DNA of 64,000 nucleotides from Thermodesulfobacteriota bacterium (GTDB taxonomy: Bacteria > Desulfobacterota > Desulfobulbia > Desulfobulbales > SURF-16), in the NCBI GenBank assembly GCA_049323935.1, contig JBMONN010000009.1:11216-75215 (forward strand), in the 5' to 3' direction. Positions 1-64,000 of this stretch are shown one piece after another. Each line of letters opens with the position of its first letter. Positions within the stretch are counted from its first letter, which is position 1. Below the pieces are notes generated by a model. That model was not told the DNA's origin. It worked only from the letters and a program-made list of their open reading frames with translations, and made no database searches. The position numbers and the translations under genes are program-made.

Positions 1-459
1 CATGATATCGGCAAGGTGGCGATCAAGATGGAGCTTTCCGCCGAATATGCGGCGATCGGGCAGATCGTTCATGACAAGCAGATCAGCAGACTTGCCGCCG
101 AAAGCGAATTGCTCGGCCTCGATCATGCCGAAGTAGGCGGCTGGCTGGCCAAAAGCTGGAATCTGCCCCCGAAGCTGGTGGAACCCATTGCCTGTCATCA
201 CAATCCGAAGGATGCAAGGGACGAAAAGATTGCCACGGCAATTATTCATTTCAGCGATATTCTGATCCGCGGACTCGGCTATGGTCATGGTGACGATATC
301 TGGGTGCCGCCCTTGAGCAAGAGTGCCTGGGAGACGCTGAACCTCACGGCCCAGGATATCGATGAGATCATCGAAGAGGTAGAGGAAAAGCTGTGGGATG
401 TCAAAGGGTTCAGTCTGGAAATCCAGGCCGGAGCGGAAGGCGCTCCTGTTTCCTTATAA
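1..459 (+). CDS. HDOD domain signalling protein, C-terminal part (5' end outside window)
   Basis: Frame is open from base 1. Translation starts HDIGKV (HD motif), then LGLDHAEVGGWLAKSWNLP and ACHHNP, typical of HDOD domains. TAA stop at 457-459. Confidence 0.75.
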   Translation, partial: HDIGKVAIKMELSAEYAAIGQIVHDKQISRLAAESELLGLDHAEVGGWLAKSWNLPPKLVEPIACHHNPKDARDEKIATAIIHFSDILIRGLGYGHGDDIWVPPLSKSAWETLNLTAQDIDEIIEEVEEKLWDVKGFSLEIQAGAEGAPVSL

Positions 460-492
460 CAACGGGCAGGGGGAAATTACCCCGGAATCGAT

Positions 493-1431
493 ATGAAGCG
501 CATTCTCATTGTCGGCGACATCCTCGGCAGTTCCTCTGAGCATAAAATTCTCCTGGAGGCGAAGGGGTACCAGCCCCTCTTTACCAAAAAACTGCAATCC
601 GCCGTCTCGCTCATCCTGGAGGATCCGCCGGACATGCTCATCATGGAGGCTGGATTCGGCGACGAGCCGGACAGCATGGCGCTGCTCGGTGCGGTCAAGG
701 GCTGCCTGCAGAAGACCAACATCGCGGTTCTGCTGGTGGTGACGGAAAAGCATGTCGCCGTCGGTATCGACTGGCAGACCTATCAGGTCGATGATATTCT
801 GGTCCGCCCCTTTTCCCCGGAGCTGATGCTGGCCCGCATCGAACTCGCCGAGGCGCGGATGATCCGTGTCTTTGACAACAATCCGCTGACCAAGCTGCCG
901 GGTAATACCTCCATCCTCAAGGCCATCCAGCGTGCCATCGACGCTGACGAGAGTTACGGGGTCTGCTACATCGATATTGACAACTTCAAGCCTTACAACG
1001 ACCGCTATGGTTTTTCCCAGGGCGATGACGTCATCCTCATGGTGGCCCGCATCGCGGTCAACGTCATCGATGAGTTGGCCAGGGTCGGCAGCTTTGTCGG
1101 CCACGTCGGCGGCGACGATTTTGTCTTCATCGTCCGGGAGGAAAAGGTGAAACCGGTCTGTGAGCGGATTCTCGCCAATTTCGATGTGGTGCGCAACATG
1201 TTCATTCCGGCCGAGGATCTTCGGGCCGGCTGTTATGTGGAAAAGGACCGGCAGGGCCGGGAGACCATCTTCGGGTTGCTCAGTCTCTCCATCGCCGTGG
1301 TCATGACCGGCTCCCATGTCTACAGCCATTCCGGCGAGGTGGCCACCGCCGCCTCCGAAGTAAAGCATTTTGTCAAACAGAAGGAGGGCAGCAATTATAT
1401 GATCGACCGCCGTTCCCTGAAGAAAAAGTAG
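493..1431 (+). CDS. Degenerate receiver domain fused to GGDEF-type domain (GGDDF variant)
   Basis: N-terminal CheY-like fold with altered key residues (ILIVGD, LIMEAGF, VRPF). C-terminal NPLTKLPGN, DIDNFKPYNDRYG and HVGGDDFVFIV match a diguanylate-cyclase fold with GGDDF at the A-site and no RxxD I-site. Confidence 0.8.
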   Translation: MKRILIVGDILGSSSEHKILLEAKGYQPLFTKKLQSAVSLILEDPPDMLIMEAGFGDEPDSMALLGAVKGCLQKTNIAVLLVVTEKHVAVGIDWQTYQVDDILVRPFSPELMLARIELAEARMIRVFDNNPLTKLPGNTSILKAIQRAIDADESYGVCYIDIDNFKPYNDRYGFSQGDDVILMVARIAVNVIDELARVGSFVGHVGGDDFVFIVREEKVKPVCERILANFDVVRNMFIPAEDLRAGCYVEKDRQGRETIFGLLSLSIAVVMTGSHVYSHSGEVATAASEVKHFVKQKEGSNYMIDRRSLKKK

Positions 1432-1871
1432 TAACTGTCCGTTGGCCAGCCTTTTCTAAACTGTCGTTTCCGACTTTATCCCGGCCGGGATTTTCTCCTT
1501 TTCCTTTCAAGGTTTTTTCTCTTTTTTTTATGTACTTTTCGTTTCCCACTATAGGTACGAGAAAGACAACATCGCATTGATCTGAAAAAAAAGGCGCATA
1601 TGGCAGGATATGGTTGCCAAATGGGTCGAGTGGGGTATATATGCAAAAAAACTTTTATTGACAGGTCGTTTTATTTCGTATCATGTTTTCTCTTTTTGCA
1701 GGACTGGCCGCCAGCATCGGCGTCCTCCATGCACTTTTTCGTCACTGTGCCGATTGAGACATGAAATGACGACCACCTTTTAATGAAACATGAATCAGTG
1801 ATGTCATCGCTGCATTTCGCGTCTGCCGGCGCGGCAAGAATGGGATGACAAGCCCGCATGGGAGGAAAACG

Positions 1872-2348
1872 ATGAGCAGATCACTTGTTGAGATGGCCGC
1901 GGATATCGTTCAGTCACAATGCGCATCCGCAACCATGACCGCCGACGAAATCAAGGAGTCGTTGCAGCAGACCTTTTCCGTGTTGCAATCCCTGCAGAAG
2001 ATCGAATTGACCGCCGGCACAGAGCCGCCCGCCGAGGAAGGGAGAGAATCTTCCGATGTCGTTGCCGTGGCCCCGGAAAAATCGATCCAAAAAAACCGGA
2101 TCATTTGCCTGGAATGTGGCCAGTCCTTTACCCAGCTTTCTCCGAAACATTTGGCCAGCCACGGACTTTCCGGTCGTGACTACCGGAAAAAATACGGTTT
2201 TTCGCTCCGTCAACCCCTGTGCGCCCGGGCATTGACCGAGCGCCGTAAAAAGGCGGGCAAGGACCGTGGGGTGCCCGAGAATCTGTTGAAAGCAATTGCG
2301 GCCCGGAGGAAGAAAACGGGCGGCAAAGGCAAGGCGGCAAAGGAATAA
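1872..2348 (+). CDS. MucR/Ros family zinc-finger transcriptional regulator
   Basis: MSRSLVEMAADIVQSQ N-terminus, then IICLECGQSFTQLSPKHLASHGLSGRDYRKKYGF (Ros/MucR C2H2-like zinc module). GGAGG lies 6 nt upstream of ATG 1872. The track start at 1845 lacks an RBS. Confidence 0.8.
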   Translation: MSRSLVEMAADIVQSQCASATMTADEIKESLQQTFSVLQSLQKIELTAGTEPPAEEGRESSDVVAVAPEKSIQKNRIICLECGQSFTQLSPKHLASHGLSGRDYRKKYGFSLRQPLCARALTERRKKAGKDRGVPENLLKAIAARRKKTGGKGKAAKE

Positions 2349-2372
2349 TCGGCGGCGTGACAGGCAGCGGAC

Positions 2373-3167
2373 GTGATAGGCATCTTTGATTCAGGCGTCG
2401 GCGGCATGACAGTGGCCCGGGCCATTGAACAGCTGCTGCCGAAAAAAAATATCGTCTATTTCGGTGATTTGGCCCGCACTCCCTACGGCTCGAAAAGCCC
2501 GGAAACCATTCGCCGCTATTCGCGACAGAACACCGAGCTGCTGCTGGAAAAGGGTGCGAAAATTATTGTCATCGCATGCAATTCGGCGGCTAGCGTCGTC
2601 TCGGATTTGCTGGCAGCCGAATGCAGCGCCCCGGTGTTCGAGGTCATCACCCCGGCCATTGATCGGGCGGTTCGGTTGTCGAAAAGCGGGCGGATCGGCG
2701 TCATCGGCACCAGGGCGACGATCAAGAGCACCATCTACGAGACGAAGATCCGCCAGATCCGCCCCGATGCTGCGGTTTTTTCCCAGCCGTGCCCGCTGCT
2801 CGTTCCCCTGGTGGAAGAGGGATGGCTCGACAAGCGGGAAACGAAGATGATCATCCGGCGCTATCTTCATCCACTCAAGCATAAAGGGGTCGATACCCTG
2901 GTGCTCGGCTGTACCCACTATCCGTTGCTCAAGCATCTGATCGCCACCCGGATCGGCAACGGGGTTGATGTGATTGATTCATCCACCGCCGTGGCCTGGG
3001 TGGTCAAACAATACCTCATCGATCACCCGGAAATGGACAGACTGCTCGACGATGGCGGCCGGAGGCATTATTATGTCTCCGACGTCACCGAGGCCGCTCA
3101 GACAACGGCGGAGCGGATTTTCGGCAGAAAGGTGGAACTCGTGCAGGTGGACCTGGAGGGAAAATAA
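2373..3167 (+). CDS. murI: Glutamate racemase
   Basis: IGIFDSGVGGMTV, VIACNSAS and LGCTHYP motifs of MurI. GTG start. Confidence 0.9.
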   Translation: MIGIFDSGVGGMTVARAIEQLLPKKNIVYFGDLARTPYGSKSPETIRRYSRQNTELLLEKGAKIIVIACNSAASVVSDLLAAECSAPVFEVITPAIDRAVRLSKSGRIGVIGTRATIKSTIYETKIRQIRPDAAVFSQPCPLLVPLVEEGWLDKRETKMIIRRYLHPLKHKGVDTLVLGCTHYPLLKHLIATRIGNGVDVIDSSTAVAWVVKQYLIDHPEMDRLLDDGGRRHYYVSDVTEAAQTTAERIFGRKVELVQVDLEGK

Positions 3168-3170
3168 GGT

Positions 3171-3833
3171 ATGATACGAAACGTGCTGGTGGCGCAACTG
3201 TTGCTGCTCGTCCTGGCCATCCCCGGCGTCTGTGGCGAACTGGCCCTTACTCCGGCGGAGATTGCCAGCCGGATTCAGGAAAAATATGAAAAGACCCGGG
3301 CCTTTCGGGCCGATTTCCAGCAGACCTCGACGGTCGGCGGCATGCAGCACCGCCAGCGCCGCGGCCGCGGCACCATGGCCATCCAGAAACCCTCTTTTCT
3401 TCGGTGGGATTACTCCGAACCGGAGCAGCAGGTGCTGGTGAGTGATGGTAAGGAGTTTTTCCTCTACTTTGCCGCGGAACGACAGATGATCGTCACCCCG
3501 GCCAAGGAGTATCTCCAGGAGGATGTGACCTACAGCTTTTTTTCCGGCACCGGCAATCTGCTGCGGGATTTCGAGGTAACGGAACTGCCCGGATATCTGG
3601 CCGGGGAGGAAGGGGCCGCCATTGCCCTTCGACCGAAGAAACCGCATCCCCAGGTCGATGTCATGCATGTCTGGGTGGATGAAAACACCTATCTCATCAC
3701 CCGCCTGCAGGTCTTTGATCATCTGGGCAGCGTGACCGAGCTGGTCTTTACCAATCCGGTGGTTGATCAGCCCTACCCGGAGGAGTTTTTCCGCTTTACT
3801 CCGCCTGCTGAAACGGAAATCATCAGGCAGTAG
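3171..3833 (+). CDS. lolA: Outer-membrane lipoprotein carrier LolA-like protein
   Basis: Signal peptide, then FRADFQQ...G.MAIQKPSFLRWDYSEPEQQVLVSDGKEFFLY, the typical LolA pattern. Confidence 0.75.
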   Translation: MIRNVLVAQLLLLVLAIPGVCGELALTPAEIASRIQEKYEKTRAFRADFQQTSTVGGMQHRQRRGRGTMAIQKPSFLRWDYSEPEQQVLVSDGKEFFLYFAAERQMIVTPAKEYLQEDVTYSFFSGTGNLLRDFEVTELPGYLAGEEGAAIALRPKKPHPQVDVMHVWVDENTYLITRLQVFDHLGSVTELVFTNPVVDQPYPEEFFRFTPPAETEIIRQ

Positions 3834-3875
3834 AGCCGGCGTCCTGCCGATGGCCCACTCTGCTGCTGACGCTGC

Positions 3876-5684
3876 ATGATGCCTCCCAATCGTCCTTTTC
3901 ATGTCGAGCTGATCTCCATGCCGTGGGCCGCCTTTCATCGGCCCTCGGTCCAACTCGGGGCGCTGGCCGCTTTTCTGCGCAGCAAAGATGCAGGCGTGCA
4001 GGTGCGTTGCCGGCATCCCTCTCTGGGGCTGGCCCGTGATCTGGGTAAAGATCTCTATCACTCCATTTCTGCCAATGTCTGGGTCTGTGAGGCCCTCTAT
4101 GCTGCTCTCCTTTTTCCGGAGCAGCGTGAGCAGGCCCGTCGTTTGGCGGAACGGGAGTTCCGGGCCGGCGACTCCACCGTTTCCTGTGAGTTTGATCGGG
4201 TCTGCGCCCTGCTGGAGAAAAATATTGCCGAGTGGCTGGAAAAAACGGAGTGGGCGACTATCGATCTCGTCGGATTTTCCGTCTGCTTCAACCAGCTCTT
4301 TGCCACCCTGGCCACGGTCCGCGCCCTCAAAGAGATCCGGCCTGATCTGCCGGTGGTGCTCGGCGGCTCCGCCTGTCACGCCGGGGCGGCCCCGGCGTTT
4401 TTCCGTTTGTTCTCCGTAGATTACCTGATCAGCGGCGAAGGAGAGGAGCCGCTCTTTTCCCTGTGTCGCCATCTGGCCGGGCAATCGCATAAACTGCATG
4501 CCCGGGTGCATCATGCCGACCGTGGCGAGGCGACGACAGCGGGGAATGCTGACGATCAGCTCGACATGGCACTGCTGCCCCGGCCCGACTATGATGACTA
4601 TTTTCGCGAGATGGAGACCATTTTTCCTGGCCGACCATTTGTCCCGACCCTGCCGGTGGAGTTTTCCCGTGGCTGCTGGTGGCGGAAGTGCACCTTCTGT
4701 AATCTCAATCTCCAGTGGCACGGTTACCGCTGGAAAAAGGCGGAAAACATGGCGGCCGAGGTCGCAGCTCTGGCCGCGCGCCACCGGAGCCTCGATTTTG
4801 CCTTTACCGATAACGCCCTGCCGCCGGCTGAGGCACTCGCCTTCTTTGCCGCCATGGCGGCTTCAGGCCGGGATTATCGTTTTTTCGGGGAGATCCGCGC
4901 CGATTATCGCGGCGCCCGCCTGAGCCGGAGCCGCGCCGGCGGCCTGACCGCGGTGCAGGTCGGCATCGAGGCCTTCAGCAACTCCCTGCTGAGGCGATTT
5001 GCCAAGGGGGTGACGGTGATCGACAATCTGGCGATCATGCGTGATGCCGCGGCCTCCGGCGTGGTACTCGACGGCAACCTGATTGTCGAATTTCCAGGCA
5101 GCACTGGACAGGAGGTGGAAGAGACTCTGATGGTCCTCGATTTTGTCCTGCCCTTTCACCCCCTGACCACCGCCTCTTTTTTTCTCGGTCACGGCAGCCC
5201 GGTGGACTGCCGGGCCGCCGACCATGGCATTCTCGCCACCATGGTCCATCCCCGTTTTGCCGCCATGCTGCCCGCGGCCATTGCCAAAGCAATTCCTTTT
5301 CTCATCAAGGGCTATCGCGGTGACCGCGGCCAGCAGCGACGGCTGTGGAGGCCGGTGGTGGACAAGGTGCGCAACTGGCGACACTTTCATGAAAAACAGC
5401 GCCCGCGGGGCAATTCCCTGCTCTGCCGGCGCGATGGCGGTGATTTTCTCATCATCCGTCAGGTTCGGGATAACGGCGAGGTGCAGTATCATCGGCTGGC
5501 CGGGCTGTCGCGGCGCATCTATCACGCCTGCGACGAGATCGTCTCCCTGGCCGAGCTGGCCGCCCTCTTTCCGGCCCTGCCGGTGGATCGCATCGAGGGT
5601 TTTTTGCTTGATCTTGTAGAGAAACGTCTGGTGTTTCGGGACGGGGATCGTTTTCTCGCCCTGGCGGCCCGGGAAAGCGGGTGA
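3876..5684 (+). CDS. B12-binding-domain radical SAM enzyme, RiPP-maturase-like, with C-terminal winged-helix-like tail
   Basis: N-terminal B12-binding-like region (DLVGFSVCFNQL...PVVLGGSACH). Cys triad FSRGCWWRKCTFCNLN. C-terminal ~90 aa (LLCRRDGGDFLIIRQV...SLAELAALF...GFLLDLVEKRLV) resembles a PqqD/RRE-type module. Confidence 0.75.
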   Translation: MMPPNRPFHVELISMPWAAFHRPSVQLGALAAFLRSKDAGVQVRCRHPSLGLARDLGKDLYHSISANVWVCEALYAALLFPEQREQARRLAEREFRAGDSTVSCEFDRVCALLEKNIAEWLEKTEWATIDLVGFSVCFNQLFATLATVRALKEIRPDLPVVLGGSACHAGAAPAFFRLFSVDYLISGEGEEPLFSLCRHLAGQSHKLHARVHHADRGEATTAGNADDQLDMALLPRPDYDDYFREMETIFPGRPFVPTLPVEFSRGCWWRKCTFCNLNLQWHGYRWKKAENMAAEVAALAARHRSLDFAFTDNALPPAEALAFFAAMAASGRDYRFFGEIRADYRGARLSRSRAGGLTAVQVGIEAFSNSLLRRFAKGVTVIDNLAIMRDAAASGVVLDGNLIVEFPGSTGQEVEETLMVLDFVLPFHPLTTASFFLGHGSPVDCRAADHGILATMVHPRFAAMLPAAIAKAIPFLIKGYRGDRGQQRRLWRPVVDKVRNWRHFHEKQRPRGNSLLCRRDGGDFLIIRQVRDNGEVQYHRLAGLSRRIYHACDEIVSLAELAALFPALPVDRIEGFLLDLVEKRLVFRDGDRFLALAARESG

Positions 5685-5837
5685 TCATGATGGCCGGGGC
5701 GGTCGGGACAACGAGTGAAAAAATGATCGTCTCGTAAACACTCGCAAACCATGGCAGGCAGGAAAGTGAAAACAACGAATGACAAAACATGGCCTTTCGG
5801 AATCGTGGCCTTTTACGATTCCGTCAAAAAATGATGG

Positions 5838-5969
5838 AATCGTAAAAACTGAAAATTAACCACAGAGACCGCAGAGCACACAGATATAAGTAATTGTAAT
5901 TAAAGATATTTTCCCTGGTCCCTCTGTGCGCTCTGTGGTGAAAAAAGACTTTTTACGGGTTTGTCAAAA
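5838..5969. repeat. CACAGAG-hairpin MITE-like element, copy 1
   Basis: Inverted arms AACCACAGAGACCGCAGAGCACACAG (5858-5883) and CTCTGTGCGCTCTGTGGTG (5922-5940). Ends TCGTAAAA... and ...GACTTTTTACGGGTTTGTCAAAAA. Near-identical architecture at 8179-8308. Abuts the cobU ATG. Confidence 0.8.
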
Positions 5970-6503
5970 ATGAAATATCCTGTGAAAGAGACATTGCTGG
6001 TGGTCGGCGGCTGCCGCAGCGGCAAGAGCCGTTTTGCGGAACAGTGGGCAGTCGCACGCGGCGGTCGACGAACCTATGTCGCCACCATGGTGACGGGTGA
6101 TGACCCCGAACTGGCGGAGCGGGTGCGTCGGCACCGGCTGGAACGCGACCGGCAGTGGCGGATTGTCGAGGAATCGTCGAACATCGTTGCCGTGATCGGG
6201 GAAACGGCGCCTGATACCGATCTCTTTCTCATTGACTGCCTCACCCTGTGGCTGACCAATCTGCTTGTGCGCGGTGACAGTGACGAGGCCATTCTCGCCC
6301 AGATGGGGGAGCTGGCCGAGGCCATTCGTCACTGCCCGGCATCGGTGGTGCTGGTGGCCAACGAGGTGGGGCTCGGCATTGTCCCCGACGCGCCGTTGGC
6401 CCGACGTTTCCGTGACCTGGCCGGCTGGTGTAACCAGCGGATCGGCGCCTGCTGCGACAGGGTGGTTTTCATGGCAGCCGGGTTGCCGCTTTATCTGAAG
6501 TGA
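5970..6503 (+). CDS. cobU: Adenosylcobinamide kinase / adenosylcobinamide-phosphate guanylyltransferase
   Basis: P-loop GGCRSGKSRFAE, then YVATM...DPELAERVRRHR and LIDCLTLWLTN motifs of CobU/CobP. ATG 5970 preferred over TTG 5961, which lies inside the repeat. Confidence 0.85.
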   Translation: MKYPVKETLLVVGGCRSGKSRFAEQWAVARGGRRTYVATMVTGDDPELAERVRRHRLERDRQWRIVEESSNIVAVIGETAPDTDLFLIDCLTLWLTNLLVRGDSDEAILAQMGELAEAIRHCPASVVLVANEVGLGIVPDAPLARRFRDLAGWCNQRIGACCDRVVFMAAGLPLYLK

Positions 6504-6513
6504 GGAGGCAGGG

Positions 6514-7581
6514 ATGAACAGACATGGAGGCAATATTGTTGCTACCGCCCGTGAACTCGGCTGTCGGGTGACGGACCTCATTGATATGAGCAGTAACCTG
6601 ACCCCCCTGGGAATGGCGCCGGGGCTGCGGGAGACGCTGGAGCAGGGGCTCGACCAGATCGCCTATCTGCCGGAGACGGGGAGTGAAACCCTGCGCCGGC
6701 TCTTTGCCGCTGCCCATGGCCTGGCCGAGGATGAGGTGCTGGTCGGCAACGGCACCACCGAATTCATCTTTGACCTGCCCCGCCTCTTTGCCGGCGGTCG
6801 GGCGCTGATCGTCACGCCCACTTATGCCGATTATGCCCTGGCCTGCTCCTGGGCCGGGGTGGCGGCCCAGGAGTTCATGCTTGACCCGGACTCTGATTTT
6901 CAGCTGTCCCTGGAACGGCTGGCCGCGGAGCTGCGCGGCGGTGAGCTGGTTTTTCTCTGCAATCCGAACAACCCCACCGGCGGTCTTCTCGCCCATGACG
7001 CCCTGCGCAACTTTCTCAATCACCATTCGCGCACCTTTTTTCTGGTGGATGAATCCTACCTGCCGTTCACCCGGGAACCGTCGCTGCTTGCCGCTCCCTT
7101 GCCGGCCAATCTCTTTGTCCTCTTTTCTTCTTCAAAAATATATGGTATTCCAGGACTTCGGCTTGGTTTTCTCGCCGCCCGTCCGGCCAACCTGCGTCGC
7201 TTCGGCGAGCGCCGCCGGCCCTGGGGCGTCAACCGGCTGGCCCAACTGGCCGGAGAATATCTGCTGCGGCACGGTGAGAGATATGCCGACGAGGTGCGTA
7301 CCTTTATCACCACCGAGCGGCCTTGGTTTGTCGCTGAGCTGGCCAGTATCCCCGCGATTCGCATCGTGCCCGGCGCCGCCAATTTCATTCTCTGCCGGCT
7401 GACCGGCAGGATAGGGGCCGCCGAGCTGCGGGAGAGGATGCTGGCCAGCAGGATCATGATCCGCAATTGCGCCAATTTCAGCGGACTCGATGATTCCTAT
7501 TTCCGGGTTTCCCTGAAGAGCCGGCGGGAAAACGAGACCTTCCTGCGGGCGCTGGCCGCCATCCTGGCCACGGCCGAGTAA
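6514..7581 (+). CDS. cobD: Threonine-phosphate decarboxylase (class I/II aminotransferase fold)
   Basis: MNRHGGN start, GNGTTEFI, NPNNPTGG, and the PLP-lysine context SSSKIYGIPGLRLGF. Adjacent to cobU. Confidence 0.8.
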   Translation: MNRHGGNIVATARELGCRVTDLIDMSSNLTPLGMAPGLRETLEQGLDQIAYLPETGSETLRRLFAAAHGLAEDEVLVGNGTTEFIFDLPRLFAGGRALIVTPTYADYALACSWAGVAAQEFMLDPDSDFQLSLERLAAELRGGELVFLCNPNNPTGGLLAHDALRNFLNHHSRTFFLVDESYLPFTREPSLLAAPLPANLFVLFSSSKIYGIPGLRLGFLAARPANLRRFGERRRPWGVNRLAQLAGEYLLRHGERYADEVRTFITTERPWFVAELASIPAIRIVPGAANFILCRLTGRIGAAELRERMLASRIMIRNCANFSGLDDSYFRVSLKSRRENETFLRALAAILATAE

Positions 7582-7602
7582 AGCATAACAGACTAAAATA
7601 GT

Positions 7603-8133
7603 ATGAGAATCGCCATTCTATCCGATACCCACGACCAGGTCGGCAATCTACGGGCCGCGATCCGCTATTGCAACGCCTACAACGTCCAGTTGCTGATTCA
7701 CTGCGGTGATCTGATCTCGCCCTTCATGCTGGAGGAGCTGGCCGAGTTTGCCGGCGCCGTCCATCTGATCTACGGCAATAATGTCGGCGATCAGCATCTT
7801 ATCTCCCAGGCCTGCGGCACCCGGTTCCCGTCCATCAGCCATCACGGCGTGCTGGGGGCGGTGGAGGCGGCCGGGCTCAAGATTGCCTTTCACCACTATC
7901 CACAGGTGGCTCGCGGACTTGCCAGCCAGGGGCTGTTTGATGTCGTCTGCTGCGGCCACAATCACCGCTACGGGGTAGAGGAGATTGGCAGAACGCTGCT
8001 GATCAACCCCGGCGACATGCTTGGCAAGGAGAACCAACCCTGTTTCGCCATTTTTGACAGCCTGTCGCGCAGGGTGGAAAAGGTCGAGGTGGGGGTGAAG
8101 ATGGATCTGGGAAGAGCCGGCGACGGCGCGTGA
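7603..8133 (+). CDS. YfcE/MJ0936-family metallophosphoesterase
   Basis: MRIAILSDTHD, HCGDL, GNNVGD and CCGHNH metal-binding motifs. Confidence 0.8.
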   Translation: MRIAILSDTHDQVGNLRAAIRYCNAYNVQLLIHCGDLISPFMLEELAEFAGAVHLIYGNNVGDQHLISQACGTRFPSISHHGVLGAVEAAGLKIAFHHYPQVARGLASQGLFDVVCCGHNHRYGVEEIGRTLLINPGDMLGKENQPCFAIFDSLSRRVEKVEVGVKMDLGRAGDGA

Positions 8134-8178
8134 GTCTGTCGCCTTGCTGGGCAGACTGCCGGGACAAACCTGATGAGT

Positions 8179-8308
8179 TCGTAAAACTGTAAATCAACCA
8201 CAGAGGCCAGGGAGCACACAGGGATAACTGATTATAAATCGGGGATATTTTCTCTGTGTCCTCTCTGATCTCTGTGGTGAAAAAATGACTTTTGCGATTT
8301 CGTCAAAC
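8179..8308. repeat. CACAGAG-hairpin MITE-like element, copy 2
   Basis: TCGTAAAACTGTAAATCAACCACAGAGGCCAGGGAGCACACAG ... CTCTGTGTCCTCTCTGATCTCTGTGGTGAAAAAATGACTTTTGCGATTTCGTCAAAC. Collinear with copy 1. Lies 30 nt upstream of the S1-protein ATG. Confidence 0.8.
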
Positions 8309-8338
8309 CTGACACAGAGAAAATACAGGACAAACAGT

Positions 8339-9562
8339 ATGGACAACGAGAAGAGCAGCAACGAGATGAGTTTCGCCGAGATGTTCCAGGAGACGGAGAG
8401 TGCCGGGGAGCATCTGAGTCCCGGCCAGAAGGTGAAGGCGGCGATCGTCCGCATCGGCCGGGAATGGGTTTTTCTCGACCTGGGTGGAAAAAGCGAGGGG
8501 ACCCTGGCCCTGGCCGAGCTGCTTGATGAGGAGGGCAAACCGACGGTCAAGGAGGGAGACGCGATCGACGTCTATTTTCTCGGGGTGGAACGCAATGAAA
8601 AGGTCTTCACCACAAAGATCAGCGGGTCCCCGGGCCGGGCCCATCTCGAGGATGCCTGGCAGAGCGGCATTCCGGTGGAGGGAACGGTGCAGAAGGAGAT
8701 CAAGGGCGGCTTTGAGGTGAAGATCGGCGGGGCCCGCGCTTTCTGCCCCTTTTCTCAGATGGGTCTGCACAAAATTGCCGACAACGCGGAATACATCGGT
8801 CGCAAACTGGTGTTCCGCATCGTTGAATACAAGGAGAACGGCAGGAATGTCATCGTCTCCCATCGCCGCATCCTCGAAGAAGAGCGGCAGCGGCAAAAGG
8901 AGGCGCTGCGGGAGCGTCTCGAGGTCGGCCAGATCGTCGACGGTACTGTTACCTCGATCCGTGATTTCGGTGTCTTTGTCGATATCGGCGGTATTGAAGG
9001 GTTGATCCCGGTTTCTGAACTGGCCTACGGCCGGGTGGAGGATATCCATTCGGTGGTGGAAAAGGGTCAGCCGGTGCGGGTGATGATCAAGAAGCTCGAC
9101 TGGGACAACGACCGCTTTTCTTTTTCCCTGCGGGAGACCATGCCCGATCCCTGGCAATCGGCCGATCTGCACGAGGGTACCACGGTGACCGGCACGGTGG
9201 CGCGGCTGGTCGATTTCGGCGCCTTTGTCACCCTGGCGCCGGGCATTGACGGGCTCATTCACATCTCCCATCTCGGCGGTGGCCGCCGGATCAACCATCC
9301 CCGCGAGGTGGTGCGTCAGGGGCAGGAGCTTGAGGTGCGCATCGATTCCATCGATCGGGAACAGAAGCGTATTTCCCTTTCCCTGCCGCAGCAACAGGAG
9401 GAGGGAAAGGAAGAAAAGACGGTGCGCCGCAGAAAGAACAAGCCCGGCCGGGAAGACGCCATGGCTGACGAGTATCAGCGTTTCCGGGAAACGCGGAAGG
9501 ACGGCAAGGCAGCCTCCATGGGCACCTTTGCCGATCTGCTGAAGGGGCGGATCGACAAATGA
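8339..9562 (+). CDS. S1 RNA-binding domain protein (RpsA-like, four S1 repeats, basic C-terminus)
   Basis: Four repeats of the G..V.G.V......G.FV.L pattern (e.g. GTVTSIRDFGVFVDIGGIEGLIPVSEL). ATG 8339 chosen because ATG 8285 lies inside the repeat element. Confidence 0.8.
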   Translation: MDNEKSSNEMSFAEMFQETESAGEHLSPGQKVKAAIVRIGREWVFLDLGGKSEGTLALAELLDEEGKPTVKEGDAIDVYFLGVERNEKVFTTKISGSPGRAHLEDAWQSGIPVEGTVQKEIKGGFEVKIGGARAFCPFSQMGLHKIADNAEYIGRKLVFRIVEYKENGRNVIVSHRRILEEERQRQKEALRERLEVGQIVDGTVTSIRDFGVFVDIGGIEGLIPVSELAYGRVEDIHSVVEKGQPVRVMIKKLDWDNDRFSFSLRETMPDPWQSADLHEGTTVTGTVARLVDFGAFVTLAPGIDGLIHISHLGGGRRINHPREVVRQGQELEVRIDSIDREQKRISLSLPQQQEEGKEEKTVRRRKNKPGREDAMADEYQRFRETRKDGKAASMGTFADLLKGRIDK

Positions 9563-9617
9563 GCGCTCCGTGGCATTGAGATGAGCAGGCCGGTGCCAGG
9601 CGAGCGAGGAGGGACGA

Positions 9618-10211
9618 GTGAACGTCAGAAAAAAAATTCTCCTGGTTGATGATGAGGAGCTCATCGTCAACAGTCTCGCCATGGAGCTGGAAGGGGCCGG
9701 CTATGATGTTGCCACCGCCGCCAATGGTCGGGACGGGATTGACGCGCTCAGAAACGGCTATTTCAATCTGCTCGTCACCGATCTGATGATGGAGGGTATG
9801 GATGGCCTGGCCGTCCTCAAGGCGGCCAAAGAGATCGATCCGGAAATCGCGGTTATCATCCTCACCGGTTACGGGGAGGTGGATTCGGCGGTGGAGGCCC
9901 TGCGACTCGGAGCCTCCGACTATCTCCTCAAGCCCTGCAGTATTGATGAGTTGCAGGCGCGTATTGAAAAATGTCTGGAAACCCAGGATCTTGCCAGAAA
10001 AATCAGGATCTACGAAAAGATCCTGCCGGTCTGCCGCGAGTGCGGCAAGGTCAGCGCCGGGGAGAAGGGGAAAGGCGCCAACGGCGAATGGATCTCCATG
10101 GATCAGTTCATCAGTAAGAAGACCGGGCTCGGTATCAGCCACGGCTATTGTCCGGATTGTTTCGCCGAGGCGATGCGGGAAATCGAACTGGTGCGGAAAA
10201 ACAAGAAGTAA
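9618..10211 (+). CDS. Response regulator: canonical receiver + C-terminal four-Cys module
   Basis: LLVDDE, LLVTDLMMEGMDG, ILTGYG and YLLKP give a complete REC domain. C-terminus is ILPVCRECGK...W...ISHGYCPDCF. GTG start with a GAGGAGGG RBS. Confidence 0.85.
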   Translation: MNVRKKILLVDDEELIVNSLAMELEGAGYDVATAANGRDGIDALRNGYFNLLVTDLMMEGMDGLAVLKAAKEIDPEIAVIILTGYGEVDSAVEALRLGASDYLLKPCSIDELQARIEKCLETQDLARKIRIYEKILPVCRECGKVSAGEKGKGANGEWISMDQFISKKTGLGISHGYCPDCFAEAMREIELVRKNKK

Positions 10212-10217
10212 CTCGAG

Positions 10218-10235
10218 TCGGAAGTGTGCTTCCGA
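10218..10235. terminator. Hairpin between convergent genes (possible bidirectional terminator)
   Basis: TCGGAAG-tgtg-CTTCCGA, a perfect 7-bp stem between the RR stop (10211) and the rlmB stop (10267). No U-run on either strand. Confidence 0.3.
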
Positions 10236-10266
10236 TAATGAGGGCTGCTCCTCCGTTCGTGGGGGA

Positions 10267-11025
10267 TCAGCCTTTTTTTATGCCCTTTTGCCGGACAACC
10301 TCGAAGAGGATGACCCCGGCGGCGACCGAGGCGTTGAGGGAATCCATGCGCTGCATGGGAATGGTCACCCGGAAATCGCACTGCTGGGCGACCAGCGGGC
10401 GGATGCCCTTGTCTTCACCGCCGATGACCAGACAGAGCGGCCCGGAAAGATCGGTCTCATAAAGCGACGTCCCGCCCTCCTTGATGGTGCCGTAAACCCA
10501 GATCCCCATTTCTTTGAGCCGTTGCAGCATGCGGGCCAGGTTGGTTACCTGACAGACCGGCAGCACGGCCAGGGCGCCGGCGGAGATCTTTGCCACCGTC
10601 CCACTCAAAGGGGCGGAACGGTCTTTGGGGACGATCAGGCCGGTCGCTCCGGCGGCGGCGGCGGACCGGATAATGGCACCGAGATTGTGCGGGTCCTGGA
10701 TGGAGTCGAGGGCAACGACAAAGGGAGGAACCTGCTCTTCCAGCAGGGCGAGGAAGGCCTCTTCGTCCAGGGTGGCAAACGGCGCTCCCCTGGCAATGAC
10801 CCCCTGGTGGTTCATCTGTCTGTTGCCGGCCATCCGGAACTCGGCGGTGAATCGTACCGTTACCCCGGCATCACGGGCCTGATCGATGATCGCCTGGATC
10901 TTTGCCCCGCTTTTGCCCTTGAGAATCAGGATTTCGTGGATGGTGCGGGGGCGGGCGGCGAGCAGTTCAGCCACTGGATGGATGCCCCAGATCAGATTGT
11001 CGTCATGGGTGGTGTCGGTCTTCAT
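10267..11025 (-). CDS. rlmB: 23S rRNA (guanosine-2'-O)-methyltransferase, SpoU/TrmH family
   Basis: LIWGIHPV N-terminal substrate-binding domain. SPOUT motifs LDSIQDPHNLGAIIRSA, LVIGGEDKGI and IPM...DSLNASVAAGVILFE. Confidence 0.85.
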   Translation of the reverse strand: MKTDTTHDDNLIWGIHPVAELLAARPRTIHEILILKGKSGAKIQAIIDQARDAGVTVRFTAEFRMAGNRQMNHQGVIARGAPFATLDEEAFLALLEEQVPPFVVALDSIQDPHNLGAIIRSAAAAGATGLIVPKDRSAPLSGTVAKISAGALAVLPVCQVTNLARMLQRLKEMGIWVYGTIKEGGTSLYETDLSGPLCLVIGGEDKGIRPLVAQQCDFRVTIPMQRMDSLNASVAAGVILFEVVRQKGIKKG

Positions 11026-11034
11026 GGTGACGGC

Positions 11035-11643
11035 TTACAGCTCCGGCAGGACAAGGGGGAGACCGTCGCGGTCGCGGCGAGAGCGGCTGCGTTCGGCAAT
11101 GACAATGGCGCGCAGGGTGTCCACCGCCCGCTCCACCGTGTCGTTGACAATGAGGTAGTCATAGAGGGGGGCGTCCGCCATCTCCTGCCGGGCGTTTTTC
11201 AGGCGAAGGGCAATAACCTCGGCGGCATCGGTGCCCCGACCGGCCAGCCGTCGCTCCTGCTCCTGCCAGGAGGGCGGGACAAGAAAGATGGAACAGATAT
11301 TGTTCTCCACCGTTTTGCGCACCTGACGGGCTCCCTGGATATCGATGTCGAGAAAGACGTCGAGGCCGGCCGCCTGTTTTTCCTCCACCGCCATTCTGCT
11401 GGTGCCGTAAAAATTACCGTGCACCTCGGCCCATTCGAGAAACTCCCCGTGGTCGCGCATGGTGATGAAGGTCTGCCGGTCGACAAAATGATAGTCCACC
11501 CCGTTGCGTTCCCCCTGGCGGGGCGGCCTGGTGGTGTGGGAAACGGAGAAGGTGAGGCCGGTCAGCCCGGTGAAGAGCTGTTTGACGATGGTCGTTTTTC
11601 CCGTGCCGGACGGGGCGGAGAGGATGATGAGATTGCCGCTCAT
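11035..11643 (-). CDS. gmk: Guanylate kinase
   Basis: [11 protein letters not shown]-loop, [31 protein letters not shown]. Confidence 0.92.
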
Positions 11644-11918
11644 GGTTCATCCTCCGGAGCCGGGGAATCATTGAGGGTCGCCGGGGTGAAGCGCTGGGTG
11701 ATGGTTTCCGGCTGCACGGCGGAGAGGATGATGTGGTTGCTGTCAAGAATGATGATGGAACGGGTCTTGCGGCCCTCGGTCACGTCAATGAGTTTTTTCT
11801 GCTCCTTGGCCTCTTCCTTTAATTTCTTGATGGGCGCAGATTTGGGTTTCACCACGGCGAGGATGCGGCTTGCCACCACCGAGTTGCCGAATCCGACATT
11901 GATCATTCTCTGGTCCAT
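11640..11918 (-). CDS. RemA/DUF370 family protein
   Basis: [27 protein letters not shown]......[26 protein letters not shown]. Sits in the conserved yicC-remA-gmk arrangement. Internal ATG 11918 preferred over 11960. Confidence 0.8.
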
Positions 11919-12066
11919 AGACGTCTCTTGCCAAAAATTTTTGTACCTATCGAGCAGCACCGCCCCTGCATTGTCGTCGGCCTGGCCGTATACCTGGAAT
12001 ATAGCGGTCCAATCACCCGCGGAGTCTGCCCTTGAACTCGCTAAACCCCTAAAAACCTCATTTCCC

Positions 12067-12954
12067 CTACTCTAGATTCTGCACCTGTTCCCGCATTTTT
12101 TCCACCTCGTTTTTCAGTTCAACCGCCTGGTGGGCAATAGTAGCGTCGGAGATCTTCGATGCCATGGTGTTGATCTCCCGCAGAAATTCCTGCAAGAGGA
12201 AATCGAGCCGGCGGCCGACCGGTTCCTGTAGTTCGAGAAAATGACGGAACTGATCGATGTGGCTGGCGAGGCGGACCAGCTCTTCGGTGACATCCGCCTT
12301 GTCGGCCAGCAGGGCGATTTCCTGGGCAAGGCGGCTCGGATCGATTTCACTGTCCCCAGCAAGGCGCACCACTCGCTCGCGCAAGGCCTCCTGCTTCTGG
12401 GCGGTGAGCACGGGAATTCGTTCTTCGATCTGCCGCTTGACCCCGCTCAGAAAATCGAGCCGCTGCAGCAGATCGTTTTTCAGGGCCAGCCCCTCGCGCA
12501 GCCGCATGTCGTCGGTCAATCGCAGCGCCTGCTGCAGGGCCTGCAGCACCAGCGGCCACTCCTGTTCGACATCGCGCTCTTCTTCGTCGGCCATGATGAC
12601 TCCGGGAAAGGCGGCGATGAGATCGAGGGGATGACTTGAGGCCGGCAACAGCAGATCACTGGTGATCGCCTTGAGGCAGTCGTGATAGCGGCGGGCCAGG
12701 GGGAGGTTGACTGCGATGTTTTTCCCTTCCGTCAGGCCGTTTGCCGGGGTGAGTACCACCTCGATGTGGCCGCGACTGTAGGAGAGGGTGATTTCCTTTT
12801 TGATCCGTTCCTCCAAAACGGTGAACTGGCGGGGGATTTTTACCCGGATATCGGAAAAGCGATGGTTGACCGAACGGATCTCCACGGTCCAGCCGCCGGT
12901 TGCGGTCAGCTGTTCGCCCCGGCCGAAGGCGGTCATGCTGGCTGGATATCTCAT
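12067..12954 (-). CDS. yicC: YicC-family stress-induced protein / endoribonuclease
   Basis: SMTAFGRGE....[16 protein letters not shown]-terminus and C-terminal [11 protein letters not shown] motif. The start could instead be the internal ATG at 12936. Confidence 0.85.
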
Positions 12955-13937
12955 GCAATGGCCTCCAGGAGTTCTTCAGTGGATACGGTTGCCGTGCCCA
13001 CCTTGCCGACGACGATGCCGGCGGCGAAATTGGCCAGGCTGGCAGCCTCGGCAAAAGAGAGACCGCTAGCCAGACCCAGGGCCAGGGTGGCGATCACCGT
13101 ATCGCCGGCGCCGGTGACGTCGTAGATCTCTTTAGCCACCGTCGGAATGGTGAAAAGCGGTTTGCCCTTTTCCAGCAGCGCCATGCCGGCCTCGCCGCGG
13201 GTGATGAGCACCGCGGTGCATTCGAGCCGTTCCCGCAGGGCAACAGCGGCGGCAAGGAGACTGTCGCTGTCGCAGATAGTGACGCCGGACATCATTTCCG
13301 CCTCGTGGTTGTTCGGAGTGATGATGGTGGCGTGGTGAAACAGGGCGGCATGGGTCGGTTTCGGATCAACGATCAACGGGATGGAATGGCGGCCCAGCAG
13401 CGCACGGAGATGATCCATCAAGCGGGCGCAGATCACCCCCTTGCAGTAGTCGGAGATAAGCACCGCGTCAAAGTCGGAGATGTGGTCGTCGAGAAAGGCG
13501 AGCAGAGCTGTCAGAGTCGCGTCGGCGAGGGGACCGGACTTCTCCCGGTCAAAGCGCACCACCTGCTGGCTTTGGGCGACGATACGGGTTTTTTTGGTGG
13601 TGGGTCGGTCAGCGCAGCGGACGATGCCGGTGGTGGGGGATTGCATCTGTTCAAGCAGGCTGAGGAGATGGTTGCCCATGAAATCGTCGCCGATCACCCC
13701 GCACAGACCGGCCTGGCCGCCGAGATCGTAGAGATTGTGCAGGACATTCGCCGCACCGCCGAGCAGCAGGCTTTCGTCGGTGACGTTGACCACCGGCACC
13801 GGCGCTTCCGGCGAGATGCGGGTGACCGTGCCCCAGATAAAGTGATCGACGATGATGTCGCCGATCACCAGTATCCTGGTGGAAGAAAATTTTGTGATGG
13901 CATCACGCAGATGCCCTTTGTCGAGGATTTCCAGCAC
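12951..13937 (-). CDS. rfaE: D-glycero-beta-D-manno-heptose-7-phosphate kinase (RfaE domain I type)
   Basis: ILVIGD.IVD.F..G...RISPEAPVPVV and the C-terminal DVTGAGDTVIA ribokinase-family motif. 4-nt overlap with yicC. Confidence 0.85.
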   Translation of the reverse strand: MLEILDKGHLRDAITKFSSTRILVIGDIIVDHFIWGTVTRISPEAPVPVVNVTDESLLLGGAANVLHNLYDLGGQAGLCGVIGDDFMGNHLLSLLEQMQSPTTGIVRCADRPTTKKTRIVAQSQQVVRFDREKSGPLADATLTALLAFLDDHISDFDAVLISDYCKGVICARLMDHLRALLGRHSIPLIVDPKPTHAALFHHATIITPNNHEAEMMSGVTICDSDSLLAAAVALRERLECTAVLITRGEAGMALLEKGKPLFTIPTVAKEIYDVTGAGDTVIATLALGLASGLSFAEAASLANFAAGIVVGKVGTATVSTEELLEAIA

Positions 13938-14186
13938 TCTCTGCTCCTCTGAGTATGACAGGTCGGAAAAAGCAACACTCCTCGGGCCGGAGCGGCAATG
14001 GTCATGCTGCTGTCCGTCGTGACAACGAACATCCCCTCTTTACCCTGATTTTTTTTATTTTGCCAGGATCTCTTCATGTTTTCGTGCACGACAGAGGATC
14101 CGCTGGGGACATTTTCGTTTAATTTGCCTGAATTGCGTAAAAATACCTGGGTGTCGAGGGTTCATGGTCTGGTGCCGAACTTTTTC

Positions 14187-14216
14187 TTGACCGGAAACGA
14201 CAAGAGGTGGTATAGG
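14187..14216 (+). promoter_or_regulatory. Putative sigma-70 promoter for the TonB/receptor pair
   Basis: TTGACC (14187-14192), 18-nt spacer, TATAGG (14211-14216). A perfect AAATTAATTT palindrome (14236-14245) follows. Confidence 0.3.
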
Positions 14217-14282
14217 CGGATCCTGGTAGCACTAAAAATTAATTTGTAACACAAAGCGGCGGAACGGGTAACGGGAGGGGCC

Positions 14283-14801
14283 ATGATGTTTGCATGCGCA
14301 CAGGCAAAGAGAAGGGAAAATCTGGAGGGTGCGACCAGTGGCGGTATGATCCGTATCAGCCGCCCGCCCGTAGTGGTGGCGGCGACGCGGATTTTCCTTT
14401 GTTGTATGTGCTTGTCGCCAGCCGTGCCGACGGCGGACGCCGCTGTCCGGCACTATATCGAGCTGGTGGCCAGCAGGGAGGAGAGCAAGGAAGCCGGGCG
14501 AAAGGAGAGCTATCTCCATGATATCCGGCAACGGATCGAGAGAAGCAGGCAGTATCCGCTTCCTGCCCGCCGGCGCGGCGAGGAGGGACGGGTAACGGTT
14601 GCATTTGCCCTTGATCATGATGGAAATCTGGAAAGCGTCGACCTGGCCTCATCGTGCCGGCATCGGCGTCTCAATCAGGCCGCCTTGGCGGCAGTCCGGC
14701 AGGCCGCGCCCTTTCCCGCCCCGCCAGCGGGCATCTTCCCGGCTCCCTTGGCCCTGTCCGTTGAACTGGTTTTTTCATTACAAGAGCCGGATGGTGAATG
14801 A
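14283..14801 (+). CDS. TonB-family energy transducer (C-terminal domain protein)
   Basis: N-terminal hydrophobic anchor, then YP..ARRRGEEGRVTVAFALDHDGNL.SV.L..S......N.AAL.AVRQA.PFP, the TonB C-terminal motif. Overlaps the receptor ORF by 4 nt. Confidence 0.75.
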   Translation: MMFACAQAKRRENLEGATSGGMIRISRPPVVVAATRIFLCCMCLSPAVPTADAAVRHYIELVASREESKEAGRKESYLHDIRQRIERSRQYPLPARRRGEEGRVTVAFALDHDGNLESVDLASSCRHRRLNQAALAAVRQAAPFPAPPAGIFPAPLALSVELVFSLQEPDGE

Positions 14802-14848
14802 TCTCGGCCCGGCTGGTAAATTTTATTGACCGAGGAGAAGAGAAAAGG

Positions 14849-17101
14849 ATGAATGAGAGAAGAAAATCGAGGGGCTTAGGAACGGCGTTGACGGTGACGA
14901 TGATATGCCAGCAGCTTGCCGTCGTTCTGCCGGGGATGGCGGGGGAGGTGAAAGAGAAGGTGCAAACGCCGCAAAGCCTGCCGGAGATCGCTGTGGTCGC
15001 CGACAGGATCATCACCCCGACCATGCAGACCGGCGAGACGGTCGCCACCGGCAGCCGGATCACGAAAAAAGGGCTGGAGATACAGGGGGTAGAGGCTGCG
15101 ACCAGCGTCTACGGGGGGCTCAATCTGCTGCCGGGCATCAGTGTCGAACGGGTCGATGCCAATGGACTGGCCGCAGAGATGAACACTATTCGGGTCCGCG
15201 GGGTGCGCGGCATGCTCGGCGCCCTGACCGTCCTCGGGGTGCCCAATTACGGCGGCAATCCCATTGGTCCTCGTGAATATCTCTACGATATGGAGAATAT
15301 GAGCGGCATCGCCGTTTACAAAGGGGCGGTGCCGGCGGACATCGGCGTCGGCGTCGGCAGCCGGGGTGGTGCCCTGGAACTTGAACCTGACTGGCCTGAT
15401 GAGGAGACGGGTATCCGTTTCAGTCAGGGATTCGGTCCCAACGATTACTCCAGGACATTTTTCCGGCTCGACAGTGGCCGGCTGGCGGATGAGAAAACAT
15501 CGCTGGCTGCTTCCGTGTCGTATACCGAAGCAGACAAGTGGCGAGGGCCGGGCACCTTGGGGCCGCGTCGCAATGCCAATCTGGCCGTGGGCCGACCGCT
15601 GGGGGAGGCGATTGAGATCAGATTGTGGGCCAATCACAACGATCTCGATCAACATCTGTACCGGCCCCTGACCTTTATCGATATCAGCGCACTGGGCGAT
15701 AATTATGAAAAGGATTACACCCGATCCATTACCGGCCAAGCCAGCCGGGACATTTTCTATTATGACTACAACCGGGGCGATTACCGCAACGACGATCTGT
15801 TCGCCGCCATCACCTTTCGGCCTGACGGGGCATGGCGGGCGAGCATCAAGCCTTATTATGCGGACGAGGGTGCGGAAATCTTTCAGGGCGTCGCCGCCAA
15901 TGGCGGCATGGTGCAGCAGCGTAACCGGGATATTGAGCGGTATGGCCTGATCGGAGAGGGAGTGATGGAAGGGGAACGTCTTACCACGACCATCGGTTAC
16001 CATTGTGAAGGCGCGGACATGAAGATATTCACCGAAAATTACGCGATAACCCCAACCGGTCTTGCCTCACGTGGCTACGGGGTCTTTGCCAGCAGCGGCT
16101 CCGGATATATCAACAGTCCCTATGTCAAGGTTGCCGGGACAACCGATTTGTGGGACTGGCAGGCCGGGCTCAAATATTTCCATTTCCGAGACGCGGCGAG
16201 CAAGGGGTACGTCACCGGCCCGGGACCGGACTATGCGCTGATGCGGGCAGGGGATCTCGACCGGGAAGCCGTGAACTATGATATCTGGCTGCCCACCCTT
16301 GGCGCCGCCCGGCGGCTCGGTGATAACGTGCAGATTCATGCCGGTTACGGGCGTGGTTTTATCCGGCCTTATTCCTATCTGCCGCTGGTCAGTCTTTACA
16401 ACAGTAATCGAGTGGTTTTCCAGGCCAGGGGAATCGATCTGCAGGCGCTTTTCGACGGCTACGACATGGAAAAATCAGATACCGTGGATATCGGTCTTCG
16501 TTATGACAGCGGCCGGTTGACAACGGATTTTACCGTGTTTTACGGCCGGCATCGGGATCTGCTCACCAGTGTCCATGATCCGAGGGTCAATCTCAATTAT
16601 CAGCAGAACATCGGCAGGGCCACCGCAGTCGGGGCGGAACTCGAGCTGAACCTCTGGCTGAGCGACAGCTTCTCCTTTTTTGTCAATCCCTCCTATACCT
16701 CCCTGACCTATGACGAGGATCTGACCTTTGCGGGGCAACGGCTTGCCACCGCAGGCAACCAGGTGGTGGACACCCCGGAGTGGCTTGTGAAAAGCGGGGT
16801 GATCTGGCGGCGCGGTCCGTTCGAAGTCGTGCCGATGGCGCGTTATATCGACAATCGCTGCGCCGATGTGGAGAATCGCCAGCAGGTTGATTCCTTTGTT
16901 GTCGTTGACTGCCGGCTGAGCTGCCTGCTGCCGCCGCTTCCCGGTTTTCGGGAAACGAAACTCGCCGTTGAATTCAAAAACATTTTTGACAAAAAATATG
17001 TGGCGGTAATCAATGCTTCCGACGATGCCCGCCAGGGCGCGGCAACCTTTTATCCTGGATCGCCACTGAGCGCTTTTGCCAGTCTTTCTCTGCTTTTCTG
17101 A
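14849..17101 (+). CDS. TonB-dependent outer-membrane receptor
   Basis: Signal peptide. Plug region (IAVVADRI...TGSRITKKGLE..G..A.SVYGGLNLLPGI). Long beta-barrel with terminal aromatic (...SLSLLF). ATG 14849 has an RBS. Confidence 0.85.
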   Translation: MNERRKSRGLGTALTVTMICQQLAVVLPGMAGEVKEKVQTPQSLPEIAVVADRIITPTMQTGETVATGSRITKKGLEIQGVEAATSVYGGLNLLPGISVERVDANGLAAEMNTIRVRGVRGMLGALTVLGVPNYGGNPIGPREYLYDMENMSGIAVYKGAVPADIGVGVGSRGGALELEPDWPDEETGIRFSQGFGPNDYSRTFFRLDSGRLADEKTSLAASVSYTEADKWRGPGTLGPRRNANLAVGRPLGEAIEIRLWANHNDLDQHLYRPLTFIDISALGDNYEKDYTRSITGQASRDIFYYDYNRGDYRNDDLFAAITFRPDGAWRASIKPYYADEGAEIFQGVAANGGMVQQRNRDIERYGLIGEGVMEGERLTTTIGYHCEGADMKIFTENYAITPTGLASRGYGVFASSGSGYINSPYVKVAGTTDLWDWQAGLKYFHFRDAASKGYVTGPGPDYALMRAGDLDREAVNYDIWLPTLGAARRLGDNVQIHAGYGRGFIRPYSYLPLVSLYNSNRVVFQARGIDLQALFDGYDMEKSDTVDIGLRYDSGRLTTDFTVFYGRHRDLLTSVHDPRVNLNYQQNIGRATAVGAELELNLWLSDSFSFFVNPSYTSLTYDEDLTFAGQRLATAGNQVVDTPEWLVKSGVIWRRGPFEVVPMARYIDNRCADVENRQQVDSFVVVDCRLSCLLPPLPGFRETKLAVEFKNIFDKKYVAVINASDDARQGAATFYPGSPLSAFASLSLLF

Positions 17102-17248
17102 GTTCCGGCAGCCGGCCGCTGCCAGCGATTTCTGCTTGACATTTCCATGCCGCTGTGACCACTAATAAAAGACGGAAAGGCGGAACACAGTGGTCATGAG
17201 CGGGTTGCGTTCCGGATCATGAAATGAGCAGAGCGGCCTGGTTGCATA

Positions 17249-19479
17249 ATGGCAAAAAACAACAGCGACATTCGCTTCGGCTGGTTTCCGGCCGCCAGCT
17301 TTCTGCTGGTGGACGACGATCAGGAACATCTGGAAATGCTCGATCGCTCTCTGTCGGGCATGGGCTTTGCCACGCAGGCCGTTGCCGACGGGGAGGAAGC
17401 GGTGGCGTTTTGCCGGCAGGAACGGTTCGATGTCGTTATTGCGGACATCCAGATGCCGCGGATGGACGGCTTTGAGCTGCTGCGCATCATCAAAAAAGAG
17501 TATGAGGAGATCGATGTTGTTCTGATGACCGGGTTCAGCCGGACCTACACCTTCACCGACGTCATCAGAGGCGGGGCGACCGACTATCTGGAAAAGCCCT
17601 TTACCCGGGATGCTTTGCGCGCCAAGATTTTTCGCATCCTGAAAGAACGGGCTCTGCTGGCCGGATACAACAGGGAGCTGGCCCAGCGCCGGGAGATGGA
17701 AGCGACCCTCCAGCGCAAATCGGCTGACCTGGAAAAACGGGTACGGGAGTTGAACTGCCTCTACCGGGTTTCCGGCATCATGGAGGAAAAAAAGAGAGAC
17801 TTGACATTCTGCTGCGGGCGGTGGCGGAGGCCATTCCGGCGGCCCTGCGCTATCCGGAACGTGCCGCTGCCCGTATTCGGCACCACGACTTCTCCTGTTG
17901 CACGACCGGCTTCCGTCAGACCCCCTGGACATTGCGGGCGGCCATCCGTTCCCGGGGGGAGGAAGTGGGGGAGATCGAAGTTTGTTATGACGAGGAGATT
18001 GCCGGTGACGCGGGAGGATTCTTTCCTGAGGAGGAACGCAACCTGATCGCCGAAATCGCCGATAAAACGGGACAGGCCATCGACCGGCAGCGGGCCGAGG
18101 AAGACGCCCTGCTTTCCCTTGCCAGACTGGAGGAAACGGTCCGCCTCCGCACCCGTGAACTGAGCGAGGCGCAAACGGCGCTGGAAGCTGTTTTCCAGAA
18201 CATCCCGGACGGCATCCTTTCTGTCGACGGACAGATGATGATCACCCATGTCAATGAACAATGCCGTCGCTATCTCGACGCCACGGCCGGGACCGTCTTT
18301 CATCCTGGGCAAAGCTGCTTTCAGAGGGAATGTCACCGTCTTCTGCAGACAACTCTTTCCAGTGGTGAGGTGGTGACCGACTATCGGGTCGAGATCCGGC
18401 AGGACAAGCAGCCGGGGCATGTGGTGCTGGTCAGCACCTCCCTGCTGCGCGATAGCGGCCGGCAGGTTTCCGGCGCCCTGCTGATCATTCATGATATCAC
18501 CCGGTTGGCGGATCTGGAAAAACAACTGCTGGAGCGGCGGAAATTCCGGGAGATTATCGGCAGTTCCCCGCAAATCCGCCAGGTGTATGATACGATCCGC
18601 CGACTTGCTTCCGTTGATACGACGGTGCTCATTACCGGCGAATCCGGGACCGGCAAGGAACTGCTGGTCGAAACCCTGCATGCCGGCGGTGATCGGGGAG
18701 ACCGGCCGCTGATCAAGGTCAACTGTGCGGCCCTGCCGGAAACCCTGCTGGAGAGCGAACTGTTCGGCCACATCCGCGGTGCCTTCACCGGCGCGGTGAA
18801 GGATCGGACCGGGCGGATCGAGGCGGCGGAGGGCGGTATCCTTTTCCTCGATGAAATAGGCGATATCTCTCCCCGCATCCAGCTCAAACTGCTCCGTTTC
18901 CTGGAAACAAAGGAATATGAACGGGTCGGCGAGTCACGGACCAGGCGGGCCGATGTCCGGATTTTTGCGGCCACCAACGCCGACCTGGTTCGTAAGGTAG
19001 AGGAAGGGCTGTTCCGGGAGGATCTCTACTATCGCCTCAAAGTCATGGTCCTGACCGTGCCGCCCCTGCGGGAACGCAAAGAGGATATCCCGCTACTCGT
19101 CGATCATTTTCTTGCCCTGTTCAATCAGAAATTTCACAAGTCGATTGCCGGTGTCTCCCCTGAGGTCCGCGATATCCTGATGCGCTATGACTGGCCCGGC
19201 AATATCCGCGAACTCAAGCACGTGCTGGAGCACGCGGTGCTGCTTTCCTCCGGCCACGAGTTGCTGGCCGTCCATCTGCCCGGTGATCTTTGCCCGGCCG
19301 CCCGGACCCTTCCTCCGGATGGCCAGCCGGCCCGCGCTCTGACCCGGGAAGCTCTGCTCAACGCCCTGCGGCAAAGCGGCGGCAACAAGGCGAAAACCGC
19401 CCGTATCCTAAAGATGAGCCGCGCCACCCTTTACAATAAGATCCGGGAATTCAATCTGCAGCATGAAACTCGTGCCTGA
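17249..19479 (+). pseudogene. Sigma-54-dependent activator (REC - sensor - PAS - AAA+ - Fis HTH) interrupted by a -1 frameshift at an A7 run
   Basis: Segment 1 (17249 frame): receiver domain and LNCLYRVSGIMEEKK. Segment 2 (17821 frame, open from 17728): ERLDILLRAVAEAIPAALRYPE..., PAS, GESGTGKE, GAFTGA, ESELFGH, C-terminal HTH. Total length is 3n-1. The junction is at 17787-17793. Could be a sequencing error, a true pseudogene or recoding. Confidence 0.8.
17788..17794 (+). other. A AAA AAG heptamer in phase with the upstream frame (candidate -1 slippery site)
   Basis: 0-frame codons are GAA AAA AAG. Slipping by -1 gives ...EEKK-ERLDILLRAV..., continuous with the downstream domains. Confidence 0.4.
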
Positions 19480-19660
19480 TCCTCATCAGGTACTCCTTTG
19501 CATGGCACGCATGTGTCTAATTTGCGCATTTCTGTCTTGACATTGGTGCCTAAAATAGACATCTCGGGCTGACGTTTTCGTATTTCCTATTCTCGACATC
19601 CTGTCTGTATCCTTTCAATTTTACTTTGTTTTTTTTGTATTTGTCAGGTTGAGCATATTG

Positions 19661-19676
19661 TGGCATGTGTTTTGGA
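19661..19676 (+). promoter_or_regulatory. Weak sigma-54-like promoter upstream of the Trx-like/che genes
   Basis: TGGCAT-N5-TTGGA. Spacing is correct, but the conserved -12 GC is GG. Confidence 0.2.
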
Positions 19677-19727
19677 CATCCTGAAGATGTGATGGCATTG
19701 ACATCCACTTTTTTCCGGAATCCTCCC

Positions 19728-20108
19728 ATGCTGACAATTCTTGATCAGGATCTTTATGAAAACGAGGTGATGCAGGCAGACCGGCCGGTTCTGCTCTGTT
19801 TTTTTTCATGCGCATTTTTTTCACGCGAAATCAACAGGATGCTGAAGGCGTTGAGTCGAGAATATGCCCTCATAGGATTCTATGCCGTGCCGGAAGAGGA
19901 GCATAGGTTTTTCTTTGAAAAATTTCAATTCATCGGCACTCCTACCTTTATTTTGCTTGAAAGAGGTATGGAGCGGGGACGAATTCTCGGCATGGTTTCT
20001 TTTGATGAGCTCAATGATTTTATTCAAAGCAAAATCAGAGAAAGTCGTAAGAGTAACTTGCCGTTTACTGAAAAAAGCCCGGCGGCTGGCTGGTCGCAAT
20101 GTGCGTGA
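19728..20108 (+). CDS. Thioredoxin-fold protein lacking the CxxC motif
   Basis: L.D..Y..EV...D.PVLLCFFS ... FYAV..EE ... KFQF.GTPTFILLERG follows the thioredoxin pattern, but WCGPC is replaced by SCAFF. Start is uncertain (19692 or 19728). Confidence 0.55.
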   Translation: MLTILDQDLYENEVMQADRPVLLCFFSCAFFSREINRMLKALSREYALIGFYAVPEEEHRFFFEKFQFIGTPTFILLERGMERGRILGMVSFDELNDFIQSKIRESRKSNLPFTEKSPAAGWSQCA

Positions 20109-20143
20109 CCTGATGGTGTTTAAGTGCAAATCAAGGGGAATAT

Positions 20144-20743
20144 ATGGCCTTTACCTTTTTTTTCCGAGATCTGCCGGTATTGGAACATGCGGTGGAGCAC
20201 ACCATCAGACTGGCTCTGGGCCGGCAGCGGATCAAGGTCTGGGATGCCGGCTGCGCCCTGGGACAGGAGGCATACACCCTGGCCTTTCTTTTTGCCGAGC
20301 GGCTGGGCTCTGCCTTCAACAACCTCTACCTGCATGCCACCGATTATGACAGCGCCAATAATTTCGGCGACATCGTTCGGCAGGCAAGCTACCGGTACGA
20401 CGAACTGCAACGGATACCTCCGGTGATTTTTAGCAGATATTTTGACAGGCAGGCCAATGACCGCTTTCGGGTCTCTGAAAAGATCAGAGCCCGGGTCTTT
20501 TTTCAGTATCACGATCTGCTGACCCTGCAGCCGGTCGGTTCTGATTACGCCCTGATCGTGTGCAAGAATGTTCTGCTCCATTTCAACCCCGAGTCCCGGC
20601 TCCGGGTGCTCGGGATGTACCACCAGTCCCTCTGCCCAGGCGGCTATCTCGCCATGGAACATACCCAGATGATGCCGTCCGAGCTCGATCATCTCTTTGA
20701 ACAGGTTGTGCCGGATGCTCGGCTGTACAGAAGAATCCAGTAA
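20144..20743 (+). CDS. CheR-type SAM-dependent methyltransferase, catalytic domain only
   Basis: [40 protein letters not shown] and GGYLAMEH match the CheR C-terminal domain. The N-terminal helical domain is absent. Confidence 0.8.
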
Positions 20744-20874
20744 AGAAGAAGTCATTGATGAGCGCCGTCCCGCCCATGACGGTCATTATGAAGCATATGA
20801 AACGTCCGGTGAGAGAGAAGGATGATGAAAATCCTCCGGGCAATGACGTCGAAACCCGACATCAGGAGAAAGAC

Positions 20875-23376
20875 ATGAACTGGTTCTACAACATGACATT
20901 ACGGGGAAAGCTGCTGGCAGGATTTGTTGCGGTGGCAATGATCGCTGCCATCATTGGCGGGGTGGGGATCTACAATATTCGAAAGATTGATAACGCCGAC
21001 ACCATGCTTTATGAAAAAATGACTGTTCCCCTGGGAGAAGTGGCACAGATTTCCATTGCCTTTCAGCGGATTCGGGTCAATGGTCGGGATATCATTGCTG
21101 CCAGTTCGAACGAGGAAAAACAGAAATTTGCAGGGCTCATAAAAGAGCTGCGCACAATCATCGACAAGGAGGCTGTGGAGTTCGAAAAGACGATTCTGAC
21201 CGCTGAGGGACAAAGTCTTTTCGAAGAGTTCAAGCAGACGAGAACCTCCTATGGACCTTTACTCGATCGAGTGGTGGCCCTGGCCATGGCGGATAGAGAC
21301 GACGAGGCGACAGCTCTTCTGCAAGGTGAGGCCGGCGTAGCCGCCCGCGCCGAGCAGGAGGCAATTGACAAATTGTTGGAGTCGAAGATCGAGCAGGCCA
21401 GGCTGACAGCTGAACAGAATACCGTTGACGCCAACCGGGCCAGCACCATCATGACCGCCCTGCTGGTTATGGGTGTTCTTCTTGCCGTTGGACTTGGTCT
21501 TTTTATCGCCCGCATCGTCATGAGGCAGCTCGGCGCTGATCCCAAAGAAGTGGGCGAGATCGCCAATCTGGTGGGCAAGGGTGATCTGAGCCGGGAGATA
21601 GACCTTGTCGCCGGCGACAGCAGCAGCGTCATGGCGGCGATGAAAAAGATGGTCGAGGCCATCCGCGCCCTGAGCAATGACGCCTTTATGCTGGCCGAGG
21701 CGGCGGTGGCCGGCAAGCTCGCCACCCGGGCCGATGCCTCCAGGCATCAGGGCGATTACCAGAAGATCGTCATCGGTGTCAACGACACCCTCGATGCGGT
21801 GATCGGTCCGTTGAACGTGGCCGCTGAATACGTGGATCGCATCTCGAAGGGCGATATCCCGCCGATGATCACCGACAACTATAACGGTGACTTCAACGAA
21901 ATCAAGAACAACATCAATAATATGCTCAGGACGATGAACGACCTGCTGAGCCAGACGGATAGTATCATCCGGGCGGCGGCGGACGGCGAACTTGACAAAC
22001 GGGCCGATGCCACCCGGTTTGTCGGCAGCTGGCAGCAATTGGTCAAGGGCATCAACGATATTGTGACCAATATCGTCAATCCATTGATGGTCACTTCCGA
22101 TTATGTTGACCGGGTATCCAAAGGCGATATGCCGCCAATCATCACAGACATCTATAAAGGGCAGTATAACCTGATAAAAAACAACCTGAATATCCTTATC
22201 GAGGCAACAAACAGCATCATTGCCAATGTCCGGCAGGTGTCCCAGGGCAACTTGATGGTGGAGCTCAAAAAGCGCAGCGACAACGACGAGCTGATGCAGT
22301 CATTGTCCGCCATGGTTGCCAATTTGAAAGAAGTCGCTGCCAGCGCCAAGCAGGTATCCCAGGGCAACTTGATGGTGGAGCTCAAAAAGCGCAGCGACAA
22401 CGATGAACTGATGGAATCTTTATCAGATATGGTGGCCAAGTTGAAAGAGGTGGTCATGGAGGTGCAGACCGCGGCGGATAACGTGGCGGCCGGCGCCCAG
22501 GAGATGTCGGCCACTGCCCAGAATATGTCGCAGGGCGCCACCGAGCAGGCGGCGAGCGCCGAGGAGGTTTCCTCCAGCATGGAACAGATGGCATCGAACA
22601 TCCGCCAGAACACCGACAACGCCATGCAGACGGAAAAAATTGCGGTAAAGAGTGCAGCGGACGCCCGTGAGGGCGGCAAGGCGGTCAGTGAGACGGTGAC
22701 GGCGATGAAGCAGATCGCCACCAAGATCTCGATCATCGAGGAGATCGCCCGGCAGACCAACCTGCTGGCGTTGAACGCCGCCATCGAGGCGGCCCGGGCC
22801 GGCGAACACGGCAAGGGCTTTGCCGTGGTCGCCTCCGAGGTGCGCAAACTTGCCGAACGCAGTCAATCGGCGGCGGGCGAGATCAGCAAGCTGTCAACCT
22901 CAAGCGTGGCGGTTGCCGAGCAGGCGGGTGAGATGCTGAACAAGATGCTGCCGGACATCCAGCGCACCGCCGAGCTGGTCCAGGAGATCAGCGCGGCGAG
23001 CAAGGAACAGGACGCCGGAGCAGAACAGATCAACAAGGCGATTCAGCAGCTCGATCAGGTCATCCAGCAGAATGCCGGAGCGACCGAGGAGATGGCCTCG
23101 ACCACCGAGGAGCTGTCGAGCCAGGCAGAGCAGTTGAAAGGGACCATTGCCTTCTTCAGCATCGAGGCAGCCGGTCGGCGGCAGCGTTCCTCTGCCGCTC
23201 AACATCATAAAATTGCCCGACCGCAACCGGCCCTGCTTCATCATGCCGCCGCCCCGGCCGGCGGTCATGCTGGCGTCCGTCCGGGCAAGAAGGATGACGC
23301 CATTCATCTCGAGCTGACGGCCGCTAACGCGAAAACCGGTGTTGATCAGCTTGATGAGGAATTTGAGAATTATTAA
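20875..23376 (+). CDS. Methyl-accepting chemotaxis protein with extended HAMP-like repeat array
   Basis: TM + 4-helix-bundle-like sensor + TM2/HAMP. Several repeats ([28 protein letters not shown] / [28 protein letters not shown]). Signalling domain [44 protein letters not shown] before ATG 20875. Confidence 0.9.
22234..22467 (+). repeat. 117-bp (39-codon) tandem duplication inside the MCP gene
   Basis: CAGGTGTCCCAGGGCAACTTGATGGTGGAGCTCAAAAAGCGCAGCGACAACGA... at 22234 recurs at 22351. Encodes [31 protein letters not shown] twice. Confidence 0.85.
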
Positions 23377-23522
23377 CAGCAACGGATAGTAATGAGTTGG
23401 TTGTCGTCGGTCTTGCGAACCACTGGTGATTCGTCATGGGCGGCAAGGGATTGCCGCCCGGCCGTTGTAACCGATCAACGGCTCAGGCGCCTCCATCTTT
23501 CAGCGACAAGGAGATAATCCAA

Positions 23523-24050
23523 ATGAGTGTAGCGACAATTACCCAAACCGTGCAGTATCTCACCTTCAAACTGGCTGAGGAGGTTTTCGCCCTCGATGTG
23601 GCCAAGGTGCGGGAGATTCTTGAATTGGCGACCATCACCAAGGTGCCGCAGACGCCGGCCTTCATGCGCGGGGTCATCAATCTGCGGGGCAGGGTGGTGC
23701 CGGTCATTGATCTGCGACTCACCTTCGGCATGAGTCGTACCGAGCAGACGGTGGACACCTGTATCATCGTGGTCGAGGTGGATGTCGGCGGTGAGATGAT
23801 CGTCCTCGGCGTGCTGGCCGATTCGGTGCAGGAGGTAGTGGAGATGGAGCCGGAACAGATCGAACCGGCCCCCCACATCGGCACCAGGCTCAACACCGAA
23901 TTCATCAGAGGCATGGGCAAATTGAATAACGATTTTGTCATGATCCTTGATATCGACAGGGTTTTTTCCTCGGCTGATCTGCTGGCCCTGACCGGCGGGG
24001 TGGTCGATGGGCAGCAGCAGGATGTGCAGGTGGAGGCGTCTGCGTTCTGA
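23523..24050 (+). CDS. cheW: Chemotaxis coupling protein CheW
   Basis: YLTFKLAEEVFALDVAKVREILE...VPQTP.FMRGVINLRG.VVPVIDLR pattern. AAGGAG RBS before ATG 23523. Confidence 0.88.
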   Translation: MSVATITQTVQYLTFKLAEEVFALDVAKVREILELATITKVPQTPAFMRGVINLRGRVVPVIDLRLTFGMSRTEQTVDTCIIVVEVDVGGEMIVLGVLADSVQEVVEMEPEQIEPAPHIGTRLNTEFIRGMGKLNNDFVMILDIDRVFSSADLLALTGGVVDGQQQDVQVEASAF

Positions 24051-24196
24051 ATGATTTAGGCCTCAAATGGTGGTGTTTACGCGACTGCGCCGCGAGAAAA
24101 AGGTTTTGGTCAACGCCGGAAAAAGTATAGGATGAATAGGGGAGAATGGAGAGCGGTTCCGTTTCGCTTTTTTTTATCTGAACAGGCGGAGAATAT

Positions 24197-26296
24197 ATGA
24201 TGTCCCAACACGACGCCCTGCAGGACCTGATTGACCTCCCCAAATTTCAGAATCTGTTGGACAGTCTTTATGCGGTGGTCGGTATTACCACGGCTGTCAT
24301 TGATCTGACCGGCAATATTCTGATAATCTCCGGATGGCAGGATATTTGTGTCAGGTTTCATCGGATCCACCCCCTTAGTCAGGAACAATGCCGGGAAAGT
24401 GACAGGACAATCACTCACGGGTTGTCATGCGCATCCGGTCATGTCCAGATCACCTGTCCCCGTGGCCTGACCGACGTGGCCATTCCGCTGGTCATCGAAG
24501 GCGTTCACCTTGCCAATGTCTTTACCGGCCAGTTTTTTCTTGCCCCACCGGACCGCGACCATTTCCGGCAACAGGCAAAGGTGTTCGGTTTCGACGAAGA
24601 GACCTACCTCGCCGCCTTGGATCGGGTGCCGGTTATCAGTCAGGAGAAACTCGAGCAGTACCTTGTTCTGCTTGCCAATCTGGTCGAATTCATGGCCATG
24701 CAGGGATTGCAACACCTGCGCAGTCTCCGAGCCCAGGAGGAATTGCGAGAACGGGAAACCCAGTACCGCAATCTCGCCAATGCTGGTTCGGCTTTGATCT
24801 GGACATCGGGAGTGAATAAGCTATGCAATTTTTTCAACCAGCCCTGGCTTGATTTCACCGGCAGGAGCATGGAACAGGAGCTGGGCAACGGCTGGGTACA
24901 GGGGGTCCATCCCGACGATCTGGAGCGTTGCCTGAAAACCTATACCACCGCTTTTGACCGGAGAGAACCTTTTGACATGGAATACCGACTCCGGCACCAC
25001 AGCGGCTGCTATCGCTGGATTCAGGATGTCGGTACGCCCAATTTCAACAGTAAAGGCGAATTTGTCGGCTATATCGGCTACTGTTTTGACATTACCACCC
25101 GCAAGAGGGAGGAAGAGGAAAACGCACAGCTGCAGGCCCGGCTCAACCAGGCCCAGAAGATGGAGGCCATCGGTGTGCTGGCCGGTGGTATTGCCCATGA
25201 CTTCAACAACATTCTCGGCCCCATCATCGGCTATACCGAGATTGCCCGGGAGGACGCGGATTCTGATTCCCAGCTTGCTTATGATCTCGATCGTGTCCTG
25301 GCCTCGGCTCATCGCGCCAAGGATCTGATCAGACATATTCTCACCTTCAGTCGGCAATCCGGGGAGGAGCGCATACCCCTCAAAATTCAACCGCTGCTGA
25401 AGGAATCACTGAAGATGCTGCGGGCATCGATTCCGGCCACCATCACCATCAGGAAAGATGTTTCTCCCCGCTGCGGGGTCGTGCTGGCCGACCCGAGTCA
25501 GGTCCATCAGATCATCATGAACCTCTGCACCAATGCCTTTCATGCCATGGAGATGACCGGCGGCGTCCTTTCCGTGAGCCTGAAAGAGAAAGTCGTTGAT
25601 TCGCATGCCCCGGACGCGGGTGCACTTGTGCCGGGCGATTATATCGAATTGACCGTCAGTGATACGGGCAATGGCATTGGACCGGATATTTTCGACCAGA
25701 TATTTGATCCTTATTTCACCACCAAGGAGATCGGCAAGGGGACGGGATTGGGTTTGGCCATTGTCAGTGGCATCATCAAAAGTTATGGTGGCGCTGTAAC
25801 CGTTGAGAGCGTTCTTGGTCAGGGCGCCACCTTTCGGGTTTATTTTCCAGTGATCCATGAGGAAGCGGGAAAACATGACGACCAACCTGTGGTGATATCG
25901 GGTGGCAGTGAACAGATTCTCTTTGTCGATGATGAAGAGATTCTGGCGAAAATGAGCAGAAAAATGCTGGAGCGGATGGGCTATGCGGTCACTGTCCATA
26001 CCAGCGGCAGCGAGGCCCTGGCTGTCTTCATGGAAGATCCCGACCGTTTTGATCTGGTGATTACCGACCAGACCATGCCCGGCATGACGGGAATCGAACT
26101 GGCCAAGCAAATCCTTGCGGTCAGGCCGGTTCTGCCGATCATCCTCTGCACCGGTTTCAGTTCCGTTGTTGATGAGGAGGACGTCAGGGCCGCCGGGATC
26201 AGGGAGTTCGCCCTGAAACCGCTTTCCCGGGAGGTGATCGGCCGGCTGATCAGAAAAATGTGTGATGCCGCTGCGCACGTGTCAATTGGGCAATAG
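24197..26296 (+). CDS. Hybrid sensor histidine kinase: PocR - PAS - HisKA - HATPase - REC
   Basis: PocR-like N-terminus (LQ.LLDS......I..AVIDL.GN.L...G....C...H......C.ESD...[17 protein letters not shown]). H-box [12 protein letters not shown]-boxes DTGNGI and GTGLGLA. C-terminal receiver (ILFVDDE...[12 protein letters not shown]...KP). Confidence 0.88.
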
Positions 26297-26445
26297 TGAT
26301 CCCTTCACAGCAGCCGGGGAAGGGGTAATGTGCCTGACGTTGTTGTCATCAGAAGATGAAGAGACAGCATTGATGTGAGATGAAAACGACCGGTTGCGCC
26401 GGAGGGAGACGCTTAAATTGGTCAGGGTGATGGCAGCTGTATGCC

Positions 26446-27966
26446 CTAGAGCCCGTCTGTTTTCAGGTGCCGTTCAAGACCGGCGTGCTGGATGATCAAC
26501 TTAGAAAATTTTCCTGCCAGGCGGCGGAGATCGCTATCGGAAAGGCGGTCGGTATCGGTCATGCGGACCGTGGTGGTGCGGCCGGCGTTGTCCAGCGGTT
26601 GCCAGCGGCAAAAGAAACGGTCGTTGAGGGCGCCGGCAAAACAGATGACGGTGCGCGTCTGGCGGGCCGTGGCCAGGTGCTGACAGCAGGAGTCATAGCC
26701 GAAAAAGATATCCGCCTGATCGATCAGGGCGGAAAGCATGCCGATCCCGCCCTGGACACAGATCAGCCCCTTTGTGAAAACCGGATGGCTGCGGGTGAGA
26801 TCTTTTTCGGAAAGCCGGGCTGTGGCAAGGCCCCGATTCTCCATGGCCTCCATCAGTTTCGCTGCCCGTTCCCTCTCCTCCGGATGGCAGCCGCTGTCAA
26901 GGATGACAAGTGTTTTATCCTGGCGCAGCAGCAGGGAGAGCAGTTCTTCCTCGAAGGGATCGGGCAACCGTTTGCCGGCGTCGTTGCCAACCCCGAGGTT
27001 GATGACGATTTTTGCCGTGTCGTCGGGAAATGCGGCGAGAAAAGCACGAACGGCCTGCTGGTGGACCGGCCGGATGGCGATGGACGGCGGGAGCTGGCAC
27101 TTTTCGTTCAACAGATCATTGAGCCAGTCGTTGGTCAACCTGCTCAGGCGGTGCGAACTGTCCTCGGCAAATTCCCGTGAGGGGAAATAGCAGTACCAGT
27201 GATCGTCGACAAAGGGCAGCAGGCCGAGCTGGCTCAGTCTGCTGTCCGGATCAACAAGCAGGGTTCTGCCGGCGGCAAGCCCCTGACGCTCCTTTTCCAG
27301 CAGATGGTAGAGGGAGGTAAAATACACCAGTCGGCCGACCAGACCGCCGTCCCGCTGGTAGTGCACTTTGGTCCAGTGGACATCGGGGAGGCCGGCAAAG
27401 AGTTCCGCCAGGTGCTGCGGGCCGAAGACAATCAGTTCCGCCGCCGGGAAACTGCGGCGCAGGCGGTGGATGAGAATGGAGGTGATGGCGACATCGGCGC
27501 CGACGGTGACCCGGGAGAGGATGAGGATTTTGCGGATCGCGTTCTGCAGAGCGGGAGGGAAGGGCCGTCGCTGTTTGATCAGACGGTAGCGGGCAAGGAG
27601 CTGTTCTTCGTCATGAAAGCCGAGGCGGAGCAGCAGTTCATGCATGACTCGCCCTTCGTTTCGTTGCCGGAGCATGGTCAGCATGCGCGCCAGCACCCGG
27701 CTGGCCAGGTCGGCGCCGCTGGCGCTGAAATCGTCGCAGAGCGGTTCAATGATGTTTTTATAGATGCTGACCACCGCAGCACGACGCAGCGGACCGCTTT
27801 CTCCGGCGAGGGCGGTGGCGCAGAGACGTTCGATGAAGGAAAAATCAGGCGGCTTGCCGGTGGCTGCGGCCTCCATGAAAAAACGGCTTGCCTCCTCGAT
27901 GGCTGCTTCATCCGCCAGTGGAAAGAGGGCGTCCTGGAAGCTCTGTCGTGCTGGGGCTCTGTCCAT
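26446..27966 (-). CDS. Glycosyltransferase family 9-like protein with ~130-aa N-terminal extension
   Basis: ILILSRVTVGADVAITSILIHRLRRSFP.AELIVFG and IVINLGVGNDAGKRLP...GGIGMLSALIDQADIFFGYDSCCQHLA resemble the two halves of a heptosyltransferase fold. The N-terminal third has no motif I recognise. Confidence 0.55.
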   Translation of the reverse strand: MDRAPARQSFQDALFPLADEAAIEEASRFFMEAAATGKPPDFSFIERLCATALAGESGPLRRAAVVSIYKNIIEPLCDDFSASGADLASRVLARMLTMLRQRNEGRVMHELLLRLGFHDEEQLLARYRLIKQRRPFPPALQNAIRKILILSRVTVGADVAITSILIHRLRRSFPAAELIVFGPQHLAELFAGLPDVHWTKVHYQRDGGLVGRLVYFTSLYHLLEKERQGLAAGRTLLVDPDSRLSQLGLLPFVDDHWYCYFPSREFAEDSSHRLSRLTNDWLNDLLNEKCQLPPSIAIRPVHQQAVRAFLAAFPDDTAKIVINLGVGNDAGKRLPDPFEEELLSLLLRQDKTLVILDSGCHPEERERAAKLMEAMENRGLATARLSEKDLTRSHPVFTKGLICVQGGIGMLSALIDQADIFFGYDSCCQHLATARQTRTVICFAGALNDRFFCRWQPLDNAGRTTTVRMTDTDRLSDSDLRRLAGKFSKLIIQHAGLERHLKTDGL

Positions 27967-27990
27967 ATCCTTGTGGTCGTGAGAGAGGGT

Positions 27991-28184
27991 GCAAAAGAAA
28001 AAAGTCGTTTGAAAATACCACTATAGACGGCCGTTGCGGTGTGGGCAAATAAATTGTGCGGTCATGAGGGAAAACTGCCGGCATGGTCCGGCGCCACGGT
28101 GTCGAGAAAGCGGAGGCGTACAGGTGGTACGTCGAGCATTTCGCGATCCCGCCGTAACGCGGGAGATCAGACTTTTTGCGACGC
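27991..28184. repeat. TIR-bounded palindromic element, copy B (degenerate)
   Basis: Right end GACTTTTTGCGACGC (28170-28184) is identical to 45578-45592. Centre GGCGTAC-aggtg-GTACGTC parallels GGCGTAC-ttgg-GTACGCC at 45530-45547. Left end is GCAAAAGAAAAAAGTC. Confidence 0.4.
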
Positions 28185-28196
28185 TTTCATCTTTGG

Positions 28197-28664
28197 TTAG
28201 CAGCTGCGTGCCTCAGGGCGATAAAGAAAACACGGTCGGCGTGCCCTGCCATGCTCCCGGGGAAAAAAGAAGAGAGGCAGGCCGATCAGCAGGTTGCGGA
28301 GGATGGCGAGGTAGACCGGGCTTGCGTTGCCGGTGCCGAAACAGCCGCAGTCAACCGGCAGCAGCAGGTAACCCTCCGACAGATAAAGAAGAAGAAGGGT
28401 AAAGAGGAGATAGAGTGCGCCCATGATCCGGGCAAGTAAACCTGCTCTGATGCCGGAGAGGGCGAAAAGGCCGAGGGCGACTTCCAACGGCGGATACCAG
28501 CGGGCGATGAGGATCATCTGGTCAAGGTTGAGAATACCCTTTTCCAGCAATGTTTCGAGGAGATCGCCCACCCCCGGCGACTTTATCTTGATGGCACCGG
28601 CAGTGACCAGTAAACCGGCGGCCAGATAATAATCGGTGATGATCAGCAGACCGAGAACCTTCAT
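28197..28664 (-). CDS. MauE/DoxX-family redox-associated membrane protein
   Basis: Four predicted TM helices and the CGCFG motif (PVDCGCFGTG). Its start shares one nucleotide with the stop of the upstream MCP (TGATG). Confidence 0.75.
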   Translation of the reverse strand: MKVLGLLIITDYYLAAGLLVTAGAIKIKSPGVGDLLETLLEKGILNLDQMILIARWYPPLEVALGLFALSGIRAGLLARIMGALYLLFTLLLLYLSEGYLLLPVDCGCFGTGNASPVYLAILRNLLIGLPLFFFPREHGRARRPCFLYRPEARSC

Positions 28665-30100
28665 CAGGCATCCGTCGCTGCCTCGCCGGTGTCGTTTCCT
28701 TCCCAGAATCGCATCAGGGTGTGCATCATGTGGTGCAGGCGCTCCACCTGTTCCTTGACATCCTGAACGGTGGCCGATGCCTCCTGCGACATGGCGGCCT
28801 GCGATTGCACCATATCGTTGATCGAGGCGACCGAAGCGCGGATCTTTTCCTCTGTCACCGATTGCCGTTTGTCGGTTTCCATAATTTTTGTCATCTGAAA
28901 CACCACGGCATCAGCGGCGTTGCTGACCTCGGCAAAGGACGTTTTCAGGGTGTCGACCATGGCGACTCCGGTCGTCACTTTTGTGTCAAGTCGCTTGATG
29001 ATCGCGGCGACCATGCTCGATGTTTCAGCGGTGCGGGTGGCAAGGTTGCGCACCTCGGCAGCCACCACGGCAAAGCCGGCGCCGGCCTCACCGGCCCGGG
29101 CCGCCTCGACCGCGGCATTCAAGGCAAGAAGGTTGGTCTGAAAGGCGATTTCCTCGATGTCTTTGACCAGCGCCGAGATCTCTTTGTCCGCGTCCACCAC
29201 CTCCCGCATGGCGCCTACCACATCCTCGATGGAGCCGCTGGAGCGGGTGGCGGTCCGTTGCAGATCGTTTGCCGCACTCTCCGCCGTTCGGGCCGCTTCG
29301 AGATTTTCTTCAGCCTGGGTTGTCATCTGCGTCATGGTCGAGGAGATGCTGTCGAGCGCCGCCGATGATGAGCTTGTCTCGGTGGCGAGCTGAATCGACA
29401 TGGCGTTGATGTTGTCAATGGCATCCATCAGTCCCTGGGTGGCGTTGGTCGATTCCTGACCCATCCAGTCAAGTTGACGGGAGACGCGTGCGATCATGGA
29501 GAAGATGATGGCACCGATGATGGTCAAGAGGACGATGGAGCCGAGCAGGATGGTGTTGAGTCGGCGGCTGACATCGAGCACATGCCCCATGGCGGTGTTG
29601 TGGCTGGCCGAGCTTTTTTCGGTGATGGCGGCAAGTGCCTTGCGGAGAATGTCGTTTTCCTTGTCAAAGGCCGCGGTCCATGCTGTCTCCTCAGTGTATT
29701 CCTGGTTGACACTGGCCTCCACCATGTTGAGGCCGGCCTCGAAGGAACTCAGGTAGGTTTTTTTGGCCGCGGCGATCTGTTTTGCCGCCTCATCATCGGT
29801 CTGATTGAGTCTGGCAAGCTCGGTGAATTGCTCGATGATTTTTTTGTTGATCGTCTCGATGGCGGCCTGTTCGCTTTTGGTACCGGCGGCGCGGGAGACG
29901 TTGAATTTCTCGATGATATGGGTGACCTGCCCTTTGATCTCGATGGCGATTTTGGTTTCCGGATAGACCTGCCGGGTCACCTTGCCCACCGCTCTTGTAA
30001 ACTGTTTGCTTGCCATCATGGCATAGACGATGATGGTGCCGGAGACGACGAAGAGCAGGAGAAAAAAGAGATAGAGTTTGCGTTTGCCGCCAAATTTCAT
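28664..30100 (-). CDS. Methyl-accepting chemotaxis protein (4-helix-bundle-type periplasmic sensor, no obvious HAMP)
   Basis: TM1 [19 protein letters not shown], ~190-aa helical sensor, TM2, [42 protein letters not shown]. Start taken at the ATG with GGAG 6 nt upstream (30100). 30106 is also possible. The longer track ORF runs through a terminator hairpin. Confidence 0.85.
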
Positions 30101-30141
30101 GAACATCTCCGCCAACGTCCGGTTGCCGGACGTTGCGTTGT

Positions 30142-30183
30142 AAAAAAAAAGCAGAGGAGATGAGATTGGCATCTCCTCTGCTT
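30142..30183 (-). terminator. Rho-independent terminator after the periplasmic rhodanese gene
   Basis: On the minus strand: AAGCAGAGGAGAT-gccaatctc-ATCTCCTCTGCTT (13-bp perfect stem) followed by a U9 run. Confidence 0.85.
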
Positions 30184-30226
30184 GTCGGGCTGGTCGGAAG
30201 CCGGAATTTTTCTGTCGCAACCGGTT

Positions 30227-30955
30227 TTATTCGGTCGGCAGGCCCGCCCGTTTCCAGGCGAGCATGCCGCCGTCGAGAATGGCGAGATCGGTGTAGCCCT
30301 TCATGTGAAGAAATTTGCCGGTGATGCCGACCTGCTTGCCGGCATGGTCCATGATGACGATTTTTTTGTCCTTCGGCAGGGAGGTGAACTGTTCGCTCAG
30401 ATCATCGAGGGGAATGGCGACGGCGTTCTTGATGCGGCCCACGTCTTTGACCTCCTCGCCGCGGATGTCGAGGAGCACGGCGCTATCCGCCATGGCCTGG
30501 ACATCAACAGGGGAGAGCCGCGGCAGATCGACCTTGGGATAATCGACCTTTTTTTCCACCGGATAGCCTTTACCGGCCCAGGCCGGCAGCCCTTCATTGT
30601 AAATCATGACGTTGGTGTAGCCGAGAGCGGTGGCTGCGTTGGCGGCAACCTTGCTTTTCGAACATTTCGGCCCCTTGCAGTAGAAGATGAGCAGGGCATT
30701 TTTGTCGGCCGGCAGCAGCGGGTTGTCGGCGGTCACTTTGCTGCTCGGAATATTGATGGAGCCGGCAATGTACATTTCGTCATGTTCGATGGCGCTTAAG
30801 GCGTCGATCAGCACAAGTGGTTCCTTGGCGTCGATTTTCTGTTTCAGCTGATCGGTGGTGATCAGGACATCTGCGGCCAGAATCGGTTTGGCAGAGAGAA
30901 ACAGGGCGAGGGCCGCCATCACTGACATGAGTAGAGAAAAACGCAGTTTTTTCAT
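30227..30955 (-). CDS. Periplasmic tandem-rhodanese protein (Cys paralogue of the selenoprotein)
   Basis: Signal peptide MKKLRFSLLMSVMAALALFLSAKPILA. Domain 1 has loop FYCKGPKCSKS. Domain 2 has VIMDHAGKQ. AGGAG RBS before ATG 30955. The longer track ORF has no support. Confidence 0.85.
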   Translation of the reverse strand: MKKLRFSLLMSVMAALALFLSAKPILAADVLITTDQLKQKIDAKEPLVLIDALSAIEHDEMYIAGSINIPSSKVTADNPLLPADKNALLIFYCKGPKCSKSKVAANAATALGYTNVMIYNEGLPAWAGKGYPVEKKVDYPKVDLPRLSPVDVQAMADSAVLLDIRGEEVKDVGRIKNAVAIPLDDLSEQFTSLPKDKKIVIMDHAGKQVGITGKFLHMKGYTDLAILDGGMLAWKRAGLPTE

Positions 30956-31182
30956 GATTCCGATCTCCTGTGGTGCTGGGTGGTAACGTGAGAGTAGCGG
31001 GACAGAACGGCTCTTCGCAGGTCGCCTCTGGTTGCGGCGGGTTATTGACGAATGGGCCGCCCTGTATGTCTGAACATCAGTATAGGGACAAAAAAAGGGA
31101 AAAATCAAAAAAAAAAGTGATGCGACAGGGTTTTTTTTGGAACAATAAAATATTTTTGTGTTTCTTGAGAGATAATATTTAT

Positions 31183-31211
31183 TTGAGTTCATTTCTTGGG
31201 TGTGCTAAGCT
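31183..31211 (+). promoter_or_regulatory. Putative sigma-70 promoter for the rhodanese selenoprotein gene
   Basis: TTGAGT, 17 nt, TAAGCT, in an AT-rich divergent intergenic region. Confidence 0.3.
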
Positions 31212-31305
31212 GGACTAATGTGACATTTTGTCTCAGTATTGTCGGGCGAATGCACATTGTGGTGCTGTTGCGGCGCAAAATATAAATAATAATGTTGGAG
31301 GGAAC

Positions 31306-32628
31306 ATGCAGAAAAAAATTTTACAGAAATTCGTGCCGGTGATGATTTTTTTTGCGTTGCTGGTCGGCTGCGGCGCCAAAAATGGTGAGGTAGCGCCGGC
31401 GGCCGGCAATGACGTGGGGAAAACCGTTGTCCAGAAGGAGCAGAACGTCTACAAGGGCGAGGTGACGGGCAAGTCAGAGAAGGCAAAAACCATTTCCATG
31501 AAGGTTGGCAAAGGCGAGGATGCCAAGAGCGTCATGGTCAAGTTTGACGACCAGACCACCGGCCTCGAGTTTGCCGAAAAGGGGCAGGCAGCCATCGTCG
31601 AATACCGGATGGTCGGCTCGGACAAGGTTGCCACGGTCATTAAACCGAAACTGGCCGAGCTGCCCAAAGGAACCTCCGAGGCAAAGACCGATTATGTCGC
31701 CGCTCTCATCGCCAAGGGCGGCGCCTATCAGCTCATCGATTCCCGGCCGGCGGGGCGCTTCCATGCCGGCTCTCTGCCGACTGCAGTCAGTATCCCGGTG
31801 GATCAGCTGAAGAAGGAAGGGGCGGGCCTGCTGCCCAAGGATAAAAACACTGAACTGATCTTTTTCTGCGGAGGGCCCACCTGAGGGATGAGCACCGATT
31901 CCGCCGGTCTGGCGGTAAAAGCAGGATACAAGAACGTCAAGGTTTATCTCGAAGGCGCGCCCGGCTGGCAGAAGGCCGGCAATTATGTCGTGGCCAGCAA
32001 TAATTTTGTCGAGAAGGGTAATATCGTCCTCGTTGATCTGCGCAGTGCGGCCGAGTACAATCAGGGGCATATTCCGAGGGCCTACAGCATCCCCTTTGCC
32101 GAACTGGAAGACGCCGAGGATGATTTCCCGGAGAACAAGACGGCGCCCATCGTCTTTTACGGGGACAACGCGGTCAAGGCCTTCAAGATGGCGAAAAAAT
32201 GGGGTTACAAGGGATCCGCTGTCTACGAAGGCGGCATTGCGGCATGGACTACGGCCGGCAAAAACCTCGATACCTCCGCCTCCCCGGATGAAATCGTCTG
32301 GGTCCGTATCCTTGGTCCCGGAGAGATCAGCACCGCTGATTTTCAGAAGGTCATCGATAATCAGCCGGCCGACAAGCTTATTCTCGATGTGCGCACCAAC
32401 GACGAGGTCAAGGACGGCATGTTCCCCGGTGCCGCCCATATCCCGTTGGATGAGCTTGGCGCAAAGATGAATACCCTGCCCAAGGACAGGGAGATTCTTG
32501 TCCACTGCACCACCGGCGCCCGGGCGGAAATGGCCTATGACGAGCTGAAGAAATCCGGCTTCACAGTCCGCTATGTCGTCTGTAATGTGGAGTGTGATGC
32601 CGATGATGGGTGTGAAATCGTTGAATAG
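31306..32628 (+). CDS. Triple-rhodanese lipoprotein, predicted selenoprotein (Sec at codon 193, TGA 31882-31884)
   Basis: Lipobox LLVGC. Track ORFs 31228..31884 and 31888..32628 share a frame and are separated only by TGA-GGG. Read-through [40 protein letters not shown] aligns with FYCKGPK-C-SKSKVAANAATALGYTNVMIYNEGLPAWAGKG of the neighbouring paralogue. The third domain has the canonical loop HCTTGARA. Confidence 0.8.
31882..31915 (+). promoter_or_regulatory. UGA + candidate bacterial SECIS hairpin
   Basis: 16 nt after the UGA: CCGCC-GGUCU-GGCGG (31901-31915), a 5-bp GC stem with a GGUCU apical loop. It can extend by two A-U pairs if U31916 is bulged. Confidence 0.55.
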
Positions 32629-32659
32629 GTAACCGTTGCTCTTTTTCGACCTCTCGGAA

Positions 32660-32701
32660 AGGGGTACCGGACGCGCAGGCGTTCGGTGCCCCTTTTTTTT
32701 T
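32660..32701 (+). terminator. Rho-independent terminator after the rhodanese selenoprotein gene
   Basis: AGGGGUACCG-(14-nt loop)-CGGUGCCCCU, a 10-bp stem with one G-U pair, followed by a U9 run. Confidence 0.85.
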
Positions 32702-32861
32702 GTGTGGTTGCCCCTCTCCGCGCCCTTTCCTGTCAGGCATTGAAAAAAAACTTTTCTTCCGGGTGGCCCCCACCTATAATCAGACCAGCAGACCATACCA
32801 TTATCACTGCTCTCTTATCGCCGCCGTGCGCCCACTTGCCGCAATCAGACAACAGGAGAAA

Positions 32862-34643
32862 ATGCCGATGATGCTTGTCCCCAACATCAAAACCAGGATG
32901 ATTGTCATGATCTGTGTGTCCCTGCTGGGACTGCTCATTGTTTTTCTCAATGCCAACCAAGCGCTTACCCGTAATATCGATATCAGCTCCCGGGTCAAAA
33001 ACGAAAAATTCGTGATGGCCATTGATATCGAAAAATTCAGCGCCGAGGCCCGCAAACTCTCAGCTGATGTGGAGATCAGCGCGACAACCGAATCCCTCGA
33101 CAACCTGGAAAAGGCCAAGGCGGACAAGGCTGCTCTGGCCAAGCGGATCACGGAAATTGCGGCAACCTCGCATAATGAGGAGATGAAAAAGCTGCTTACC
33201 GATCTTGGCAGGATGACGGATCAGGTGCTGGATGCCGGCAAGCGTTGGGTGGAGTTTGCTTTTGCCCAGCAGTATGCCGAATCGTTCGCCGCCGAAGAGG
33301 AGTTCAAGGGGTTGAAAAAGAAATATTTTGATTTGCTGGGGCAATTACAGAAACAGGCTCGTTCCGATCTTGAGCAGTCCCTTGATCTCATTCATTCCCT
33401 CTCCCGGCAGAGCATCCGCATCAATCTGGTCATCTTTTGCATTACCGTGCCTATTGTCCTTTTCCTCTCCGTCTTCACGGTTGTCACCATTGTCCGCCCC
33501 CTGGAAAAAACAGTGCATTTCGCCGAAAAGGTGGCGGCAGGCGATGTCTCCCATCAGCTCGACATCACGACCAAAGACGAATTGGGAGCCATGAGTCGGG
33601 CGTTAAACAATATGGTGCAGAGCCTTGCCCAGAAAAGCGCAGTGGCGGAATCGATCGCCGCCGGTGATCTGCGCTGCGAGGTGGGGATTGCCTCGGCGCA
33701 GGACACCCTGGGTCACTCCCTGAAAAAGATGGTGGAGAACCTGGGGGCCATGATCGAGGATGTTCAGAAAAACGCCGCTCATCTCTCCGTCGCCGCCGAT
33801 TCTCTCTCCGGGCTTTCCATGCACATGGCGGAAGGGGCGGAGGAGATGAGCGCCCAGACCCAGGATGCAACATCCTTTATCCATGATATCAGCGCCCATG
33901 CCCAGAACGTCACCGCCACCGCCCGCAAGATGTCGGAGAACATGGGCGCCATCGCCGAGACGACGGAACGGATGTCCGCCGCCATTCTCGCCATCGGCAC
34001 CAATGCCAGGGACGGGGTTGAGGTGACGGAGGCGGCGATCACCATGTCCGATCGGGCGACCCGGACCATCATGTCACTGCACGAGACGGCCATTGAGATC
34101 GGTAAGGTGACCACCGCCATCAATGACATCACCGAGCAGACCAAGCTGCTGGCCTTGAACGCCACCATCGAGGCGGCCCGGGCCGGCGAGGCCGGTAAGG
34201 GCTTTGCCGTGGTTGCCGGCGAGGTGAAAGAGCTGGCCAAGCAGAGTGCTGTCGCCGCGGAAAATATTGCAACTCTTATCGGCCAGGTGCAGAACAGTAC
34301 CGGCGATGCGGTCCATGTCATCGGCGAGGTGGCCGACACAATCAGGAAGGTGAATCAGTCATCCCGCCAGATCAGTCAGGCGGTGGAAGAGCAGGCCCGA
34401 GAATCGCACGGCATGGCGGTCAGTGTCACTGAGGTCAATGAAGGGGCAAACAACATTGCCGCCGCCATCCGCGAGCTGGCGGCCAAGGCCCATGACACGG
34501 CGACCAATATCAGTGAGGTCAAAACCGTGGTTGATAACAGCACCGAGGGGATCCACAAGATTTCCGGCGCTGCGGCGGAACTGTCGGAACTTGCCGGCCG
34601 GCTGGATGAACTGGTCGGTCAATTTCATCTGGAGCGGTCGTAA
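32862..34643 (+). CDS. Methyl-accepting chemotaxis protein (helical periplasmic sensor + HAMP)
   Basis: CAGGAG RBS before ATG 32862. Two TM segments. HAMP ([41 protein letters not shown]). [41 protein letters not shown]. Confidence 0.88.
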
Positions 34644-34906
34644 TGCATGATGTCCGTATCGCCATTGACGGGGTTGCCGTCGATTTCGAGACGGCACGGG
34701 GGGTGGCGGTGGCCGTTGCCGGCCGGCACGGGGATGAAGAACCCATGCTCATTGCCTGGAGTGACCGGGCGCGGGGCAGGCACTCGCCGAGCTGTGTCAA
34801 ATGCGAGCTGCAGGGTGCGCCGGGCTGGGAGGTCTATGGCCGCAATCATGGCGGCCGGCTGCGCATCAGCGTCAATGAGGATGCCTATGTCTTCATCTAC
34901 GGCTGA
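34643..34906 (+). CDS. Small conserved-looking hypothetical protein, translationally coupled to the MCP
   Basis: Its ATG overlaps the MCP stop (TAATG: stop 34641-34643, start 34643-34645, one shared nt). 87 aa with PMLIAWSDRARGRHSPSCVKCE...PGWEVYGRNHGGRLRISVNEDAYVFIYG. Double stop TGATGA. No family assigned. Confidence 0.55.
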   Translation: MHDVRIAIDGVAVDFETARGVAVAVAGRHGDEEPMLIAWSDRARGRHSPSCVKCELQGAPGWEVYGRNHGGRLRISVNEDAYVFIYG

Positions 34907-35025
34907 TGAAGGATGACCGGCAGCAGCGGTCCGCCTGGTTCAGAGAATCTTGACCTGCATGGTGGTTAATGGTACTGTTGCTGCCGTTTGCCGTTTTTTT
35001 CATCAACCATGAACCCAGGTCTCCG

Positions 35026-35805
35026 ATGGAACAGAACCTCCGACCAGAAAAATCCTTTCCCGAGGGCATGGTCCCGCTGGGGGGATCACCCTTTCGTTTT
35101 TCCTGCCATCCCGGCGTCTCCTGCTTCATGACCTGCTGCCGCAACGTCAATATGCTGTTGTACCCCTATGACATCATTGAACTGAAAAAATGTCTTGGGA
35201 TCACCTCCGGGGAATTTCTTGAGCGCCATGTCCAGGTGGTCCAGGGCGCCAATCCCTTTTTTCCGGCCCTGACCATGAAGATGAACACCGACAACGCCTG
35301 TCCCTTTCTCGGAACCGCCGGCTGCACCGTCTATGAGCACCGGCCGTTGTCCTGCCGCATGTACCCGCTGGAGCGGGGAGTGGATCGCCACCCGGAAAAG
35401 GGCCGGCCGGCTGAGTTTTATTTTCTTACCCATCATGATTATTGCAAAGGGCACGCCGAGAACACGGAGTGGACGGTGAAGGAGTGGCTGCGCGGCCAGA
35501 ATCTTCTCTTTCACAACGCCATGGCCGATCAGTGGGCGGAAATGGATACGCTGTTCGCCGGCAATCCATGGGCCGGGGAAGGGGCAGCCGGCCCCATGCA
35601 GCAATTGGCCTTCATGGTCTGCTACAATATCGACGGGTTTCGGGAGTATGTCCGCCACCACAACCTGTTGTCTCAGTTCAAACTTTCCGGCAGTCGCATC
35701 CGGTCGATTGAAAACGATGATGAAGCGCTGCTCTCCTTCGGTTACGACTGGCTGAAGCTGCTGCTCGTCAACCAGCCGACCCTGCGGCGCCGCCCGGCGC
35801 GGTGA
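35026..35805 (+). CDS. YkgJ-family cysteine-cluster protein
   Basis: FRFSCHPGVSCFMTCCRN ... CPFLGTAGCTVYEHRPLSCRMYP matches the CxxCxxCC-type YkgJ/UPF0153 pattern. Confidence 0.75.
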   Translation: MEQNLRPEKSFPEGMVPLGGSPFRFSCHPGVSCFMTCCRNVNMLLYPYDIIELKKCLGITSGEFLERHVQVVQGANPFFPALTMKMNTDNACPFLGTAGCTVYEHRPLSCRMYPLERGVDRHPEKGRPAEFYFLTHHDYCKGHAENTEWTVKEWLRGQNLLFHNAMADQWAEMDTLFAGNPWAGEGAAGPMQQLAFMVCYNIDGFREYVRHHNLLSQFKLSGSRIRSIENDDEALLSFGYDWLKLLLVNQPTLRRRPAR

Positions 35806-35833
35806 TCCGCTCGCGCGCGGAGGTTGACATTTC

Positions 35834-36178
35834 ATGCAGACGATCAAAAACTATTGTGCCGTTGGTCTCCTTTTTTCTCTGATTGTTGCCCAGCTTGTCG
35901 GCTGCGGCCAGAATGCGCCCTTCGAGTATACCTATACTTCGCCGGACAGCGTCGAGATCCGCTACCAGGATAAAACCTATCAGATTAGCCGAGCCGGAGG
36001 CCCGGACAATCTGCCCTTCACTTATGCCTTTGAGACGGATGGCGATGTCGATCTTGTTTTAAACGGCGAGACCTATGAGCTGGAAAGCCCCTATGACGTC
36101 GATGGCTCACTGAAGAAAAAGAGCACTGGGAAAAAGACGAAAAGGAAGACATCGAGCCGTCGTTCCTCCCCCCGGTAG
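35834..36178 (+). CDS. Lipoprotein of unknown function with Lys/Arg/Ser-rich tail
   Basis: Lipobox AQLVGC. No recognised domain. C-terminus is KKKSTGKKTKRKTSSRRSSPR. Confidence 0.55.
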   Translation: MQTIKNYCAVGLLFSLIVAQLVGCGQNAPFEYTYTSPDSVEIRYQDKTYQISRAGGPDNLPFTYAFETDGDVDLVLNGETYELESPYDVDGSLKKKSTGKKTKRKTSSRRSSPR

Positions 36179-36181
36179 GGC

Positions 36182-36934
36182 TTAGCGGAAAATCTTTTGC
36201 AGCATGTCGGTTGTTCGTTTGGCCGGATCCCGGCGGATGGCCGCCTCTTCGCGGGCGAGAGAGAAGAAGATACCGGCCAGTCCCCCGTTAACGACATGGG
36301 CGGTGAGATCGGCTTTGGCATCCGGGACAAAGGGGATAGCGCGGTAGGAGGCCATGACGCTGTCATAGGTTCTGACCGCCTCGGTTTCGGCCAGTGACTG
36401 CGAGACAATCGGTGTCATTTCTTCTGTCAGTTGCGGGGTGAGTTTTTTCTGGAAATAACGGGTCGCCGCATCCTCAGGACCGTTGTAGATCGCCATGGCA
36501 TCATCGAGGGTCATCTCCGTGATGGCAGCCAGAAACAGCTCCTTGGCTCTGGGGGTTGCCAGTTCCGCGGCCCGGTTAAGGCGAATTTCCAGGTCGTCGA
36601 GCATGGCCGACTTGCCGACCGTTTTTAAGGCATCCCGGACGACGCGCATCTTTTCCGGCAGCGGAATGTGGATTTCGGGATTCAGGTTGAAGCCGTCCGG
36701 ACGGCCGAGCTGGCTGACTACGGTTTCCGTACCCACCCGCAAGGCGTCCTTGAGGCCGACGGTCACGTCACCGACGCTCGGCTGCGAGGTGGAAAGTGAG
36801 CCCGGCGCGGTCCCCTGCAGGGCATCGACCCCTTTCTGCAACCAGCCCGACTGGGCGGGAGTATGGCCCGGAAAAAACAGGCAAGCGGCGAGCAGGGTGA
36901 AGAGGCAGCCGGCACGGGTGATTCGTCTGTTCAT
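36182..36934 (-). CDS. DUF4197 domain protein (secreted)
   Basis: Signal peptide. GLKDALRVGTE.VV..LGR.DGF..NP...IPLPE, NRAAE, DAATRYF, and C-terminal AREEAAIRRDPAKRTTDMLQKIF, the typical DUF4197 pattern. Confidence 0.75.
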   Translation of the reverse strand: MNRRITRAGCLFTLLAACLFFPGHTPAQSGWLQKGVDALQGTAPGSLSTSQPSVGDVTVGLKDALRVGTETVVSQLGRPDGFNLNPEIHIPLPEKMRVVRDALKTVGKSAMLDDLEIRLNRAAELATPRAKELFLAAITEMTLDDAMAIYNGPEDAATRYFQKKLTPQLTEEMTPIVSQSLAETEAVRTYDSVMASYRAIPFVPDAKADLTAHVVNGGLAGIFFSLAREEAAIRRDPAKRTTDMLQKIFR

Positions 36935-37105
36935 GATGTTGTCCTTTTGGGAATCAGGTGGGAAAGGGGGCGGTATTTTTTTTATTATGGAAATAACCGA
37001 TCGGCTCTGTCAACCGGGAAGGTGCGGAGGGGATCGCCTTCCGGGGTGAGGCAACATGATGAATCTCCTGCCGATTTCCCCCTTCCTGCTCAATTCGGCA
37101 ATCGT

Positions 37106-40100
37106 TCACTGACGGCCGGCGCCCCATTTGCCGTTTTTTCTGGCCGCCGTCTCCGGCTGTTTCTGGATAAAGTACAGCCCTTTGTAGCCCAGTACCCCAT
37201 CCACATCCCGGTTGAAATCACGACTGGGATTGATGGTCAGATCTGCGGGAAGATCGATGTCCGCCTCGCCCCGCTGATTGAAATGGAGGGTGAGTGACAC
37301 CGGGCAGGGGCCGTGATGGCGATACACCACCTTTTTCAGCTCTTCCAGCATCCGTCGGTTGACCCGATCGGAAAGGAGCATGATCCTCGCCCCGGTGGTG
37401 AATTTTTGCAGGGCTTCGGGCAGCGGATCGATGGTGTCGGCGAGAAGCTTCACCGCGCCGCCTTCTTCTTCTTCCTTTTGCAGGGTGCCCTGCACCACCA
37501 GCGGGGTATCGTCGGTCAGCAGGTGTCCGTATGCGGCGTATGCCTGGGGAAAGACGATAACCTCCACGGTGCTGGAGGTGTCCTCCAGGGTGATGAAGGC
37601 CATGGCATCACCCTTTTTGCTTTTCAGGTTTTTGCGGCTTTTGATCAAGCCGCCGATCCGCACCGTCGCCCCGTCGCTGCGCTGGCCCAGATCGGCGATT
37701 TCCGTATCGATCACCCGGCTCAGTTCCTCGCGGAAATCGTCGAGGGGATGGCCGGTTATGTAAAAGCCCACCGTCTCCTTTTCCGCGGCCAGCTTCTCCT
37801 TTTCCGTCCATTCCGGAATGTCGGGCAGAGGAATGGTCGTCGATTTTTCCCTGGTGGCGTTCGGCATGATGGAAAAGAGCGAGAGCTGACCGCTTTCCCG
37901 GTCCCGCTGCGCTGCCTGGGCCTGTTCCATGGCATGGTCGAGGATGGCGAAGAGCTGGGAGCGTCTTGCGCCAAGGGAGTCAAAGGCACCGGCCTTGATC
38001 AGGCTCTCGATGACCCGTCGGTTGACCTTGCGCGAGTCAACCCGGGCGCAGAAGTCGCCCAGCGATTTGTACGACCCCTCCTTGCCCCGTTCCTCCATGA
38101 TGGAGTCGAGCGCCGCGCCGCCGACGTTTTTCACCGCCGCCAAACCAAAGCGGATGCGGTCGTTGATGACGGTGAAATCCTGGTTGCTCTCGTTGATGTC
38201 CGGCGGCAGGACGTCGATTTCGTGTTCCTTGCATTCGTTGATGTATTTCACCACCTTGTCGGTGTTGCTGACGTCGCAGGAGAGCAGGGCCGCCATGAAC
38301 TGGGAAGGATAGTGGGCCTTGAGAAAGGCGGTCTGATAGGAGATCAGCGCGTAGGCGGCGCTGTGCGACTTGTTGAAGCCGTAGCCGGCGAATTTGGCCA
38401 TCAGATCGAAGATGTACTCCGCCTTGTCCAGCGGAATTCTGTTTTTCTCCGCCCCCTTCATGAACTTGCCGCGTTGCTCCTCCATCACCGCCGGGATCTT
38501 CTTGCCCATGGCACGGCGCAGGTTGTCGGCGTCGCCCAGCGAGTAGCCGGCCAGCACGTTGGCGATCTTCATGACCTGTTCCTGATAGACGATGACGCCG
38601 TAGGTCTCCTTGAGGATCGGTTCGAGCTGGGGCAGCGGGTAGGTGGCGACCATCTTGCCGTGCTTGGTGTTGACGAAATCATCGACCATGCCGCTTTCCA
38701 AGGGACCTGGCCGGTAGAGGGCGACGAGGGCAATGAGGTCGGTGAAGACCTCGGGTTTCATCTTCATGAGAAGCTGACGCATCCCCGAGCTCTCCAGCTG
38801 GAAGACGCCCAGAGCGTCACCCTTGCAGAGCAGATCGTAGGTTTTCGGGTCATCCATGGGAATGGCGCTGATATCAAGCGGCTCGCCCCGTTCCGCCTCG
38901 ATCAGTTTCAGTGCCCGATTGATGACGGTCAGCGTTTTGAGCCCGAGAAAATCGAACTTGATCAGTCCGGTCATCTCGGTGTACTTCATGTCGTACTGGG
39001 TCAGCACCTCGCCCTTGGGACCCTTGCAGACCGGTAGATACTCCACCATCGGCTCGGGCGAAATGACGACGCCGGCGGCGTGGGTGGAGGTATGGCGCTG
39101 CAGGCCCTCCAGCACCCTGGCGATGTCGATGAGCTGTTTCACCTGCTCGTCGCGCTGGTAGAGGTCTTTGAGACGCGGCTCCTCCTCCAGCGCCTTTTTG
39201 ATCGTCATTTTCAGCTCGTCCGGCACCAGTTTGGCGATGCGATCCACATCGCCGAACGGCATGCCGAGGGCCCGGCCGACATCGCGGATGACGCCCTTGG
39301 CCTTCATCGAGCCGTAGGTGACGATCTGGGCGACATGATCGTCGCCGCCGTATTTCTCGTGGACGTACCTGATTACCTCGCCGCGTCGTTCCTGACAGAA
39401 ATCCACGTCAAAATCGGGCATCGACTGGCGCTCGACGTTTAAAAATCGTTCGAAGATGAGCCCGTAGGGAATGGGGTCGATATCGGTGATGCGCATGCAG
39501 TAGGCGACGAGACTACCGGCGCCGGAGCCGCGGCCCGGGCCGACCGGGATATCGTGATTCTTGGCCCAGTTGATGAAGTCGGCGACGATGAGAAAATAAC
39601 CGGGAAACCCCATGGTCTTGATGACGTCGATCTCCATGTCGAGCCGTTTCCGGTAAGTTTTTTCAAGCTCAGGGCGCACCTCCTGCCGTTTCCGCAACTC
39701 CTGCATCCTTTCTTTGAAACCGGCGCGGGCGGTCTGCTCGAAGACCGAGTCGAGGGTCTCACCCTCCGGCACCGGAAAGATGGGAAAATAGTGGTTGCCG
39801 AAGGTGATTTCCAGATTGCAGCGGGCCGCGAGCCCCACGGTGTTGGCGATGGCCTCCGGACAGTCGGCGAAGTGGTCGCGCATCTCCTGCGGTGATTTGA
39901 AATAGAGCTGGTCGGTGCTGAACTTGAAGCGGCCGGCATCCATGATCGTTTTGCCGGTCTGGATGCAGAGCAGCAGCTCGTGGGCCTTGTGCTCCTCGCG
40001 GTTGAGGTAATGGCAGTCGTTGGTGGCGACGAGAGGAATGGCCAGTTCCCGGGAGAGCTGTTTCAGCCCCTGGTTGGCGATGCGCTGCTCCTCCATGCCG

Positions 40101-40654
40101 TTTTCCTGGATCTCAAGATAGAGGCGGTCGCCGAAGATCTCCTGGAGCTCTTTGGCCTTCTGTCGGGCCATCTCCATGTTTTTTTCAGTGGCGATCAGGT
40201 AAGGGATTTCACCATGCAGACAGGCAGTCATGGCGATCAGCCCGTCGCTGTGGGCCATCAGTATCTCCCGGTCGATGCGCGGCTTGTAGTGAAAACCCTG
40301 CAATTGGGCGATGGAGGCGAGTTTCATCAGATTCTTGTAGCCCCCGTGGTCCATGGCGAGCAGCATGATGTGATAGGCCGCCCGGCCCGCGCTTTTCGCG
40401 CTCTTGTCGTTGCGCGAGCCGGGAGCGATGTAGAACTCGCAGCCGATGATCGGCTTGATGCCCGCCTTTTTCGCCTTGACGTAAAACTCCAGCGCGCCAT
40501 ACATGGAGCCGTGGTCGGTGATGGCCACCGTGTCCATGCCGAACTCCCTGCATTTGTCAAGCAGGTCGTTGATGCGGATGGCGCCGTCCAGCAGGCTGTA
40601 CTGGGTGTGGACATGGAGATGAACGAAGTTGGCGGAACTGGTCTGGTCGGTCAT
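37106..40654 (-). CDS. dnaE: DNA polymerase III alpha subunit
   Basis: PHP domain FVHLHVHTQYSLLDGA, palm/fingers motifs (GPGRGSGAGSLVAYC..ITDIDP, FERFLN.ER..MPDFDVDF). 1182 aa. Confidence 0.97.
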   Translation of the reverse strand: MTDQTSSANFVHLHVHTQYSLLDGAIRINDLLDKCREFGMDTVAITDHGSMYGALEFYVKAKKAGIKPIIGCEFYIAPGSRNDKSAKSAGRAAYHIMLLAMDHGGYKNLMKLASIAQLQGFHYKPRIDREILMAHSDGLIAMTACLHGEIPYLIATEKNMEMARQKAKELQEIFGDRLYLEIQENGMEEQRIANQGLKQLSRELAIPLVATNDCHYLNREEHKAHELLLCIQTGKTIMDAGRFKFSTDQLYFKSPQEMRDHFADCPEAIANTVGLAARCNLEITFGNHYFPIFPVPEGETLDSVFEQTARAGFKERMQELRKRQEVRPELEKTYRKRLDMEIDVIKTMGFPGYFLIVADFINWAKNHDIPVGPGRGSGAGSLVAYCMRITDIDPIPYGLIFERFLNVERQSMPDFDVDFCQERRGEVIRYVHEKYGGDDHVAQIVTYGSMKAKGVIRDVGRALGMPFGDVDRIAKLVPDELKMTIKKALEEEPRLKDLYQRDEQVKQLIDIARVLEGLQRHTSTHAAGVVISPEPMVEYLPVCKGPKGEVLTQYDMKYTEMTGLIKFDFLGLKTLTVINRALKLIEAERGEPLDISAIPMDDPKTYDLLCKGDALGVFQLESSGMRQLLMKMKPEVFTDLIALVALYRPGPLESGMVDDFVNTKHGKMVATYPLPQLEPILKETYGVIVYQEQVMKIANVLAGYSLGDADNLRRAMGKKIPAVMEEQRGKFMKGAEKNRIPLDKAEYIFDLMAKFAGYGFNKSHSAAYALISYQTAFLKAHYPSQFMAALLSCDVSNTDKVVKYINECKEHEIDVLPPDINESNQDFTVINDRIRFGLAAVKNVGGAALDSIMEERGKEGSYKSLGDFCARVDSRKVNRRVIESLIKAGAFDSLGARRSQLFAILDHAMEQAQAAQRDRESGQLSLFSIMPNATREKSTTIPLPDIPEWTEKEKLAAEKETVGFYITGHPLDDFREELSRVIDTEIADLGQRSDGATVRIGGLIKSRKNLKSKKGDAMAFITLEDTSSTVEVIVFPQAYAAYGHLLTDDTPLVVQGTLQKEEEEGGAVKLLADTIDPLPEALQKFTTGARIMLLSDRVNRRMLEELKKVVYRHHGPCPVSLTLHFNQRGEADIDLPADLTINPSRDFNRDVDGVLGYKGLYFIQKQPETAARKNGKWGAGRQ

Positions 40655-40661
40655 GGTGGTT

Positions 40662-40697
40662 TGACTGGTCTGATTGGTCTGGTTGGTCTGATTGGTC
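40662..40697. repeat. Four tandem 9-mers (TGAYTGGTC on +, GACCARTCA on -) directly upstream of the dnaE start
   Basis: TGACTGGTC TGATTGGTC TGGTTGGTC TGATTGGTC. Fills the 41-nt gap between the isomerase stop and the dnaE ATG. TGGTC pentamers continue into the first dnaE codons. Confidence 0.8.
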
Positions 40698-41478
40698 AGA
40701 CCAGTTTTGCCAAGGCTGCGAAACTTGCCTCGACTCCCCCTTCGTGGTGCGGTTCCATGGTGAGAAGGGGGGAGAGGTGACGTTGTTTCATATAATCGAA
40801 AAGTCCCCTGAAATCAAAGATGCCTTGGCCGATGGCCAGATGGGCGTCATGGCCGCCGTGGTTGTCGTGGAGATGGAGCTGGCCGAGCCAGGGCTCCAGT
40901 TCGGGCAACCAGTCCTGCCAGCGATTTTTGGCAAAGGCCAGGACATGGCCGACATCGAAACAGAAGCGGGCATAAGGCGAGGCAAGCGCGGCGAGTATTT
41001 TTTTGTGCTGGCCCGGGCCTGTTTCGTAAGTGTTTTCGAGCATCAAGGGGGTGTCGTGAGCGGCGGCAAGGTCGAGCAATTCCCGCCATCCATCGAGGGC
41101 GTAACGGAACCACTCTTTTTCCTTGTAACCATGCTTGTTCTCCTCAAAACCAAGGTGGCAGACAATGGAACGTGGCTGAAAGAGCGGGATCAGCGCAAAA
41201 GCCCGGCGCATCTTGTCGCGGCTCACTTGGCGGATATGCGGGTCAAGGGCACCGATCGACAGCTCGAAAAACGGGGCATGCAGGGTGCAGGAGAGGCCGG
41301 CCGTGAGCAGGCGGTCCGCCACCCGTTTGAATTCGTCAAGGCTGCGGCGGTAGAGCGCTTCGCCCTCCAGGCCGATTTCCGGCTGAATGCCCTCAGCGAC
41401 AAAGCGGTCCAAATTCTGTTCGAGATAACTGAAGGGGGCGTTGACGAAACAGCGCGCCTTGAGCTGACGGGAGGTCAT
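40696..41478 (-). CDS. Sugar phosphate isomerase/epimerase (xylose-isomerase-like TIM barrel)
   Basis: LHAPF, LMLENT, FCFDVGH and LHLHDN metal-ligand-type motifs of the AP-endonuclease-2/TIM-barrel family. Confidence 0.7.
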   Translation of the reverse strand: MTSRQLKARCFVNAPFSYLEQNLDRFVAEGIQPEIGLEGEALYRRSLDEFKRVADRLLTAGLSCTLHAPFFELSIGALDPHIRQVSRDKMRRAFALIPLFQPRSIVCHLGFEENKHGYKEKEWFRYALDGWRELLDLAAAHDTPLMLENTYETGPGQHKKILAALASPYARFCFDVGHVLAFAKNRWQDWLPELEPWLGQLHLHDNHGGHDAHLAIGQGIFDFRGLFDYMKQRHLSPLLTMEPHHEGGVEASFAALAKLV

Positions 41479-41651
41479 GATTCCTCGTCCAGCGGTTTGG
41501 CCTCGTCGATCAGCATGATCGGGATGTCGTCCCTGATCTCGTAGACCAGCTTGCAGGTCCGGCAGATCAGGCCGTTTCTGGTGTCATTGAGTTCCACCGG
41601 GCCCTTGCATTTCGGGCAGGCGAGGATGTCGAGCAGTTCCTTGGTCAGCAT
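41475..41651 (-). CDS. Trm112/YcaR-family small zinc-ribbon protein
   Basis: LLDILACPKCKGPL-type N-terminus, LICRTCKLVYEIRDDIPIMLIDEA. 58 aa from ATG 41651. 4-nt overlap with the next gene. Confidence 0.85.
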   Translation of the reverse strand: MLTKELLDILACPKCKGPVELNDTRNGLICRTCKLVYEIRDDIPIMLIDEAKPLDEES

Positions 41652-41831
41652 GGTGTTTTCCTGAAAAGTGATGGTGAGAAGACAGGGTGGGACGGACGAG
41701 CGCGCGGTCCTTCCGACCACCTCTTACTTTAACGACCTGGATTTTTCTTGCAAGGCCTAAAATCAGGAGCTCATGTCCGATCCTCTAGGAGGAAGACAGG
41801 TATTTTGCCGCTGCGGTCAGGCGACTATGTC

Positions 41832-41860
41832 TTGCTTAAATTTGCCGGGAAGAGTAAATT
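41832..41860 (+). promoter_or_regulatory. Putative sigma-70 promoter for msbA
   Basis: TTGCTT, 17 nt, TAAATT, about 90 nt upstream of ATG 41952. Confidence 0.3.
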
Positions 41861-41951
41861 TCTCTATTTGTTCTCCGGTGGGGTCATCCGATCGGCAGGG
41901 CCGCAGAGCAGGCAGCGTCATGCCTGATCGTTCTTTGTTTGGCAGGAGCCA

Positions 41952-43724
41952 ATGGCAACCTTCTCCCTCGTCACTCTTTTTGACCAAAAAATCGTCCGAA
42001 TGGTTCGGCCTTACTCCGGCCGGGTCCTGCTTGCCCTGCTCTTCAGTGTTATCTCCTCCGGGGCGAGTGGCGCCATTGCCTGGCTGCTGAAACCTGTCAT
42101 CGACTCCATCTTTGTCGAAAACAAGTTTTCGATGCTGGTCTGGCTGCCGGTCGTCATCCTCCTGCTCTATGCGGTGCGCGGCAGTTGTGAAATGGTCTAC
42201 AGCTACCTGATGCGCTCCTCGGGAATCAAGCTGGTGCGGGATCTGCGCATCCGCCTTTACGAACACCTGCTCCATCTGCCCCTCTCTTCGCTCGGCAAGG
42301 AATCCTCCGGCAAGATGATCTCCCGCATCCTGACCGACACCACCCTGGTGCAGGGACTGGTCGGTGATACCCTGCTTACCGTGTTCAAGGAGATTCCCAC
42401 CATCATCGTACTGCTCGGAGTGGCCTTTTACCGGCGTTGGGACATTACCCTGCTTGCCCTCATCGGCATGCCGCTGGTGATCGGCGCGGCCAATAAGGTG
42501 GCCCGCATCGTCAAGATGAAACGGACCCAGGCCCAGCAGACAGTAGCGACCCTGACTCATTTTATTAGTGAAGCGGCCGTTGGCGCCAAGGTGGTGAAAA
42601 TTTTTGTCAACGAGGAAGGGCAGGCCTCCCGTTTCCGGAAAACCAGCCATTCCAACTACAGCCAGGAGACGAAGATCGTCCGCTACAAGGAACTGGCCAA
42701 GTTCATCGTTGATATCTCCACCGGCGTCGGCGTGGCCATCGTCATCTGGTATGGCGGCAATCTGGTGGTCAATGGGGTGATCACCAGCGGTGATCTTTTT
42801 TCCTCCCTCGGCGCGGTGGTGATGATCTTTAATCCGGTCAAGCAGGTGGGCCGTTCCTATGCGATTTTTCATGAAATCATGGGCGCCACCGATCGCATCT
42901 GGTGGCTGGAGAGAATGGAGAAAGAGCAAAGCGGTGACATCCCGTTGCCCTCGTTTACGCGGGAGATCCGTTATGTGAACGTTTCCCATCGATACGGCGA
43001 CAAGGGAGATCTGGTGCTCGACGCCATCGATCTGACGATCGGCAAGGGGGAGGTGGTGGCCATTGTCGGGCCGAGCGGGGCGGGCAAGACGACCTTCATT
43101 GATCTCCTGCCCCGCTATTACGACCCGGCCGTCGGCCGCATCGAGATCGACGGCCATGACCTGCGCGCGGTGAAACTGCCGGATCTGCGCAGACTGATCG
43201 GGCTTGTCAGTCAGGATATCGTCCTCTTCAACGCGACGATCCGGGAAAATATCGCCTTCGGTGCACCCTCCGCAACGGACAGCGAGGTGGAACAGGCGGC
43301 TGGTCTGGCCTTTGCCCATGATTTTATTTGCGAGTTCCCGGATGGCTACGAGACCATGCTCGGCGAGCGGGGCCTCAACCTCTCCGGCGGCCAGCGGCAA
43401 CGTATTGCCATTGCCCGGGCCATCCTGAAAAACCCGCCGATCCTCATCCTCGATGAGGCGACCTCGGCCCTTGATGCCGTGTCCGAGGGGCTGGTGCAGG
43501 CGGCCCTGGAACGGCTGATGCATGACCGCACCACCATTGTTGTTGCCCATCGGCTCTCCACCATCCGCAAGGCGGACCGCATCCTCGTCATGGAGCGCGG
43601 CCGTATTGTCGCCCAGGGTAGCCATGATGACCTGCTGGCGACATCGGATATGTATAAGGAACTTTATCTCACTTACAGCGAGAAGGGAAGCGAGCAGTCA
43701 ACGACCCTCTCCGACCCGGCATGA
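41952..43724 (+). CDS. msbA: Lipid A export ABC transporter (permease + ATPase), MsbA-like
   Basis: Six-TM domain followed by GPSGAGKTT, LSGGQRQRIAIARA and ILILDEATSALD. LPS-gene neighbourhood. Confidence 0.85.
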   Translation: MATFSLVTLFDQKIVRMVRPYSGRVLLALLFSVISSGASGAIAWLLKPVIDSIFVENKFSMLVWLPVVILLLYAVRGSCEMVYSYLMRSSGIKLVRDLRIRLYEHLLHLPLSSLGKESSGKMISRILTDTTLVQGLVGDTLLTVFKEIPTIIVLLGVAFYRRWDITLLALIGMPLVIGAANKVARIVKMKRTQAQQTVATLTHFISEAAVGAKVVKIFVNEEGQASRFRKTSHSNYSQETKIVRYKELAKFIVDISTGVGVAIVIWYGGNLVVNGVITSGDLFSSLGAVVMIFNPVKQVGRSYAIFHEIMGATDRIWWLERMEKEQSGDIPLPSFTREIRYVNVSHRYGDKGDLVLDAIDLTIGKGEVVAIVGPSGAGKTTFIDLLPRYYDPAVGRIEIDGHDLRAVKLPDLRRLIGLVSQDIVLFNATIRENIAFGAPSATDSEVEQAAGLAFAHDFICEFPDGYETMLGERGLNLSGGQRQRIAIARAILKNPPILILDEATSALDAVSEGLVQAALERLMHDRTTIVVAHRLSTIRKADRILVMERGRIVAQGSHDDLLATSDMYKELYLTYSEKGSEQSTTLSDPA

Positions 43725-43776
43725 AGGCGGCCCGCCCCTCGTCATCCAGGGCGGCCGACGCAACGGGAAGGGCGAT

Positions 43777-45357
43777 ATGAAAGATTTTCCGGCGGGAAAA
43801 AAGACGATTATCATACCCGGCCTGATCGTCGTGGTCGGCTTTCTCCTGCGGCTCTACGCTTTTTTCCACAGCCATGCCGTCAATGCGGACGGCATGCTCT
43901 ACATCCAGCAGGCCAAGGCCTTTCATTACGGCCTCTATGACTCACTGACCCAGTGCTATGGCTACCTTCATTCCTATTTTGTTTTGATCTCTCTTGCTTA
44001 CCCCCTTTTTGACGACTGGGTAATGGCGGCCAAGGCGGTCTCTCTTGGCTTTGCCACCCTGACCATGGTACCGCTTTATCTGTTGCTGCGAAGATTTCTC
44101 GCCTTTCCCATCGCTGCCGTCACCCTGCTCGTCTTTGCGGTGAATCCCGCCCTGATCGAGATGAGCGTGAAAATCATCCGCGATCCTTGTTTCTGGTTTT
44201 TCCTGACCACCGGCCTTTCGCTGTTCGTCCTCCATGACCGTGGAAAAGACGGCCTCCTTCTCGCCCTTTCCAGTCTGTCGTTTCTCCTCGCTGCCCTGGC
44301 GCGATTCGAGGCCGTGGTCTTTATCGGCGTCAGTCTGCTTTTTCTGGTGTTTACCAGGCAGGACGACAGGTGGCGGAAAATAAGCTGGTTCTGTCTGCCC
44401 CTGGCCGGGGTGATCCTGCTGACCCTGCTGACGTTGCCGGTGCTGGAGCATGATCTCCGGCAATGGATCTATCCCCGTTCGGTGCTCGCCCCCTTTTTTC
44501 AGCTGGCGGAACGATATGGGCGAATCCGCCTCAGTCTGGAGGCCATCGGGGTTCGCGAAAGTGATCCCTTCTGGCAACGTCATTTTTTTCCGACGGTCGG
44601 CAATCTCATGTGGTGGCTCGGTTTGGGCTCGGTGCTGGTTACAATTGTCCGCACCTTTTTTGAGCCGTTTTTTCTCTTCTTTCTTTTCGGACTGAAAGGC
44701 GTCCGGCCGCGCATCGCCGCGGACAGGATGCTTGGCTATCTCCTGCTGCTTGGCGCCTGCACCTTCGCCGTGCTCTTTCTCCACGAGCTGGGGAACTGGA
44801 CCATGCGCGGACGCTTTGTCGTCTTTTTTGTCATTCCCACCTTTGTTGTTATCGGTTTTGGCGTAGAGAACCTGTTCTCGTGTTTTGGGCCATTAACGGA
44901 AAAAGGTCGTCGCCTTTTCTTTCTGCTGCTCGGCCTGGTGATCTTTGTTGTTCCCCTGGCGAAAAATCTCAATGAAAACCGGCAGGCGGCCAGGATTTTT
45001 GAGGAAATCGGCGTTTCCATCGCCCGTGCCGAGAAGGGCGGCCGTGAGGTGATGGTGGCCGGCGCCCTCGCTTCTGACGAGTTGCAGCTTGTCGCCTTTT
45101 TTGCCAATTTGCCGGCTCGGACCGCCTCGTGCGCCCATGAACTCGCGCGTAAAATTGATCCCCGCCAGATTGGGGCCGACCGCCGTTGGCAGGAAGGTGT
45201 CCGTTATCTGCTTTGGGATGAGAAAAACTGGAGCAGCGAGGAGCTGGCGGGTTTGCGCCGGGGAGAAGAGTTTTCCTGCTCGGAGATCGGGCAATGGCGG
45301 GACAAACGACTCGGAGAGATCGTGCTTTTTCGAATCAATGACAAAAAAATGTTCTGA
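43777..45357 (+). CDS. Glycosyltransferase family 39 (ArnT/PMT-like) membrane protein
   Basis: Multi-TM protein with an early N-terminal loop (NADGMLYIQQAKAF) and about 10 further TM segments, typical of lipid-linked-sugar transferases. ATG 43777 follows the msbA stop. Confidence 0.65.
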   Translation: MKDFPAGKKTIIIPGLIVVVGFLLRLYAFFHSHAVNADGMLYIQQAKAFHYGLYDSLTQCYGYLHSYFVLISLAYPLFDDWVMAAKAVSLGFATLTMVPLYLLLRRFLAFPIAAVTLLVFAVNPALIEMSVKIIRDPCFWFFLTTGLSLFVLHDRGKDGLLLALSSLSFLLAALARFEAVVFIGVSLLFLVFTRQDDRWRKISWFCLPLAGVILLTLLTLPVLEHDLRQWIYPRSVLAPFFQLAERYGRIRLSLEAIGVRESDPFWQRHFFPTVGNLMWWLGLGSVLVTIVRTFFEPFFLFFLFGLKGVRPRIAADRMLGYLLLLGACTFAVLFLHELGNWTMRGRFVVFFVIPTFVVIGFGVENLFSCFGPLTEKGRRLFFLLLGLVIFVVPLAKNLNENRQAARIFEEIGVSIARAEKGGREVMVAGALASDELQLVAFFANLPARTASCAHELARKIDPRQIGADRRWQEGVRYLLWDEKNWSSEELAGLRRGEEFSCSEIGQWRDKRLGEIVLFRINDKKMF

Positions 45358-45363
45358 TTTTCG

Positions 45364-45413
45364 TTGACGAAATCGCAAAAAGTTTTTTTGCTCACAGAGA
45401 GCCCAGAGAAAAC
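45364..45413. repeat. CACAGAG element, partial copy 3 (reverse orientation)
   Basis: GTTGACGAAATCGCAAAAAGTTTTTTTGCTCACAGAGAGCCCAGAGAAAAC matches the reverse complement of the right end of copy 2. Confidence 0.6.
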
Positions 45414-45445
45414 TTTTATAAATTACGAATAATTATCTCTTGATG

Positions 45446-45592
45446 GTCTCGCAAAAAGTCAATTTCGGGGATGGCTAAGCTGAAATCGTCAAATGCGAGG
45501 CGCGCACATTTCGAGGAATGAGGCGTACTTGGGTACGCCGCAGTGACGAGATAATGTGCAGCAACGAAGCAGTTGGCGACTTTTTGCGACGC
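45446..45592. repeat. TIR-bounded palindromic element, copy A
   Basis: Ends GTCTCGCAAAAAGTC / GACTTTTTGCGACGC. Internal inverted pairs GCACATT/AATGTGC. Central GGCGTAC-ttgg-GTACGCC hairpin. Confidence 0.6.
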
Positions 45593-45596
45593 CATC

Positions 45597-46457
45597 TTAT
45601 TTCTCTGTTCTGCTCAGGCCCCTGTCATGGTAGCGGATGGCGAGGCTGTCCAGATAGGCGTTGATATCCGGATTGGCGAAGATTTGTTGCTGGACCGTTG
45701 GCGAGAGAAATTCCTTCCAGCGCATATCGAAATAGTTGGTCTCCTTTTTCTGGCCAATCCACTGGTATTCGATTTTCTGGGTGCCGTGATGCTCAAAATT
45801 CCAGTACTCGATCTGGCCTGGCTCAAAAGTCAGCCCCATCGCCTCGGTCAGGCGTTGCAGCTCGCTGCTGGTGTTGTGGGCGAGATCGAAATAGGTCACC
45901 AGTTCGTATTCCAGTCTGTTTTCCCGTAAAAAATCGGTGATATCGACATTCTGTTTGAGCCAACGGTAGGCGTAGACCTCGGTGTCGGACTTGAAGAGGA
46001 AGCGGGGGGCGTATGCCAGAAAATCCCGGATCATCTGCTTGCGGATCCGCAAGCGATCCCCCGCGGTCCGGTAACGGAGTATCATCCGCCGCACATAGGG
46101 CCGCGGGTCGCGGATCAGGTGGATAAAGCGGTAGGTGTAGCGCGGGTTGTCAAGAAAACGTTCGGCCCAGAAGGGTTTTTTCGAGGTGTCGATCAGGGTG
46201 GTGATGGCCGGATCGATATTAGAGAAGATAACGTCGTAGATCTCGTTGATCTGCTGGTGGCAAAAGCCCTTCAGCATCGGATTTGTTCGGTCGTTGTTGA
46301 GAGGGGAATGCAGCGTTTCGGCATTGTCCTGCTCCTGTTTGCGCAGCCTTTTGACCTCGCCGATATGCAGGGCCCGGCTGTTGCTGCCGAGCATCAGGGA
46401 AAGATAATGGGAGCCGGCGTAACTGGTGGAAAGAATAAAAACGATGGTTTTTTTCAT
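45597..46457 (-). CDS. Sulfotransferase family protein
   Basis: N-terminal PAPS 5'-phosphate-binding-type loop (FILSTSYAGSHYLSLML) and HLIRDPR (3'-phosphate-binding-type) motif. Last gene of the LPS-core operon. Confidence 0.65.
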   Translation of the reverse strand: MKKTIVFILSTSYAGSHYLSLMLGSNSRALHIGEVKRLRKQEQDNAETLHSPLNNDRTNPMLKGFCHQQINEIYDVIFSNIDPAITTLIDTSKKPFWAERFLDNPRYTYRFIHLIRDPRPYVRRMILRYRTAGDRLRIRKQMIRDFLAYAPRFLFKSDTEVYAYRWLKQNVDITDFLRENRLEYELVTYFDLAHNTSSELQRLTEAMGLTFEPGQIEYWNFEHHGTQKIEYQWIGQKKETNYFDMRWKEFLSPTVQQQIFANPDINAYLDSLAIRYHDRGLSRTEK

Positions 46458-46476
46458 CGGCCCGGCCTGCTCGTGG

Positions 46477-47463
46477 TTATGCCTCTCGTAAGGCGCGGAG
46501 AAACAGAGGAGTCGTGGCGGCGAGGGAATAGTGGCGCCTGACCTTGTCCCGGCCCTTCTTTCCCATCTCCCGGCCCAGGTCGTGACTGGTGGCGAGAGCG
46601 CCGATCCTGTCGACCCACTCTTCCGCTCTCTGCGCCCAGAACCCCTCCACGCCGTCGGTAACGATCTCCCGATTCATTCCCACCGGCGAGCAGACAACCG
46701 GCAAACCGACCGCCATGCATTGCAGGAGTTTGAAGCCGCATTTGCCGCGGGTCCAGACATCGTCGGTCAGGGGCATGAGACCGACATCAAAGGAATGGAG
46801 GTCGTCTATTTCGGCGGCCGCTGTCCAGGGTTTTTTGATCACCTCCATGTTTTGCAGATCGAAGAAGGCATCGGCAACGATCTTGAGGGCGATGCCCGGA
46901 TGCTTTTGGCCGAGTCGTTCGAGGGCCGGAATGAGATCGGCGAGATACTTGAGGGTTCCCTTGCTGCCGATCCAGCCCAGCATAAGCTTGTTGTCAACCG
47001 TTTCTTTCGGCGGTTTGGCGGTGTAGCGCTCCATGTCAAGGGGGGTCGGCAGGATATGGACGTTTTTCTGGTAGGGGCGGGCCAGGTCGGCAAGATAGCT
47101 GTTGCCGGCAACCACCAGGTCAACCTGGCGCACCGTCCGGATGAAACGGTTGCCCTGCCGGGCCAGCTGGCTCGTGCTGGCCGGGCCGTCCTTGAACATG
47201 ACGGCATCGTCGAAATCGTAGACAAGGCGGCGGCTGGCCTGGCGCAGGAAAAAGAGTTCGAGCCGGGAGAGGAGTTTTTTCTGGATGACGACAACATCGG
47301 CCCGGCCCGCCTGTTTCATGACGGCAAGGGGATTGCGGGTACGGCGGGAAAGCTCCCGGATTTCGCAGTCGATCCCGTTTTCTTTGAGGGCGGGCAGATA
47401 GTGCAGGATGCGATAGCGGGTGCTTGCCTTGTCCAACCTGGGAACGAGAAAGAGCACCTTCAT
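46477..47463 (-). CDS. Glycosyltransferase family 4 (GT-B)
   Basis: MKVLFLVPRL start. C-terminal ...GLMPL.DD.W.RGKCGFKLLQCMAVGLPVVCSPVG.N.EIV.DG..G is an E-x7-E-like region. ATGA overlap with the methyltransferase gene. Confidence 0.75.
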   Translation of the reverse strand: MKVLFLVPRLDKASTRYRILHYLPALKENGIDCEIRELSRRTRNPLAVMKQAGRADVVVIQKKLLSRLELFFLRQASRRLVYDFDDAVMFKDGPASTSQLARQGNRFIRTVRQVDLVVAGNSYLADLARPYQKNVHILPTPLDMERYTAKPPKETVDNKLMLGWIGSKGTLKYLADLIPALERLGQKHPGIALKIVADAFFDLQNMEVIKKPWTAAAEIDDLHSFDVGLMPLTDDVWTRGKCGFKLLQCMAVGLPVVCSPVGMNREIVTDGVEGFWAQRAEEWVDRIGALATSHDLGREMGKKGRDKVRRHYSLAATTPLFLRALREA

Positions 47464-48506
47464 ATCCTGTTCCCGCCGGACAGGGAAGCGGTGTCTGCTG
47501 TTTTGCTTGCCCGGACACTCATCCTGCTCGTTTTGCCGAGGGCGGCGAGGATGGTCACCAAGGGGCCAAGCAGCAGTTTTTTGACCGGAAAAGACAGAAG
47601 CAGGCGGGCCAAAAAGGATTCCCGCATGTACTCGGCGGATTTGAGAAAATCCTTTTTCGATTTCTGGTGAACGATACGCTCCACCCGGAAACCGGTCTCT
47701 TCCAGCAGCCGGGTCAGGGTCTGCGGGGTGAAATGGCTCAGATGCTGAGGCACGTGCAGGGTATAGCATCTGTCCCGAAACAGCCGCACCTCAAGGCCGG
47801 AGATGTCCGGCACGGAGAGGATGAGCTGCCCTCCGTTCTTGAGAAGGCCGTTGATCGTGACGAGCGCCTCTCTCGGATTGAAGAGATGCTCCAGCACCAT
47901 GCCCATATGGATGACATCGAAAAAACCACCGGCATAATCGAGGGTGTCGAAAAAGCCGGTATGGACGTTGTCCAGACCGAGTTGTTCCCGGGCATGGCGG
48001 GCCGCCTCTTCATTGAGTTCGACGCCGTGAACCTCCCAGCCGAGTTCCCGCATCCGGATCAGATAACCGCCCCAGGAGCAGCCGATGTCGAGCAGGCGCC
48101 CACTTGGCGCATGGCGCGGCAGATGACTGATGAGGAGTTTGTTGAGTAACCAGGGGCGGGCAAGGGTGATCAGCGCCGCGGGGAGCTGCTCGGTAAAGGA
48201 ATAACCGAATTCCCGGGCGGCAACGGCACGGAGCAGACGGTTCTTCAGGCCGGGTCCGGTTGCCCAGCTCGTGGTCCGTTCCGGTTTCGGCGCATAGTAG
48301 CCGGCGCTGTTCGGATAGAAATAACCGATGGTGGCGGGCGTCGGCCGCGGATTAGTGAAGATAAAACCGCAGTTCAGGCAGGAGACGATATCAAACCACT
48401 CATCCATGTCGTTGTACCGTTCCTTGACGTTGCCCAGAAAGATCTCATGGCGGTCCGCTCCGCACAGAGGGCAGGAAATTCTTTCGCGTTGATAGTGTTC
48501 TTCCAT
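47460..48506 (-). CDS. Class I SAM-dependent methyltransferase with N-terminal zinc ribbon
   Basis: CPLCG...CLNCG ribbon. LLDIGCSWGGYL (motif I). FDVIHMGMVLEHL. The start could be as far upstream as 48641. Confidence 0.75.
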   Translation of the reverse strand: MEEHYQRERISCPLCGADRHEIFLGNVKERYNDMDEWFDIVSCLNCGFIFTNPRPTPATIGYFYPNSAGYYAPKPERTTSWATGPGLKNRLLRAVAAREFGYSFTEQLPAALITLARPWLLNKLLISHLPRHAPSGRLLDIGCSWGGYLIRMRELGWEVHGVELNEEAARHAREQLGLDNVHTGFFDTLDYAGGFFDVIHMGMVLEHLFNPREALVTINGLLKNGGQLILSVPDISGLEVRLFRDRCYTLHVPQHLSHFTPQTLTRLLEETGFRVERIVHQKSKKDFLKSAEYMRESFLARLLLSFPVKKLLLGPLVTILAALGKTSRMSVRASKTADTASLSGGNRI

Positions 48507-48730
48507 AAAGAATCGGCGTTGTCTGCGCGAAGGTCCGCCCGCTGGCTCGGTTGGCGACGATGGGATGAAACATCCGCTGAACAGGGAAAAGATTGGGTGA
48601 ATCGAGAGCGGAATATAAGGAGCGAAGTTCCCGTGTGTCAAGACAATTGTCGCAATTCTGTTGACAACCTGCCATGCCTGATTGGTGCTCGCTGCGGCGC
48701 AGAGGAAGGCGGCTGTTTTGAGGAGAATGG

Positions 48731-50332
48731 TTACCGGGGCGCCTCTTTCTTCTGTTTTGCGTGACGGCTAAGGATCTTGTCGATATGCGGACGGACTTTT
48801 TTTGTTGCCAGTTCTCTGTTCAGTCTGCGTAACACACAGTAATGGCTGAGAAATTCAGTGAGAAAGAAATCAGGCAGGCCGGCCTCGATCATGTTCGCCA
48901 TGAAACGGCCGAGATCCTTGCATGCCAAGCGCGGGAAAGAGGAGCGGAGGTGGCCGGCGCCATCGAGATCGATCAGCCACAATTCACCGCTGTTGGGGTC
49001 AACCAGGATGTTTGCCCATTTCGTGTCGCCATGACAGAGCCGGTGGTTGTGGAGGGTGGCGAGCAGGCGGGCGATGCGGCTGACAATCTGTTTTTCCGCC
49101 AGCCACGCCGGAAAACGATCGTCCATGTCCCGCCTGATGAGGCCGAGGTTCGGGGCATGGCCAAGATTACGGCTGTAAAAATAGCTGACCGGGCGCCACC
49201 TCCCCCTTTTTGCCAGCGCATAGCCGAACGGGCTGGCCACCGGCACGGCGAGGGCCTGAAAGCGGTGGCTCATTTCCCAGAGGTGCAGAACCCGATCCCT
49301 GGTAAACAGGCTCTGGAGAAAGGCGGGGAGCGTGTTGGCGGTAAACCGTTTGGCAATGACATCCTCCTCCGCGCCGGGCAGCAGCCTGACGGTGATGCGG
49401 CCGTCCTCTTTCAGGGTGGTTTTGCCCTGAGCGAACCAGCGGGCCGGATCAAGGCCCTGAGCGAGCACGCCCTCCACCGCGCTGCCGGCCAGGTAGTGAC
49501 CGTGGCTGGTGCCCATGGTGAAGGCGCGGCAGGTGCGCATCTCCCATTTCATCCTGCTGTCAAGGGTGCGCAGCCTGCTGCGCAGATAGACCGTTTTCAG
49601 CAGACGGCGGCGGTTGTCGCCGGCAAAGCGGGGAAAGACGGTGGCATAGGCATGAAAGAGGCGGAGCAGATCGGTGCGGGTCAGGGTCGCGCCGGCGACA
49701 ATGGCAAACTGCACCAGGTTTTTGATGATCTGGCTGCGCGGGACAAGGGGCCATTTGCGGTTGCTTTCGTTGTCGATGAGACTGAAACAAAAATCGTTTC
49801 CGACTTTTTGCACCAGCAGGTTGTTCTGGCGCAGGTCGCCATGGACGATGCCCGCCCGGTGCAGCCGGCCGATCAGTTCGCCGACCCGGGTGAGCAGCCG
49901 ACGTTTTTGCCGGATCTGCTCCCGGTCCAGGGGTGGGGGAAAATGCGTGCTGACATAGTGAAAAAAACCAAGCCCGGCAAACCCCTCGGAGAGGAGAAAG
50001 CTGTTGGAACGGCCCGCGCCCCAGCAGAGGATTGCCGGGGTTGGCAGCTCCGCCGAACGGAGGATTTCGGCCTGGCGGCGGGCCCGGCGGCAGCGGCTGC
50101 CGCGCAGCAGGGACTTGAGGGTTTCAAAACGGTCCCGCGGGAGAAACTCCTTGTAGTAAACCGCTGGGCCGCTCGTGCAGACCGCCACCGCCGTGTCCCG
50201 TGACGAGGGCAGCCACTGCCAGCCCTCCGGGGTTTTGCCGGCCATGAGGAGGCGGACCGCCTCTTGGTAACGTTCCGCCTGCGGGCCATGAATGGCCCGC
50301 AGCTGGTCGGTTTTTTTTTCTGCGATGCCCAT
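48731..50332 (-). CDS. Tandem lipopolysaccharide-kinase (Kdo/WaaP family) protein, two kinase domains
   Basis: Two catalytic loops, IVHGDLRQNNLLV and LCHGDTKWANILV, each followed by a (L/I)ID motif. Confidence 0.75.
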   Translation of the reverse strand: MGIAEKKTDQLRAIHGPQAERYQEAVRLLMAGKTPEGWQWLPSSRDTAVAVCTSGPAVYYKEFLPRDRFETLKSLLRGSRCRRARRQAEILRSAELPTPAILCWGAGRSNSFLLSEGFAGLGFFHYVSTHFPPPLDREQIRQKRRLLTRVGELIGRLHRAGIVHGDLRQNNLLVQKVGNDFCFSLIDNESNRKWPLVPRSQIIKNLVQFAIVAGATLTRTDLLRLFHAYATVFPRFAGDNRRRLLKTVYLRSRLRTLDSRMKWEMRTCRAFTMGTSHGHYLAGSAVEGVLAQGLDPARWFAQGKTTLKEDGRITVRLLPGAEEDVIAKRFTANTLPAFLQSLFTRDRVLHLWEMSHRFQALAVPVASPFGYALAKRGRWRPVSYFYSRNLGHAPNLGLIRRDMDDRFPAWLAEKQIVSRIARLLATLHNHRLCHGDTKWANILVDPNSGELWLIDLDGAGHLRSSFPRLACKDLGRFMANMIEAGLPDFFLTEFLSHYCVLRRLNRELATKKVRPHIDKILSRHAKQKKEAPR

Positions 50333-50342
50333 GGGTGGGAAT

Positions 50343-51248
50343 CTACTCCGTCATTTTCGGCGCCAGCCCCCGTTTTCTGCTGTGGCGGGCAATCTGTGCG
50401 GTTTTCCGCCGGATCAGCCAAAGCTGGCAGCGGTGGAGGGGGGAGAGGGTTTCTTTGCCCGTGTAAGCGCGAAAAAGAAGCAACCGCTCGCTGGCGCTGA
50501 AAATGGAGGCGGGCAGGGTATAGTTCAGTTCCGCCAGGGCCTTAAGCGGCCAGCGCCAGAAGTTCAGGCGGTTGCGGTCCACCCGCTGCAGGTCGAAGAG
50601 GGCGATGAGCGGTCGGTCGCTCTCCGGATTGTCGAGGAGGAGATGGGTGGCGTTGAAGTCTTTCTGATTCATGCCGCTGTCGTGCATGCGCCGGGCATAG
50701 CGACCGATCGTCACCAGCAGGGTCGTCCGTTTGCCGGCGTTTTCTTCACCCTGCAGCCGTTCCGGTTGCCGGAGAATGATCTCCTCCAGGGCGACGAGGG
50801 GGGAAAAATCGCGGGTGAGAAGAAAGGAGTCGAGGCGGCCCGCTGAGACGACCCGGCTGCCTGCCGCCACCGGTTCGGCGCTGGCGAGTCCGGCCTGCCG
50901 GAAGCGGCAGTAATGGAAAAACTCGGTCGGGCCCTCACCGCTGGGATCACCTTGGCGCAGCCGGCGTTGCAGCATCCTGATTGGGCTCAGTTGCTGCTGA
51001 TGTTTTTTGAGGTAGAGGACGATGGTGTCTGTGCCACCGATCCCCTCCGGCACCTCGATGCGGAGGACGCTTCGTTCCCCCTTTTTTTTGACGAGGTCGC
51101 CGGGCGCGGACCACAGGGCGTTAAAATCGAGCAGGCCGGCGCCTGAGAGCAGGTGGCGGTAGGCATCGTTGATCAGCAGCGTTTCCGTTGCCGGCCCTTG
51201 CTGACGGTGAAAACGGATCGGGCCGCTATGGTCGGGGACAAGGGTCAT
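50343..51248 (-). CDS. Lipopolysaccharide kinase (Kdo/WaaP/InaA family)
   Basis: KKKGERSVLRIE, YLKKH, MHDSGMNQKDFNATHLLL, LFDLQR. Confidence 0.7.
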   Translation of the reverse strand: MTLVPDHSGPIRFHRQQGPATETLLINDAYRHLLSGAGLLDFNALWSAPGDLVKKKGERSVLRIEVPEGIGGTDTIVLYLKKHQQQLSPIRMLQRRLRQGDPSGEGPTEFFHYCRFRQAGLASAEPVAAGSRVVSAGRLDSFLLTRDFSPLVALEEIILRQPERLQGEENAGKRTTLLVTIGRYARRMHDSGMNQKDFNATHLLLDNPESDRPLIALFDLQRVDRNRLNFWRWPLKALAELNYTLPASIFSASERLLLFRAYTGKETLSPLHRCQLWLIRRKTAQIARHSRKRGLAPKMTE

Positions 51249-52390
51249 GGGCCGCGTCGCTCCCTTTTTTTGCGGGCGCAGGCCTCGATGATGTCAGCAA
51301 TGACCGGAAAACGATGGTAGAGATCGGTGCGATCGGCGTAGGCAAGGGCCTGTCGTCGCCACTGGTCGCGGTCGGCGGCGCAAAGCAGCTCGCCCAGCAT
51401 CCGGTTCATGGTGTCCTGATTGAAGGGGGAGCTGGGGATAATACGGCCGGCCCCGGAACGTTCAACATGAACGGCATAGCCGCAGGTGGCGGTGGCCATC
51501 ACCGGCACTCCCGCCACCAGGGCCTCGACAATGGCGTTGCCGGTGTTTTCCGTGCGCGAGGGCTGGAGAAGGAGATCGGCGGCGGCGAGAAAGTCGGCAA
51601 TGTCCTGGCGGACGCCGAGGAAATGCACCTGGCTGCTGATCCCGCTTTTGGCGGCCAGGCGGCGGCACGATCGCTCCTCGCCCTTGCCGATGACGCAGAG
51701 ATGGCTCGTGCGCCGCCGTTCCGGCGGCAGGGCTGCCAGGGCGCGGATGGCGCGATCGACCCCCTTGGTGTGGAAATGGGAGCCGATCATGAGCAACAGC
51801 GTATCGTCGGCAGCCAGACCCAGCTCCTGCCTGATCCGCTCCCGGTTGGCCGGGGTGACGGCGGCGCGGATTCGTTCTCTGTCAACCCCGGGCGGCACGA
51901 GATGAAAGCGCTCCTCCGGGGTGTGATAGACGGACTGGTAGAGGTCTTTTTCCTGTTCCGAGAGCAGGATGATGTCCGTTGCCGCCTCCGGGGCAAAGAC
52001 CGCCCGTTCGAAGGAGGCAAAGAGATGATAGCGCGGCGTCAGACGCGAGAAAAAGGAACGCTGCCGATTGATGCGGGCCACATAACAGACATCGGCGGCA
52101 TAGTAGAGGTCAAGACCGGGCATGCGGTTGAAACCGAGAACGAGATCATGGTCATCACCGGCCAGCCGGTTTGTTGCCTGCCTGGCAAAATATGCCGCCT
52201 GCCCGTGATTGCTGAGCCCGCGTGGAACAAGTTCATGGATCGAGATGTCCTGCGGCCGTTCTCCCTCCCATTTCATGGTGAAGACCTCCACCGCATGGCC
52301 ACGGCCAAGGCATTCACGGCTGATCCTGAGAAAGTTCCGTTCCAGTCCGCCATGGGAAAAGTAATTGAATAGACAGATCGCCAGTTTCAT
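51245..52390 (-). CDS. waaG: LPS core glycosyltransferase, WaaG (RfaG)-like GT4
   Basis: MKLAICLFNYFSHGGLERNFLRI...GH.V.VFT..WEG, GFNRMPGLDLYYAADVCY, SFERAVF, ERFHLVPPGV and SRTENTGNAIVEALVAGVPV track E. coli WaaG closely (from memory). Confidence 0.8.
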   Translation of the reverse strand: MKLAICLFNYFSHGGLERNFLRISRECLGRGHAVEVFTMKWEGERPQDISIHELVPRGLSNHGQAAYFARQATNRLAGDDHDLVLGFNRMPGLDLYYAADVCYVARINRQRSFFSRLTPRYHLFASFERAVFAPEAATDIILLSEQEKDLYQSVYHTPEERFHLVPPGVDRERIRAAVTPANRERIRQELGLAADDTLLLMIGSHFHTKGVDRAIRALAALPPERRRTSHLCVIGKGEERSCRRLAAKSGISSQVHFLGVRQDIADFLAAADLLLQPSRTENTGNAIVEALVAGVPVMATATCGYAVHVERSGAGRIIPSSPFNQDTMNRMLGELLCAADRDQWRRQALAYADRTDLYHRFPVIADIIEACARKKRERRGP

Positions 52391-52466
52391 GCTTAATAGG
52401 TGGTGAAGTGGAAAACCTCGAATATATATTCAGAACCGCCGCCAAAGGCAAGGGAAATGGCAAAGG

Positions 52467-53429
52467 ATGCAGGAAGCGGTCCGGAAAAGGACAGGCTTCG
52501 CATCCGGCTGGAAAGAGATGACCAATACAATCGGGGTGCTTATTGATTCAATACGATGTTCCGGCTGCGGAAGGTGTCTGCGGGTCTGCCCGGACCGGGT
52601 CTTTTCCCTGCTGGAGGGGCGGGCGGTGGTCAGCGGAAGGTCGTGCATCGGCTGCGGCCACTGCGTTGCCGTCTGTCCGGAGGAGGCCATTGTCGTTTCC
52701 GGTGTTGAACCTGACTTAGGTTTTACGACGTTTACGGAAAATCGCGCCTGGCTGCCCTGGGGAGAGAGCGACGTGGCGGAGCTGGTCCGCCTCATGCGCT
52801 CGCGCCGTTCCTGCCGCAATTACCAGACGCGGCCGATCCCCCGCGAGATGCTTCGTGATCTGGTCAAGATCGGCACCACCGCCCCCTCCGGCACCAACAG
52901 CCAGGCCTGGACCTTTACCGTGCTGGCCGCTCGCGTCGAGGTCGAGGAATTGGGCAACCGGGTTGCCGATTTTTACCGGCAGCTCAACCGGCGGGCAAAA
53001 AATCCCCTGCTGCGCCTGCTGGCCCGATTTTTCATGAAAGATGCGCTGGGCCGTTATTATCGGAGCTATTACCAGAGCATTGCCGACGGTCTGCGTCTCT
53101 GGGAGGAGGAGGGTCGCGATCTCCTTTTTCATGGCGCAACCGCGGCGCTTGTCGTCGGTTCACGGCCCGGCGGCAGCTGTCCGGCTGAGGATGCCCTGCT
53201 CGCCACCGGCAACATCCTGCTTGCCGCCCATGCCATGGGGCTCGGCACCTGCCTCATCGGTTTTGCCGTGGAGGCGATGCGGCGCGAGCGTTTTATCCCG
53301 AGGGCGCTCGGCATGACCGCGGACGAAACGATTCATGCGGTCATCGCCCTGGGCTGGCCGGCGGAGACCTATCGGGAGGTGACGGGGCGTCGGCCGCCGG
53401 TCTGTCGTTTTCTGTCACCGGTCACCTGA
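52467..53429 (+). CDS. Ferredoxin-domain (2x CxxCxxCxxxCP) fused to nitroreductase-family domain
   Basis: CSGCGRCLRVCP and CIGCGHCVAVCP, followed by RRSCRNY, APSGTNSQAW and GLGTCLIG. The start may be 52518. Confidence 0.75.
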   Translation: MQEAVRKRTGFASGWKEMTNTIGVLIDSIRCSGCGRCLRVCPDRVFSLLEGRAVVSGRSCIGCGHCVAVCPEEAIVVSGVEPDLGFTTFTENRAWLPWGESDVAELVRLMRSRRSCRNYQTRPIPREMLRDLVKIGTTAPSGTNSQAWTFTVLAARVEVEELGNRVADFYRQLNRRAKNPLLRLLARFFMKDALGRYYRSYYQSIADGLRLWEEEGRDLLFHGATAALVVGSRPGGSCPAEDALLATGNILLAAHAMGLGTCLIGFAVEAMRRERFIPRALGMTADETIHAVIALGWPAETYREVTGRRPPVCRFLSPVT

Positions 53430-53536
53430 GCATCTTTTCATCCACACCCCTGCTTGACAGAGAAGTCCGGTCTGGTGTTACAATGAAATCATGGAGTTGA
53501 TTGCCCCCACTTTGCCACGCAAGGAGAATAAACACC

Positions 53537-54592
53537 ATGGCGGACCAGAAAACGACGATCGACAAGGTGCTTACCCTGATGCCGGATTCCCATCTGGGCA
53601 ATCTCGTCGTGGCGCTGCCCGCCATTGTCGCCGTGCGCGATCACTTTCAGGCCGCGGCGCACTATTTTGTCTTTGATGACGCCTTCCGGGAGATCGTCGA
53701 GCCGCTGCTCGATCACCGCCAGACCCTCTTTTATCCTCGCAGGATGGCCAACGAGGGCAGTGTCCTGGCCCGGATGTTCGTCTATTTCCGTTTTCTTTTG
53801 CGGATCAAAAAAATTCATCCGCAACTGACCATCGATCTCGACGGCGGCTCCACCTCCTCCATTCTCACCCAGGTGGCCCGGGCCGCCCGTTCCTTTTCCC
53901 GGGCAAGCGCCGAACGGCCGGATGTCTATTCGCGCACCGTCGCCCCGCCGAGCGGCAGCCACAAGTTCTTTCAGTACGCGGTGGTGACCACCGCAGCGGG
54001 AGTCCCGGTCGATGACGGCGTTTTCCGCTTTCAGGCAACCGAAGAGAAACGGCAAGCTGTCCGTCAAAAGCTCCATGACGCCGGAATCGATCCTGCAAGG
54101 CCGCTGGTCTGTCTCCACGTCGGCGGCGGCAGAAAACAGAAGCTCTGGCCGGTCGAGCATTTTGCCGAACTGGCGAGCCGGCTCCTTGACCAGGGGCATC
54201 AGGTGCTCTTTTTCGGCGGGGAGCGGGAAAGGGAAAAAAACAAGGCGGTGATCGCTCGTCTGTCGCGGCCTGTCGCCAACCTGGCGGGAACATTGACTTT
54301 GGGCGAGCAGCTTGCCCTTCTCGATGAAAAGAGGATCTTTATCGGCAGTGATAACGGCTTGATCCATCTGGCCGCCGCCGGCGGGGCCGCGGTTGTCGCC
54401 CTTTTTTCCTACGCCGACGAGAGGGAGTGGGGGCCGCGGAGCGAGCGAGCCATCGTGCTGCGTGGTCAGGAACGCTGCCCGGACTGCAACCCCAAAAAGT
54501 GTGCAGAGCCCCGCTGCATCAATACCCTCTCCGTCGATCGGGTCATGCAGGCCATTGCCGCATGGCTCGTCCCGTCGTCTGCGGTGTTGTGA
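53537..54592 (+). CDS. Glycosyltransferase family 9 (LPS heptosyltransferase-like)
   Basis: HLGNLVVALPAI, LHVGGGRKQKLWPVEHFAELASRL, LAGTLTLGEQLALL and IGSDNGLIHLAAA. AAGGAG RBS before ATG 53537. Confidence 0.8.
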   Translation: MADQKTTIDKVLTLMPDSHLGNLVVALPAIVAVRDHFQAAAHYFVFDDAFREIVEPLLDHRQTLFYPRRMANEGSVLARMFVYFRFLLRIKKIHPQLTIDLDGGSTSSILTQVARAARSFSRASAERPDVYSRTVAPPSGSHKFFQYAVVTTAAGVPVDDGVFRFQATEEKRQAVRQKLHDAGIDPARPLVCLHVGGGRKQKLWPVEHFAELASRLLDQGHQVLFFGGEREREKNKAVIARLSRPVANLAGTLTLGEQLALLDEKRIFIGSDNGLIHLAAAGGAAVVALFSYADEREWGPRSERAIVLRGQERCPDCNPKKCAEPRCINTLSVDRVMQAIAAWLVPSSAVL

Positions 54593-54642
54593 ACATGACC
54601 GCTCCCTTCTTTCGCCTCCCCCCTCGCTTGTCGGCATTGTTT

Positions 54643-54658
54643 TGGCGCAACCTCTGCA
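54643..54658 (+). promoter_or_regulatory. Sigma-54-type promoter candidate upstream of the DUF4198 gene
   Basis: TGGCGC-aacct-CTGCA. GG and GC elements have correct spacing, with two mismatches to TGGCAC-N5-TTGCA. Confidence 0.35.
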
Positions 54659-54846
54659 CGCCCCCGCTATCGCGGCGGAACTGCGCCCTGTCTGTCGAAT
54701 TTTGTTGTGCTTGGCCATCAAGGTTCTTATTTGTCGAAAACCGTGAACCGAATGCACCGGAATTTCGTTTTCCATTATAAGCAGGGCAGCTGGCGACACC
54801 CCGGATCAGACGCATTCCTTGTCAATCCTTTTCTCGGAGGAGCTTG

Positions 54847-55620
54847 GTGAAAAAGACCCGTGTCATCGTCCTGTTGCTGGGGCTCGCTGTCTTTGGTCCG
54901 GCGGCCGCCGCTTTCTGCCAGTTTCTGGAGATCATTCCGGCCACCGACAGCATCGCGGCCGGGAAGGGGGCAGCAATCGGCGTTGATCTCGCCCTCAGCG
55001 TGCCCGGCGCGGCGGCCCTGCTCGATCTGGCGGCGCCGGAGGCGCTGTTTGTCCTTCATGGGGGCGAGAGGCGTGATCTGTCCTCCGTCCTGGTGCCGGC
55101 CCGCGGTGATGGCGGAACACTCTATCGCTTTTCCGTGCCGGTTGCCAGTCAGGGCGACCATGTCGTTGCGGTGACCGCGGCGCCAGTCTGGGATGCGGCC
55201 CGGCAAAAGCTGATCGCCCGTTCCGCCAAGGTGGTGGTCAACGGTGCTCCGGCGACCACCGGCTGGGATGAGCCGGTCCGTTTCCCGGTGGAGATCGATC
55301 CGCTGGTGCGTCCTTACGGTCTGTGGACCGGCAACTGCTTTCGCGGCGTGGTCAAGCAGAATGGTCGGCCGGTCCCCTTTGCCGAGATCGAGGTGATGTT
55401 TCGCGGCAGCTCCGGGGAGGGCAAAATATCCCGGCCGTTCCCGCCCCAGCTGCTGGTCGCCGATATCAACGGCGTCTTTGTCTACGCCATGCCACGCGCC
55501 GGCTGGTGGGGATTTGCCGGCCGGATCGAGGGCGAGATGACGGAGTATGAAGGCAGACGGGTCGAGGTGGAGCGGGTCGGCGTCATCTGGGTCCGGTGTA
55601 TAGACATGGCATGGCAGTGA
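54847..55620 (+). CDS. DUF4198 domain periplasmic protein (Ni/Co-uptake-associated family)
   Basis: Signal peptide. GWDEPVRFPVEIDPLVRPYGLWTGNCFRGVV..NGRPVPFAEIEV... and ADINGVFVYAMPRAGWWGFA. GTG 54847 lies 6 nt after GGAGG. Confidence 0.7.
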   Translation: MKKTRVIVLLLGLAVFGPAAAAFCQFLEIIPATDSIAAGKGAAIGVDLALSVPGAAALLDLAAPEALFVLHGGERRDLSSVLVPARGDGGTLYRFSVPVASQGDHVVAVTAAPVWDAARQKLIARSAKVVVNGAPATTGWDEPVRFPVEIDPLVRPYGLWTGNCFRGVVKQNGRPVPFAEIEVMFRGSSGEGKISRPFPPQLLVADINGVFVYAMPRAGWWGFAGRIEGEMTEYEGRRVEVERVGVIWVRCIDMAWQ

Positions 55621-55737
55621 TTTTTTTTGCCTGTCTGATTCAAGTTTATTGCCGCGCGTACGATACGTTGTGTATGAGACAGGAAATATTGGCGACGAAA
55701 ATGACAAGATCACAAGATGAGGATGAGGAGGTAGCGT

Positions 55738-55932
55738 ATGGATATCGTTGTTGGCAATACCCCCGTTATCAGGAAAGATCCGGAAAAAAATCCCTTACTG
55801 GAGAAGGGCGGCAAAAAAAAAGAGAGACGCCGCAATCGGCAGGACCGGCGGAAAAGTGTGCGGGATGGGGTCATTGTTTCGCTGTCCGTTCCCAATGACA
55901 GGAGGAAAAGTCCCGAGCGTCGTCGGGGCTGA
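55738..55932 (+). CDS. Small highly basic protein with DRRK repeats (hypothetical)
   Basis: GGAGG 6 nt upstream of the ATG. 64 aa. ...KKKERRRNRQDRRKSVRDGVIVSLSVPNDRRKSPERRRG. No family assigned. Confidence 0.4.
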   Translation: MDIVVGNTPVIRKDPEKNPLLEKGGKKKERRRNRQDRRKSVRDGVIVSLSVPNDRRKSPERRRG

Positions 55933-55973
55933 TCCTTCGGAAAAGGGCGACACTGCGGTTGGTTGAAGGAAAC

Positions 55974-56333
55974 TCAGTGGATGATGGAGTCATCCGGCAG
56001 GATGGCGATGCGATTGACCAGCAGCAGGATGTCTTTTTTGGTTTTCGGCGGCACGTCGACAAATTTTACTCCCATGCCCCGATCGATTTCCGGTCCGTCC
56101 AGGTTGACCCACGCCACCTCCGCACTGACCTTGATCTCCTTGGACAGGCCGATGGCAAAATCCACCAGAACCCTTTCTCCCCTGGAGACCGGCCGTGCGG
56201 TGTTGATGAACATGCCGTCCGCCGAGATGTCACGGGTAAAGGAGATCAGATAGTCACCTTCATGCAGGACGGTGACGTCAAACTGAACGGGAATGCGGGT
56301 GCTTTTCCGTTTTTCTTTTTTGTTGCTTGTCAT
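55974..56333 (-). CDS. PilZ domain protein
   Basis: RKSTRIPV (RxxxR) and DISADGMF (DxSxxG) c-di-GMP-binding motifs. Confidence 0.8.
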   Translation of the reverse strand: MTSNKKEKRKSTRIPVQFDVTVLHEGDYLISFTRDISADGMFINTARPVSRGERVLVDFAIGLSKEIKVSAEVAWVNLDGPEIDRGMGVKFVDVPPKTKKDILLLVNRIAILPDDSIIH

Positions 56334-56414
56334 GGCCGGGCTAAAAAAAGTTGAAGGGACAAAAGATATTCGTATTTTCTACCACATCGCCGGCGAGAAG
56401 ACAAAAAAATCCCT

Positions 56415-56771
56415 TTATTTTTTGAAAAAAACATAGGCGGCCAGGCCGACCAGGATAACGGCGAAGATCTTTTTGAAACCGGCGGTGGAGATGTGCTCCA
56501 CCAGGCGGGCGCCAAGCTGGGCACCGGCGATGCCGCCGAGACCAAGGAGGATGCCGGCCCGGTAATCAACATTGGCCAGTTTGTTGTGGGCAAGCAGGGC
56601 GGAGAGGGCGATGACCAGGATCGCCACGAACGAGGTGCCCACCGCCTTTTGCGCCGTATAGCCGAGATAAAGGAGGAGGGGGACGACGAGAAAGCCGCCG
56701 CCCAGTCCGGTGAAGGCGGCACCGATGCCGACGACGATGCCGCTGCAGAGCAGCAGAAAAGATTGACTCAT
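56415..56771 (-). CDS. Half-size TauE/SafE-family membrane protein (118 aa)
   Basis: GIGAAFTGLGGGFLVVPLLLYLG...KAVGTS and GGIAGAQLGARL motifs. Three to four TM helices only. ATGA overlap with the comM stop. Confidence 0.7.
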   Translation of the reverse strand: MSQSFLLLCSGIVVGIGAAFTGLGGGFLVVPLLLYLGYTAQKAVGTSFVAILVIALSALLAHNKLANVDYRAGILLGLGGIAGAQLGARLVEHISTAGFKKIFAVILVGLAAYVFFKK

Positions 56772-58303
56772 GGTAAACGGTTCCTTTCCAGTCGCCGGTA
56801 TTGGATGGCCTCGGCGACGTGGTCGGGACCGATGGCTTCCTGCCCGGCCAGGTCGGCGATGGTGCGGGCGATTTTTAATATGCGGTGATAGGCACGGGCA
56901 GAGAGGCCGAGCCGCGCCATCCCCTTTTCCAGCAGGGCAAGGGAACCTCTGTCTAGCACGCAGAATTTCTTGAGATCCCGGCTGCCCATCTGGCTGTTGC
57001 TGAAAAGCCCTTTTCTGCCCCGGAAGCGGCGGTGCTGGATCGCCCGGGCCGCCATCACCCGTTGCTTGATCTCCCGCGAACTCTCCCCCTCCTTGGCCGC
57101 TGCCACCTCCTGAAAGGGAACCGCCGGTACCTCCAGGTGAAGGTCGATGCGGTCGAGCAGCGGGCCGGAGAGCTTTTCCTCGTAACGTCTGATTTGCGGC
57201 GGGGTGCAGGAGCAGACGTGGCGGGCATCGCCGAGATAGCCGCACGGACACGGATTGAGGGCCGCCACCAGCACGAAACGGGCCGGAAAGGTAAGGCTGG
57301 CCGAGGCGCGGGCAATGGTCACCCGGCCGTCTTCCAGCGGTTGCCGTAAAACCTCCAGGACATTTTTCTTGAATTCCGGCAGCTCATCGAGAAAGAGGAC
57401 GCCGTTATGGGCCAGGGAAACCTCGCCCGGCCGGGGGATGTTGCCGCCGCCGATCAGTCCGGCATCGGAAATGGTGTGATGGGGGGCGCGGAAGGGCCGT
57501 TGCAGCATCAGGCTGCACCCTTCCGGCAGCAGACCGCAGACGCTGTAGATCTTGGTGGTTTCCAGCGCCTCCTCGAAGCTCAGATCCGGCAGGATGGTCG
57601 GCAGGCGGCGGGACAGCATGGTCTTGCCCGATCCCGGCGGACCGCTCAACAGCACGTTGTGGTCGCCGGCGGCCGCCACCTCCAGGGCGCGTTTGACATG
57701 CTCCTGACCCTTGACCTCGCAAAAGTCGATCGGGTAGGCGTCCTCCCCGGCCCGCAGAGCGTCCAGGTCGGCGACCGAGGAGGGGATCTCGAGCCGGCTC
57801 GCCAGAAAATCCACCGCCTGATGAAGAAAGCTGATGCCGATGACAGCAATGCCCTGCACTACAGCCGCTTCCGGGGCATTGGCAGCCGGCACCAGAATGC
57901 CGGTGCGTCCTTGTTTGCGGGCGGCCAGCACCATGGGCAGAATGCCGGGTACGGGCCGAATGGCGCCGTCCAGGGAAAGTTCGCCGACCATGGCATAGAA
58001 GGGAAGTTGGTCATGGGGGAGAATCTCTTCGGCGGCCAGGATACCGACGGCAATGGGCAGATCGAAACCGGTACCAGCCTTTTTGATGTCCGCGGGGGCG
58101 AGATTGACCGTGATCTTTTTACCGGGAAACTCATAGCCGCTGTTCTTGATGGCGGCCCGCACCCGGTCCTTGCTTTCCCGCACCGCCCCTTCGGCCAGCC
58201 CCACCGTGGAGAAAAGCGGCAGACCGAAGACGATATCCACCTCCACCTCCACCGGCAGGGCGTCGACACCGAAAACCGTGCTGGTATGAATCTTGGCGAG
58301 CAT
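56768..58303 (-). CDS. comM: YifB/ComM-family Mg-chelatase-like AAA+ ATPase
   Basis: VEVDI..GLP.F..VGL....V.ES..RV..A..NSG..FP..KITVNLAPAD.KK.G..FDLP.A. Walker A GPPGSGKTM. HNGVLFLDELPEF. C-terminal SARAYHRILKIARTIADL. Confidence 0.92.
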   Translation of the reverse strand: MLAKIHTSTVFGVDALPVEVEVDIVFGLPLFSTVGLAEGAVRESKDRVRAAIKNSGYEFPGKKITVNLAPADIKKAGTGFDLPIAVGILAAEEILPHDQLPFYAMVGELSLDGAIRPVPGILPMVLAARKQGRTGILVPAANAPEAAVVQGIAVIGISFLHQAVDFLASRLEIPSSVADLDALRAGEDAYPIDFCEVKGQEHVKRALEVAAAGDHNVLLSGPPGSGKTMLSRRLPTILPDLSFEEALETTKIYSVCGLLPEGCSLMLQRPFRAPHHTISDAGLIGGGNIPRPGEVSLAHNGVLFLDELPEFKKNVLEVLRQPLEDGRVTIARASASLTFPARFVLVAALNPCPCGYLGDARHVCSCTPPQIRRYEEKLSGPLLDRIDLHLEVPAVPFQEVAAAKEGESSREIKQRVMAARAIQHRRFRGRKGLFSNSQMGSRDLKKFCVLDRGSLALLEKGMARLGLSARAYHRILKIARTIADLAGQEAIGPDHVAEAIQYRRLERNRLP

Positions 58304-58310
58304 TCTTTGA

Positions 58311-58655
58311 TCAGCCTTTGCCCGCCAGCGCCTCGTACATGGCTGTATTGAAGCCCAGGTAAAATGTCCTGCCGATCCGCAGGGTCGGGGCGCGCAGGGT
58401 GCCGCTGCGGCCGAGCGCCCCTTTCAGGATCTCCTCTCGGTTGTCGGTGTCCGGGGTGAACTCTTTTGTTTTCCGGCCACTGGCAATGAGGATCGTCTCG
58501 CCGCCGGAGAGCATTGACCAGGCGGTTTCCCGATCAATAGGGTGTTTCCGTGCATCGACTTCGGTGATGATTTCCACTTCAGAACTCCCAAGAGCCTCCT
58601 GGGCTTTCGCGCAGGACGTTCAGCCCTTTCTGAAATAGCCCCAATCGATTTTCAT
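58311..58655 (-). CDS. ArsC/Spx-family thioredoxin-fold protein, predicted selenoprotein (UxxC; Sec at codon 12, TGA 58622..58620)
   Basis: The track ORF starts at an internal GTG (58577). The frame continues upstream through one TGA to ATG 58655: MKIDWGYFRKG-U-TSCAKAQEALGSSEVEIITEVDARKHPI... U occupies the first Cys of the family's N-terminal CxxC-type motif. AAGGAG lies 10 nt upstream of the ATG. An alternative ATG is at 58685. Confidence 0.65.
58587..58622 (-). promoter_or_regulatory. UGA + candidate bacterial SECIS hairpin
   Basis: 16 nt after the UGA on the mRNA: CCCAGG-AGGCU-CUUGGG (58603..58587), 6 bp including one G-U, with a GG-containing apical loop. Confidence 0.45.
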
Positions 58656-58808
58656 GTCATTCGTTCTCCTTTGACCTCGAAACATGGCGTCCCCCAGCGC
58701 GGGTGAACCTGCCCGACTGCTTCATCTTTTTCTTTTTTCTACCATACTGAAATGCAAAAGATAAGGGGTGATGTTGCCCCCAGGGAAAAAATCAGATATT
58801 TTACATCC

Positions 58809-59369
58809 ATGTCATTGATAAAATTCGGCTGGATTCTGTTGCGGGAAGGACTCATCCAGAGAAAACAGATGGAGAATATCCTTAATCTCCAGGAGCGGCA
58901 CCAGGACCGGCTTTTTGGTGAACTGGCCGTCCACTATTTCGCTGTCCCCGAAGAGGAGGTCGAGGCGGTTTTCGCCAATCATGTTCTGCTTCCCTTCTGC
59001 CGCAACTGGTTTCTGGAACAACTGACACGGCGCATCACCATTACCGCGCTGGAGGGGCGGCCGTTCATCGTCGCTGTTGATCTTGTCCTGGCTTCTTTTA
59101 CCCGCAGGATCATCCGCGCCACCACCTATACGCCGGGTGACCGGGAATGCGTCCCGGTGTCGGGCAACGTCAGTCTGCTGGTCAACGGCACCTTTGCCGA
59201 AGTCGTCATCCGCACCGCCATCAACGAATCCCTCATCTTTGCCGATGTGCAGTTTGATTTTGTCAGGGAACGATTGGAGATGACGCTGGTCAATCCTCAT
59301 CTCTTCACCGAGGCAAAGATGCGACTCAATCAACTGCATAAAAAACATGCAGCAACCCAAATGCCATAG
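58809..59369 (+). CDS. Hypothetical protein with T2SS-E/MshEN-like N-terminal helix motif
   Basis: KFGWILLREGLIQRKQMENILNLQ resembles the LG.ILL..GLI...QL..AL..Q motif. The rest is unassigned. Start uncertain (58752 or 58809). No clear RBS. Confidence 0.45.
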   Translation: MSLIKFGWILLREGLIQRKQMENILNLQERHQDRLFGELAVHYFAVPEEEVEAVFANHVLLPFCRNWFLEQLTRRITITALEGRPFIVAVDLVLASFTRRIIRATTYTPGDRECVPVSGNVSLLVNGTFAEVVIRTAINESLIFADVQFDFVRERLEMTLVNPHLFTEAKMRLNQLHKKHAATQMP

Positions 59370-59388
59370 TGACGCTCTGGAGTCCGTG

Positions 59389-59604
59389 ATGCCGGAAACG
59401 ATAAAACACTTTCAACAGTATCCCTTCAAACAGGGAGACAAGATCCACATCATTGACGGTCGGCGCCGGGGTGACTGGCTGGTGGCCGCGGTTGACGAGA
59501 AAAAGGTGACCCTGCGTTGCCCGGTAAGCGGGCGGGAATTTTCCTGGGACCGCTTCTGTTATTTTGTCACGGAAGAGGAGCAGCCGTGGCCGCACCGCAC
59601 ATGA
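59389..59604 (+). CDS. Small hypothetical protein (71 aa) coupled to the CULT gene
   Basis: GGAG 6 nt before ATG 59389. Its stop overlaps the next ATG (ATGA at 59601-59604). Confidence 0.45.
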   Translation: MPETIKHFQQYPFKQGDKIHIIDGRRRGDWLVAAVDEKKVTLRCPVSGREFSWDRFCYFVTEEEQPWPHRT

Positions 59605-60038
59605 TGAGGGCAACCAGCCGGGATTACCGGTGTCCTCTGCCTGCCCTGGCACTCAATAAGAACGGCGTCCGCCAGGGCAGGGTTCGACCAGGCCGGCAAA
59701 CCGACGAGCAAGGTGATGACGGCACGGGGAACGGCTGGTTCTGCTGCCGGGTCTGCCGGACGAAAATCGTTCCCCGTTCCCGCATGATCGAGGTGAACGG
59801 CAGCCATCTCCATGTCTTTGCCAACCCCCATGGCAAGGTTTTCGAGATCAGCTGTTTTTCCGCGGCGCCCGGCTGTGTCGATCACGGGGTGCCGACCACG
59901 GAGTGCACCTGGTTTGCAGGCTGCGCCTGGCGTTTTTCCCTCTGCGTCACCTGTTCGGCCCATCTTGGCTGGCGCTATCAGTCCCCCCTGTCCGGTGTTT
60001 TCTGGGGGTTGATCCTGGCCGCGCTTGTTGAGTCGTGA
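59601..60038 (+). CDS. Cereblon-like CULT domain protein
   Basis: CCRVC ... FANPHGKVFEISCF ... TWFAGCAWRFSLCVTCSAHLGWRY ... FWGLILAAL. Two CxxC zinc pairs and the W-x5-W-x13-W-x-Y aromatic cage have cereblon spacing. Confidence 0.75.
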   Translation: MMRATSRDYRCPLPALALNKNGVRQGRVRPGRQTDEQGDDGTGNGWFCCRVCRTKIVPRSRMIEVNGSHLHVFANPHGKVFEISCFSAAPGCVDHGVPTTECTWFAGCAWRFSLCVTCSAHLGWRYQSPLSGVFWGLILAALVES

Positions 60039-60149
60039 GCAGGAACCGTCCGATTTTTTCACCGATCCGTGCAAGGTATTCGACGAACCGGTATCGGCAA
60101 TGCTACAATACCCCATAACCATATCACACTGTAACCAGGGAGGCGGCGT

Positions 60150-60761
60150 ATGTGCACAGACGGAGTCCGACAGGCAATGGTGGAGCGCAGGGCGGTCAAG
60201 GGTTTTGATCCGACCCATGTCATGAGTGAGGCGGAGAAAAAAACGCTGTTCGAGCACGCCTTTCTCGCGCCATCCGCCTTTAACATCCAACACTGGCGGG
60301 TGGTGAGCGTCGAGGATAAGAGACTGCGGGCTCAGATCCGCGAACAGGCCTGGAATCAGCCCCAGGTTACCGATGCCTCCCTGCTGCTTGTCCTCTGCAT
60401 GGATGCCGCTGCCTGGAAAAAGGAACCGGCCCGTTACTGGCAGGGGGTGCCGCAGGAGGCCCTTGACATCATCCTGCCCAGTCTCCATGCCTATTATGAC
60501 GGCAAACCCCAGGTCCAGCGCGACGAGTGTTTCCGGTCCTGCGGTATTCTCGCCATGGCGCTGATGCTCATCGCCCGGGACATGGGCTATGAATCGTGTC
60601 CCATGGACGGTTTCGATTTCGACGCGGTGGCGCGGCTGATCAACCTGCCGGCCGACCATGTCGTCGGTATGATGGTGGCCATCGGCAAGGGCACGGTGGC
60701 TCCCTATCCCCGCTTCGGCAAGCTTCCCATCAACGAAGTGCTCATCACCGATCATTTCTGA
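60150..60761 (+). CDS. Nitroreductase family protein
   Basis: ERRAVKGFDP, APSAFNIQHWR, GYESCPMDGFD. GGGAGG RBS. Confidence 0.8.
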   Translation: MCTDGVRQAMVERRAVKGFDPTHVMSEAEKKTLFEHAFLAPSAFNIQHWRVVSVEDKRLRAQIREQAWNQPQVTDASLLLVLCMDAAAWKKEPARYWQGVPQEALDIILPSLHAYYDGKPQVQRDECFRSCGILAMALMLIARDMGYESCPMDGFDFDAVARLINLPADHVVGMMVAIGKGTVAPYPRFGKLPINEVLITDHF

Positions 60762-60778
60762 AAGAGAAGCCTCTTTTT

Positions 60779-62440
60779 ATGAACGCCGCACAGCTTTTTG
60801 TCAGATGTCTGGAAAACGAAGGGGTGGAGTATGTCTTCGGGGTGCCGGGCGAGGAAAACGCCCATGTCATGATGGCCCTGCAGGACTCCTCCATCCGTTT
60901 TGTCCTCTGTCGCCACGAGCAGGGCGCGGCCTTTATCGCTGATGTCTACGGTCGGCTGACCGGCCGGCCCGGCGTCTGTCTCGGCACCCTGGGCCCCGGG
61001 GCCACCAATCTGGTCACCGGGGTGGCGGACGCCAACATGGACCGCTCGCCGCTGGTGGTCATCACTGGTCAGGCGGACAGTCGCCGCCAACACAAGGAGA
61101 GCCACCAGAATATGGATGTGGTGCGGATGTTCAGGCCCATCACCAAATGGGCTCAGCCGATCATCCACAGCAAGAATATCCCCGAAGTGGTGCGCAAGGC
61201 CTTCAAGCTGGCTACCATGGAAAAACCGGGGGCCTGTCATATCGAATTGGCCGACGATATCGCCGCCGCCGAGGCCACCGGCACCCCCCTGCCGGTGCGC
61301 AACCTTCGTCGGCCGGTTCCGGACGACAAGATCGTCGATCAGGCGATGGAGCTGATTGTCGCCGCCAAACGACCGATCATCCTCGCCGGCAATGGCGCCA
61401 TCCGGCGGCGGGCGGCCAAACAGCTGCGGAAATTCGTCGAAAAGACCGGCATCGGCGTCATCACCACCTTCATGGGCAAGGGCTCGGTGCCCCGCACCTC
61501 GGCGCAGTGTCTGTTCACCATCGGCCTGCAGGCCCACGATTACACCCGGGTGGCGATCCAGGAGGCTGATCTTGTCATTACCTTGGGCTATGACCTGGTG
61601 GAATACGAACCCAGGCTGTGGGGACAGAGTTCGATCAAGGGAGGAAAAACGCAGAAGATCATCCACATCGATTTCATTCCGGCGGAGGTCGATGAGTATT
61701 ATGGCGTGGATGTGGAGATCGTCGGCGACCTGGCCCATACCCTGTGGATGATGAATGAGCGAATCACGGATTTTCGTCCGCGCTATGACTGCGGTTGTCA
61801 GCCGGCCCTGCGTCAGGCCATGCTCCTTGATTTTGCCGAATATTGCGATGATGACAGCATCGGCTCCGTCCGACCGCAGAAGATCATCTGGGATATACGC
61901 CAGGTGCTGGGGCCTGAAGATATTCTGCTGAGCGATGTCGGTGCGCACAAGATGTGGATTGCCCGCTACTACCAGTGCGACGAGCCCAATACCTGCCTCA
62001 TCTCCAACGGCTTCTGCTCCATGGGTTTTGCCTTGCCCGGCGCCATCGGCGCCAAGCTTGTCCATCCGGGGCGTCGGGTGCTGGCGGTCTGCGGCGACGG
62101 CGGTTTTCTCATGAATGTCCAGGAGCTGGAAACGGCCCGCCGCATCGGCGCCAATATCGTCGTCCTCATCTGGGAGGACCATGAATACGGGCTGATCCGC
62201 TGGAAGCAGGACAACCAGTTCGGCCGCCACTCTGATCTCCGTTTCGGCAATCCCGATTTTGTCAAGCTGGCCGAGGCCTTCGGCTGCAAGGGCTTTCGGG
62301 TGGAGAACTCCCGTGATTTCAAGGGGGTGCTGGAACAGGCCTTTCACTGCGACGTGCCGGTGTTGATCGCGGTGTCCGTCGATTACCGGGAAAACCGCCT
62401 GCTGTCCGAGCGGCTCGGCAAGGTGGCGTGTCCGATATGA
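60779..62440 (+). CDS. Thiamine-diphosphate enzyme, acetolactate synthase large-subunit-like
   Basis: LENEGVEYVFGVPGEEN, RHEQGAAFIADVYGRLTG.PGVCLGTLGPGATNLVTGVADA..DRSP, and the TPP motif GDGGFLMNVQELETA. Confidence 0.85.
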   Translation: MNAAQLFVRCLENEGVEYVFGVPGEENAHVMMALQDSSIRFVLCRHEQGAAFIADVYGRLTGRPGVCLGTLGPGATNLVTGVADANMDRSPLVVITGQADSRRQHKESHQNMDVVRMFRPITKWAQPIIHSKNIPEVVRKAFKLATMEKPGACHIELADDIAAAEATGTPLPVRNLRRPVPDDKIVDQAMELIVAAKRPIILAGNGAIRRRAAKQLRKFVEKTGIGVITTFMGKGSVPRTSAQCLFTIGLQAHDYTRVAIQEADLVITLGYDLVEYEPRLWGQSSIKGGKTQKIIHIDFIPAEVDEYYGVDVEIVGDLAHTLWMMNERITDFRPRYDCGCQPALRQAMLLDFAEYCDDDSIGSVRPQKIIWDIRQVLGPEDILLSDVGAHKMWIARYYQCDEPNTCLISNGFCSMGFALPGAIGAKLVHPGRRVLAVCGDGGFLMNVQELETARRIGANIVVLIWEDHEYGLIRWKQDNQFGRHSDLRFGNPDFVKLAEAFGCKGFRVENSRDFKGVLEQAFHCDVPVLIAVSVDYRENRLLSERLGKVACPI

Positions 62441-62444
62441 CGGG

Positions 62445-62566
62445 GGATTTTCGATTTCGGATTGCGGATTTCGGATTTCGGATTGTGGAATTGAGAGCGG
62501 AAACAACGGAAAATCCAGCCCCCTTTCCGTTGCAATCCGCAACCACCATTCCGCATTCCGCAATCC
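62445..62566. repeat. GGATTKCGGA-repeat hairpin element
   Basis: Left arm GGATTTTCGATTTCGGATTGCGGATTTCGGATTTCGGATTGTGGAATTG. Right arm CAATCCGCAACCACCATTCCGCATTCCGCAATCC, an imperfect inverse. Central perfect 9-bp stem CAACGGAAA (62504-62512) / TTTCCGTTG (62524-62532). Confidence 0.75.
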
Positions 62567-62579
62567 TGAAGGGTGGTGA

Positions 62580-64000
62580 ATGATGCCAAACGATATCTAC
62601 CCCTATTATCTGGCCAATGAGCCGGTCTTTGCCAACACCGATTTGGCGGTGACGGACAAGTTCAGCGGTCGGATCGCCTGCCGGGTCGCCCTGGCCGATG
62701 AAACGGCGATCGACCGGGCCATTGCCCTGGCGGTGGCGGCGGAACGGCCGATGCGGGAGCTGCCCTCCTATCGCCGCCAGGAGATTCTGCGGCACTGCGT
62801 GGAGCGTTTTACCGCCAGAGCCGAGGATCTGGCCCGTATTCTCTGCATCGAAGCGGGCAAGCCGATCCGCGACAGCCGGGGCGAGGTGGCCCGTCTCATC
62901 GAGACCTTCACCATCGCGGCGGAAGAGGCGGTGCGCCGCAGCGGCGATTTTCTGCCCCTCGACCGCAGTTCGCGCACCGCCGGCTATCTCTCGGTGAGCA
63001 AGCGGGTGGCGGTGGGGGCCTGTTCCTTTATCTCGCCCTTCAACTTTCCCCTCAATCTGGCGGCCCACAAGATCGCCCCGGCCATTGCCGCCGGCTGCCC
63101 TTTTGTCCTCAAACCGGCGAGCCTGACTCCGGTCGGGGCGCTCCTCATCGGTGAGATCCTCGCCGAAACCGATCTGCCTGCCGGAGCCTTTTCCATTCTG
63201 CCCTGTCGTCGTGACGGGGCGAGACTCTTCACCGAGGATGAACGGTTGAAGCTCGTCAGTTTTACCGGTTCGCCGGAGGTGGGCTGGGAGCTGAAAAAGA
63301 AGGCGGGCCGCAAGAAGGTGGTGCTGGAACTGGGCGGCAATGCCGCCTGCATTGTCGATCACGATGCCGATCTCGACGACGCGGTGGCCCGCATCCTCAT
63401 CGGCGCCTTTTACCAGTCCGGCCAGAGCTGCATCAGCGTCCAGCGAATTCTGATCCATGACAAAATCTATGATACCTTCGCGGCGCGACTGACCGCAGCC
63501 GCGGCCGCTCTTGTCATGGGCGATCCGGCCGATGAGGAGACCTTCATCGGCCCGCTGATCAGTGAGCGCGAGGCCGGGCGGCTTGAAGAATGGATAGACG
63601 AGGCGGTGGCGGCTGGCGGCCGGCTGCTCTGCGGCGGCCGGCGCCAGGGCGCCTTTCTCCCCGCAACCCTGCTTGCCGATGTGCCGCGGGATGCCAGGAT
63701 CTGCCGACAGGAGGCCTTCGGCCCGGTGGCGGTGCTTTCCCGTTTTCACTCCTTTGCCGAGGCCCTGGCCGAGGCCAATGACAGTCGCTTCGGCCTGCAG
63801 ACCGGCATCTTCAGCCGCGATCTCTTCAAGGCGCTGCGTGCCTGGGACGAACTGGAGGTGGGCGGGGTGATCATCAACGACGTTCCCTCCTGGCGGGCCG
63901 ATCAGATGCCCTACGGCGGGGTGAAGGACAGCGGCCTCGGTCGGGAAGGCATCCGCTACGCCATGGAGGATATGAGCGAGATCCGCCTTATGGTTGTCAG
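62580..64000 (+). CDS. Aldehyde dehydrogenase family protein (3' end outside window)
   Basis: Not in the ORF track because there is no stop in the window. Frame is open from ATGATG 62580. FISPFNFPLNL, FTGS..VG, ELGGNA and the catalytic context GQSCISVQR. EAFGPV. Confidence 0.85.
   Translation, partial: MMPNDIYPYYLANEPVFANTDLAVTDKFSGRIACRVALADETAIDRAIALAVAAERPMRELPSYRRQEILRHCVERFTARAEDLARILCIEAGKPIRDSRGEVARLIETFTIAAEEAVRRSGDFLPLDRSSRTAGYLSVSKRVAVGACSFISPFNFPLNLAAHKIAPAIAAGCPFVLKPASLTPVGALLIGEILAETDLPAGAFSILPCRRDGARLFTEDERLKLVSFTGSPEVGWELKKKAGRKKVVLELGGNAACIVDHDADLDDAVARILIGAFYQSGQSCISVQRILIHDKIYDTFAARLTAAAAALVMGDPADEETFIGPLISEREAGRLEEWIDEAVAAGGRLLCGGRRQGAFLPATLLADVPRDARICRQEAFGPVAVLSRFHSFAEALAEANDSRFGLQTGIFSRDLFKALRAWDELEVGGVIINDVPSWRADQMPYGGVKDSGLGREGIRYAMEDMSEIRLMVV

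Follow-up and report, generated by a model that had tools for sequence, protein, structure and literature searches.

Indirect chemoreception is exemplified by the E. coli receptors Tar, which works with maltose-binding protein, and Trg, which works with galactose- or ribose-binding protein. Sensor kinases also make use of periplasmic binding proteins, such as TorT and LuxP. The redox or energy taxis receptors Aer and Desulfovibrio DcrA carry their own cofactor (FAD, haem). The sulfur-cycling Desulfobulbia, among them sulfur disproportionators and sulfide oxidisers, live in steep sulfide/oxidant gradients where positioning decides energy gain. Full-text literature searches turned up no account of any receptor that recognises reduced or intermediate sulfur species. 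Among thiol and selenol proteins, a 2026 selenoproteome review (PMC13188914) describes TsoB, a selenoprotein with the motif UxxxxU, and rhodanese-type selenoproteins of 'form 1' with the motif UxxS. A membrane-associated oxidoreductase complex of DoxX, SseA and SodA has been described in mycobacteria (Nambi et al. 2015, as summarised in bioRxiv 10.1101/095448).

The present study deals with a block of ~7.6 kb (28197-35805) within a 64,000-nt stretch of DNA from a Thermodesulfobacteriota bacterium (GCA_049323935.1 JBMONN010000009.1:11216-75215), the whole of which is called the window. The evidence is genomic throughout, that is sequence, profile matches and gene neighbourhoods. The block is not a single island; it lies where separate modules of a Desulfobulbia (Thermodesulfobacteriota) chromosome meet. 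Its triple rhodanese (Rhod3) is facultative, its second chemoreceptor (MCP2) is rare and a terminator lies between the two. The functional core appears to be a three-gene operon, rhd2, mcp1 and mauE, of which no description was found in the searchable literature.

Gene content of the block

The seven genes, the two overlapping junctions and the in-frame TGA called in the initial annotation were each re-checked, and all of them were correct. Rhod2, MCP1 and MauE are encoded on the minus strand, and Rhod3, MCP2, a DUF5619 protein and a YkgJ-type protein on the plus strand. Between Rhod2 and Rhod3 lies an A+T-rich divergent promoter region (30956..31305) with weak sigma-70-like matches on both strands, in which no sigma-54 site was found. 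The arrangement goes beyond chance for the rhodanese-MCP1-MauE trio only; the whole block does not qualify. Other signalling genes are present within 12 kb in the window, namely another MCP, a CheW, a PocR hybrid kinase and a sigma-54 activator; the CheW gene is at 23436-24047, and CheW and a further MCP are ~5 kb from the block. No sel genes and no tRNA-Sec were found nearby, and the 64-kb window holds no tRNA.

The rhodanese-MCP-MauE trio

The order Rhod2, MCP1, MauE is kept in every one of the 22 non-redundant loci that carry an orthologue of Rhod2 (50-95% identity to the window). These loci represent at least 5 unrelated flanking contexts, and the identity of the MCP sensor to that of the window falls to 27% among them. 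A link of an MCP to MauE and rhodanese genes had been claimed earlier, and for MCP1 the synteny bears it out at every orthologous locus. In the orthologous loci checked, the genes for MCP1 and MauE either abut or overlap. The distance matrices of Rhod2, MCP1 and MauE are correlated with r = 0.93-0.96, and a high correlation is also expected from plain vertical inheritance. In a distant variant (L066, L067, L070) the order is Rhod2-like protein, Porin_O_P-like outer-membrane anion porin, MauE and MCP; all three partners are thus retained despite the permuted order, with a porin gene added. A Myxococcota-like genome (L029) has a rhodanese-MCP pair with a 4-nt overlap and lacks MauE. Rhod2 homologues are also found without an MCP (L050, L051), and the one in L051 shares an operon with a PAS histidine kinase and a sigma-54 regulator. 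The trio is carried by a cultured organism with a complete genome, Thiovibrio sp. JS02.

The first gene of the trio encodes Rhod2, a secreted double rhodanese of 242 aa (30227..30955, minus strand) with a signal peptide and two PF00581 stretches (101 bits). The loop of domain 1 is FYCKGPKCSKS, of the CxGPxC type (C93-K-G-P-K-C98), and the catalytic Cys is present at the start of the six-residue active loop (C93). In domain 2 an Asp replaces the catalytic Cys, and the invariant loop D-H-A-G-K-Q is non-catalytic. Rhod2 is a Cys protein in 22/22 Desulfobulbia loci, and its second loop Cys is Sec (TGA) in L029. By their Pfam matches Rhod2 and Rhod3 are both rhodanese-fold proteins of PF00581, with predicted sulfurtransferase activity. 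Against rhodanese_LYCAU (NF041203) they score 72.9 and 39.2 bits, both below the cutoff of 115. The rhodanese part of the TsoB profile (NF045694), at positions ~45-160 only, matches Rhod2 with E 8e-18 (63.8 bits) and Rhod3 with E 9e-16 (57.1 bits); with a cutoff of 805 and no DsbD domain in either protein, membership in TsoB was rejected for both.

Between the Rhod2 stop and the MCP1 start there is a G+C-rich hairpin of 14 pairs followed by a T run (30149..30183, minus strand), which is probably a partial terminator or attenuator leading to more rhodanese than receptor. Most orthologous loci have comparable hairpins in the same spacer, the majority with T runs. In three loci the spacer is just 11-21 nt and co-transcription is therefore obligatory there. 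The hairpin could also be a full terminator that uncouples expression in some species.

MCP1 (28664..30100, minus strand) is a protein of 478 aa with two TM segments, and its start is consistent with 20 orthologues. By their signalling domain (MCPsignal, PF00015; 112.5 bits for MCP1 and 108.6 for MCP2, cutoff 34.6) MCP1 and MCP2 are classed as MCPs, for which CheA/CheW coupling and CheR/CheB methylation are predicted. No HAMP was found in MCP1 by Pfam, and the sequence after TM2 is without the HAMP pattern; this linker is typical of MCPs, not obligatory. The periplasmic sensor is helical, has ~165 aa and fits no Pfam family, its matches to CHASE3 and 4HB_MCP_1 being sub-threshold only, and no PDB relative was found. 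In an alignment of 20 orthologues the sensor has conserved polar residues and no conserved Cys. MCP1 itself contains no cysteine, therefore any redox signal must come via a partner.

MauE (28197..28664, minus strand, 155 aa) is the last gene of the trio, and its ATG start overlaps the stop of MCP1 by a single base (TGATG). It matches PF07291 with 40.4 bits (cutoff 27) and is a 4-TM protein with an invariant DCGCFG before TM4, C105-G106-C107 being invariant in 18 sequences. The subfamily is narrow: it comprises 25 clusters, and a set of 1.84e9 proteins contains 19 representatives of it at E<=1e-10. More remote MauE proteins carry fused thioredoxin-like CxxC domains. The AlphaFold model reproduces the helical pattern, with a pLDDT of 53 that is too poor to check the geometry. 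In one locus (L052) a protein of this same subfamily (P0269, E 1e-45) is fused to HisKA and HATPase_c, and the fusion gene directly follows an MCP1 orthologue whose product ends with QFWEG, the C-terminal motif of MCP1. With the kinase fused to it, the C-terminus of MauE is placed in the cytoplasm, so that the CGC loop faces the periplasm; the fusion also suggests that MauE may be a signal-input module. It comes from a single metagenomic contig of 1.6 kb, where misassembly or a deletion could have produced it as an artefact. As L029 has the rhodanese-MCP pair but no MauE, MauE may instead serve to maintain the rhodanese and have no sensing role.

The selenoprotein and its neighbours

Rhod3 (31306..32628, plus strand, 440 aa) is a triple-rhodanese lipoprotein with three PF00581 stretches (147 bits) and the lipobox LVGC. 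Its in-frame TGA at 31882-31884 falls in the loop FFCGGPT-U-GMS (C188-G-G-P-T-U193). Catalytic Cys residues are present in domain 1 (C188) and in domain 3 (C401-TTGAR, canonical), the middle domain is non-catalytic, and a C-terminal pair (C430, C436) is conserved. The TGA is found in ten related loci and is TGC in L003 and L004 in the same alignment column, and the paralogous double rhodanese has Cys at this column except for the TGA in L029. Many full-length forms of ~440 aa are present in the database and were read as Cys forms. The TGA of Rhod3 is thus a genuine Sec/Cys position. A SECIS-like hairpin, CCGCC-GGUCU-GGCGG (31901..31915, plus strand), begins 16 nt after the UGA. Its 5-bp stem and GGUCU loop are invariant in 9 Sec loci, synonymous sites included, and the same loop is present at the same distance in the independent Sec Rhod2 of L029 and absent from the Cys relative L028. 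The stem is short and, being invariant, shows no covariation; its folding z-score is not significant, and it matches no Rfam model. The sole near-match of the Rfam search of the block is the terminator hairpin 3' of Rhod3 (32656..32697, plus strand), a strong intrinsic terminator of 19 pairs with a T run. This terminator makes Rhod3 monocistronic and separate from MCP2. In relatives, perfect sigma-54 promoters are found upstream of Rhod3.

It was proposed earlier that the island is built around the selenoprotein. This has to be given up. The Sec triple rhodanese is a facultative part that is present in 8 of 23 loci; L005 has it with neither an MCP nor MauE, and in L003 and L051 it stands beside a histidine kinase/sigma-54 two-component system instead.

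MCP2 (32862..34643, plus strand, 593 aa) has a HAMP (51.2 bits) in addition to MCPsignal. Among the loci examined it is found in the window, L001, L008, L010 and L024 only, and it is a variable insertion in the block. The idea of two chemoreceptors in one unit accordingly holds for MCP1, for which the trio is conserved, and is lost for MCP2, which few close relatives share. The sensor of MCP2 is, on profile evidence, a distant homologue of the MCP1 sensor: the HMM of the 20 MCP1 sensors gives 27 bits over the whole MCP2 sensor as against -10 bits for the window's 4HB_MCP_1 receptor, and hhalign pairs the two sensors with a probability of 94.9% (E 4.7e-8). The same profile also matches the rhodanese-coupled MCPs of L029, L066 and L067. 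Rhod3 and MCP2 are facultative and would be add-ons to the same sensing theme.

The 87-aa protein downstream (34643..34906, plus strand) belongs to PF18505, DUF5619 (97.4 bits, cutoff 25). It is cytoplasmic with an SCVKC motif, and its only solved relative is AF_1514 (PDB 3C0F, E 2.5e-5), of unknown function. Its start overlaps the MCP2 stop (TAATG), and the coupling called earlier is real in the window; it is secondary, since in relatives the gene follows Rhod3, MCP2 or a histidine kinase. The YkgJ-type CxxCxxCC protein (35026..35805, plus strand, 259 aa; PF03692, 37.9 bits, cutoff 23) is syntenic with DUF5619 in most clade-A loci, on a backbone next to dnaE. The occurrence of both genes goes with the chromosomal backbone and with Rhod3 and is not tied to MCP2.

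Discussion

The trio could be coding for a periplasmic chemoreceptor complex that senses sulfane sulfur or thiol-redox state, a reading to which we give a probability of about one half. What follows on its ligand, on the redox relay, on the formation of a complex and on taxis as the output is our inference. The three products would form one sensory complex. Rhod2 would take sulfane sulfur or oxidising equivalents from anionic sulfur species of the periplasm (polysulfide, thiosulfate) at its unusual Cys-x4-Cys loop, whose second position is marked as redox-active by being Sec in some lineages. The periplasm-facing Cys-Gly-Cys of the 4-TM MauE would then exchange its thiol/disulfide or persulfide state with Rhod2, a step that would have a parallel in TsoB, by its NCBI name a rhodanese/DsbD fusion. 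MCP1 would read the state of MauE in the membrane, of Rhod2 in the periplasm or of both, and would signal to CheW/CheA so that motility is steered; the overlapping genes would keep the ratio of MCP1 to MauE fixed. A wider proposition, which we put forward tentatively, is that Rhod2, with its C-x4-C/U loop, and MauE together could be an unrecognised input device, a persulfide/thiol-redox relay reporting extracellular sulfane sulfur (polysulfide, thiosulfate, S0) to a dedicated family of helical chemoreceptor sensors and, in one lineage, directly to a MauE-fused histidine kinase.

It could also be that the operon reflects co-regulation only, MCP1 binding a small ligand of its own and Rhod2 and MauE being a periplasmic pair for sulfur handling or detoxification, so that handling enzymes are merely paired with the receptor that leads the cell to their substrate. 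The MCP1 sensor does look like an ordinary ligand-binding module, helical and with conserved polar residues; in many loci a terminator-like hairpin stands between Rhod2 and MCP1-MauE, and L050 and L051 have the rhodanese without an MCP. However, the MauE gene overlaps the MCP gene and not the rhodanese gene in essentially all loci, the three genes stay together under permuted order, related sensors recur beside related rhodaneses across phyla, and L052 has the MauE-kinase fusion; on balance co-regulation only is rather unlikely. The sensing could be as proposed and the output other than motility, with MCP1 (and MCP2) feeding a Che-like pathway for expression, pili or biofilm, as is known from Myxococcus and Geobacter. 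The replacement or supplementation of MCPs by histidine kinase/sigma-54 systems in relatives, the perfect sigma-54 promoters of Rhod3 and the lack of HAMP in MCP1 would suit such an output, which we nevertheless hold to be improbable, for CheW and the further MCP 5 kb away fit ordinary chemotaxis and no specialised Che-like cluster was identified.

Taxis toward sulfur or selenium species had been suggested for the block, and of this suggestion sulfur or redox taxis is reasonable, whereas nothing points specifically to selenium as the signal. A selenium module proper, in which the rhodaneses carry or sense selenite, selenide or selenotrisulfide and the receptors mediate taxis to selenium, would draw on the selenoprotein nature of one rhodanese, on the occurrence of rhodanese domains in selenium metabolism and on weak, far sub-threshold matches to the rhodanese domain of the tRNA 2-selenouridine synthase MnmH (SelU). 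Against it, Sec and Cys alternate freely in the same column of both rhodanese types, as is usual for redox-active residues, the ever-present Rhod2 is a Cys protein throughout the Desulfobulbia loci, and sel genes and tRNA-Sec are absent from the vicinity, which makes it very improbable. Mere juxtaposition by chance or hitch-hiking has next to no credibility: MCP genes are numerous in these genomes, the surroundings are as rich in signalling genes as described above and MCP2 is truly a variable insertion, but 22 of 22 loci in at least five contexts with sensors down to 27% identity to that of the window, the permuted-order variant and the fusion all speak against it. Chance fails for the trio and survives for the placement of MCP2 only.

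If the trio is a receptor for reduced or intermediate sulfur, it would offer a concrete and testable molecular handle on sulfur or redox taxis and explain why rhodaneses with a second Cys/Sec in the active loop exist. It would also define a new sensor-domain family, common to MCP1, MCP2 and rhodanese-coupled receptors of other lineages, and would give MauE/DoxX-type membrane proteins, which are poorly understood, a part in signalling. Should the input-device reading be true as well, this would be the first molecularly defined sulfur-compound chemoreceptor of sulfur-disproportionating and of sulfide-oxidising Desulfobulbia. Genetics is feasible through the cultured Thiovibrio sp. JS02. Even if the sensing reading is wrong, the trio is a strict three-gene synteny marker useful for annotation, and the corrected boundaries of the genes that belong together in this region are a gain regardless of function.

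Comparison with known systems

Rhodaneses with Sec are in themselves already known. Rhod3 resembles the 'form 1' Sec rhodaneses by motif description, with U-G-M-S within PF00581; the review that lists them (PMC13188914) describes neither a (lipo)protein of three such domains nor a setting among signalling genes. An association of MauE with rhodaneses, stated to be common in the initial annotation, found no confirmation in the literature searched. A comparable case by description is the mycobacterial DoxX-SseA-SodA complex, where a membrane protein of the DoxX/MauE kind and a rhodanese-type sulfurtransferase serve thiol homeostasis; that complex has a cytoplasmic rhodanese, serves detoxification and includes no signalling protein. 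The MauE and MauD proteins of methylamine dehydrogenase clusters share with the trio MauE the PF07291 family, the Cys-x-Cys and the link to periplasmic thiol-disulfide chemistry. The trio MauE differs in being a narrow Desulfobulbia subfamily that always has an MCP as its neighbour and is once fused to a histidine kinase, and no mau genes were found in any locus examined, the neighbours of MauE being the rhodanese and the MCP.

TsoB, named a rhodanese/DsbD fusion-like selenoprotein by NCBI (the NF045694 family above), likewise combines a rhodanese with a membrane thiol-disulfide module, and it has two chalcogens spaced x4 in the loop, to be compared with CxxxxU in Rhod3, CxxxxC in Rhod2 and CxxxxU in L029. 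In the trio, unlike in TsoB, the membrane partner is MauE and a separate gene, and TsoB has no described chemoreceptor. A parallel in logic is chemoreception through binding proteins: in the trio, too, a secreted protein would catch the signal and hand it on to the transducer's periplasmic domain, and the gene of the secreted partner comes first, followed by a probably attenuating hairpin, a layout that resembles binding-protein-first operons. The partner here is, however, a rhodanese with a redox-active C-x4-C/U loop and not a Venus-flytrap protein, its binding is predicted, and the receptor is in translational coupling with a third component, a thiol protein of the membrane. Like Aer and DcrA, MCP1 would report redox state and not a classical nutrient ligand; unlike them it lacks Cys and any cofactor motif, and it would need the help of two thiol proteins.

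Conservation of the rhodanese-chemoreceptor-MauE trio

Three minus-strand genes of the block at 28197-35805 form a conserved unit: Rhod2, a secreted protein with two rhodanese domains (30227-30955), MCP1, a chemoreceptor in which MCPsignal was the only domain found, without HAMP (28664-30100), and MauE, a four-TM membrane protein (28197-28664; PF07291, 40.4 bits against a cutoff of 27). Gene neighbourhoods were collected by exact-protein look-ups for homologues of Rhod3 (the Sec-containing triple-rhodanese lipoprotein of the block), MauE and Rhod2, by searching one genome per GTDB species with the Rhod2 alignment and by searching metagenomes with the MauE alignment; the reading frames of all loci were searched with the proteins of the window. 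It was found that the order Rhod2, MCP1 (with an orthologous sensor) and MauE is kept in all 22 non-redundant loci holding a Rhod2 orthologue (50-95% identity to the window), on one strand and with the MCP1 and MauE genes overlapping or abutting; in the window the junction is TGATG. Further metagenome contigs show the same order wherever their length suffices. At least five unrelated contexts flank the trio (e.g. PfkB-YicC, trp genes and a UvrD helicase gene), its MCP1 sensor diverges down to 27% identity to the window, and the pairwise distance matrices of the trio proteins correlate with r = 0.93-0.96. The rhodanese-MCP-MauE link proposed in the initial annotation is thus real and conserved. 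The MauE subfamily is narrow: one database contains 25 clusters of it, and a search of 1.84 billion proteins gave 19 representatives at E<=1e-10. Thiovibrio sp. JS02 is a cultured host carrying the trio, at CM130715.1:721934-742662.

A decayed copy without Rhod2 is present at L058:5203-6450, where a 101-aa C-terminal MCP1 remnant is followed by MauE, directly beside a DUF5619 gene. A protein of ~500 aa (26446-27966, minus strand), with only a weak C-terminal heptosyltransferase (GT9) match, has orthologues downstream of MauE in most clade-A loci; it may belong to the genomic backbone or be a further partner of the trio.

The spacer between Rhod2 and MCP1 contains a hairpin in most loci, usually followed by a T run, and measures just 11-21 nt in three loci. 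Judged from its sequence, the hairpin fits an internal attenuator, which would let the secreted protein be made in excess over the membrane pair. Just downstream of it and upstream of the MCP1 ribosome-binding site, the window has a perfect palindrome, AACGTCCGG-CAA-CCGGACGTT (30101-30148, minus strand), which also stands in L024 and is partly altered in L010. Other clade-A loci have a conserved GATATTT...AAATATC inverted repeat at the same place. Both may be operator or translational-control elements.

The block as a junction of modules

The coordinates and identities of all seven genes of the block were confirmed. Besides the trio these are, all on the plus strand, Rhod3 (31306-32628; three rhodanese domains on read-through of an in-frame TGA), the chemoreceptor MCP2 (32862-34643; HAMP and MCPsignal), an 87-aa ORF (34643-34906; PF18505 DUF5619, 97.4 bits) joined to MCP2 by a TAATG junction, and a YkgJ-type gene (35026-35805; PF03692 CxxCxxCC). 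The genes outside the trio vary across loci, which makes the 7.6-kb block a junction of modules with the trio as its hub. Rhod3 adjoins the trio in 8/23 loci. It is divergent from it in the window, L001, L010, L013 and L024, and co-directional and upstream in L018, L020 and L049; in L005 it occurs without any MCP or MauE, and in L003, L049 and L051 it stands beside a PAS histidine kinase and a sigma-54 regulator. The idea that the island was built around the selenoprotein was therefore abandoned. Of the two chemoreceptors that had been placed in one unit, MCP1 is always in the trio, whereas MCP2 was found only in the window, L001, L008, L010 and L024 among the loci compared. A 19-bp terminator (32656-32697) is predicted to end the Rhod3 transcript ahead of MCP2.

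The DUF5619 gene comes after Rhod3, MCP2 or a histidine kinase according to the genome, so that a role as an MCP2 accessory was rejected. Both it and the CxxCxxCC gene are part of a backbone adjoining dnaE. In relatives the two are separated by a GHL10 (PF02638) gene of ~610-660 aa (L001:13028-14956, L005:11303-13126, L003:3263-5239), which is absent in the window (34907-35025) and in L024, indicating a deletion in the lineage of the window. Beyond the block lies a predicted 114-aa lipoprotein (35834-36178, plus strand; lipobox LVGC, C-terminal tail rich in Lys/Ser/Arg) that matched no Pfam or NCBIfam family. Upstream, a signalling-rich stretch (14798-26296) encodes a TonB-dependent receptor (14798-17098), a PAS sigma-54 activator (17821-19476), an 873-aa MCP with 4HB_MCP_1 and two HAMP_2 repeats (20755-23373), CheW (23436-24047) and a PocR-PAS hybrid histidine kinase (24197-26293). 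The tRNA search found no tRNA genes in the window.

Upstream of Rhod3, L003/L004, L020 and L051 have perfect sigma-54 promoters (TGGCAC-N5-TTGCT), at L003:9835, L020:2084 and L051:6047 (minus strand). A scan of the divergent Rhod2/Rhod3 intergenic region of the window found none upstream of Rhod3.

Rhodaneses and selenocysteine

Rhod2 has a signal peptide and the active loop FYCKGPKCSKS, in which position 6 is a second Cys or, elsewhere, Sec; its second domain carries Asp at the catalytic Cys position and an invariant DHAGKQ loop. A search of PDB returned only generic rhodaneses for Rhod2, none of them with the CxGPxC loop. Rhod3 has the lipobox LVGC, the loop FFCGGPT-TGA-GMS and three thiol/selenol centres (C188/U193, C401 and C430/C436). 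The TGA column of Rhod3 reads TGA in ten related loci and TGC in L003/L004; at the equivalent column of Rhod2 all loci have Cys apart from L029, which has TGA. Located 16 nt past the UGA, a 5-bp stem with a GGUCU loop shows no variation across nine Sec loci; the Sec gene of L029, an independent one, has it at equal distance, and the Cys relative of that gene, L028, lacks it. The Rfam scan of 27900-36300 matched no SECIS model and gave a weak ctRNA likeness at the Rhod3 terminator as its sole match. Because of the Sec/Cys column and the conserved hairpin, the in-frame TGA of the triple rhodanese is soundly read as selenocysteine, the SECIS evidence coming from conservation and not from covariation.

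The Sec gene of L029 (9836-10654, TGA at 10202-10204) encodes a double rhodanese with the loop FYCKGPK-U in a high-G+C, Myxococcota-like genome; L028 is its Anaeromyxobacter relative with Cys at the Sec position. In L029 there is a 4-nt overlap between the stop of this Rhod2 and the start of a HAMP-containing MCP, and a DUF2807 protein comes next, without MauE; the pairing of rhodanese and MCP goes deeper than MauE. A Rhod2 homologue of L051 directly follows a histidine kinase and a sigma-54 regulator with no MCP there, so that the rhodanese is again paired with a transducer.

Sensor family and MauE as a proposed signal input

Several further sensors match, along their entire length, the profile built from 20 MCP1 sensors: that of MCP2 and that of the L029 MCP at 27 bits each, and those of the L066/L067 MCPs at 39 bits. 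The canonical 4HB_MCP_1 receptor of the window at 20755 scored -10 bits. Comparison of the MCP1 and MCP2 sensor alignments by hhalign gave 94.9% probability (E 4.7e-8); BLASTP between the two sensors found nothing significant, and the relationship is visible by profile methods only. Since the profile matches rhodanese-neighbouring MCPs and not the canonical receptor, C-x4-C/U rhodaneses are repeatedly accompanied by one sensor family. That the Rhod3-adjacent histidine kinases carry this sensor as well was considered and rejected, as the profile did not match the neighbouring kinases. Against Pfam and PDB the MCP1 sensor gave only sub-threshold noise (CHASE3, 4HB_MCP_1, TipAS) and no Pfam family. 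MCP1 has no cysteine, and no Cys is conserved among the sensors of its orthologues; any redox information must thus reach it via partners.

A fusion protein argues that MauE is a signal-input module. P0269 (438 aa; L052:122-1438) is a strong member of the MauE subfamily (E 1e-45; motifs YYLAA, PIDCGCFG and ILRN) fused to HisKA and HATPase_c, and MauE is the only membrane module of this kinase. The fusion is known from a single short contig (GCA_964551285.1, CAZKDC010000095.1, 1616 bp), on which the preceding gene ends in ...LIQFWEGHH, the conserved C-terminal motif of MCP1 (QFWEG). As the fusion places the MauE C-terminus in the cytoplasm, the DCGCFG loop before TM4 would face the periplasm, where Rhod2 is. 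An AlphaFold model of MauE from 18 sequences reached a pLDDT of 53.

The partnership survives rearrangement. In L066, L067 and L070 the order is Rhod2-like, a Porin_O_P-like outer-membrane porin, MauE (34-37% identical) and MCP. The addition of an anion-selective porin suggests that the ligand is anionic and must cross the outer membrane. This variant (L067:2115-6141, also L066 and L070; JGI sample Ga0272440) has low G+C, and its porin measures 376 aa. Thioredoxin-like CxxC domains occur fused to MauE proteins of greater distance; these fusions and the TsoB-like rhodanese loop are consistent with an exchange between rhodanese and MauE by thiol-disulfide or persulfide chemistry.

Possible mechanism and alternatives

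In the mechanism that we favour, an oxidant or a sulfane-sulfur donor would be met in the periplasm by Cys93/Cys98 of Rhod2 and react there, and the periplasmic Cys105-Gly-Cys107 of MauE would exchange this state. MCP1, made in fixed ratio to MauE and possibly in complex with it, would sense the state of MauE and/or Rhod2 and signal through its HAMP-less cytoplasmic domain to CheW/CheA, with taxis as the probable output. Rhod3 and MCP2 could extend the same sensing theme. We give this mechanism as a whole a probability of about 0.5. The genomes themselves show the gene content, its conservation, the fusion, the homology of the sensors and the alternation of Sec with Cys, from which ligand, relay, complex and behavioural output are inferred. 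A sulfur/selenium taxis module had been proposed for the entire block; the MCP-MauE-rhodanese link survives from that proposal, but the whole block as unit and the selenoprotein as centre do not, and selenium in particular is not implicated.

The three genes could also be co-regulated without sharing a sensing function; we consider this a possible, clearly weaker account. A Che-like pathway with an output other than motility is unlikely. A selenium-specific role is most improbable: Rhod3 does contain Sec, and Cys replaces it in L003/L004, with nothing in the data implicating selenium specifically. Chance juxtaposition is scarcely tenable, being rejected for the trio by the 22 loci and valid for the placement of MCP2 only.

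Relation to known systems

Full-text literature searches, with most subscription journals outside their scope, brought up neither a rhodanese-MCP-MauE unit nor a kinase with MauE input; those on MauE with rhodanese and chemotaxis, on rhodanese-chemoreceptor links, on cable bacteria and on polysulfide/thiosulfate chemoreceptors gave no account of the arrangement of the trio. There is a credible chance that the trio is a sensory input of a new class. Its genomic signal is strong, and with Thiovibrio sp. JS02 as a cultured host the question of a sulfur/redox taxis receptor becomes testable.

Sec rhodaneses are already catalogued with the motif UxxS, and the selenoprotein TsoB (NCBI: rhodanese/DsbD fusion) has UxxxxU in its rhodanese domain (2026 review, PMC13188914). 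Rhod2 and Rhod3 match the rhodanese part of the TsoB profile far below cutoff, and by their scores and domain make-up they belong neither to TsoB nor to rhodanese_LYCAU. TsoB and the mycobacterial DoxX-SseA-SodA complex, the latter as cited in bioRxiv 10.1101/095448, are like the trio in that a rhodanese is joined by a thiol or redox protein of the membrane. The MauE of the trio genuinely belongs to PF07291, although it lies outside any mau cluster. The trio would also work in the manner of binding-protein-mediated chemoreception, but with an enzyme-like thiol protein as its partner; going by its genes, it would be an accessory-protein-dependent chemoreceptor, a known kind in a new form.

Follow-up and report, generated by a model that had tools for sequence, protein, structure and literature searches.

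A mis-split gene of Desulfobulbia predicted to encode an exported three-rhodanese selenoprotein with a Cys-x4-Sec loop

Two adjoining reading frames in the DNA analysed here, a stretch of 64 kb referred to below as the window, are a single gene for an exported three-rhodanese protein. This gene (31306-32628) is very probably monocistronic and specifies a 440-residue exported selenoprotein in which an internal UGA has been recoded as selenocysteine (Sec). Judged from comparative sequence analysis, the UGA at positions 31882-31884 almost certainly encodes Sec. The protein is a new and previously unrecognised addition to the catalogued rhodanese-like selenoproteins, and its family is widespread in the sulfur bacteria of the Desulfobulbia. 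The features of the locus are collected in Table 1.

Table 1. Positions of genes, protein domains and nucleic acid signals at the locus, numbered as in the window.
Feature	Position	Strand	Basis
Terminator of the divergent paralogue	30183-30149		
Divergent paralogue, exported two-rhodanese protein, loop C-K-G-P-K-C	30227..30955	-	Pfam
Candidate sigma-70-like promoter	31122..31151	+	Consensus scan 9/12; weak evidence
Shine-Dalgarno GGAGGG	31297..31302	+	3 nt ahead of ATG 31306; read from sequence
Predicted signal peptide ending in lipobox L-V-G-C (residues 19-22, Cys22)	31306..31371	+	Translation
Predicted N-terminal five-stranded beta-barrel (OB, CusF/SilF-like)	31423..31659	+	AlphaFold pLDDT 80, Foldseek
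Rhodanese 1, bearing the Cys/Sec loop	31678..32001	+	Pfam PF00581, TsoB profile, AlphaFold of Cys orthologue
Active-site loop C188-G-G-P-T-U193 (TGC ... TGA)	31867..31884	+	Column conservation
In-frame UGA, residue 193, predicted to be read as selenocysteine	31882..31884	+	
Predicted bacterial SECIS stem-loop CCGCC-GGUCU-GGCGG, starting 16 nt past the UGA	31901..31915	+	Folding, codon conservation
Rhodanese 2, without catalytic Cys (loop position YGD)	32002..32271	+	Pfam, alignment
Rhodanese 3, canonical loop C401-T-T-G-A-R406 (TGC at 32506-32508)	32308..32580	+	Pfam
C-terminal tail, a beta-hairpin that has two conserved Cys (VEC....C); TAG follows	32581..32628	+	Alignment, model
True stop TAG	32626-32628	+	
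Intrinsic-terminator-like hairpin and T-run, after the true stop TAG	32656..32697	+	

One gene across an in-frame UGA

The original prediction held that two listed open reading frames share one frame and are split only by TGA-GGG. Both the sequence and its translation bear this out: the frames before and after the TGA are the same, nothing else lies between them, and the downstream part extends from 31885 to 32625. The read-through peptide quoted in that prediction was reproduced on translation, as was the proposed loop C-x4-U. No terminator signal follows the UGA, such a signal being present only after the TAG. The candidate promoter lies between the two divergent genes, in an AT-rich spacer of 350 nt.

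It is most improbable that the UGA is a genuine stop, with a 192-aa N-terminal piece followed by a 246-aa C-terminal piece produced when translation restarts at the AUG located 3 nt further on, the two perhaps reassembling as a split rhodanese. TGA is the usual stop in this genome (16 of 30 genes), and gene callers as well as PGAP annotate two proteins. The sequence GAGGG does precede ATG 31888, but it is just 1 nt from that codon and therefore poorly spaced for a ribosome-binding site. The break would also fall within the six-residue catalytic loop, and the supposed start Met is, in all Cys-containing forms of the protein, a conserved internal residue (C-G-M-S).

Public annotation reflects the split. 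The GenBank and RefSeq entries are truncated pieces only (MFZ5758873.1, from GenBank PGAP, and WP_163336380.1, from RefSeq), and the many "C-terminal halves" of 245-247 aa in the databases all begin at the Met two codons past the UGA. In a library clustered at 50% identity, at least 45 of 148 representatives stop exactly at ...[FY]CGGxT. An exact look-up of the C-terminal halves of cultured strains gave no match, probably owing to differing start calls, and none of the NCBIfam selenoprotein models captures the family. A conserved exported protein of the Desulfobulbia has been systematically mis-split into two truncated "rhodanese-like" proteins, and its corrected annotation affects pangenome, transcriptome and proteome work on sulfate reducers, sulfur disproportionators and relatives of the cable bacteria. 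"Periplasmic rhodaneses" have already been flagged as highly expressed in those groups, with Sec unmentioned, and the same work names two pRho genes of Desulfurivibrio alkaliphilus (PMC13047784).

Codon usage at the UGA column and the downstream stem-loop

The comparative DNA set comprised 80 species-representative genomes, mostly from the Desulfobulbia. At the column of the UGA the codon is TGA in 65 of them, TGC in 12, TGT in 2 and unresolved in 1; neither TAA nor TAG occurs in any of the 80, the outcome that the prediction had called for in orthologues. That a TGA recurs at this very column in the genomes of other species is far beyond chance. In the 65 genomes the tblastn matches run from residue 1 to residue 440 straight across the TGA, and its cultured carriers include Desulfogranum marinum DSM 2058, Desulfopila sp. 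IMCC35008 (NZ_CP050700), Desulfopila aestuarii DSM 18488 and Hydrosulfovibrio ferrireducens. Cys occupies this position of the alignment in every one of the 64 full-length homologues from the databases. C188 of the rhodanese 1 loop is invariant, and the Cys forms (14 loci) are nested among the Sec forms at six or more places; one of them (L049) has a relic hairpin. The claim that the UGA falls on a Cys column, homologues having Cys where this protein would have Sec, was upheld in the orthologues, and also in the paralogue 350 nt away, whose CKGPKC is aligned by BLASTP to CGGPT-U with Cys opposite Sec (30% identity, E value 3e-22). A genuine stop is hard to reconcile with a codon that is always TGA, never TAA or TAG, and that alternates only with Cys codons.

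A single base separates TGA from TGC or TGT, and an error of sequencing or assembly at this base would mean that the true codon is simply one for Cys; alternatively, the gene might be a pseudogene. Both ideas are already effectively refuted. The identical TGA is present in an independent Logan assembly (L001) and in the 65 genomes, while both halves of the protein are under strong protein-level conservation.

The perfect hairpin that had been noticed 16 nt after the UGA is present as described. It has a 5-bp stem and a 5-nt apical loop, GGUCU, in which GG occupies the first positions; the spacing from the UGA to the loop is 21 nt, and the hairpin folded alone has an energy of -8.9 kcal/mol. 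[quoted passage not shown] The motif occurs exactly once in the window, near matches being at chance level. Among the orthologues many keep only 4 bp, and the consensus energy is -6.3 kcal/mol. Across 62 distinct Sec-form sequences four stem pairs never vary, whereas the closing pair has undergone a compensatory change from CG to AU in two; loop positions G26 and U27 are invariant in the Sec forms. Neither a conserved bulged U nor a lower helix was seen in the SECIS alignment. Rfam searches at the gathering threshold and with permissive settings matched no SECIS family, a result that is uninformative given the poor coverage of bacterial SECIS elements there. The regional folding energy was no better than that of shuffled sequences (z = 0.2 to 0.7). 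So small a hairpin is beyond the reach of this test, and comparative codon analysis was therefore used instead.

The results of that analysis indicate that the hairpin codons GCC GGT CTG GCG are frozen at synonymous sites in the Sec forms only and vary in the Cys forms. In the Sec forms the frequency of the top codon is 1.00 at codon +8, 1.00 at +10 and 0.97 at +7, the three highest values among 58 conserved multi-codon columns (median 0.52); in the Cys forms it is 0.5 at codons +7 and +10. From this codon pattern, the stem-loop is under RNA-level selection in the TGA forms only, as expected of the SECIS-like element first suspected and difficult to explain if the UGA were a stop. The Leu (CUG) of the Sec forms is replaced by Met (AUG) in the Cys forms, which makes this a tidy case of a SECIS constraining the protein. 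We propose that the loop, presenting G-G-U, would act as a SECIS that recruits SelB with Sec-tRNA(Sec), and that this complex would be delivered to a ribosome that has stalled on the UGA, where Sec would be inserted. Without the SECIS, the UGA would be expected to terminate translation, as it does in most genes of this genome.

No selA, selB, selD or tRNA-Sec gene lies within the 64-kb window. Pfam and NCBIfam scans of its approximately 45 ORFs for a second selenoprotein or sel genes returned nothing relevant, and a read-through scan of the window gave antisense shadow ORFs only. A TonB-dependent receptor encoded in the window was considered as a Sec protein and is not of the FCYXU Sec type. 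The absence of sel genes from the window would agree with a read-through that needs no selenium, in which a near-cognate Trp or Cys tRNA, or Cys inserted via the Sec pathway, yields a full-length non-selenoprotein; Cys is, moreover, functionally acceptable at the site, being used by 14 genomes. We nevertheless regard this as very unlikely, given the conserved hairpin with its SelB-type GGU loop and canonical spacing, the alternation of Cys and Sec that is a classical selenoprotein signature, and a clade known to decode Sec: the Desulfobulbales include Desulfotalea psychrophila, which has SelD and 12 selenoproteins (PMC1794560). Taken with the Cys/Sec column, the TGA orthologues and the SECIS hairpin, the reading of the UGA as selenocysteine is strongly supported.

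Protein architecture and proposed role

Based on sequence and structural models, the protein starts with a signal peptide, which in this copy is that of a lipoprotein, and continues with an OB domain resembling CusF, three rhodaneses and a two-Cys tail. The L-V-G-C of the window copy fits the lipobox pattern [LVI][ASTVI][GAS]C. An N-terminal signal peptide is found in all orthologues, with a lipobox in about half and a type-I signal peptide in the remainder; the protein had been described as a lipoprotein, and this holds for the present copy and for only about half of the family. Likewise, the N-terminal domain described as unknown does exist, but is modelled as a small CusF-like OB barrel. 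Its best Foldseek match in the PDB is CusF/SilF (TM 0.69-0.73, E value about 1e-3), and its invariant residues are limited to one Gly, one Thr and one Pro, with no metal ligands conserved.

Pfam profile PF00581 matches three stretches of the protein (147 bits, gathering cut-off 22; E value 2e-43). For the rhodanese fold, the AlphaFold model was that of the Cys orthologue P0010, standing in for the window protein; it has a pLDDT of 89 and structural matches to rhodaneses. Pfam and the alignment agree with the domain order first put forward, i.e., a rhodanese 2 devoid of the Cys, a CTTGAR rhodanese 3 and a Cys-containing tail. The catalytic Cys opens a six-residue loop in both rhodanese 1 (C188) and rhodanese 3 (C401). 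In rhodanese 1, the invariant Cys188 is position 0 and Sec193 is position +5, which in ordinary rhodaneses is Arg, Ser or Thr. C401, G404 and R406 of rhodanese 3 (motif HCTTGAR) are invariant, and C430 and C436 of the tail are nearly so in the alignment; the strands of the tail are residues 428-432 and 435-439 in the model.

The neighbours of the gene in the window are chemoreceptor genes. An operon of the paralogue, a chemoreceptor gene and a MauE-like gene was considered and is ruled out by the strong terminator after the paralogue. No conserved neighbourhood was found in the orthologous loci, save a histidine kinase and a response regulator in about half, and no partner enzyme is therefore implied. 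Porin and cytochrome genes are absent from the window locus and from the 80 orthologous loci.

As to function, we tentatively suggest that Cys188 and Sec193 could form a redox pair, which might cycle via a selenenylsulfide or hold an Se-S(n) adduct. Domain 1 would then accept or reduce sulfane sulfur (polysulfide, S0, thiosulfate) with high reactivity in the Desulfobulbia periplasm. Domain 3 (CTTGAR) would carry persulfide in the classical manner, and the cysteines of the tail may serve as a relay. A more specific and more doubtful proposal is that the Cys188/Sec193 pair makes rhodanese 1 a redox-active selenenylsulfide centre, and with it a periplasmic reductase or activator of sulfane sulfur (polysulfide, S0 or thiosulfate) rather than a passive persulfide carrier. 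The mis-split gene may also belong to the "periplasmic rhodaneses" whose high expression has been reported in sulfur-disproportionating and sulfide-oxidising Desulfobulbia. If it does, dissimilatory sulfur cycling in this clade would have a hidden need for selenium. The natural Cys-x4-Sec rhodanese loop has Cys-x4-Cys controls in sister species and thus offers a clean system for the contribution of selenium to sulfane-sulfur chemistry.

Comparison with known systems

Rhodanese-like selenoproteins have Sec in the rhodanese active-site loop, as is predicted for the window protein, and a 2026 AEM review catalogued them as "forms 1-5" (PMC13188914); the present gene is therefore a further example and not the first of its kind. 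That Sec rhodaneses had been predicted before, as stated in the original prediction, proved correct (PMC1976440, PMC9312934, PMC13188914). The closest catalogued forms are form 5, which is TsoB (NF045694, WP_332113227.1, loop U-x4-U), and form 1, a PF00581 protein with the motif UxxS (Geobacter WP_010941598.1) (PMC13188914). The 0/+5 spacing of the C-x4-U loop is that of TsoB, and positions 63-157 of the TsoB profile match residues 142-229, in rhodanese 1 (E value 9e-16). However, position 0 is Cys here and Sec in TsoB, which is a rhodanese/DsbD fusion. With 57 bits against the curated cut-off of 805, no DsbD part and a loop C-x4-U instead of U-x4-U, the window protein is not a TsoB. Nor does it belong to the LYCAU form 3 (NF041203; 39 bits against 115), its loop being C-x4-U and not C-x-U. 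The motif U-G-M-S fits the UxxS of form 1, which was compared by motif description only. The catalogued forms differ in architecture from the exported arrangement of OB domain, three rhodaneses and Cys tail.

In Geobacter sulfurreducens the rhodanese-like lipoprotein ExtH (GSU2940; 49 kDa) resides in the outer membrane, and its gene adjoins that of the polysulfide-reducing selenocytochrome MccSep/ExtKL (PMC5877670, PMC6148476, PMC13510729). Compared by description only, the two proteins are alike in size, the window protein being expected at about 45 kDa, in being rhodanese-like lipoproteins of related anaerobes, and in a link to sulfur, polysulfide or selenite chemistry; Sec, predicted for the window protein, has not been reported in ExtH. 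An ExtH-type member of an ext cluster was rejected, there being no extI, extJ or extKL-like neighbours here or in the orthologous loci and no ext genes at the Pelovirga locus.

YnjE of E. coli and other multi-rhodanese sulfurtransferases (PDB: 3ipo, 2wlr, 1yt8, 6mxv) also have three tandem rhodaneses, one inactive domain and a canonical C-x4-R site in the last domain. Foldseek matches to them have E values of 1e-10 to 2e-13 at 14-21% identity, and a different arrangement of the domains keeps the global TM low. They possess neither Sec nor a second loop Cys, and lack the OB domain and the Cys tail. The N-terminal domain shares with the Cu(I)/Ag(I) chaperones CusF/SilF an exported, five-stranded OB barrel of about 80 residues; it differs in that identity is 13-17%, at a borderline E value of about 1e-3, and that the family does not conserve the Met/His/Trp ligands of CusF.

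Finally, the stem-loop resembles the bacterial SECIS of the fdhF type in lying inside the coding sequence just past the UGA and in an apical loop that starts with GGU; its GGUCUG core is presumably the same string as in the loop region of E. coli fdhF. The window copy also agrees with the model of Zhang and Gladyshev in spacing (21 nt), stem (at least 4 bp) and energy (-7.5 kcal/mol or lower) (PMC13188914). It differs in its very short stem, with 4-5 bp conserved, and is a predicted target of SelB.

The interrupted reading frame and its relatives

The two open reading frames called at this locus share one frame and, as originally predicted, are interrupted by a single TGA, beyond which translation continues to give a product of 440 residues (...LIFFCGGPT-UGA...). 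The same TGA is found at this locus (L001) in an independent Logan assembly. A terminator scan downstream of the UGA detected no structure comparable to the hairpin that follows the TAG. The features of the locus and its surroundings are collected in the table.

Features of the predicted Sec gene and its surroundings (window positions)
Feature	Position	Strand	Detail
Divergent paralogue	30227-30955	-	starts 350 nt from the Sec gene; exported, two-rhodanese, loop CKGPKC
Terminator of paralogue	30183-30149	-	strong
Shine-Dalgarno sequence	31297-31302	+	GGAGGG; precedes ATG 31306
Sec gene	31306-32628	+	ATG 31306 to TGA 31882-31884; onward GGG ATG AGC... to TAG 32626-32628
Putative SECIS hairpin	31901-31915	+	CCGCC-GGUCU-GGCGG
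Terminator-like hairpin and T-run	32656-32697	+	3' of TAG
Chemotaxis-rich region	20144-24050
	28664-30220	-
	32700-34643	+
MauE-like membrane protein	28197-28664
TonB gene and TonB-dependent receptor	14283-17101
Several 400-750-aa ORFs	9802-12075, 41817-45357, 53489-54799, 59559-63749		no Pfam/NCBIfam match at the thresholds used

The protein database search returned two classes of homologues, the one full-length (about 440 aa) and the other comprising many proteins of 245-247 aa, whose match is confined to the C-terminal 56% of the query and which all start at a Met two codons past the UGA column. Alignment of the full-length homologues revealed the motif [FY]CGGxTCGM[ST], with Cys in the UGA column in 64 of 64. 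The corresponding DNA was compared in 80 species-representative genomes encoding a relative, nearly all of them Desulfobulbia MAGs and four of them from cultured strains (Desulfogranum marinum DSM 2058, Hydrosulfovibrio ferrireducens CB1MN, Desulfopila sp. IMCC35008, and Desulfopila aestuarii DSM 18488). The codon in the UGA column is TGA in 65, TGC in 12, TGT in 2, and unresolved in 1; TAA and TAG, which would speak against selenocysteine (Sec), occur in none of the 80. Moreover, tblastn matches to the orthologous DNA extend over residues 1-440, crossing the TGA.

A 50%-identity representative library was also searched exhaustively; 148 representatives were newly listed, and at least 45 of them stop precisely at ...[FY]CGGxT. 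Truncation at the UGA codon is therefore a family-wide trait of automatic gene calls. The N-terminal piece from the window is deposited in GenBank as a 'rhodanese-like domain-containing protein' (MFZ5758873.1; 192 aa) and that of Desulfopila sp. IMCC35008 in RefSeq as WP_163336380.1 (192 aa). The 275 related proteins that were retrieved are all free of U. The public databases do not recognise the Sec family.

In a neighbour-joining tree, the Cys forms (TGC or TGT) occupy at least six separate positions amid the Sec forms (TGA), as is usual where Sec and Cys interconvert. TGA is the stop codon of 16 of the 30 Pfam-supported genes in the window, and is not reassigned in the source genome. The interpretation of the UGA as Sec is supported, and we consider it very probable that the interval is a single Sec-encoding gene.

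The downstream hairpin

The predicted hairpin is present, beginning 16 nt past the UGA. The bSECIS model of Zhang and Gladyshev, as given in PMC13188914, allows an apical loop of 3-9 nt with a G within its first two positions, an upper stem of 4-16 bp, a UGA-to-loop spacing of 16-37 nt, and an MFE of -7.5 kcal/mol or lower. [quoted passage not shown] Single-sequence folding of the region was not significant (z = 0.2-0.7) and no Rfam family matched it; the case for the hairpin was accordingly built on comparison between species.

Across 62 distinct Sec-form sequences, no variation is seen in the four inner pairs or at loop positions G26 and U27. Two species carry a double substitution that turns the closing C-G pair into A-U, and about 40% of the sequences have a fifth base pair. 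Codon choice was ranked over 58 columns, namely those where at least 90% of Sec forms share an amino acid that has several codons. By top-codon frequency, the first, second, and third places go to codons +8, +10, and +7 after the UGA, the next highest value being 0.83 and the median 0.52. Neighbouring glycine codons show mixed synonymous usage, and in the Cys forms the top-codon frequency at +7 and +10 is just 0.5.

Codons within the hairpin in Sec and Cys forms (Cys forms, n = 14)
Codon	Sec forms	Cys forms
+7	GCC 97%	GCG 7, GCC 6, GCA 1
+8	GGT 100%	variable, amino acid included
+9	CTG 54/64	ATG 11/14
+10	GCG 100%	GCG 7, GCA 3, GCC 3, GCT 1

[quoted passage not shown] The Cys-form orthologue L049 (TGC; L049:3565-3624), sister to a Sec form (L055:2839-2898), retains the hairpin (GCCGCCGGUCUGGCGGC), which looks like a relic SECIS from a recent Sec-to-Cys switch.

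Protein architecture and proposed role

Pfam places rhodanese domains in three stretches of the read-through protein (147 bits), as anticipated. The structural model was made on a Cys-form orthologue (P0010) that is 53-54% identical and shares the loop CGGPTC. The AlphaFold model is confident (pLDDT 89; pTM 0.79) and comprises a disordered leader, a five-stranded beta domain, three rhodanese domains, and a C-terminal beta-hairpin; its structural neighbours are multi-rhodanese sulfurtransferases, among them the three-domain YnjE. The signal peptide ends in the lipobox L-V-G-C (residues 19-22), so that the predicted lipoprotein holds for the window copy but not for orthologues generally, all of which are predicted to be exported and only about half of which carry a lipobox. 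The N-terminal domain, originally described as unknown, models from the window sequence as an OB barrel (pLDDT 80) whose nearest structural matches are the periplasmic metallochaperones CusF and SilF (TM 0.69-0.73; E value ~1e-3); the CusF ligands are unconserved in the family.

Rhodanese 1 has an invariant Cys188 at the canonical catalytic position, with Sec193 five residues on, at a position held by Arg, Ser, or Thr in ordinary rhodaneses. Rhodanese 2 is without Cys, and rhodanese 3 has the loop C-T-T-G-A-R, with Arg in place of Sec193 and with C401, G404, and R406 invariant. Two Cys in the C-terminal tail are nearly invariant. A few truncated relatives, including P0199, end ...YGQGPT, where the position-0 Cys is replaced by Gly and truncation at the Sec site is retained; catalysis in these proteins may depend on Sec only.

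Recoding of the UGA as Sec is well supported by the comparison of sequences; SelB with Sec-tRNA(Sec) would bind the GGU-loop hairpin and deliver Sec at the UGA. Within the window, neither a tRNA nor another candidate selenoprotein was detected, and selA, selB, and selD are absent among the approximately 45 ORFs scanned in it. Desulfotalea psychrophila, of the same order (Desulfobulbales), has SelD and 12 selenoproteins (PMC1794560), and from this clade membership we infer Sec machinery in the source genome. The selenolate, beside the catalytic thiol in the anion-binding cradle of the rhodanese loop, might attack sulfane sulfur (polysulfide, S0, or thiosulfate), after which Cys188 would resolve Sec193 to a selenenylsulfide; alternatively, Sec193 might carry an Se-S(n) adduct, a better donor than a persulfide. 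We propose such a sulfane-sulfur redox role only tentatively, with fairly low confidence. The only catalogued loop of equal spacing is that of TsoB (U-x4-U), whose fusion to a DsbD-like reductant-import module (PMC13188914) hints at redox cycling. High expression of periplasmic rhodaneses has been reported for Desulfurivibrio alkaliphilus and cable bacteria, with Sec unmentioned (PMC13047784); the 'two' genes described there might together be a single Sec gene of this kind, split in half.

By BLASTP the paralogue shares 30% identity (E value 3e-22) with the Sec protein across two domains, and its loop C-K-G-P-K-C aligns with C-G-G-P-T-U, which bears out the predicted Cys column. It is monocistronic, and adjoins the Sec gene in the closest relatives only. 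About half of the orthologous loci have a two-component system upstream, and chemoreceptor genes flank the window copy; the neighbourhood points to no partner for the Sec protein. CheR, a tandem-HAMP chemoreceptor, and CheW are grouped together in the window; the chemoreceptor genes directly flanking the two rhodanese genes are two others. The TonB-dependent receptor was considered as the recently described FCYXU-motif Sec type and ruled out, as it ends ...SLLF followed by TGA.

Relation to known Sec rhodaneses

Sec-containing rhodanese proteins, mentioned in the original prediction, have indeed been in the literature since 2005-2007 (PMC1088965, PMC1976440), and a 2026 review distinguishes five rhodanese-like forms, with the motifs UxxS (form 1), UxxG (forms 2 and 4), CxU (form 3; NF041203), and UxxxxU (form 5; TsoB) (PMC13188914). 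The local motif of the window protein, C-x4-U-G-M-S, fits the pattern UxxS. Against the NF041203 model it scores 39 bits and the paralogue 72.9 bits (cut-off 115). The 0/+5 spacing of TsoB equals that of C-x4-U, but the window protein reaches 57 bits against an NCBIfam cut-off of 805 and lacks the DsbD fusion. ExtH (GSU2940) of Geobacter sulfurreducens, described as a 49-kDa rhodanese-like lipoprotein, is an architectural analogue; its gene adjoins that of the polysulfide-reducing selenocytochrome MccSep (PMC5877670, PMC6148476, PMC13510729), and ext-type neighbours are absent from the window locus. Beside these systems, the Sec gene encodes a new, widespread, and mis-annotated rhodanese-like selenoprotein in a category already established, introducing no new principle and having its value for annotation, sulfur-cycle biochemistry, and the study of SECIS-versus-protein constraint.

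Follow-up and report, generated by a model that had tools for sequence, protein, structure and literature searches.

Two groups of bacterial selenoproteins have been named after arsenate reductase. Zhang & Gladyshev (2008) listed in the GOS data an "Arsenate reductase 2" (cd03032) with the motif UxxC, represented by 42 sequences with selenocysteine (Sec) and 238 with cysteine (Cys) (PMC2398784), and a 2026 review relists this family as 'Arsenate reductase-like protein', again with UxxC (PMC13188914). An arsenate reductase selenoprotein with the motif UxxS comes from the Sargasso Sea and GOS surveys (GOS: PMC2398784). An ArsC-like selenoprotein has also been recorded in Desulfotalea psychrophila (Zhang et al., 2006). 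The first of these groups corresponds to the curated family NF041106, and in the literature examined we found no experiments on any of its members. The gene described here, located in a 64-kb stretch of DNA (64,000 nucleotides, the window in what follows) from a member of the Thermodesulfobacteriota, is an ordinary member of this family, published in 2008 and already curated, so that what we report is an annotation fix and not a discovery.

The full gene occupies positions 58311..58655 on the minus strand and comprises 114 codons, the 12th of them for Sec, and ends with a TGA stop (58313..58311). The annotated ORF (58311..58577, minus strand) has only 88 aa and starts with GTG. Upstream of it the frame is open as far as an ATG at 58655..58653, interrupted by one single TGA (58622..58620), and a Shine-Dalgarno sequence AAGGAG can be read at 58666..58671 on the same strand, with a 10-nt spacer to the ATG. 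The first-pass annotation had proposed this start, the in-frame TGA and the AAGGAG ribosome binding site, and all three are present exactly where it placed them. It had also considered the listed 88-aa ORF to begin at an internal GTG and to lack the N-terminal part of the fold; this is borne out, strand beta-1 and the redox motif being the missing parts. The read-through translation starts with MKIDWGYFRKG, passes the UGA and continues as TSCAKAQEALG. The UGA (58620..58622, minus strand), read as selenocysteine (U12), provides the first residue of a U-T-S-C redox motif, of which the last, Cys15 (codon TGC, 58611..58613, minus strand), is nearly invariant in the alignment, falls on Cys13 of Spx and is presumed to be the resolving Cys of UxxC. 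Towards the C-terminus, the codons 58386..58412 (minus strand) encode the invariant family motif G82-R-S-G-T-L-R-A-P90, the counterpart of 'GLLRRP' in the alignment to Spx. The annotated 88-codon gene is the tail of this 114-codon gene, and codon 12 UGA almost certainly encodes selenocysteine. Taken as a whole, this is very probably a genuine selenoprotein gene of NF041106 with Sec inserted at UGA 58622..58620, for which we infer a redox mechanism and co-transcription with its neighbours (see below).

The family assignment was obtained by scoring the 114-aa product, with Cys in place of U, against NCBIfam. It matches NF041106, "ArsC family (seleno)protein", with 116.9 bits against a cutoff of 85, residues 3-107 covering profile positions 1-107 of 107, while the 88-aa form covers only positions 26-107 and, with 75.3 bits, stays below the same cutoff. 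The U/C-x-x-C motif that NF041106 requires appears in the window protein as G-U-T-S-C. Other models gave little: TIGR02196 and NF041212 match weakly, below their cutoffs, and the Pfam Glutaredoxin model PF00462 reaches a sub-threshold 19.1 bits (cutoff 22.9). The initial attribution to the ArsC/Spx family, for which a PF03960-type model had been suggested, therefore stands in one part, through NF041106 and with the full-length product only, but not in the other, since PF03960 itself gave no match to the window protein at E<=1 in Pfam. Two distant Cys homologues (P0087 and P0101) do carry precomputed PF03960 hits. With PF03960 silent on the window protein, it is NF041106, together with a profile match to Spx structures and the fold search presented below, that supports the link to ArsC/Spx proteins.

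Both the published and the curated names of the family say 'arsenate reductase-like', and ArsC is part of the same superfamily, which would agree with a true glutaredoxin-coupled ArsC arsenate reductase where Sec replaces the catalytic Cys. Nevertheless, models of such reductases (e.g., TIGR00014) are missing among the NCBIfam matches at E<=1, ArsC proper is matched by another published selenoprotein family, whose motif is UxxS, and ars genes neither adjoin the gene in the window nor recur in 80 related loci. We regard this function as quite improbable.

For a wider comparison, 84 related loci were gathered from genome and metagenome collections, four of them unclassifiable at the Sec codon; the sampling started from a Sec form and one conserved motif and is biased accordingly. 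The aligned Sec codon is TGA in 72 of the 81 classifiable related loci and TGT/TGC in the other 9. The TGA loci are between 36% and 96% identical to the query, and among them L001-L005, which include the cultured Desulforhopalus singaporensis DSM 12130, have the same architecture with the TGA at the same codon. Full-length Cys homologues of 112-136 aa carry GC[ATP]SC. The question raised at first pass, whether orthologues would have Cys or TGA at residue 12, can thus be answered with TGA in orthologues and Cys in other homologues, and Cys is indeed the residue conserved at this column. The proposal that the UGA takes the place of the N-terminal redox Cys holds as well, U12 being aligned with Cys10 of Spx, the first Cys of its CxxC.

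Conservation is equally clear on the other side of the UGA. The peptide before it is conserved as x-I-D-W-x-Y-x-R-x-G, and the nine codons that encode this region vary in the manner of coding sequence, with entropies of 0.68/0.49/1.30 by codon position, that is, with third-position wobble. Just downstream of the TGA the values are 0.74/0.77/1.42, and farther upstream each of the three positions reaches about 1.9. Of 64 Sec-form loci, 57 have an ATG at a distance of 33-39 nt upstream of the TGA, and 53 an SD-like 4-mer located 4-18 nt before the start. Conservation on both sides of the UGA together with a Sec/Cys pair among homologues is what is expected of a bacterial selenoprotein.

These data bear directly on the simplest alternative, namely that the TGA is a true stop, preceded by an 11-residue leader peptide or by nothing, with a separate 88-aa protein translated from GTG 58577, or else that the locus is a pseudogene. 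It is true that gene callers give the short form, in this window as well as in dozens of database records of 81-92 aa, and that TGA is the commonest stop in the window. However, a pseudogene would not keep a TGA at one codon in 72 loci over such a range of identities, the codons upstream of it evolve as coding, and the short form, devoid of strand beta-1 and of the redox motif, falls below the family cutoff. Moreover, the 81-92 aa homologues begin at internal starts that differ from one to another, while the Cys homologues are full length. We consider a true stop extremely unlikely, and the 81-92 aa database entries are gene-caller truncations.

A SECIS-like hairpin lies downstream of the UGA, at 58582..58608 on the minus strand, with a core stem formed by 58603..58597 and 58593..58587 around the apical loop GGC (58596..58594), and a lower stem of 3 bp (58608..58606 with 58584..58582, minus strand) predicted by folding. 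RNAfold gives CCCAGGA-GGC-UCUUGGG, 7 bp closed by a triloop, beginning 16 nt after the UGA, with -7.9 kcal/mol and a spacing of 23 nt between UGA and loop. A hairpin at this distance had been noticed from the outset and is there, but as drawn then it had 6 bp and a 5-nt loop, one pair fewer than in the computed fold. Published criteria for bacterial SECIS elements are an apical loop of 3-9 nt, an upper stem of 4-16 bp, G in the first two loop positions, a UGA-to-loop distance of 16-37 nt and a minimum free energy <= -7.5 kcal/mol (PMC13188914). On all four counts the window hairpin agrees with this model, so that the SECIS prediction that had been called for comes out in favor of the initial interpretation. 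As a single sequence it is not exceptional: the 66-nt hairpin region folds no better than its dinucleotide shuffles (z = -0.01), and our own implementation of the criteria also accepts 5-10% of arbitrary TGAs from this window. A permissive Rfam scan of 58200..58800 gave only chance snoRNA-like matches and no family for the hairpin. Since one such hairpin alone is within chance, the significance of the finding comes from the comparison across loci.

In a gapless alignment of 48 columns with 65 Sec-form sequences (64 distinct rows), the helix formed by columns 19-26 with 30-37 has 70.9% of its cells paired and 47 compensatory double-change cells, a number reached by 0 of 500 column shuffles and above every slid register. 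Different lineages have built different stems in the same place, such as CCCAGGA/UCUUGGG, GCUCAAAA/UUUUGAGC, GCACAG/CUGUGC and GCGCGGGA/UUUUCGCGC. The stem sits in the codons for A-Q-E-x-L-G, for which reason a control with synonymous recodings was run. The natural Sec-form hairpin regions are about 3.1 kcal/mol more stable than their recodings (p = 6.5e-12, from sequences that are non-independent), with a modest effect for the window sequence by itself (z ~ -1.3). The best hairpin is found at a spacing of 22-24 in 24 of the 65 Sec forms vs. 1% of background TGAs. Under strict criteria with a perfect stem, 30 of the 65 Sec forms pass, and several narrowly miss the energy threshold (-7.1 kcal/mol). 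The hairpin is retained in the closest Cys forms (L006-L010 and L013) and absent in distant ones (L021 and L060); as close Cys forms keep it, the pairing may partly stem from the conserved peptide A-Q-E-x-L-G.

The same window contains a second gene of this kind. In a rhodanese-domain gene (31306..32628) there is an in-frame TGA at 31882..31884, within FFCGGPT-U-GMS, at a position that is Cys in every homologue spanning the site, and the hairpin that accompanies it, CCGCC-GGUCU-GGCGG, passes the same SECIS criteria. The first-pass annotation had counted two Cys-aligned in-frame TGAs with hairpins in these 64 kb, and the second one is real. Together, the ArsC-like gene and the rhodanese gene point to probable decoding of UGA as Sec in this organism. 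The nearest relatives belong to Desulfobulbia/Thermodesulfobacteriota. Desulfotalea psychrophila, the source of the ArsC-like selenoprotein mentioned above, belongs to the Desulfobulbales. Thermodesulfobacteriota have been described among the most selenoprotein-rich bacteria (Zhang et al., 2006; PMC13188914).

A different possibility is that the UGA is read through, although not as Sec, by near-cognate decoding with Trp or Cys or by a suppressor tRNA, in an organism devoid of the Sec pathway. The Sec machinery does not appear in the 64-kb window, where SelA, SelB and SelD are lacking among the 28 annotated ORFs and there are no tRNA genes, and two database homologues (P0010 and P0013) have Trp at the Sec column. 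However, the DNA matching P0013 (L038/L039) has TGA at the Trp column, and so does L004, which is similar to P0010, from which we take these Trp residues to be the product of a gene caller's translation code with UGA=Trp. The column alternates with Cys only, which is the signature of Sec, and to this are added the covarying, SECIS-fitting hairpin after the UGA, the second Cys-aligned UGA with a hairpin in the same window and the abundance of selenoproteins in Thermodesulfobacteriota. Read-through of this type seems very unlikely to us, and decoding as Sec is the reading that we retain. A genome-wide reassignment of UGA (genetic code 4 or 25) was considered separately and rejected, given that TGA ends 15 of 31 confident ORFs, including the selenoprotein gene.

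As for the fold, the family profile searched against the PDB finds Spx first (1z3e, 6ghb, 3gfk, 3l78), with E ~9e-6, followed by weaker matches to the putative ArsC 2m46 (4.7e-3), to YffB 1rw1 (7.5e-3) and to glutaredoxins. In these alignments the family G-[U/C]-x-S-C coincides with C10-T-S-C13 of Spx, and GTLRAP...G[FY]N with GLLRRP...VGYN. The structure model (AlphaFold) that we have used is that of the Cys homologue P0003, 58% identical to the window protein and of equal length, and not of the window protein itself. This model (pLDDT 93.7, pTM 0.87) has a thioredoxin-type arrangement, in which C12 starts the helix 13-22 directly after the strand 5-8, and a beta-hairpin in the middle region (strands 54-59 and 62-66). 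Foldseek against the PDB with this model places Spx on top (prob 1.00), and then 3gkx and 3fz4 (ArsC-family proteins of unassigned function), YffB 1rw1 and Grx/NrdH, with TM-scores of only ~0.5 that point to a divergent middle region. From the homologue's model, the 114-aa product is predicted to have the thioredoxin-type fold of the ArsC/Spx superfamily.

With Spx as the closest solved relative, a bolder reading is available, that of a possible redox sensor based on selenium and acting on RNA polymerase. The protein would be an Spx-like RNA-polymerase-binding regulator, with U12-x-x-C15 as its switch, and not a catalytic oxidoreductase. No solved structure matches better than Spx, whether by profile or by fold probability, and the UxxC falls exactly on its C10xxC13 switch. 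Against this, the Spx/MgsR model TIGR01617 gives only 15.4 bits for a cutoff of 75.05, and the low TM-scores do not favor it either. Furthermore, the segment that aligns with Gly52-Arg60 of Spx, a region that we take to be the contact with the RNA polymerase alpha-CTD, is variable in the family and predicted as a beta-hairpin, and there is no regulatory gene context conserved across related loci. We see a regulatory function of this type as unlikely, and a catalytic redox role remains our preferred interpretation.

The selenoprotein gene is followed by a comM/yifB-type gene for a Mg-chelatase-like AAA+ ATPase (56768..58303, minus strand; Pfam Mg_chelatase, ChlI and Mg_chelatase_C), whose ATG is 7 nt after the selenoprotein stop, and this one by a gene for a half-length membrane protein of the TauE/SafE family (56415..56771, minus strand; 118 aa, Pfam TauE, profile positions 2-111 of 237), whose start overlaps the comM stop in ATGA. 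Scanning 55900..58900 for promoters and terminators revealed nothing resembling a sigma-70 promoter and just weak terminator-like sites, which is of no help in delimiting the operon. The selenoprotein gene is probably co-transcribed with comM and the half-length TauE gene, so that the operon originally proposed looks plausible from its junctions, but the linkage is limited to the closest clade and says little about function. Among the related loci, comM downstream of the family gene is limited to L001-L003 and L005-L011, irrespective of the Sec or Cys form. The TauE half-gene is found only in L002, L003 and L005, and no neighbour is conserved across all loci. The operon was therefore discarded as evidence of function; it is a lineage feature.

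The distribution of Sec and Cys forms has also been looked at in a neighbour-joining tree of the sampled loci, where the Cys forms make up three separate lineages that each lie within Sec forms. One Cys clade, which has a Sec form as its sister, also has the comM synteny and retains an intact SECIS-like hairpin. In this biased sample, the pattern hints at repeated Sec-to-Cys conversion with a fossil SECIS element. That Sec is ancestral in the family and the Cys forms derived is a tentative proposal, which we find doubtful. Sec-to-Cys replacements have been described as uncommon in bacteria, with only two remnant SECIS-like structures shown (Zhang et al., 2006). If true, repeated Sec-to-Cys loss would be contrary to what has been reported for bacteria, where replacement goes mainly from Cys to Sec.

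A likely sequence of events at this locus can be proposed. Translation would start at ATG 58655, and the hairpin (58603..58587), with its G-first triloop 23 nt past the UGA, would recruit SelB with Sec-tRNASec, so that selenocysteine would go in as residue 12. The same triplet, TGA, would act as a stop at 58313..58311, which is not followed by a hairpin of this kind. In the folded protein U12 is predicted to sit at the N-terminus of helix alpha-1, with C15 one turn later. Judging from motif and fold, U12 may attack an oxidised substrate, after which C15 would resolve the intermediate as a selenenylsulfide. A selenol/thiol redox couple appears to be the most likely chemistry.

The practical value of this work is in annotation. 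The 88-aa call and many entries of 81-92 aa are truncated selenoproteins, and correcting the one studied here adds one selenoprotein to this Desulfobulbia genome. The set of 72 Sec and 9 Cys loci, the covarying SECIS, the GRSGTLRAP motif and Spx as the nearest structure could guide the design of experiments. The understanding of Sec decoding is unchanged by any of these results.

Several described systems can be compared with the window gene. The 'Arsenate reductase 1' selenoprotein belongs to the same superfamily and has Sec at the N-terminal nucleophile position, and like the family treated here it is known from sequence analysis only, but with UxxS it has no resolving Cys and forms a separate family (pfam03960/TIGR00014), neither of whose models is matched by the window protein. 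Glutaredoxin/NrdH and the Uxx-star glutaredoxin-like selenoproteins share the thioredoxin fold and a redox motif that starts helix alpha-1, although the C-terminal GRSGTLRAP...G[FY]N block of the window family resembles ArsC/Spx and not glutaredoxins. Spx, the RNA-polymerase-binding redox regulator of Firmicutes, comes closest among solved relatives in both profile and fold, and its C10xxC13 aligns with U12xxC15 and its GLLRRP...VGYN with GTLRAP...LGFN, but it has Cys where the window protein has Sec, and the middle subdomain of the family, predicted as a beta-hairpin, sets the two apart at a TM-score of ~0.5. Finally, with NF041106 (Arsenate reductase 2) the gene shares the full-length match, the UxxC with a single Sec, the Cys homologues and the SECIS-like hairpin after the UGA. 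Nothing of substance differs between them, the comM/TauE neighbourhood being specific to the Desulfobulbia clade of the window gene.

The ArsC-like selenoprotein family, represented in the window by the gene at 58311..58655 (minus strand, Sec at codon 12), also includes members with a Cys codon (TGT or TGC) at this position, and some of them have kept a hairpin. In six such Cys-form loci (L006-L010 and L013) the hairpin GCCCAGGAGUCUCUUGGGC is retained at the SECIS position, the region bearing it lying at about 3034-3081 in L006-L009. These loci are sister to the Sec-form locus L011, with which they have the synteny with comM in common. More distant Cys forms (L021 and L060) are devoid of this hairpin. 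The hairpin in the six loci may be a fossil SECIS remaining from a Sec-to-Cys conversion. In two database proteins of the family, P0010 and P0013, the Sec column is occupied by Trp, while the corresponding DNA (loci L004, L038, and L039) carries TGA. These proteins were probably called under a genetic code with UGA as Trp, which would represent a second mis-annotation route for this selenoprotein, besides truncation.

Downstream of comM there is a half-length TauE/SafE-family membrane protein (56415..56771, minus strand, 118 aa, covering Pfam profile positions 2-111 of 237), whose start overlaps the comM stop (ATGA). Among the related loci, just the closest ones (L002, L003, and L005) have this gene. 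On the other side, a divergently transcribed ORF of 205 aa (58752..59366, plus strand) adjoins the selenoprotein gene; it has no match in Pfam and is kept beside this gene in L001, L002, L005, L008, and L010, with identities of 58-98%. An ORF with two CxxC pairs (59517..60035, plus strand) gave a weak Yippee/Mis18-type zinc-binding match (E = 4.9e-4, under the cutoff). In L007, L009, L011, and L013, a homologue of this ORF again precedes the selenoprotein-family gene. Elsewhere in the window, a RiPP-maturation radical SAM C-methyltransferase (3876..5681, plus strand; TIGR03975, 338 bits versus a cutoff of 282) suggests a RiPP biosynthesis locus close to the window start.

A multi-rhodanese-domain protein gene (31306..32628, plus strand), with an N-terminus that looks lipoprotein-like from its sequence, also contains an in-frame TGA (31882..31884), located in FFCGGPT-U-GMS, a CxxxxU motif. 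All homologues spanning the site have Cys there (CGGPTCGMS, CGGLKCKLS), and the majority of database homologues are fragments of 245-251 aa, downstream of the TGA. The hairpin CCGCC-GGUCU-GGCGG, beginning 16 nt after the UGA, falls within the published bSECIS criteria (PMC13188914), with -8.2 kcal/mol and a spacing of 21. The TGA-bearing domain shows weak similarity to the rhodanese portion of TsoB (NF045694), a selenoprotein with the motif UxxxxU.
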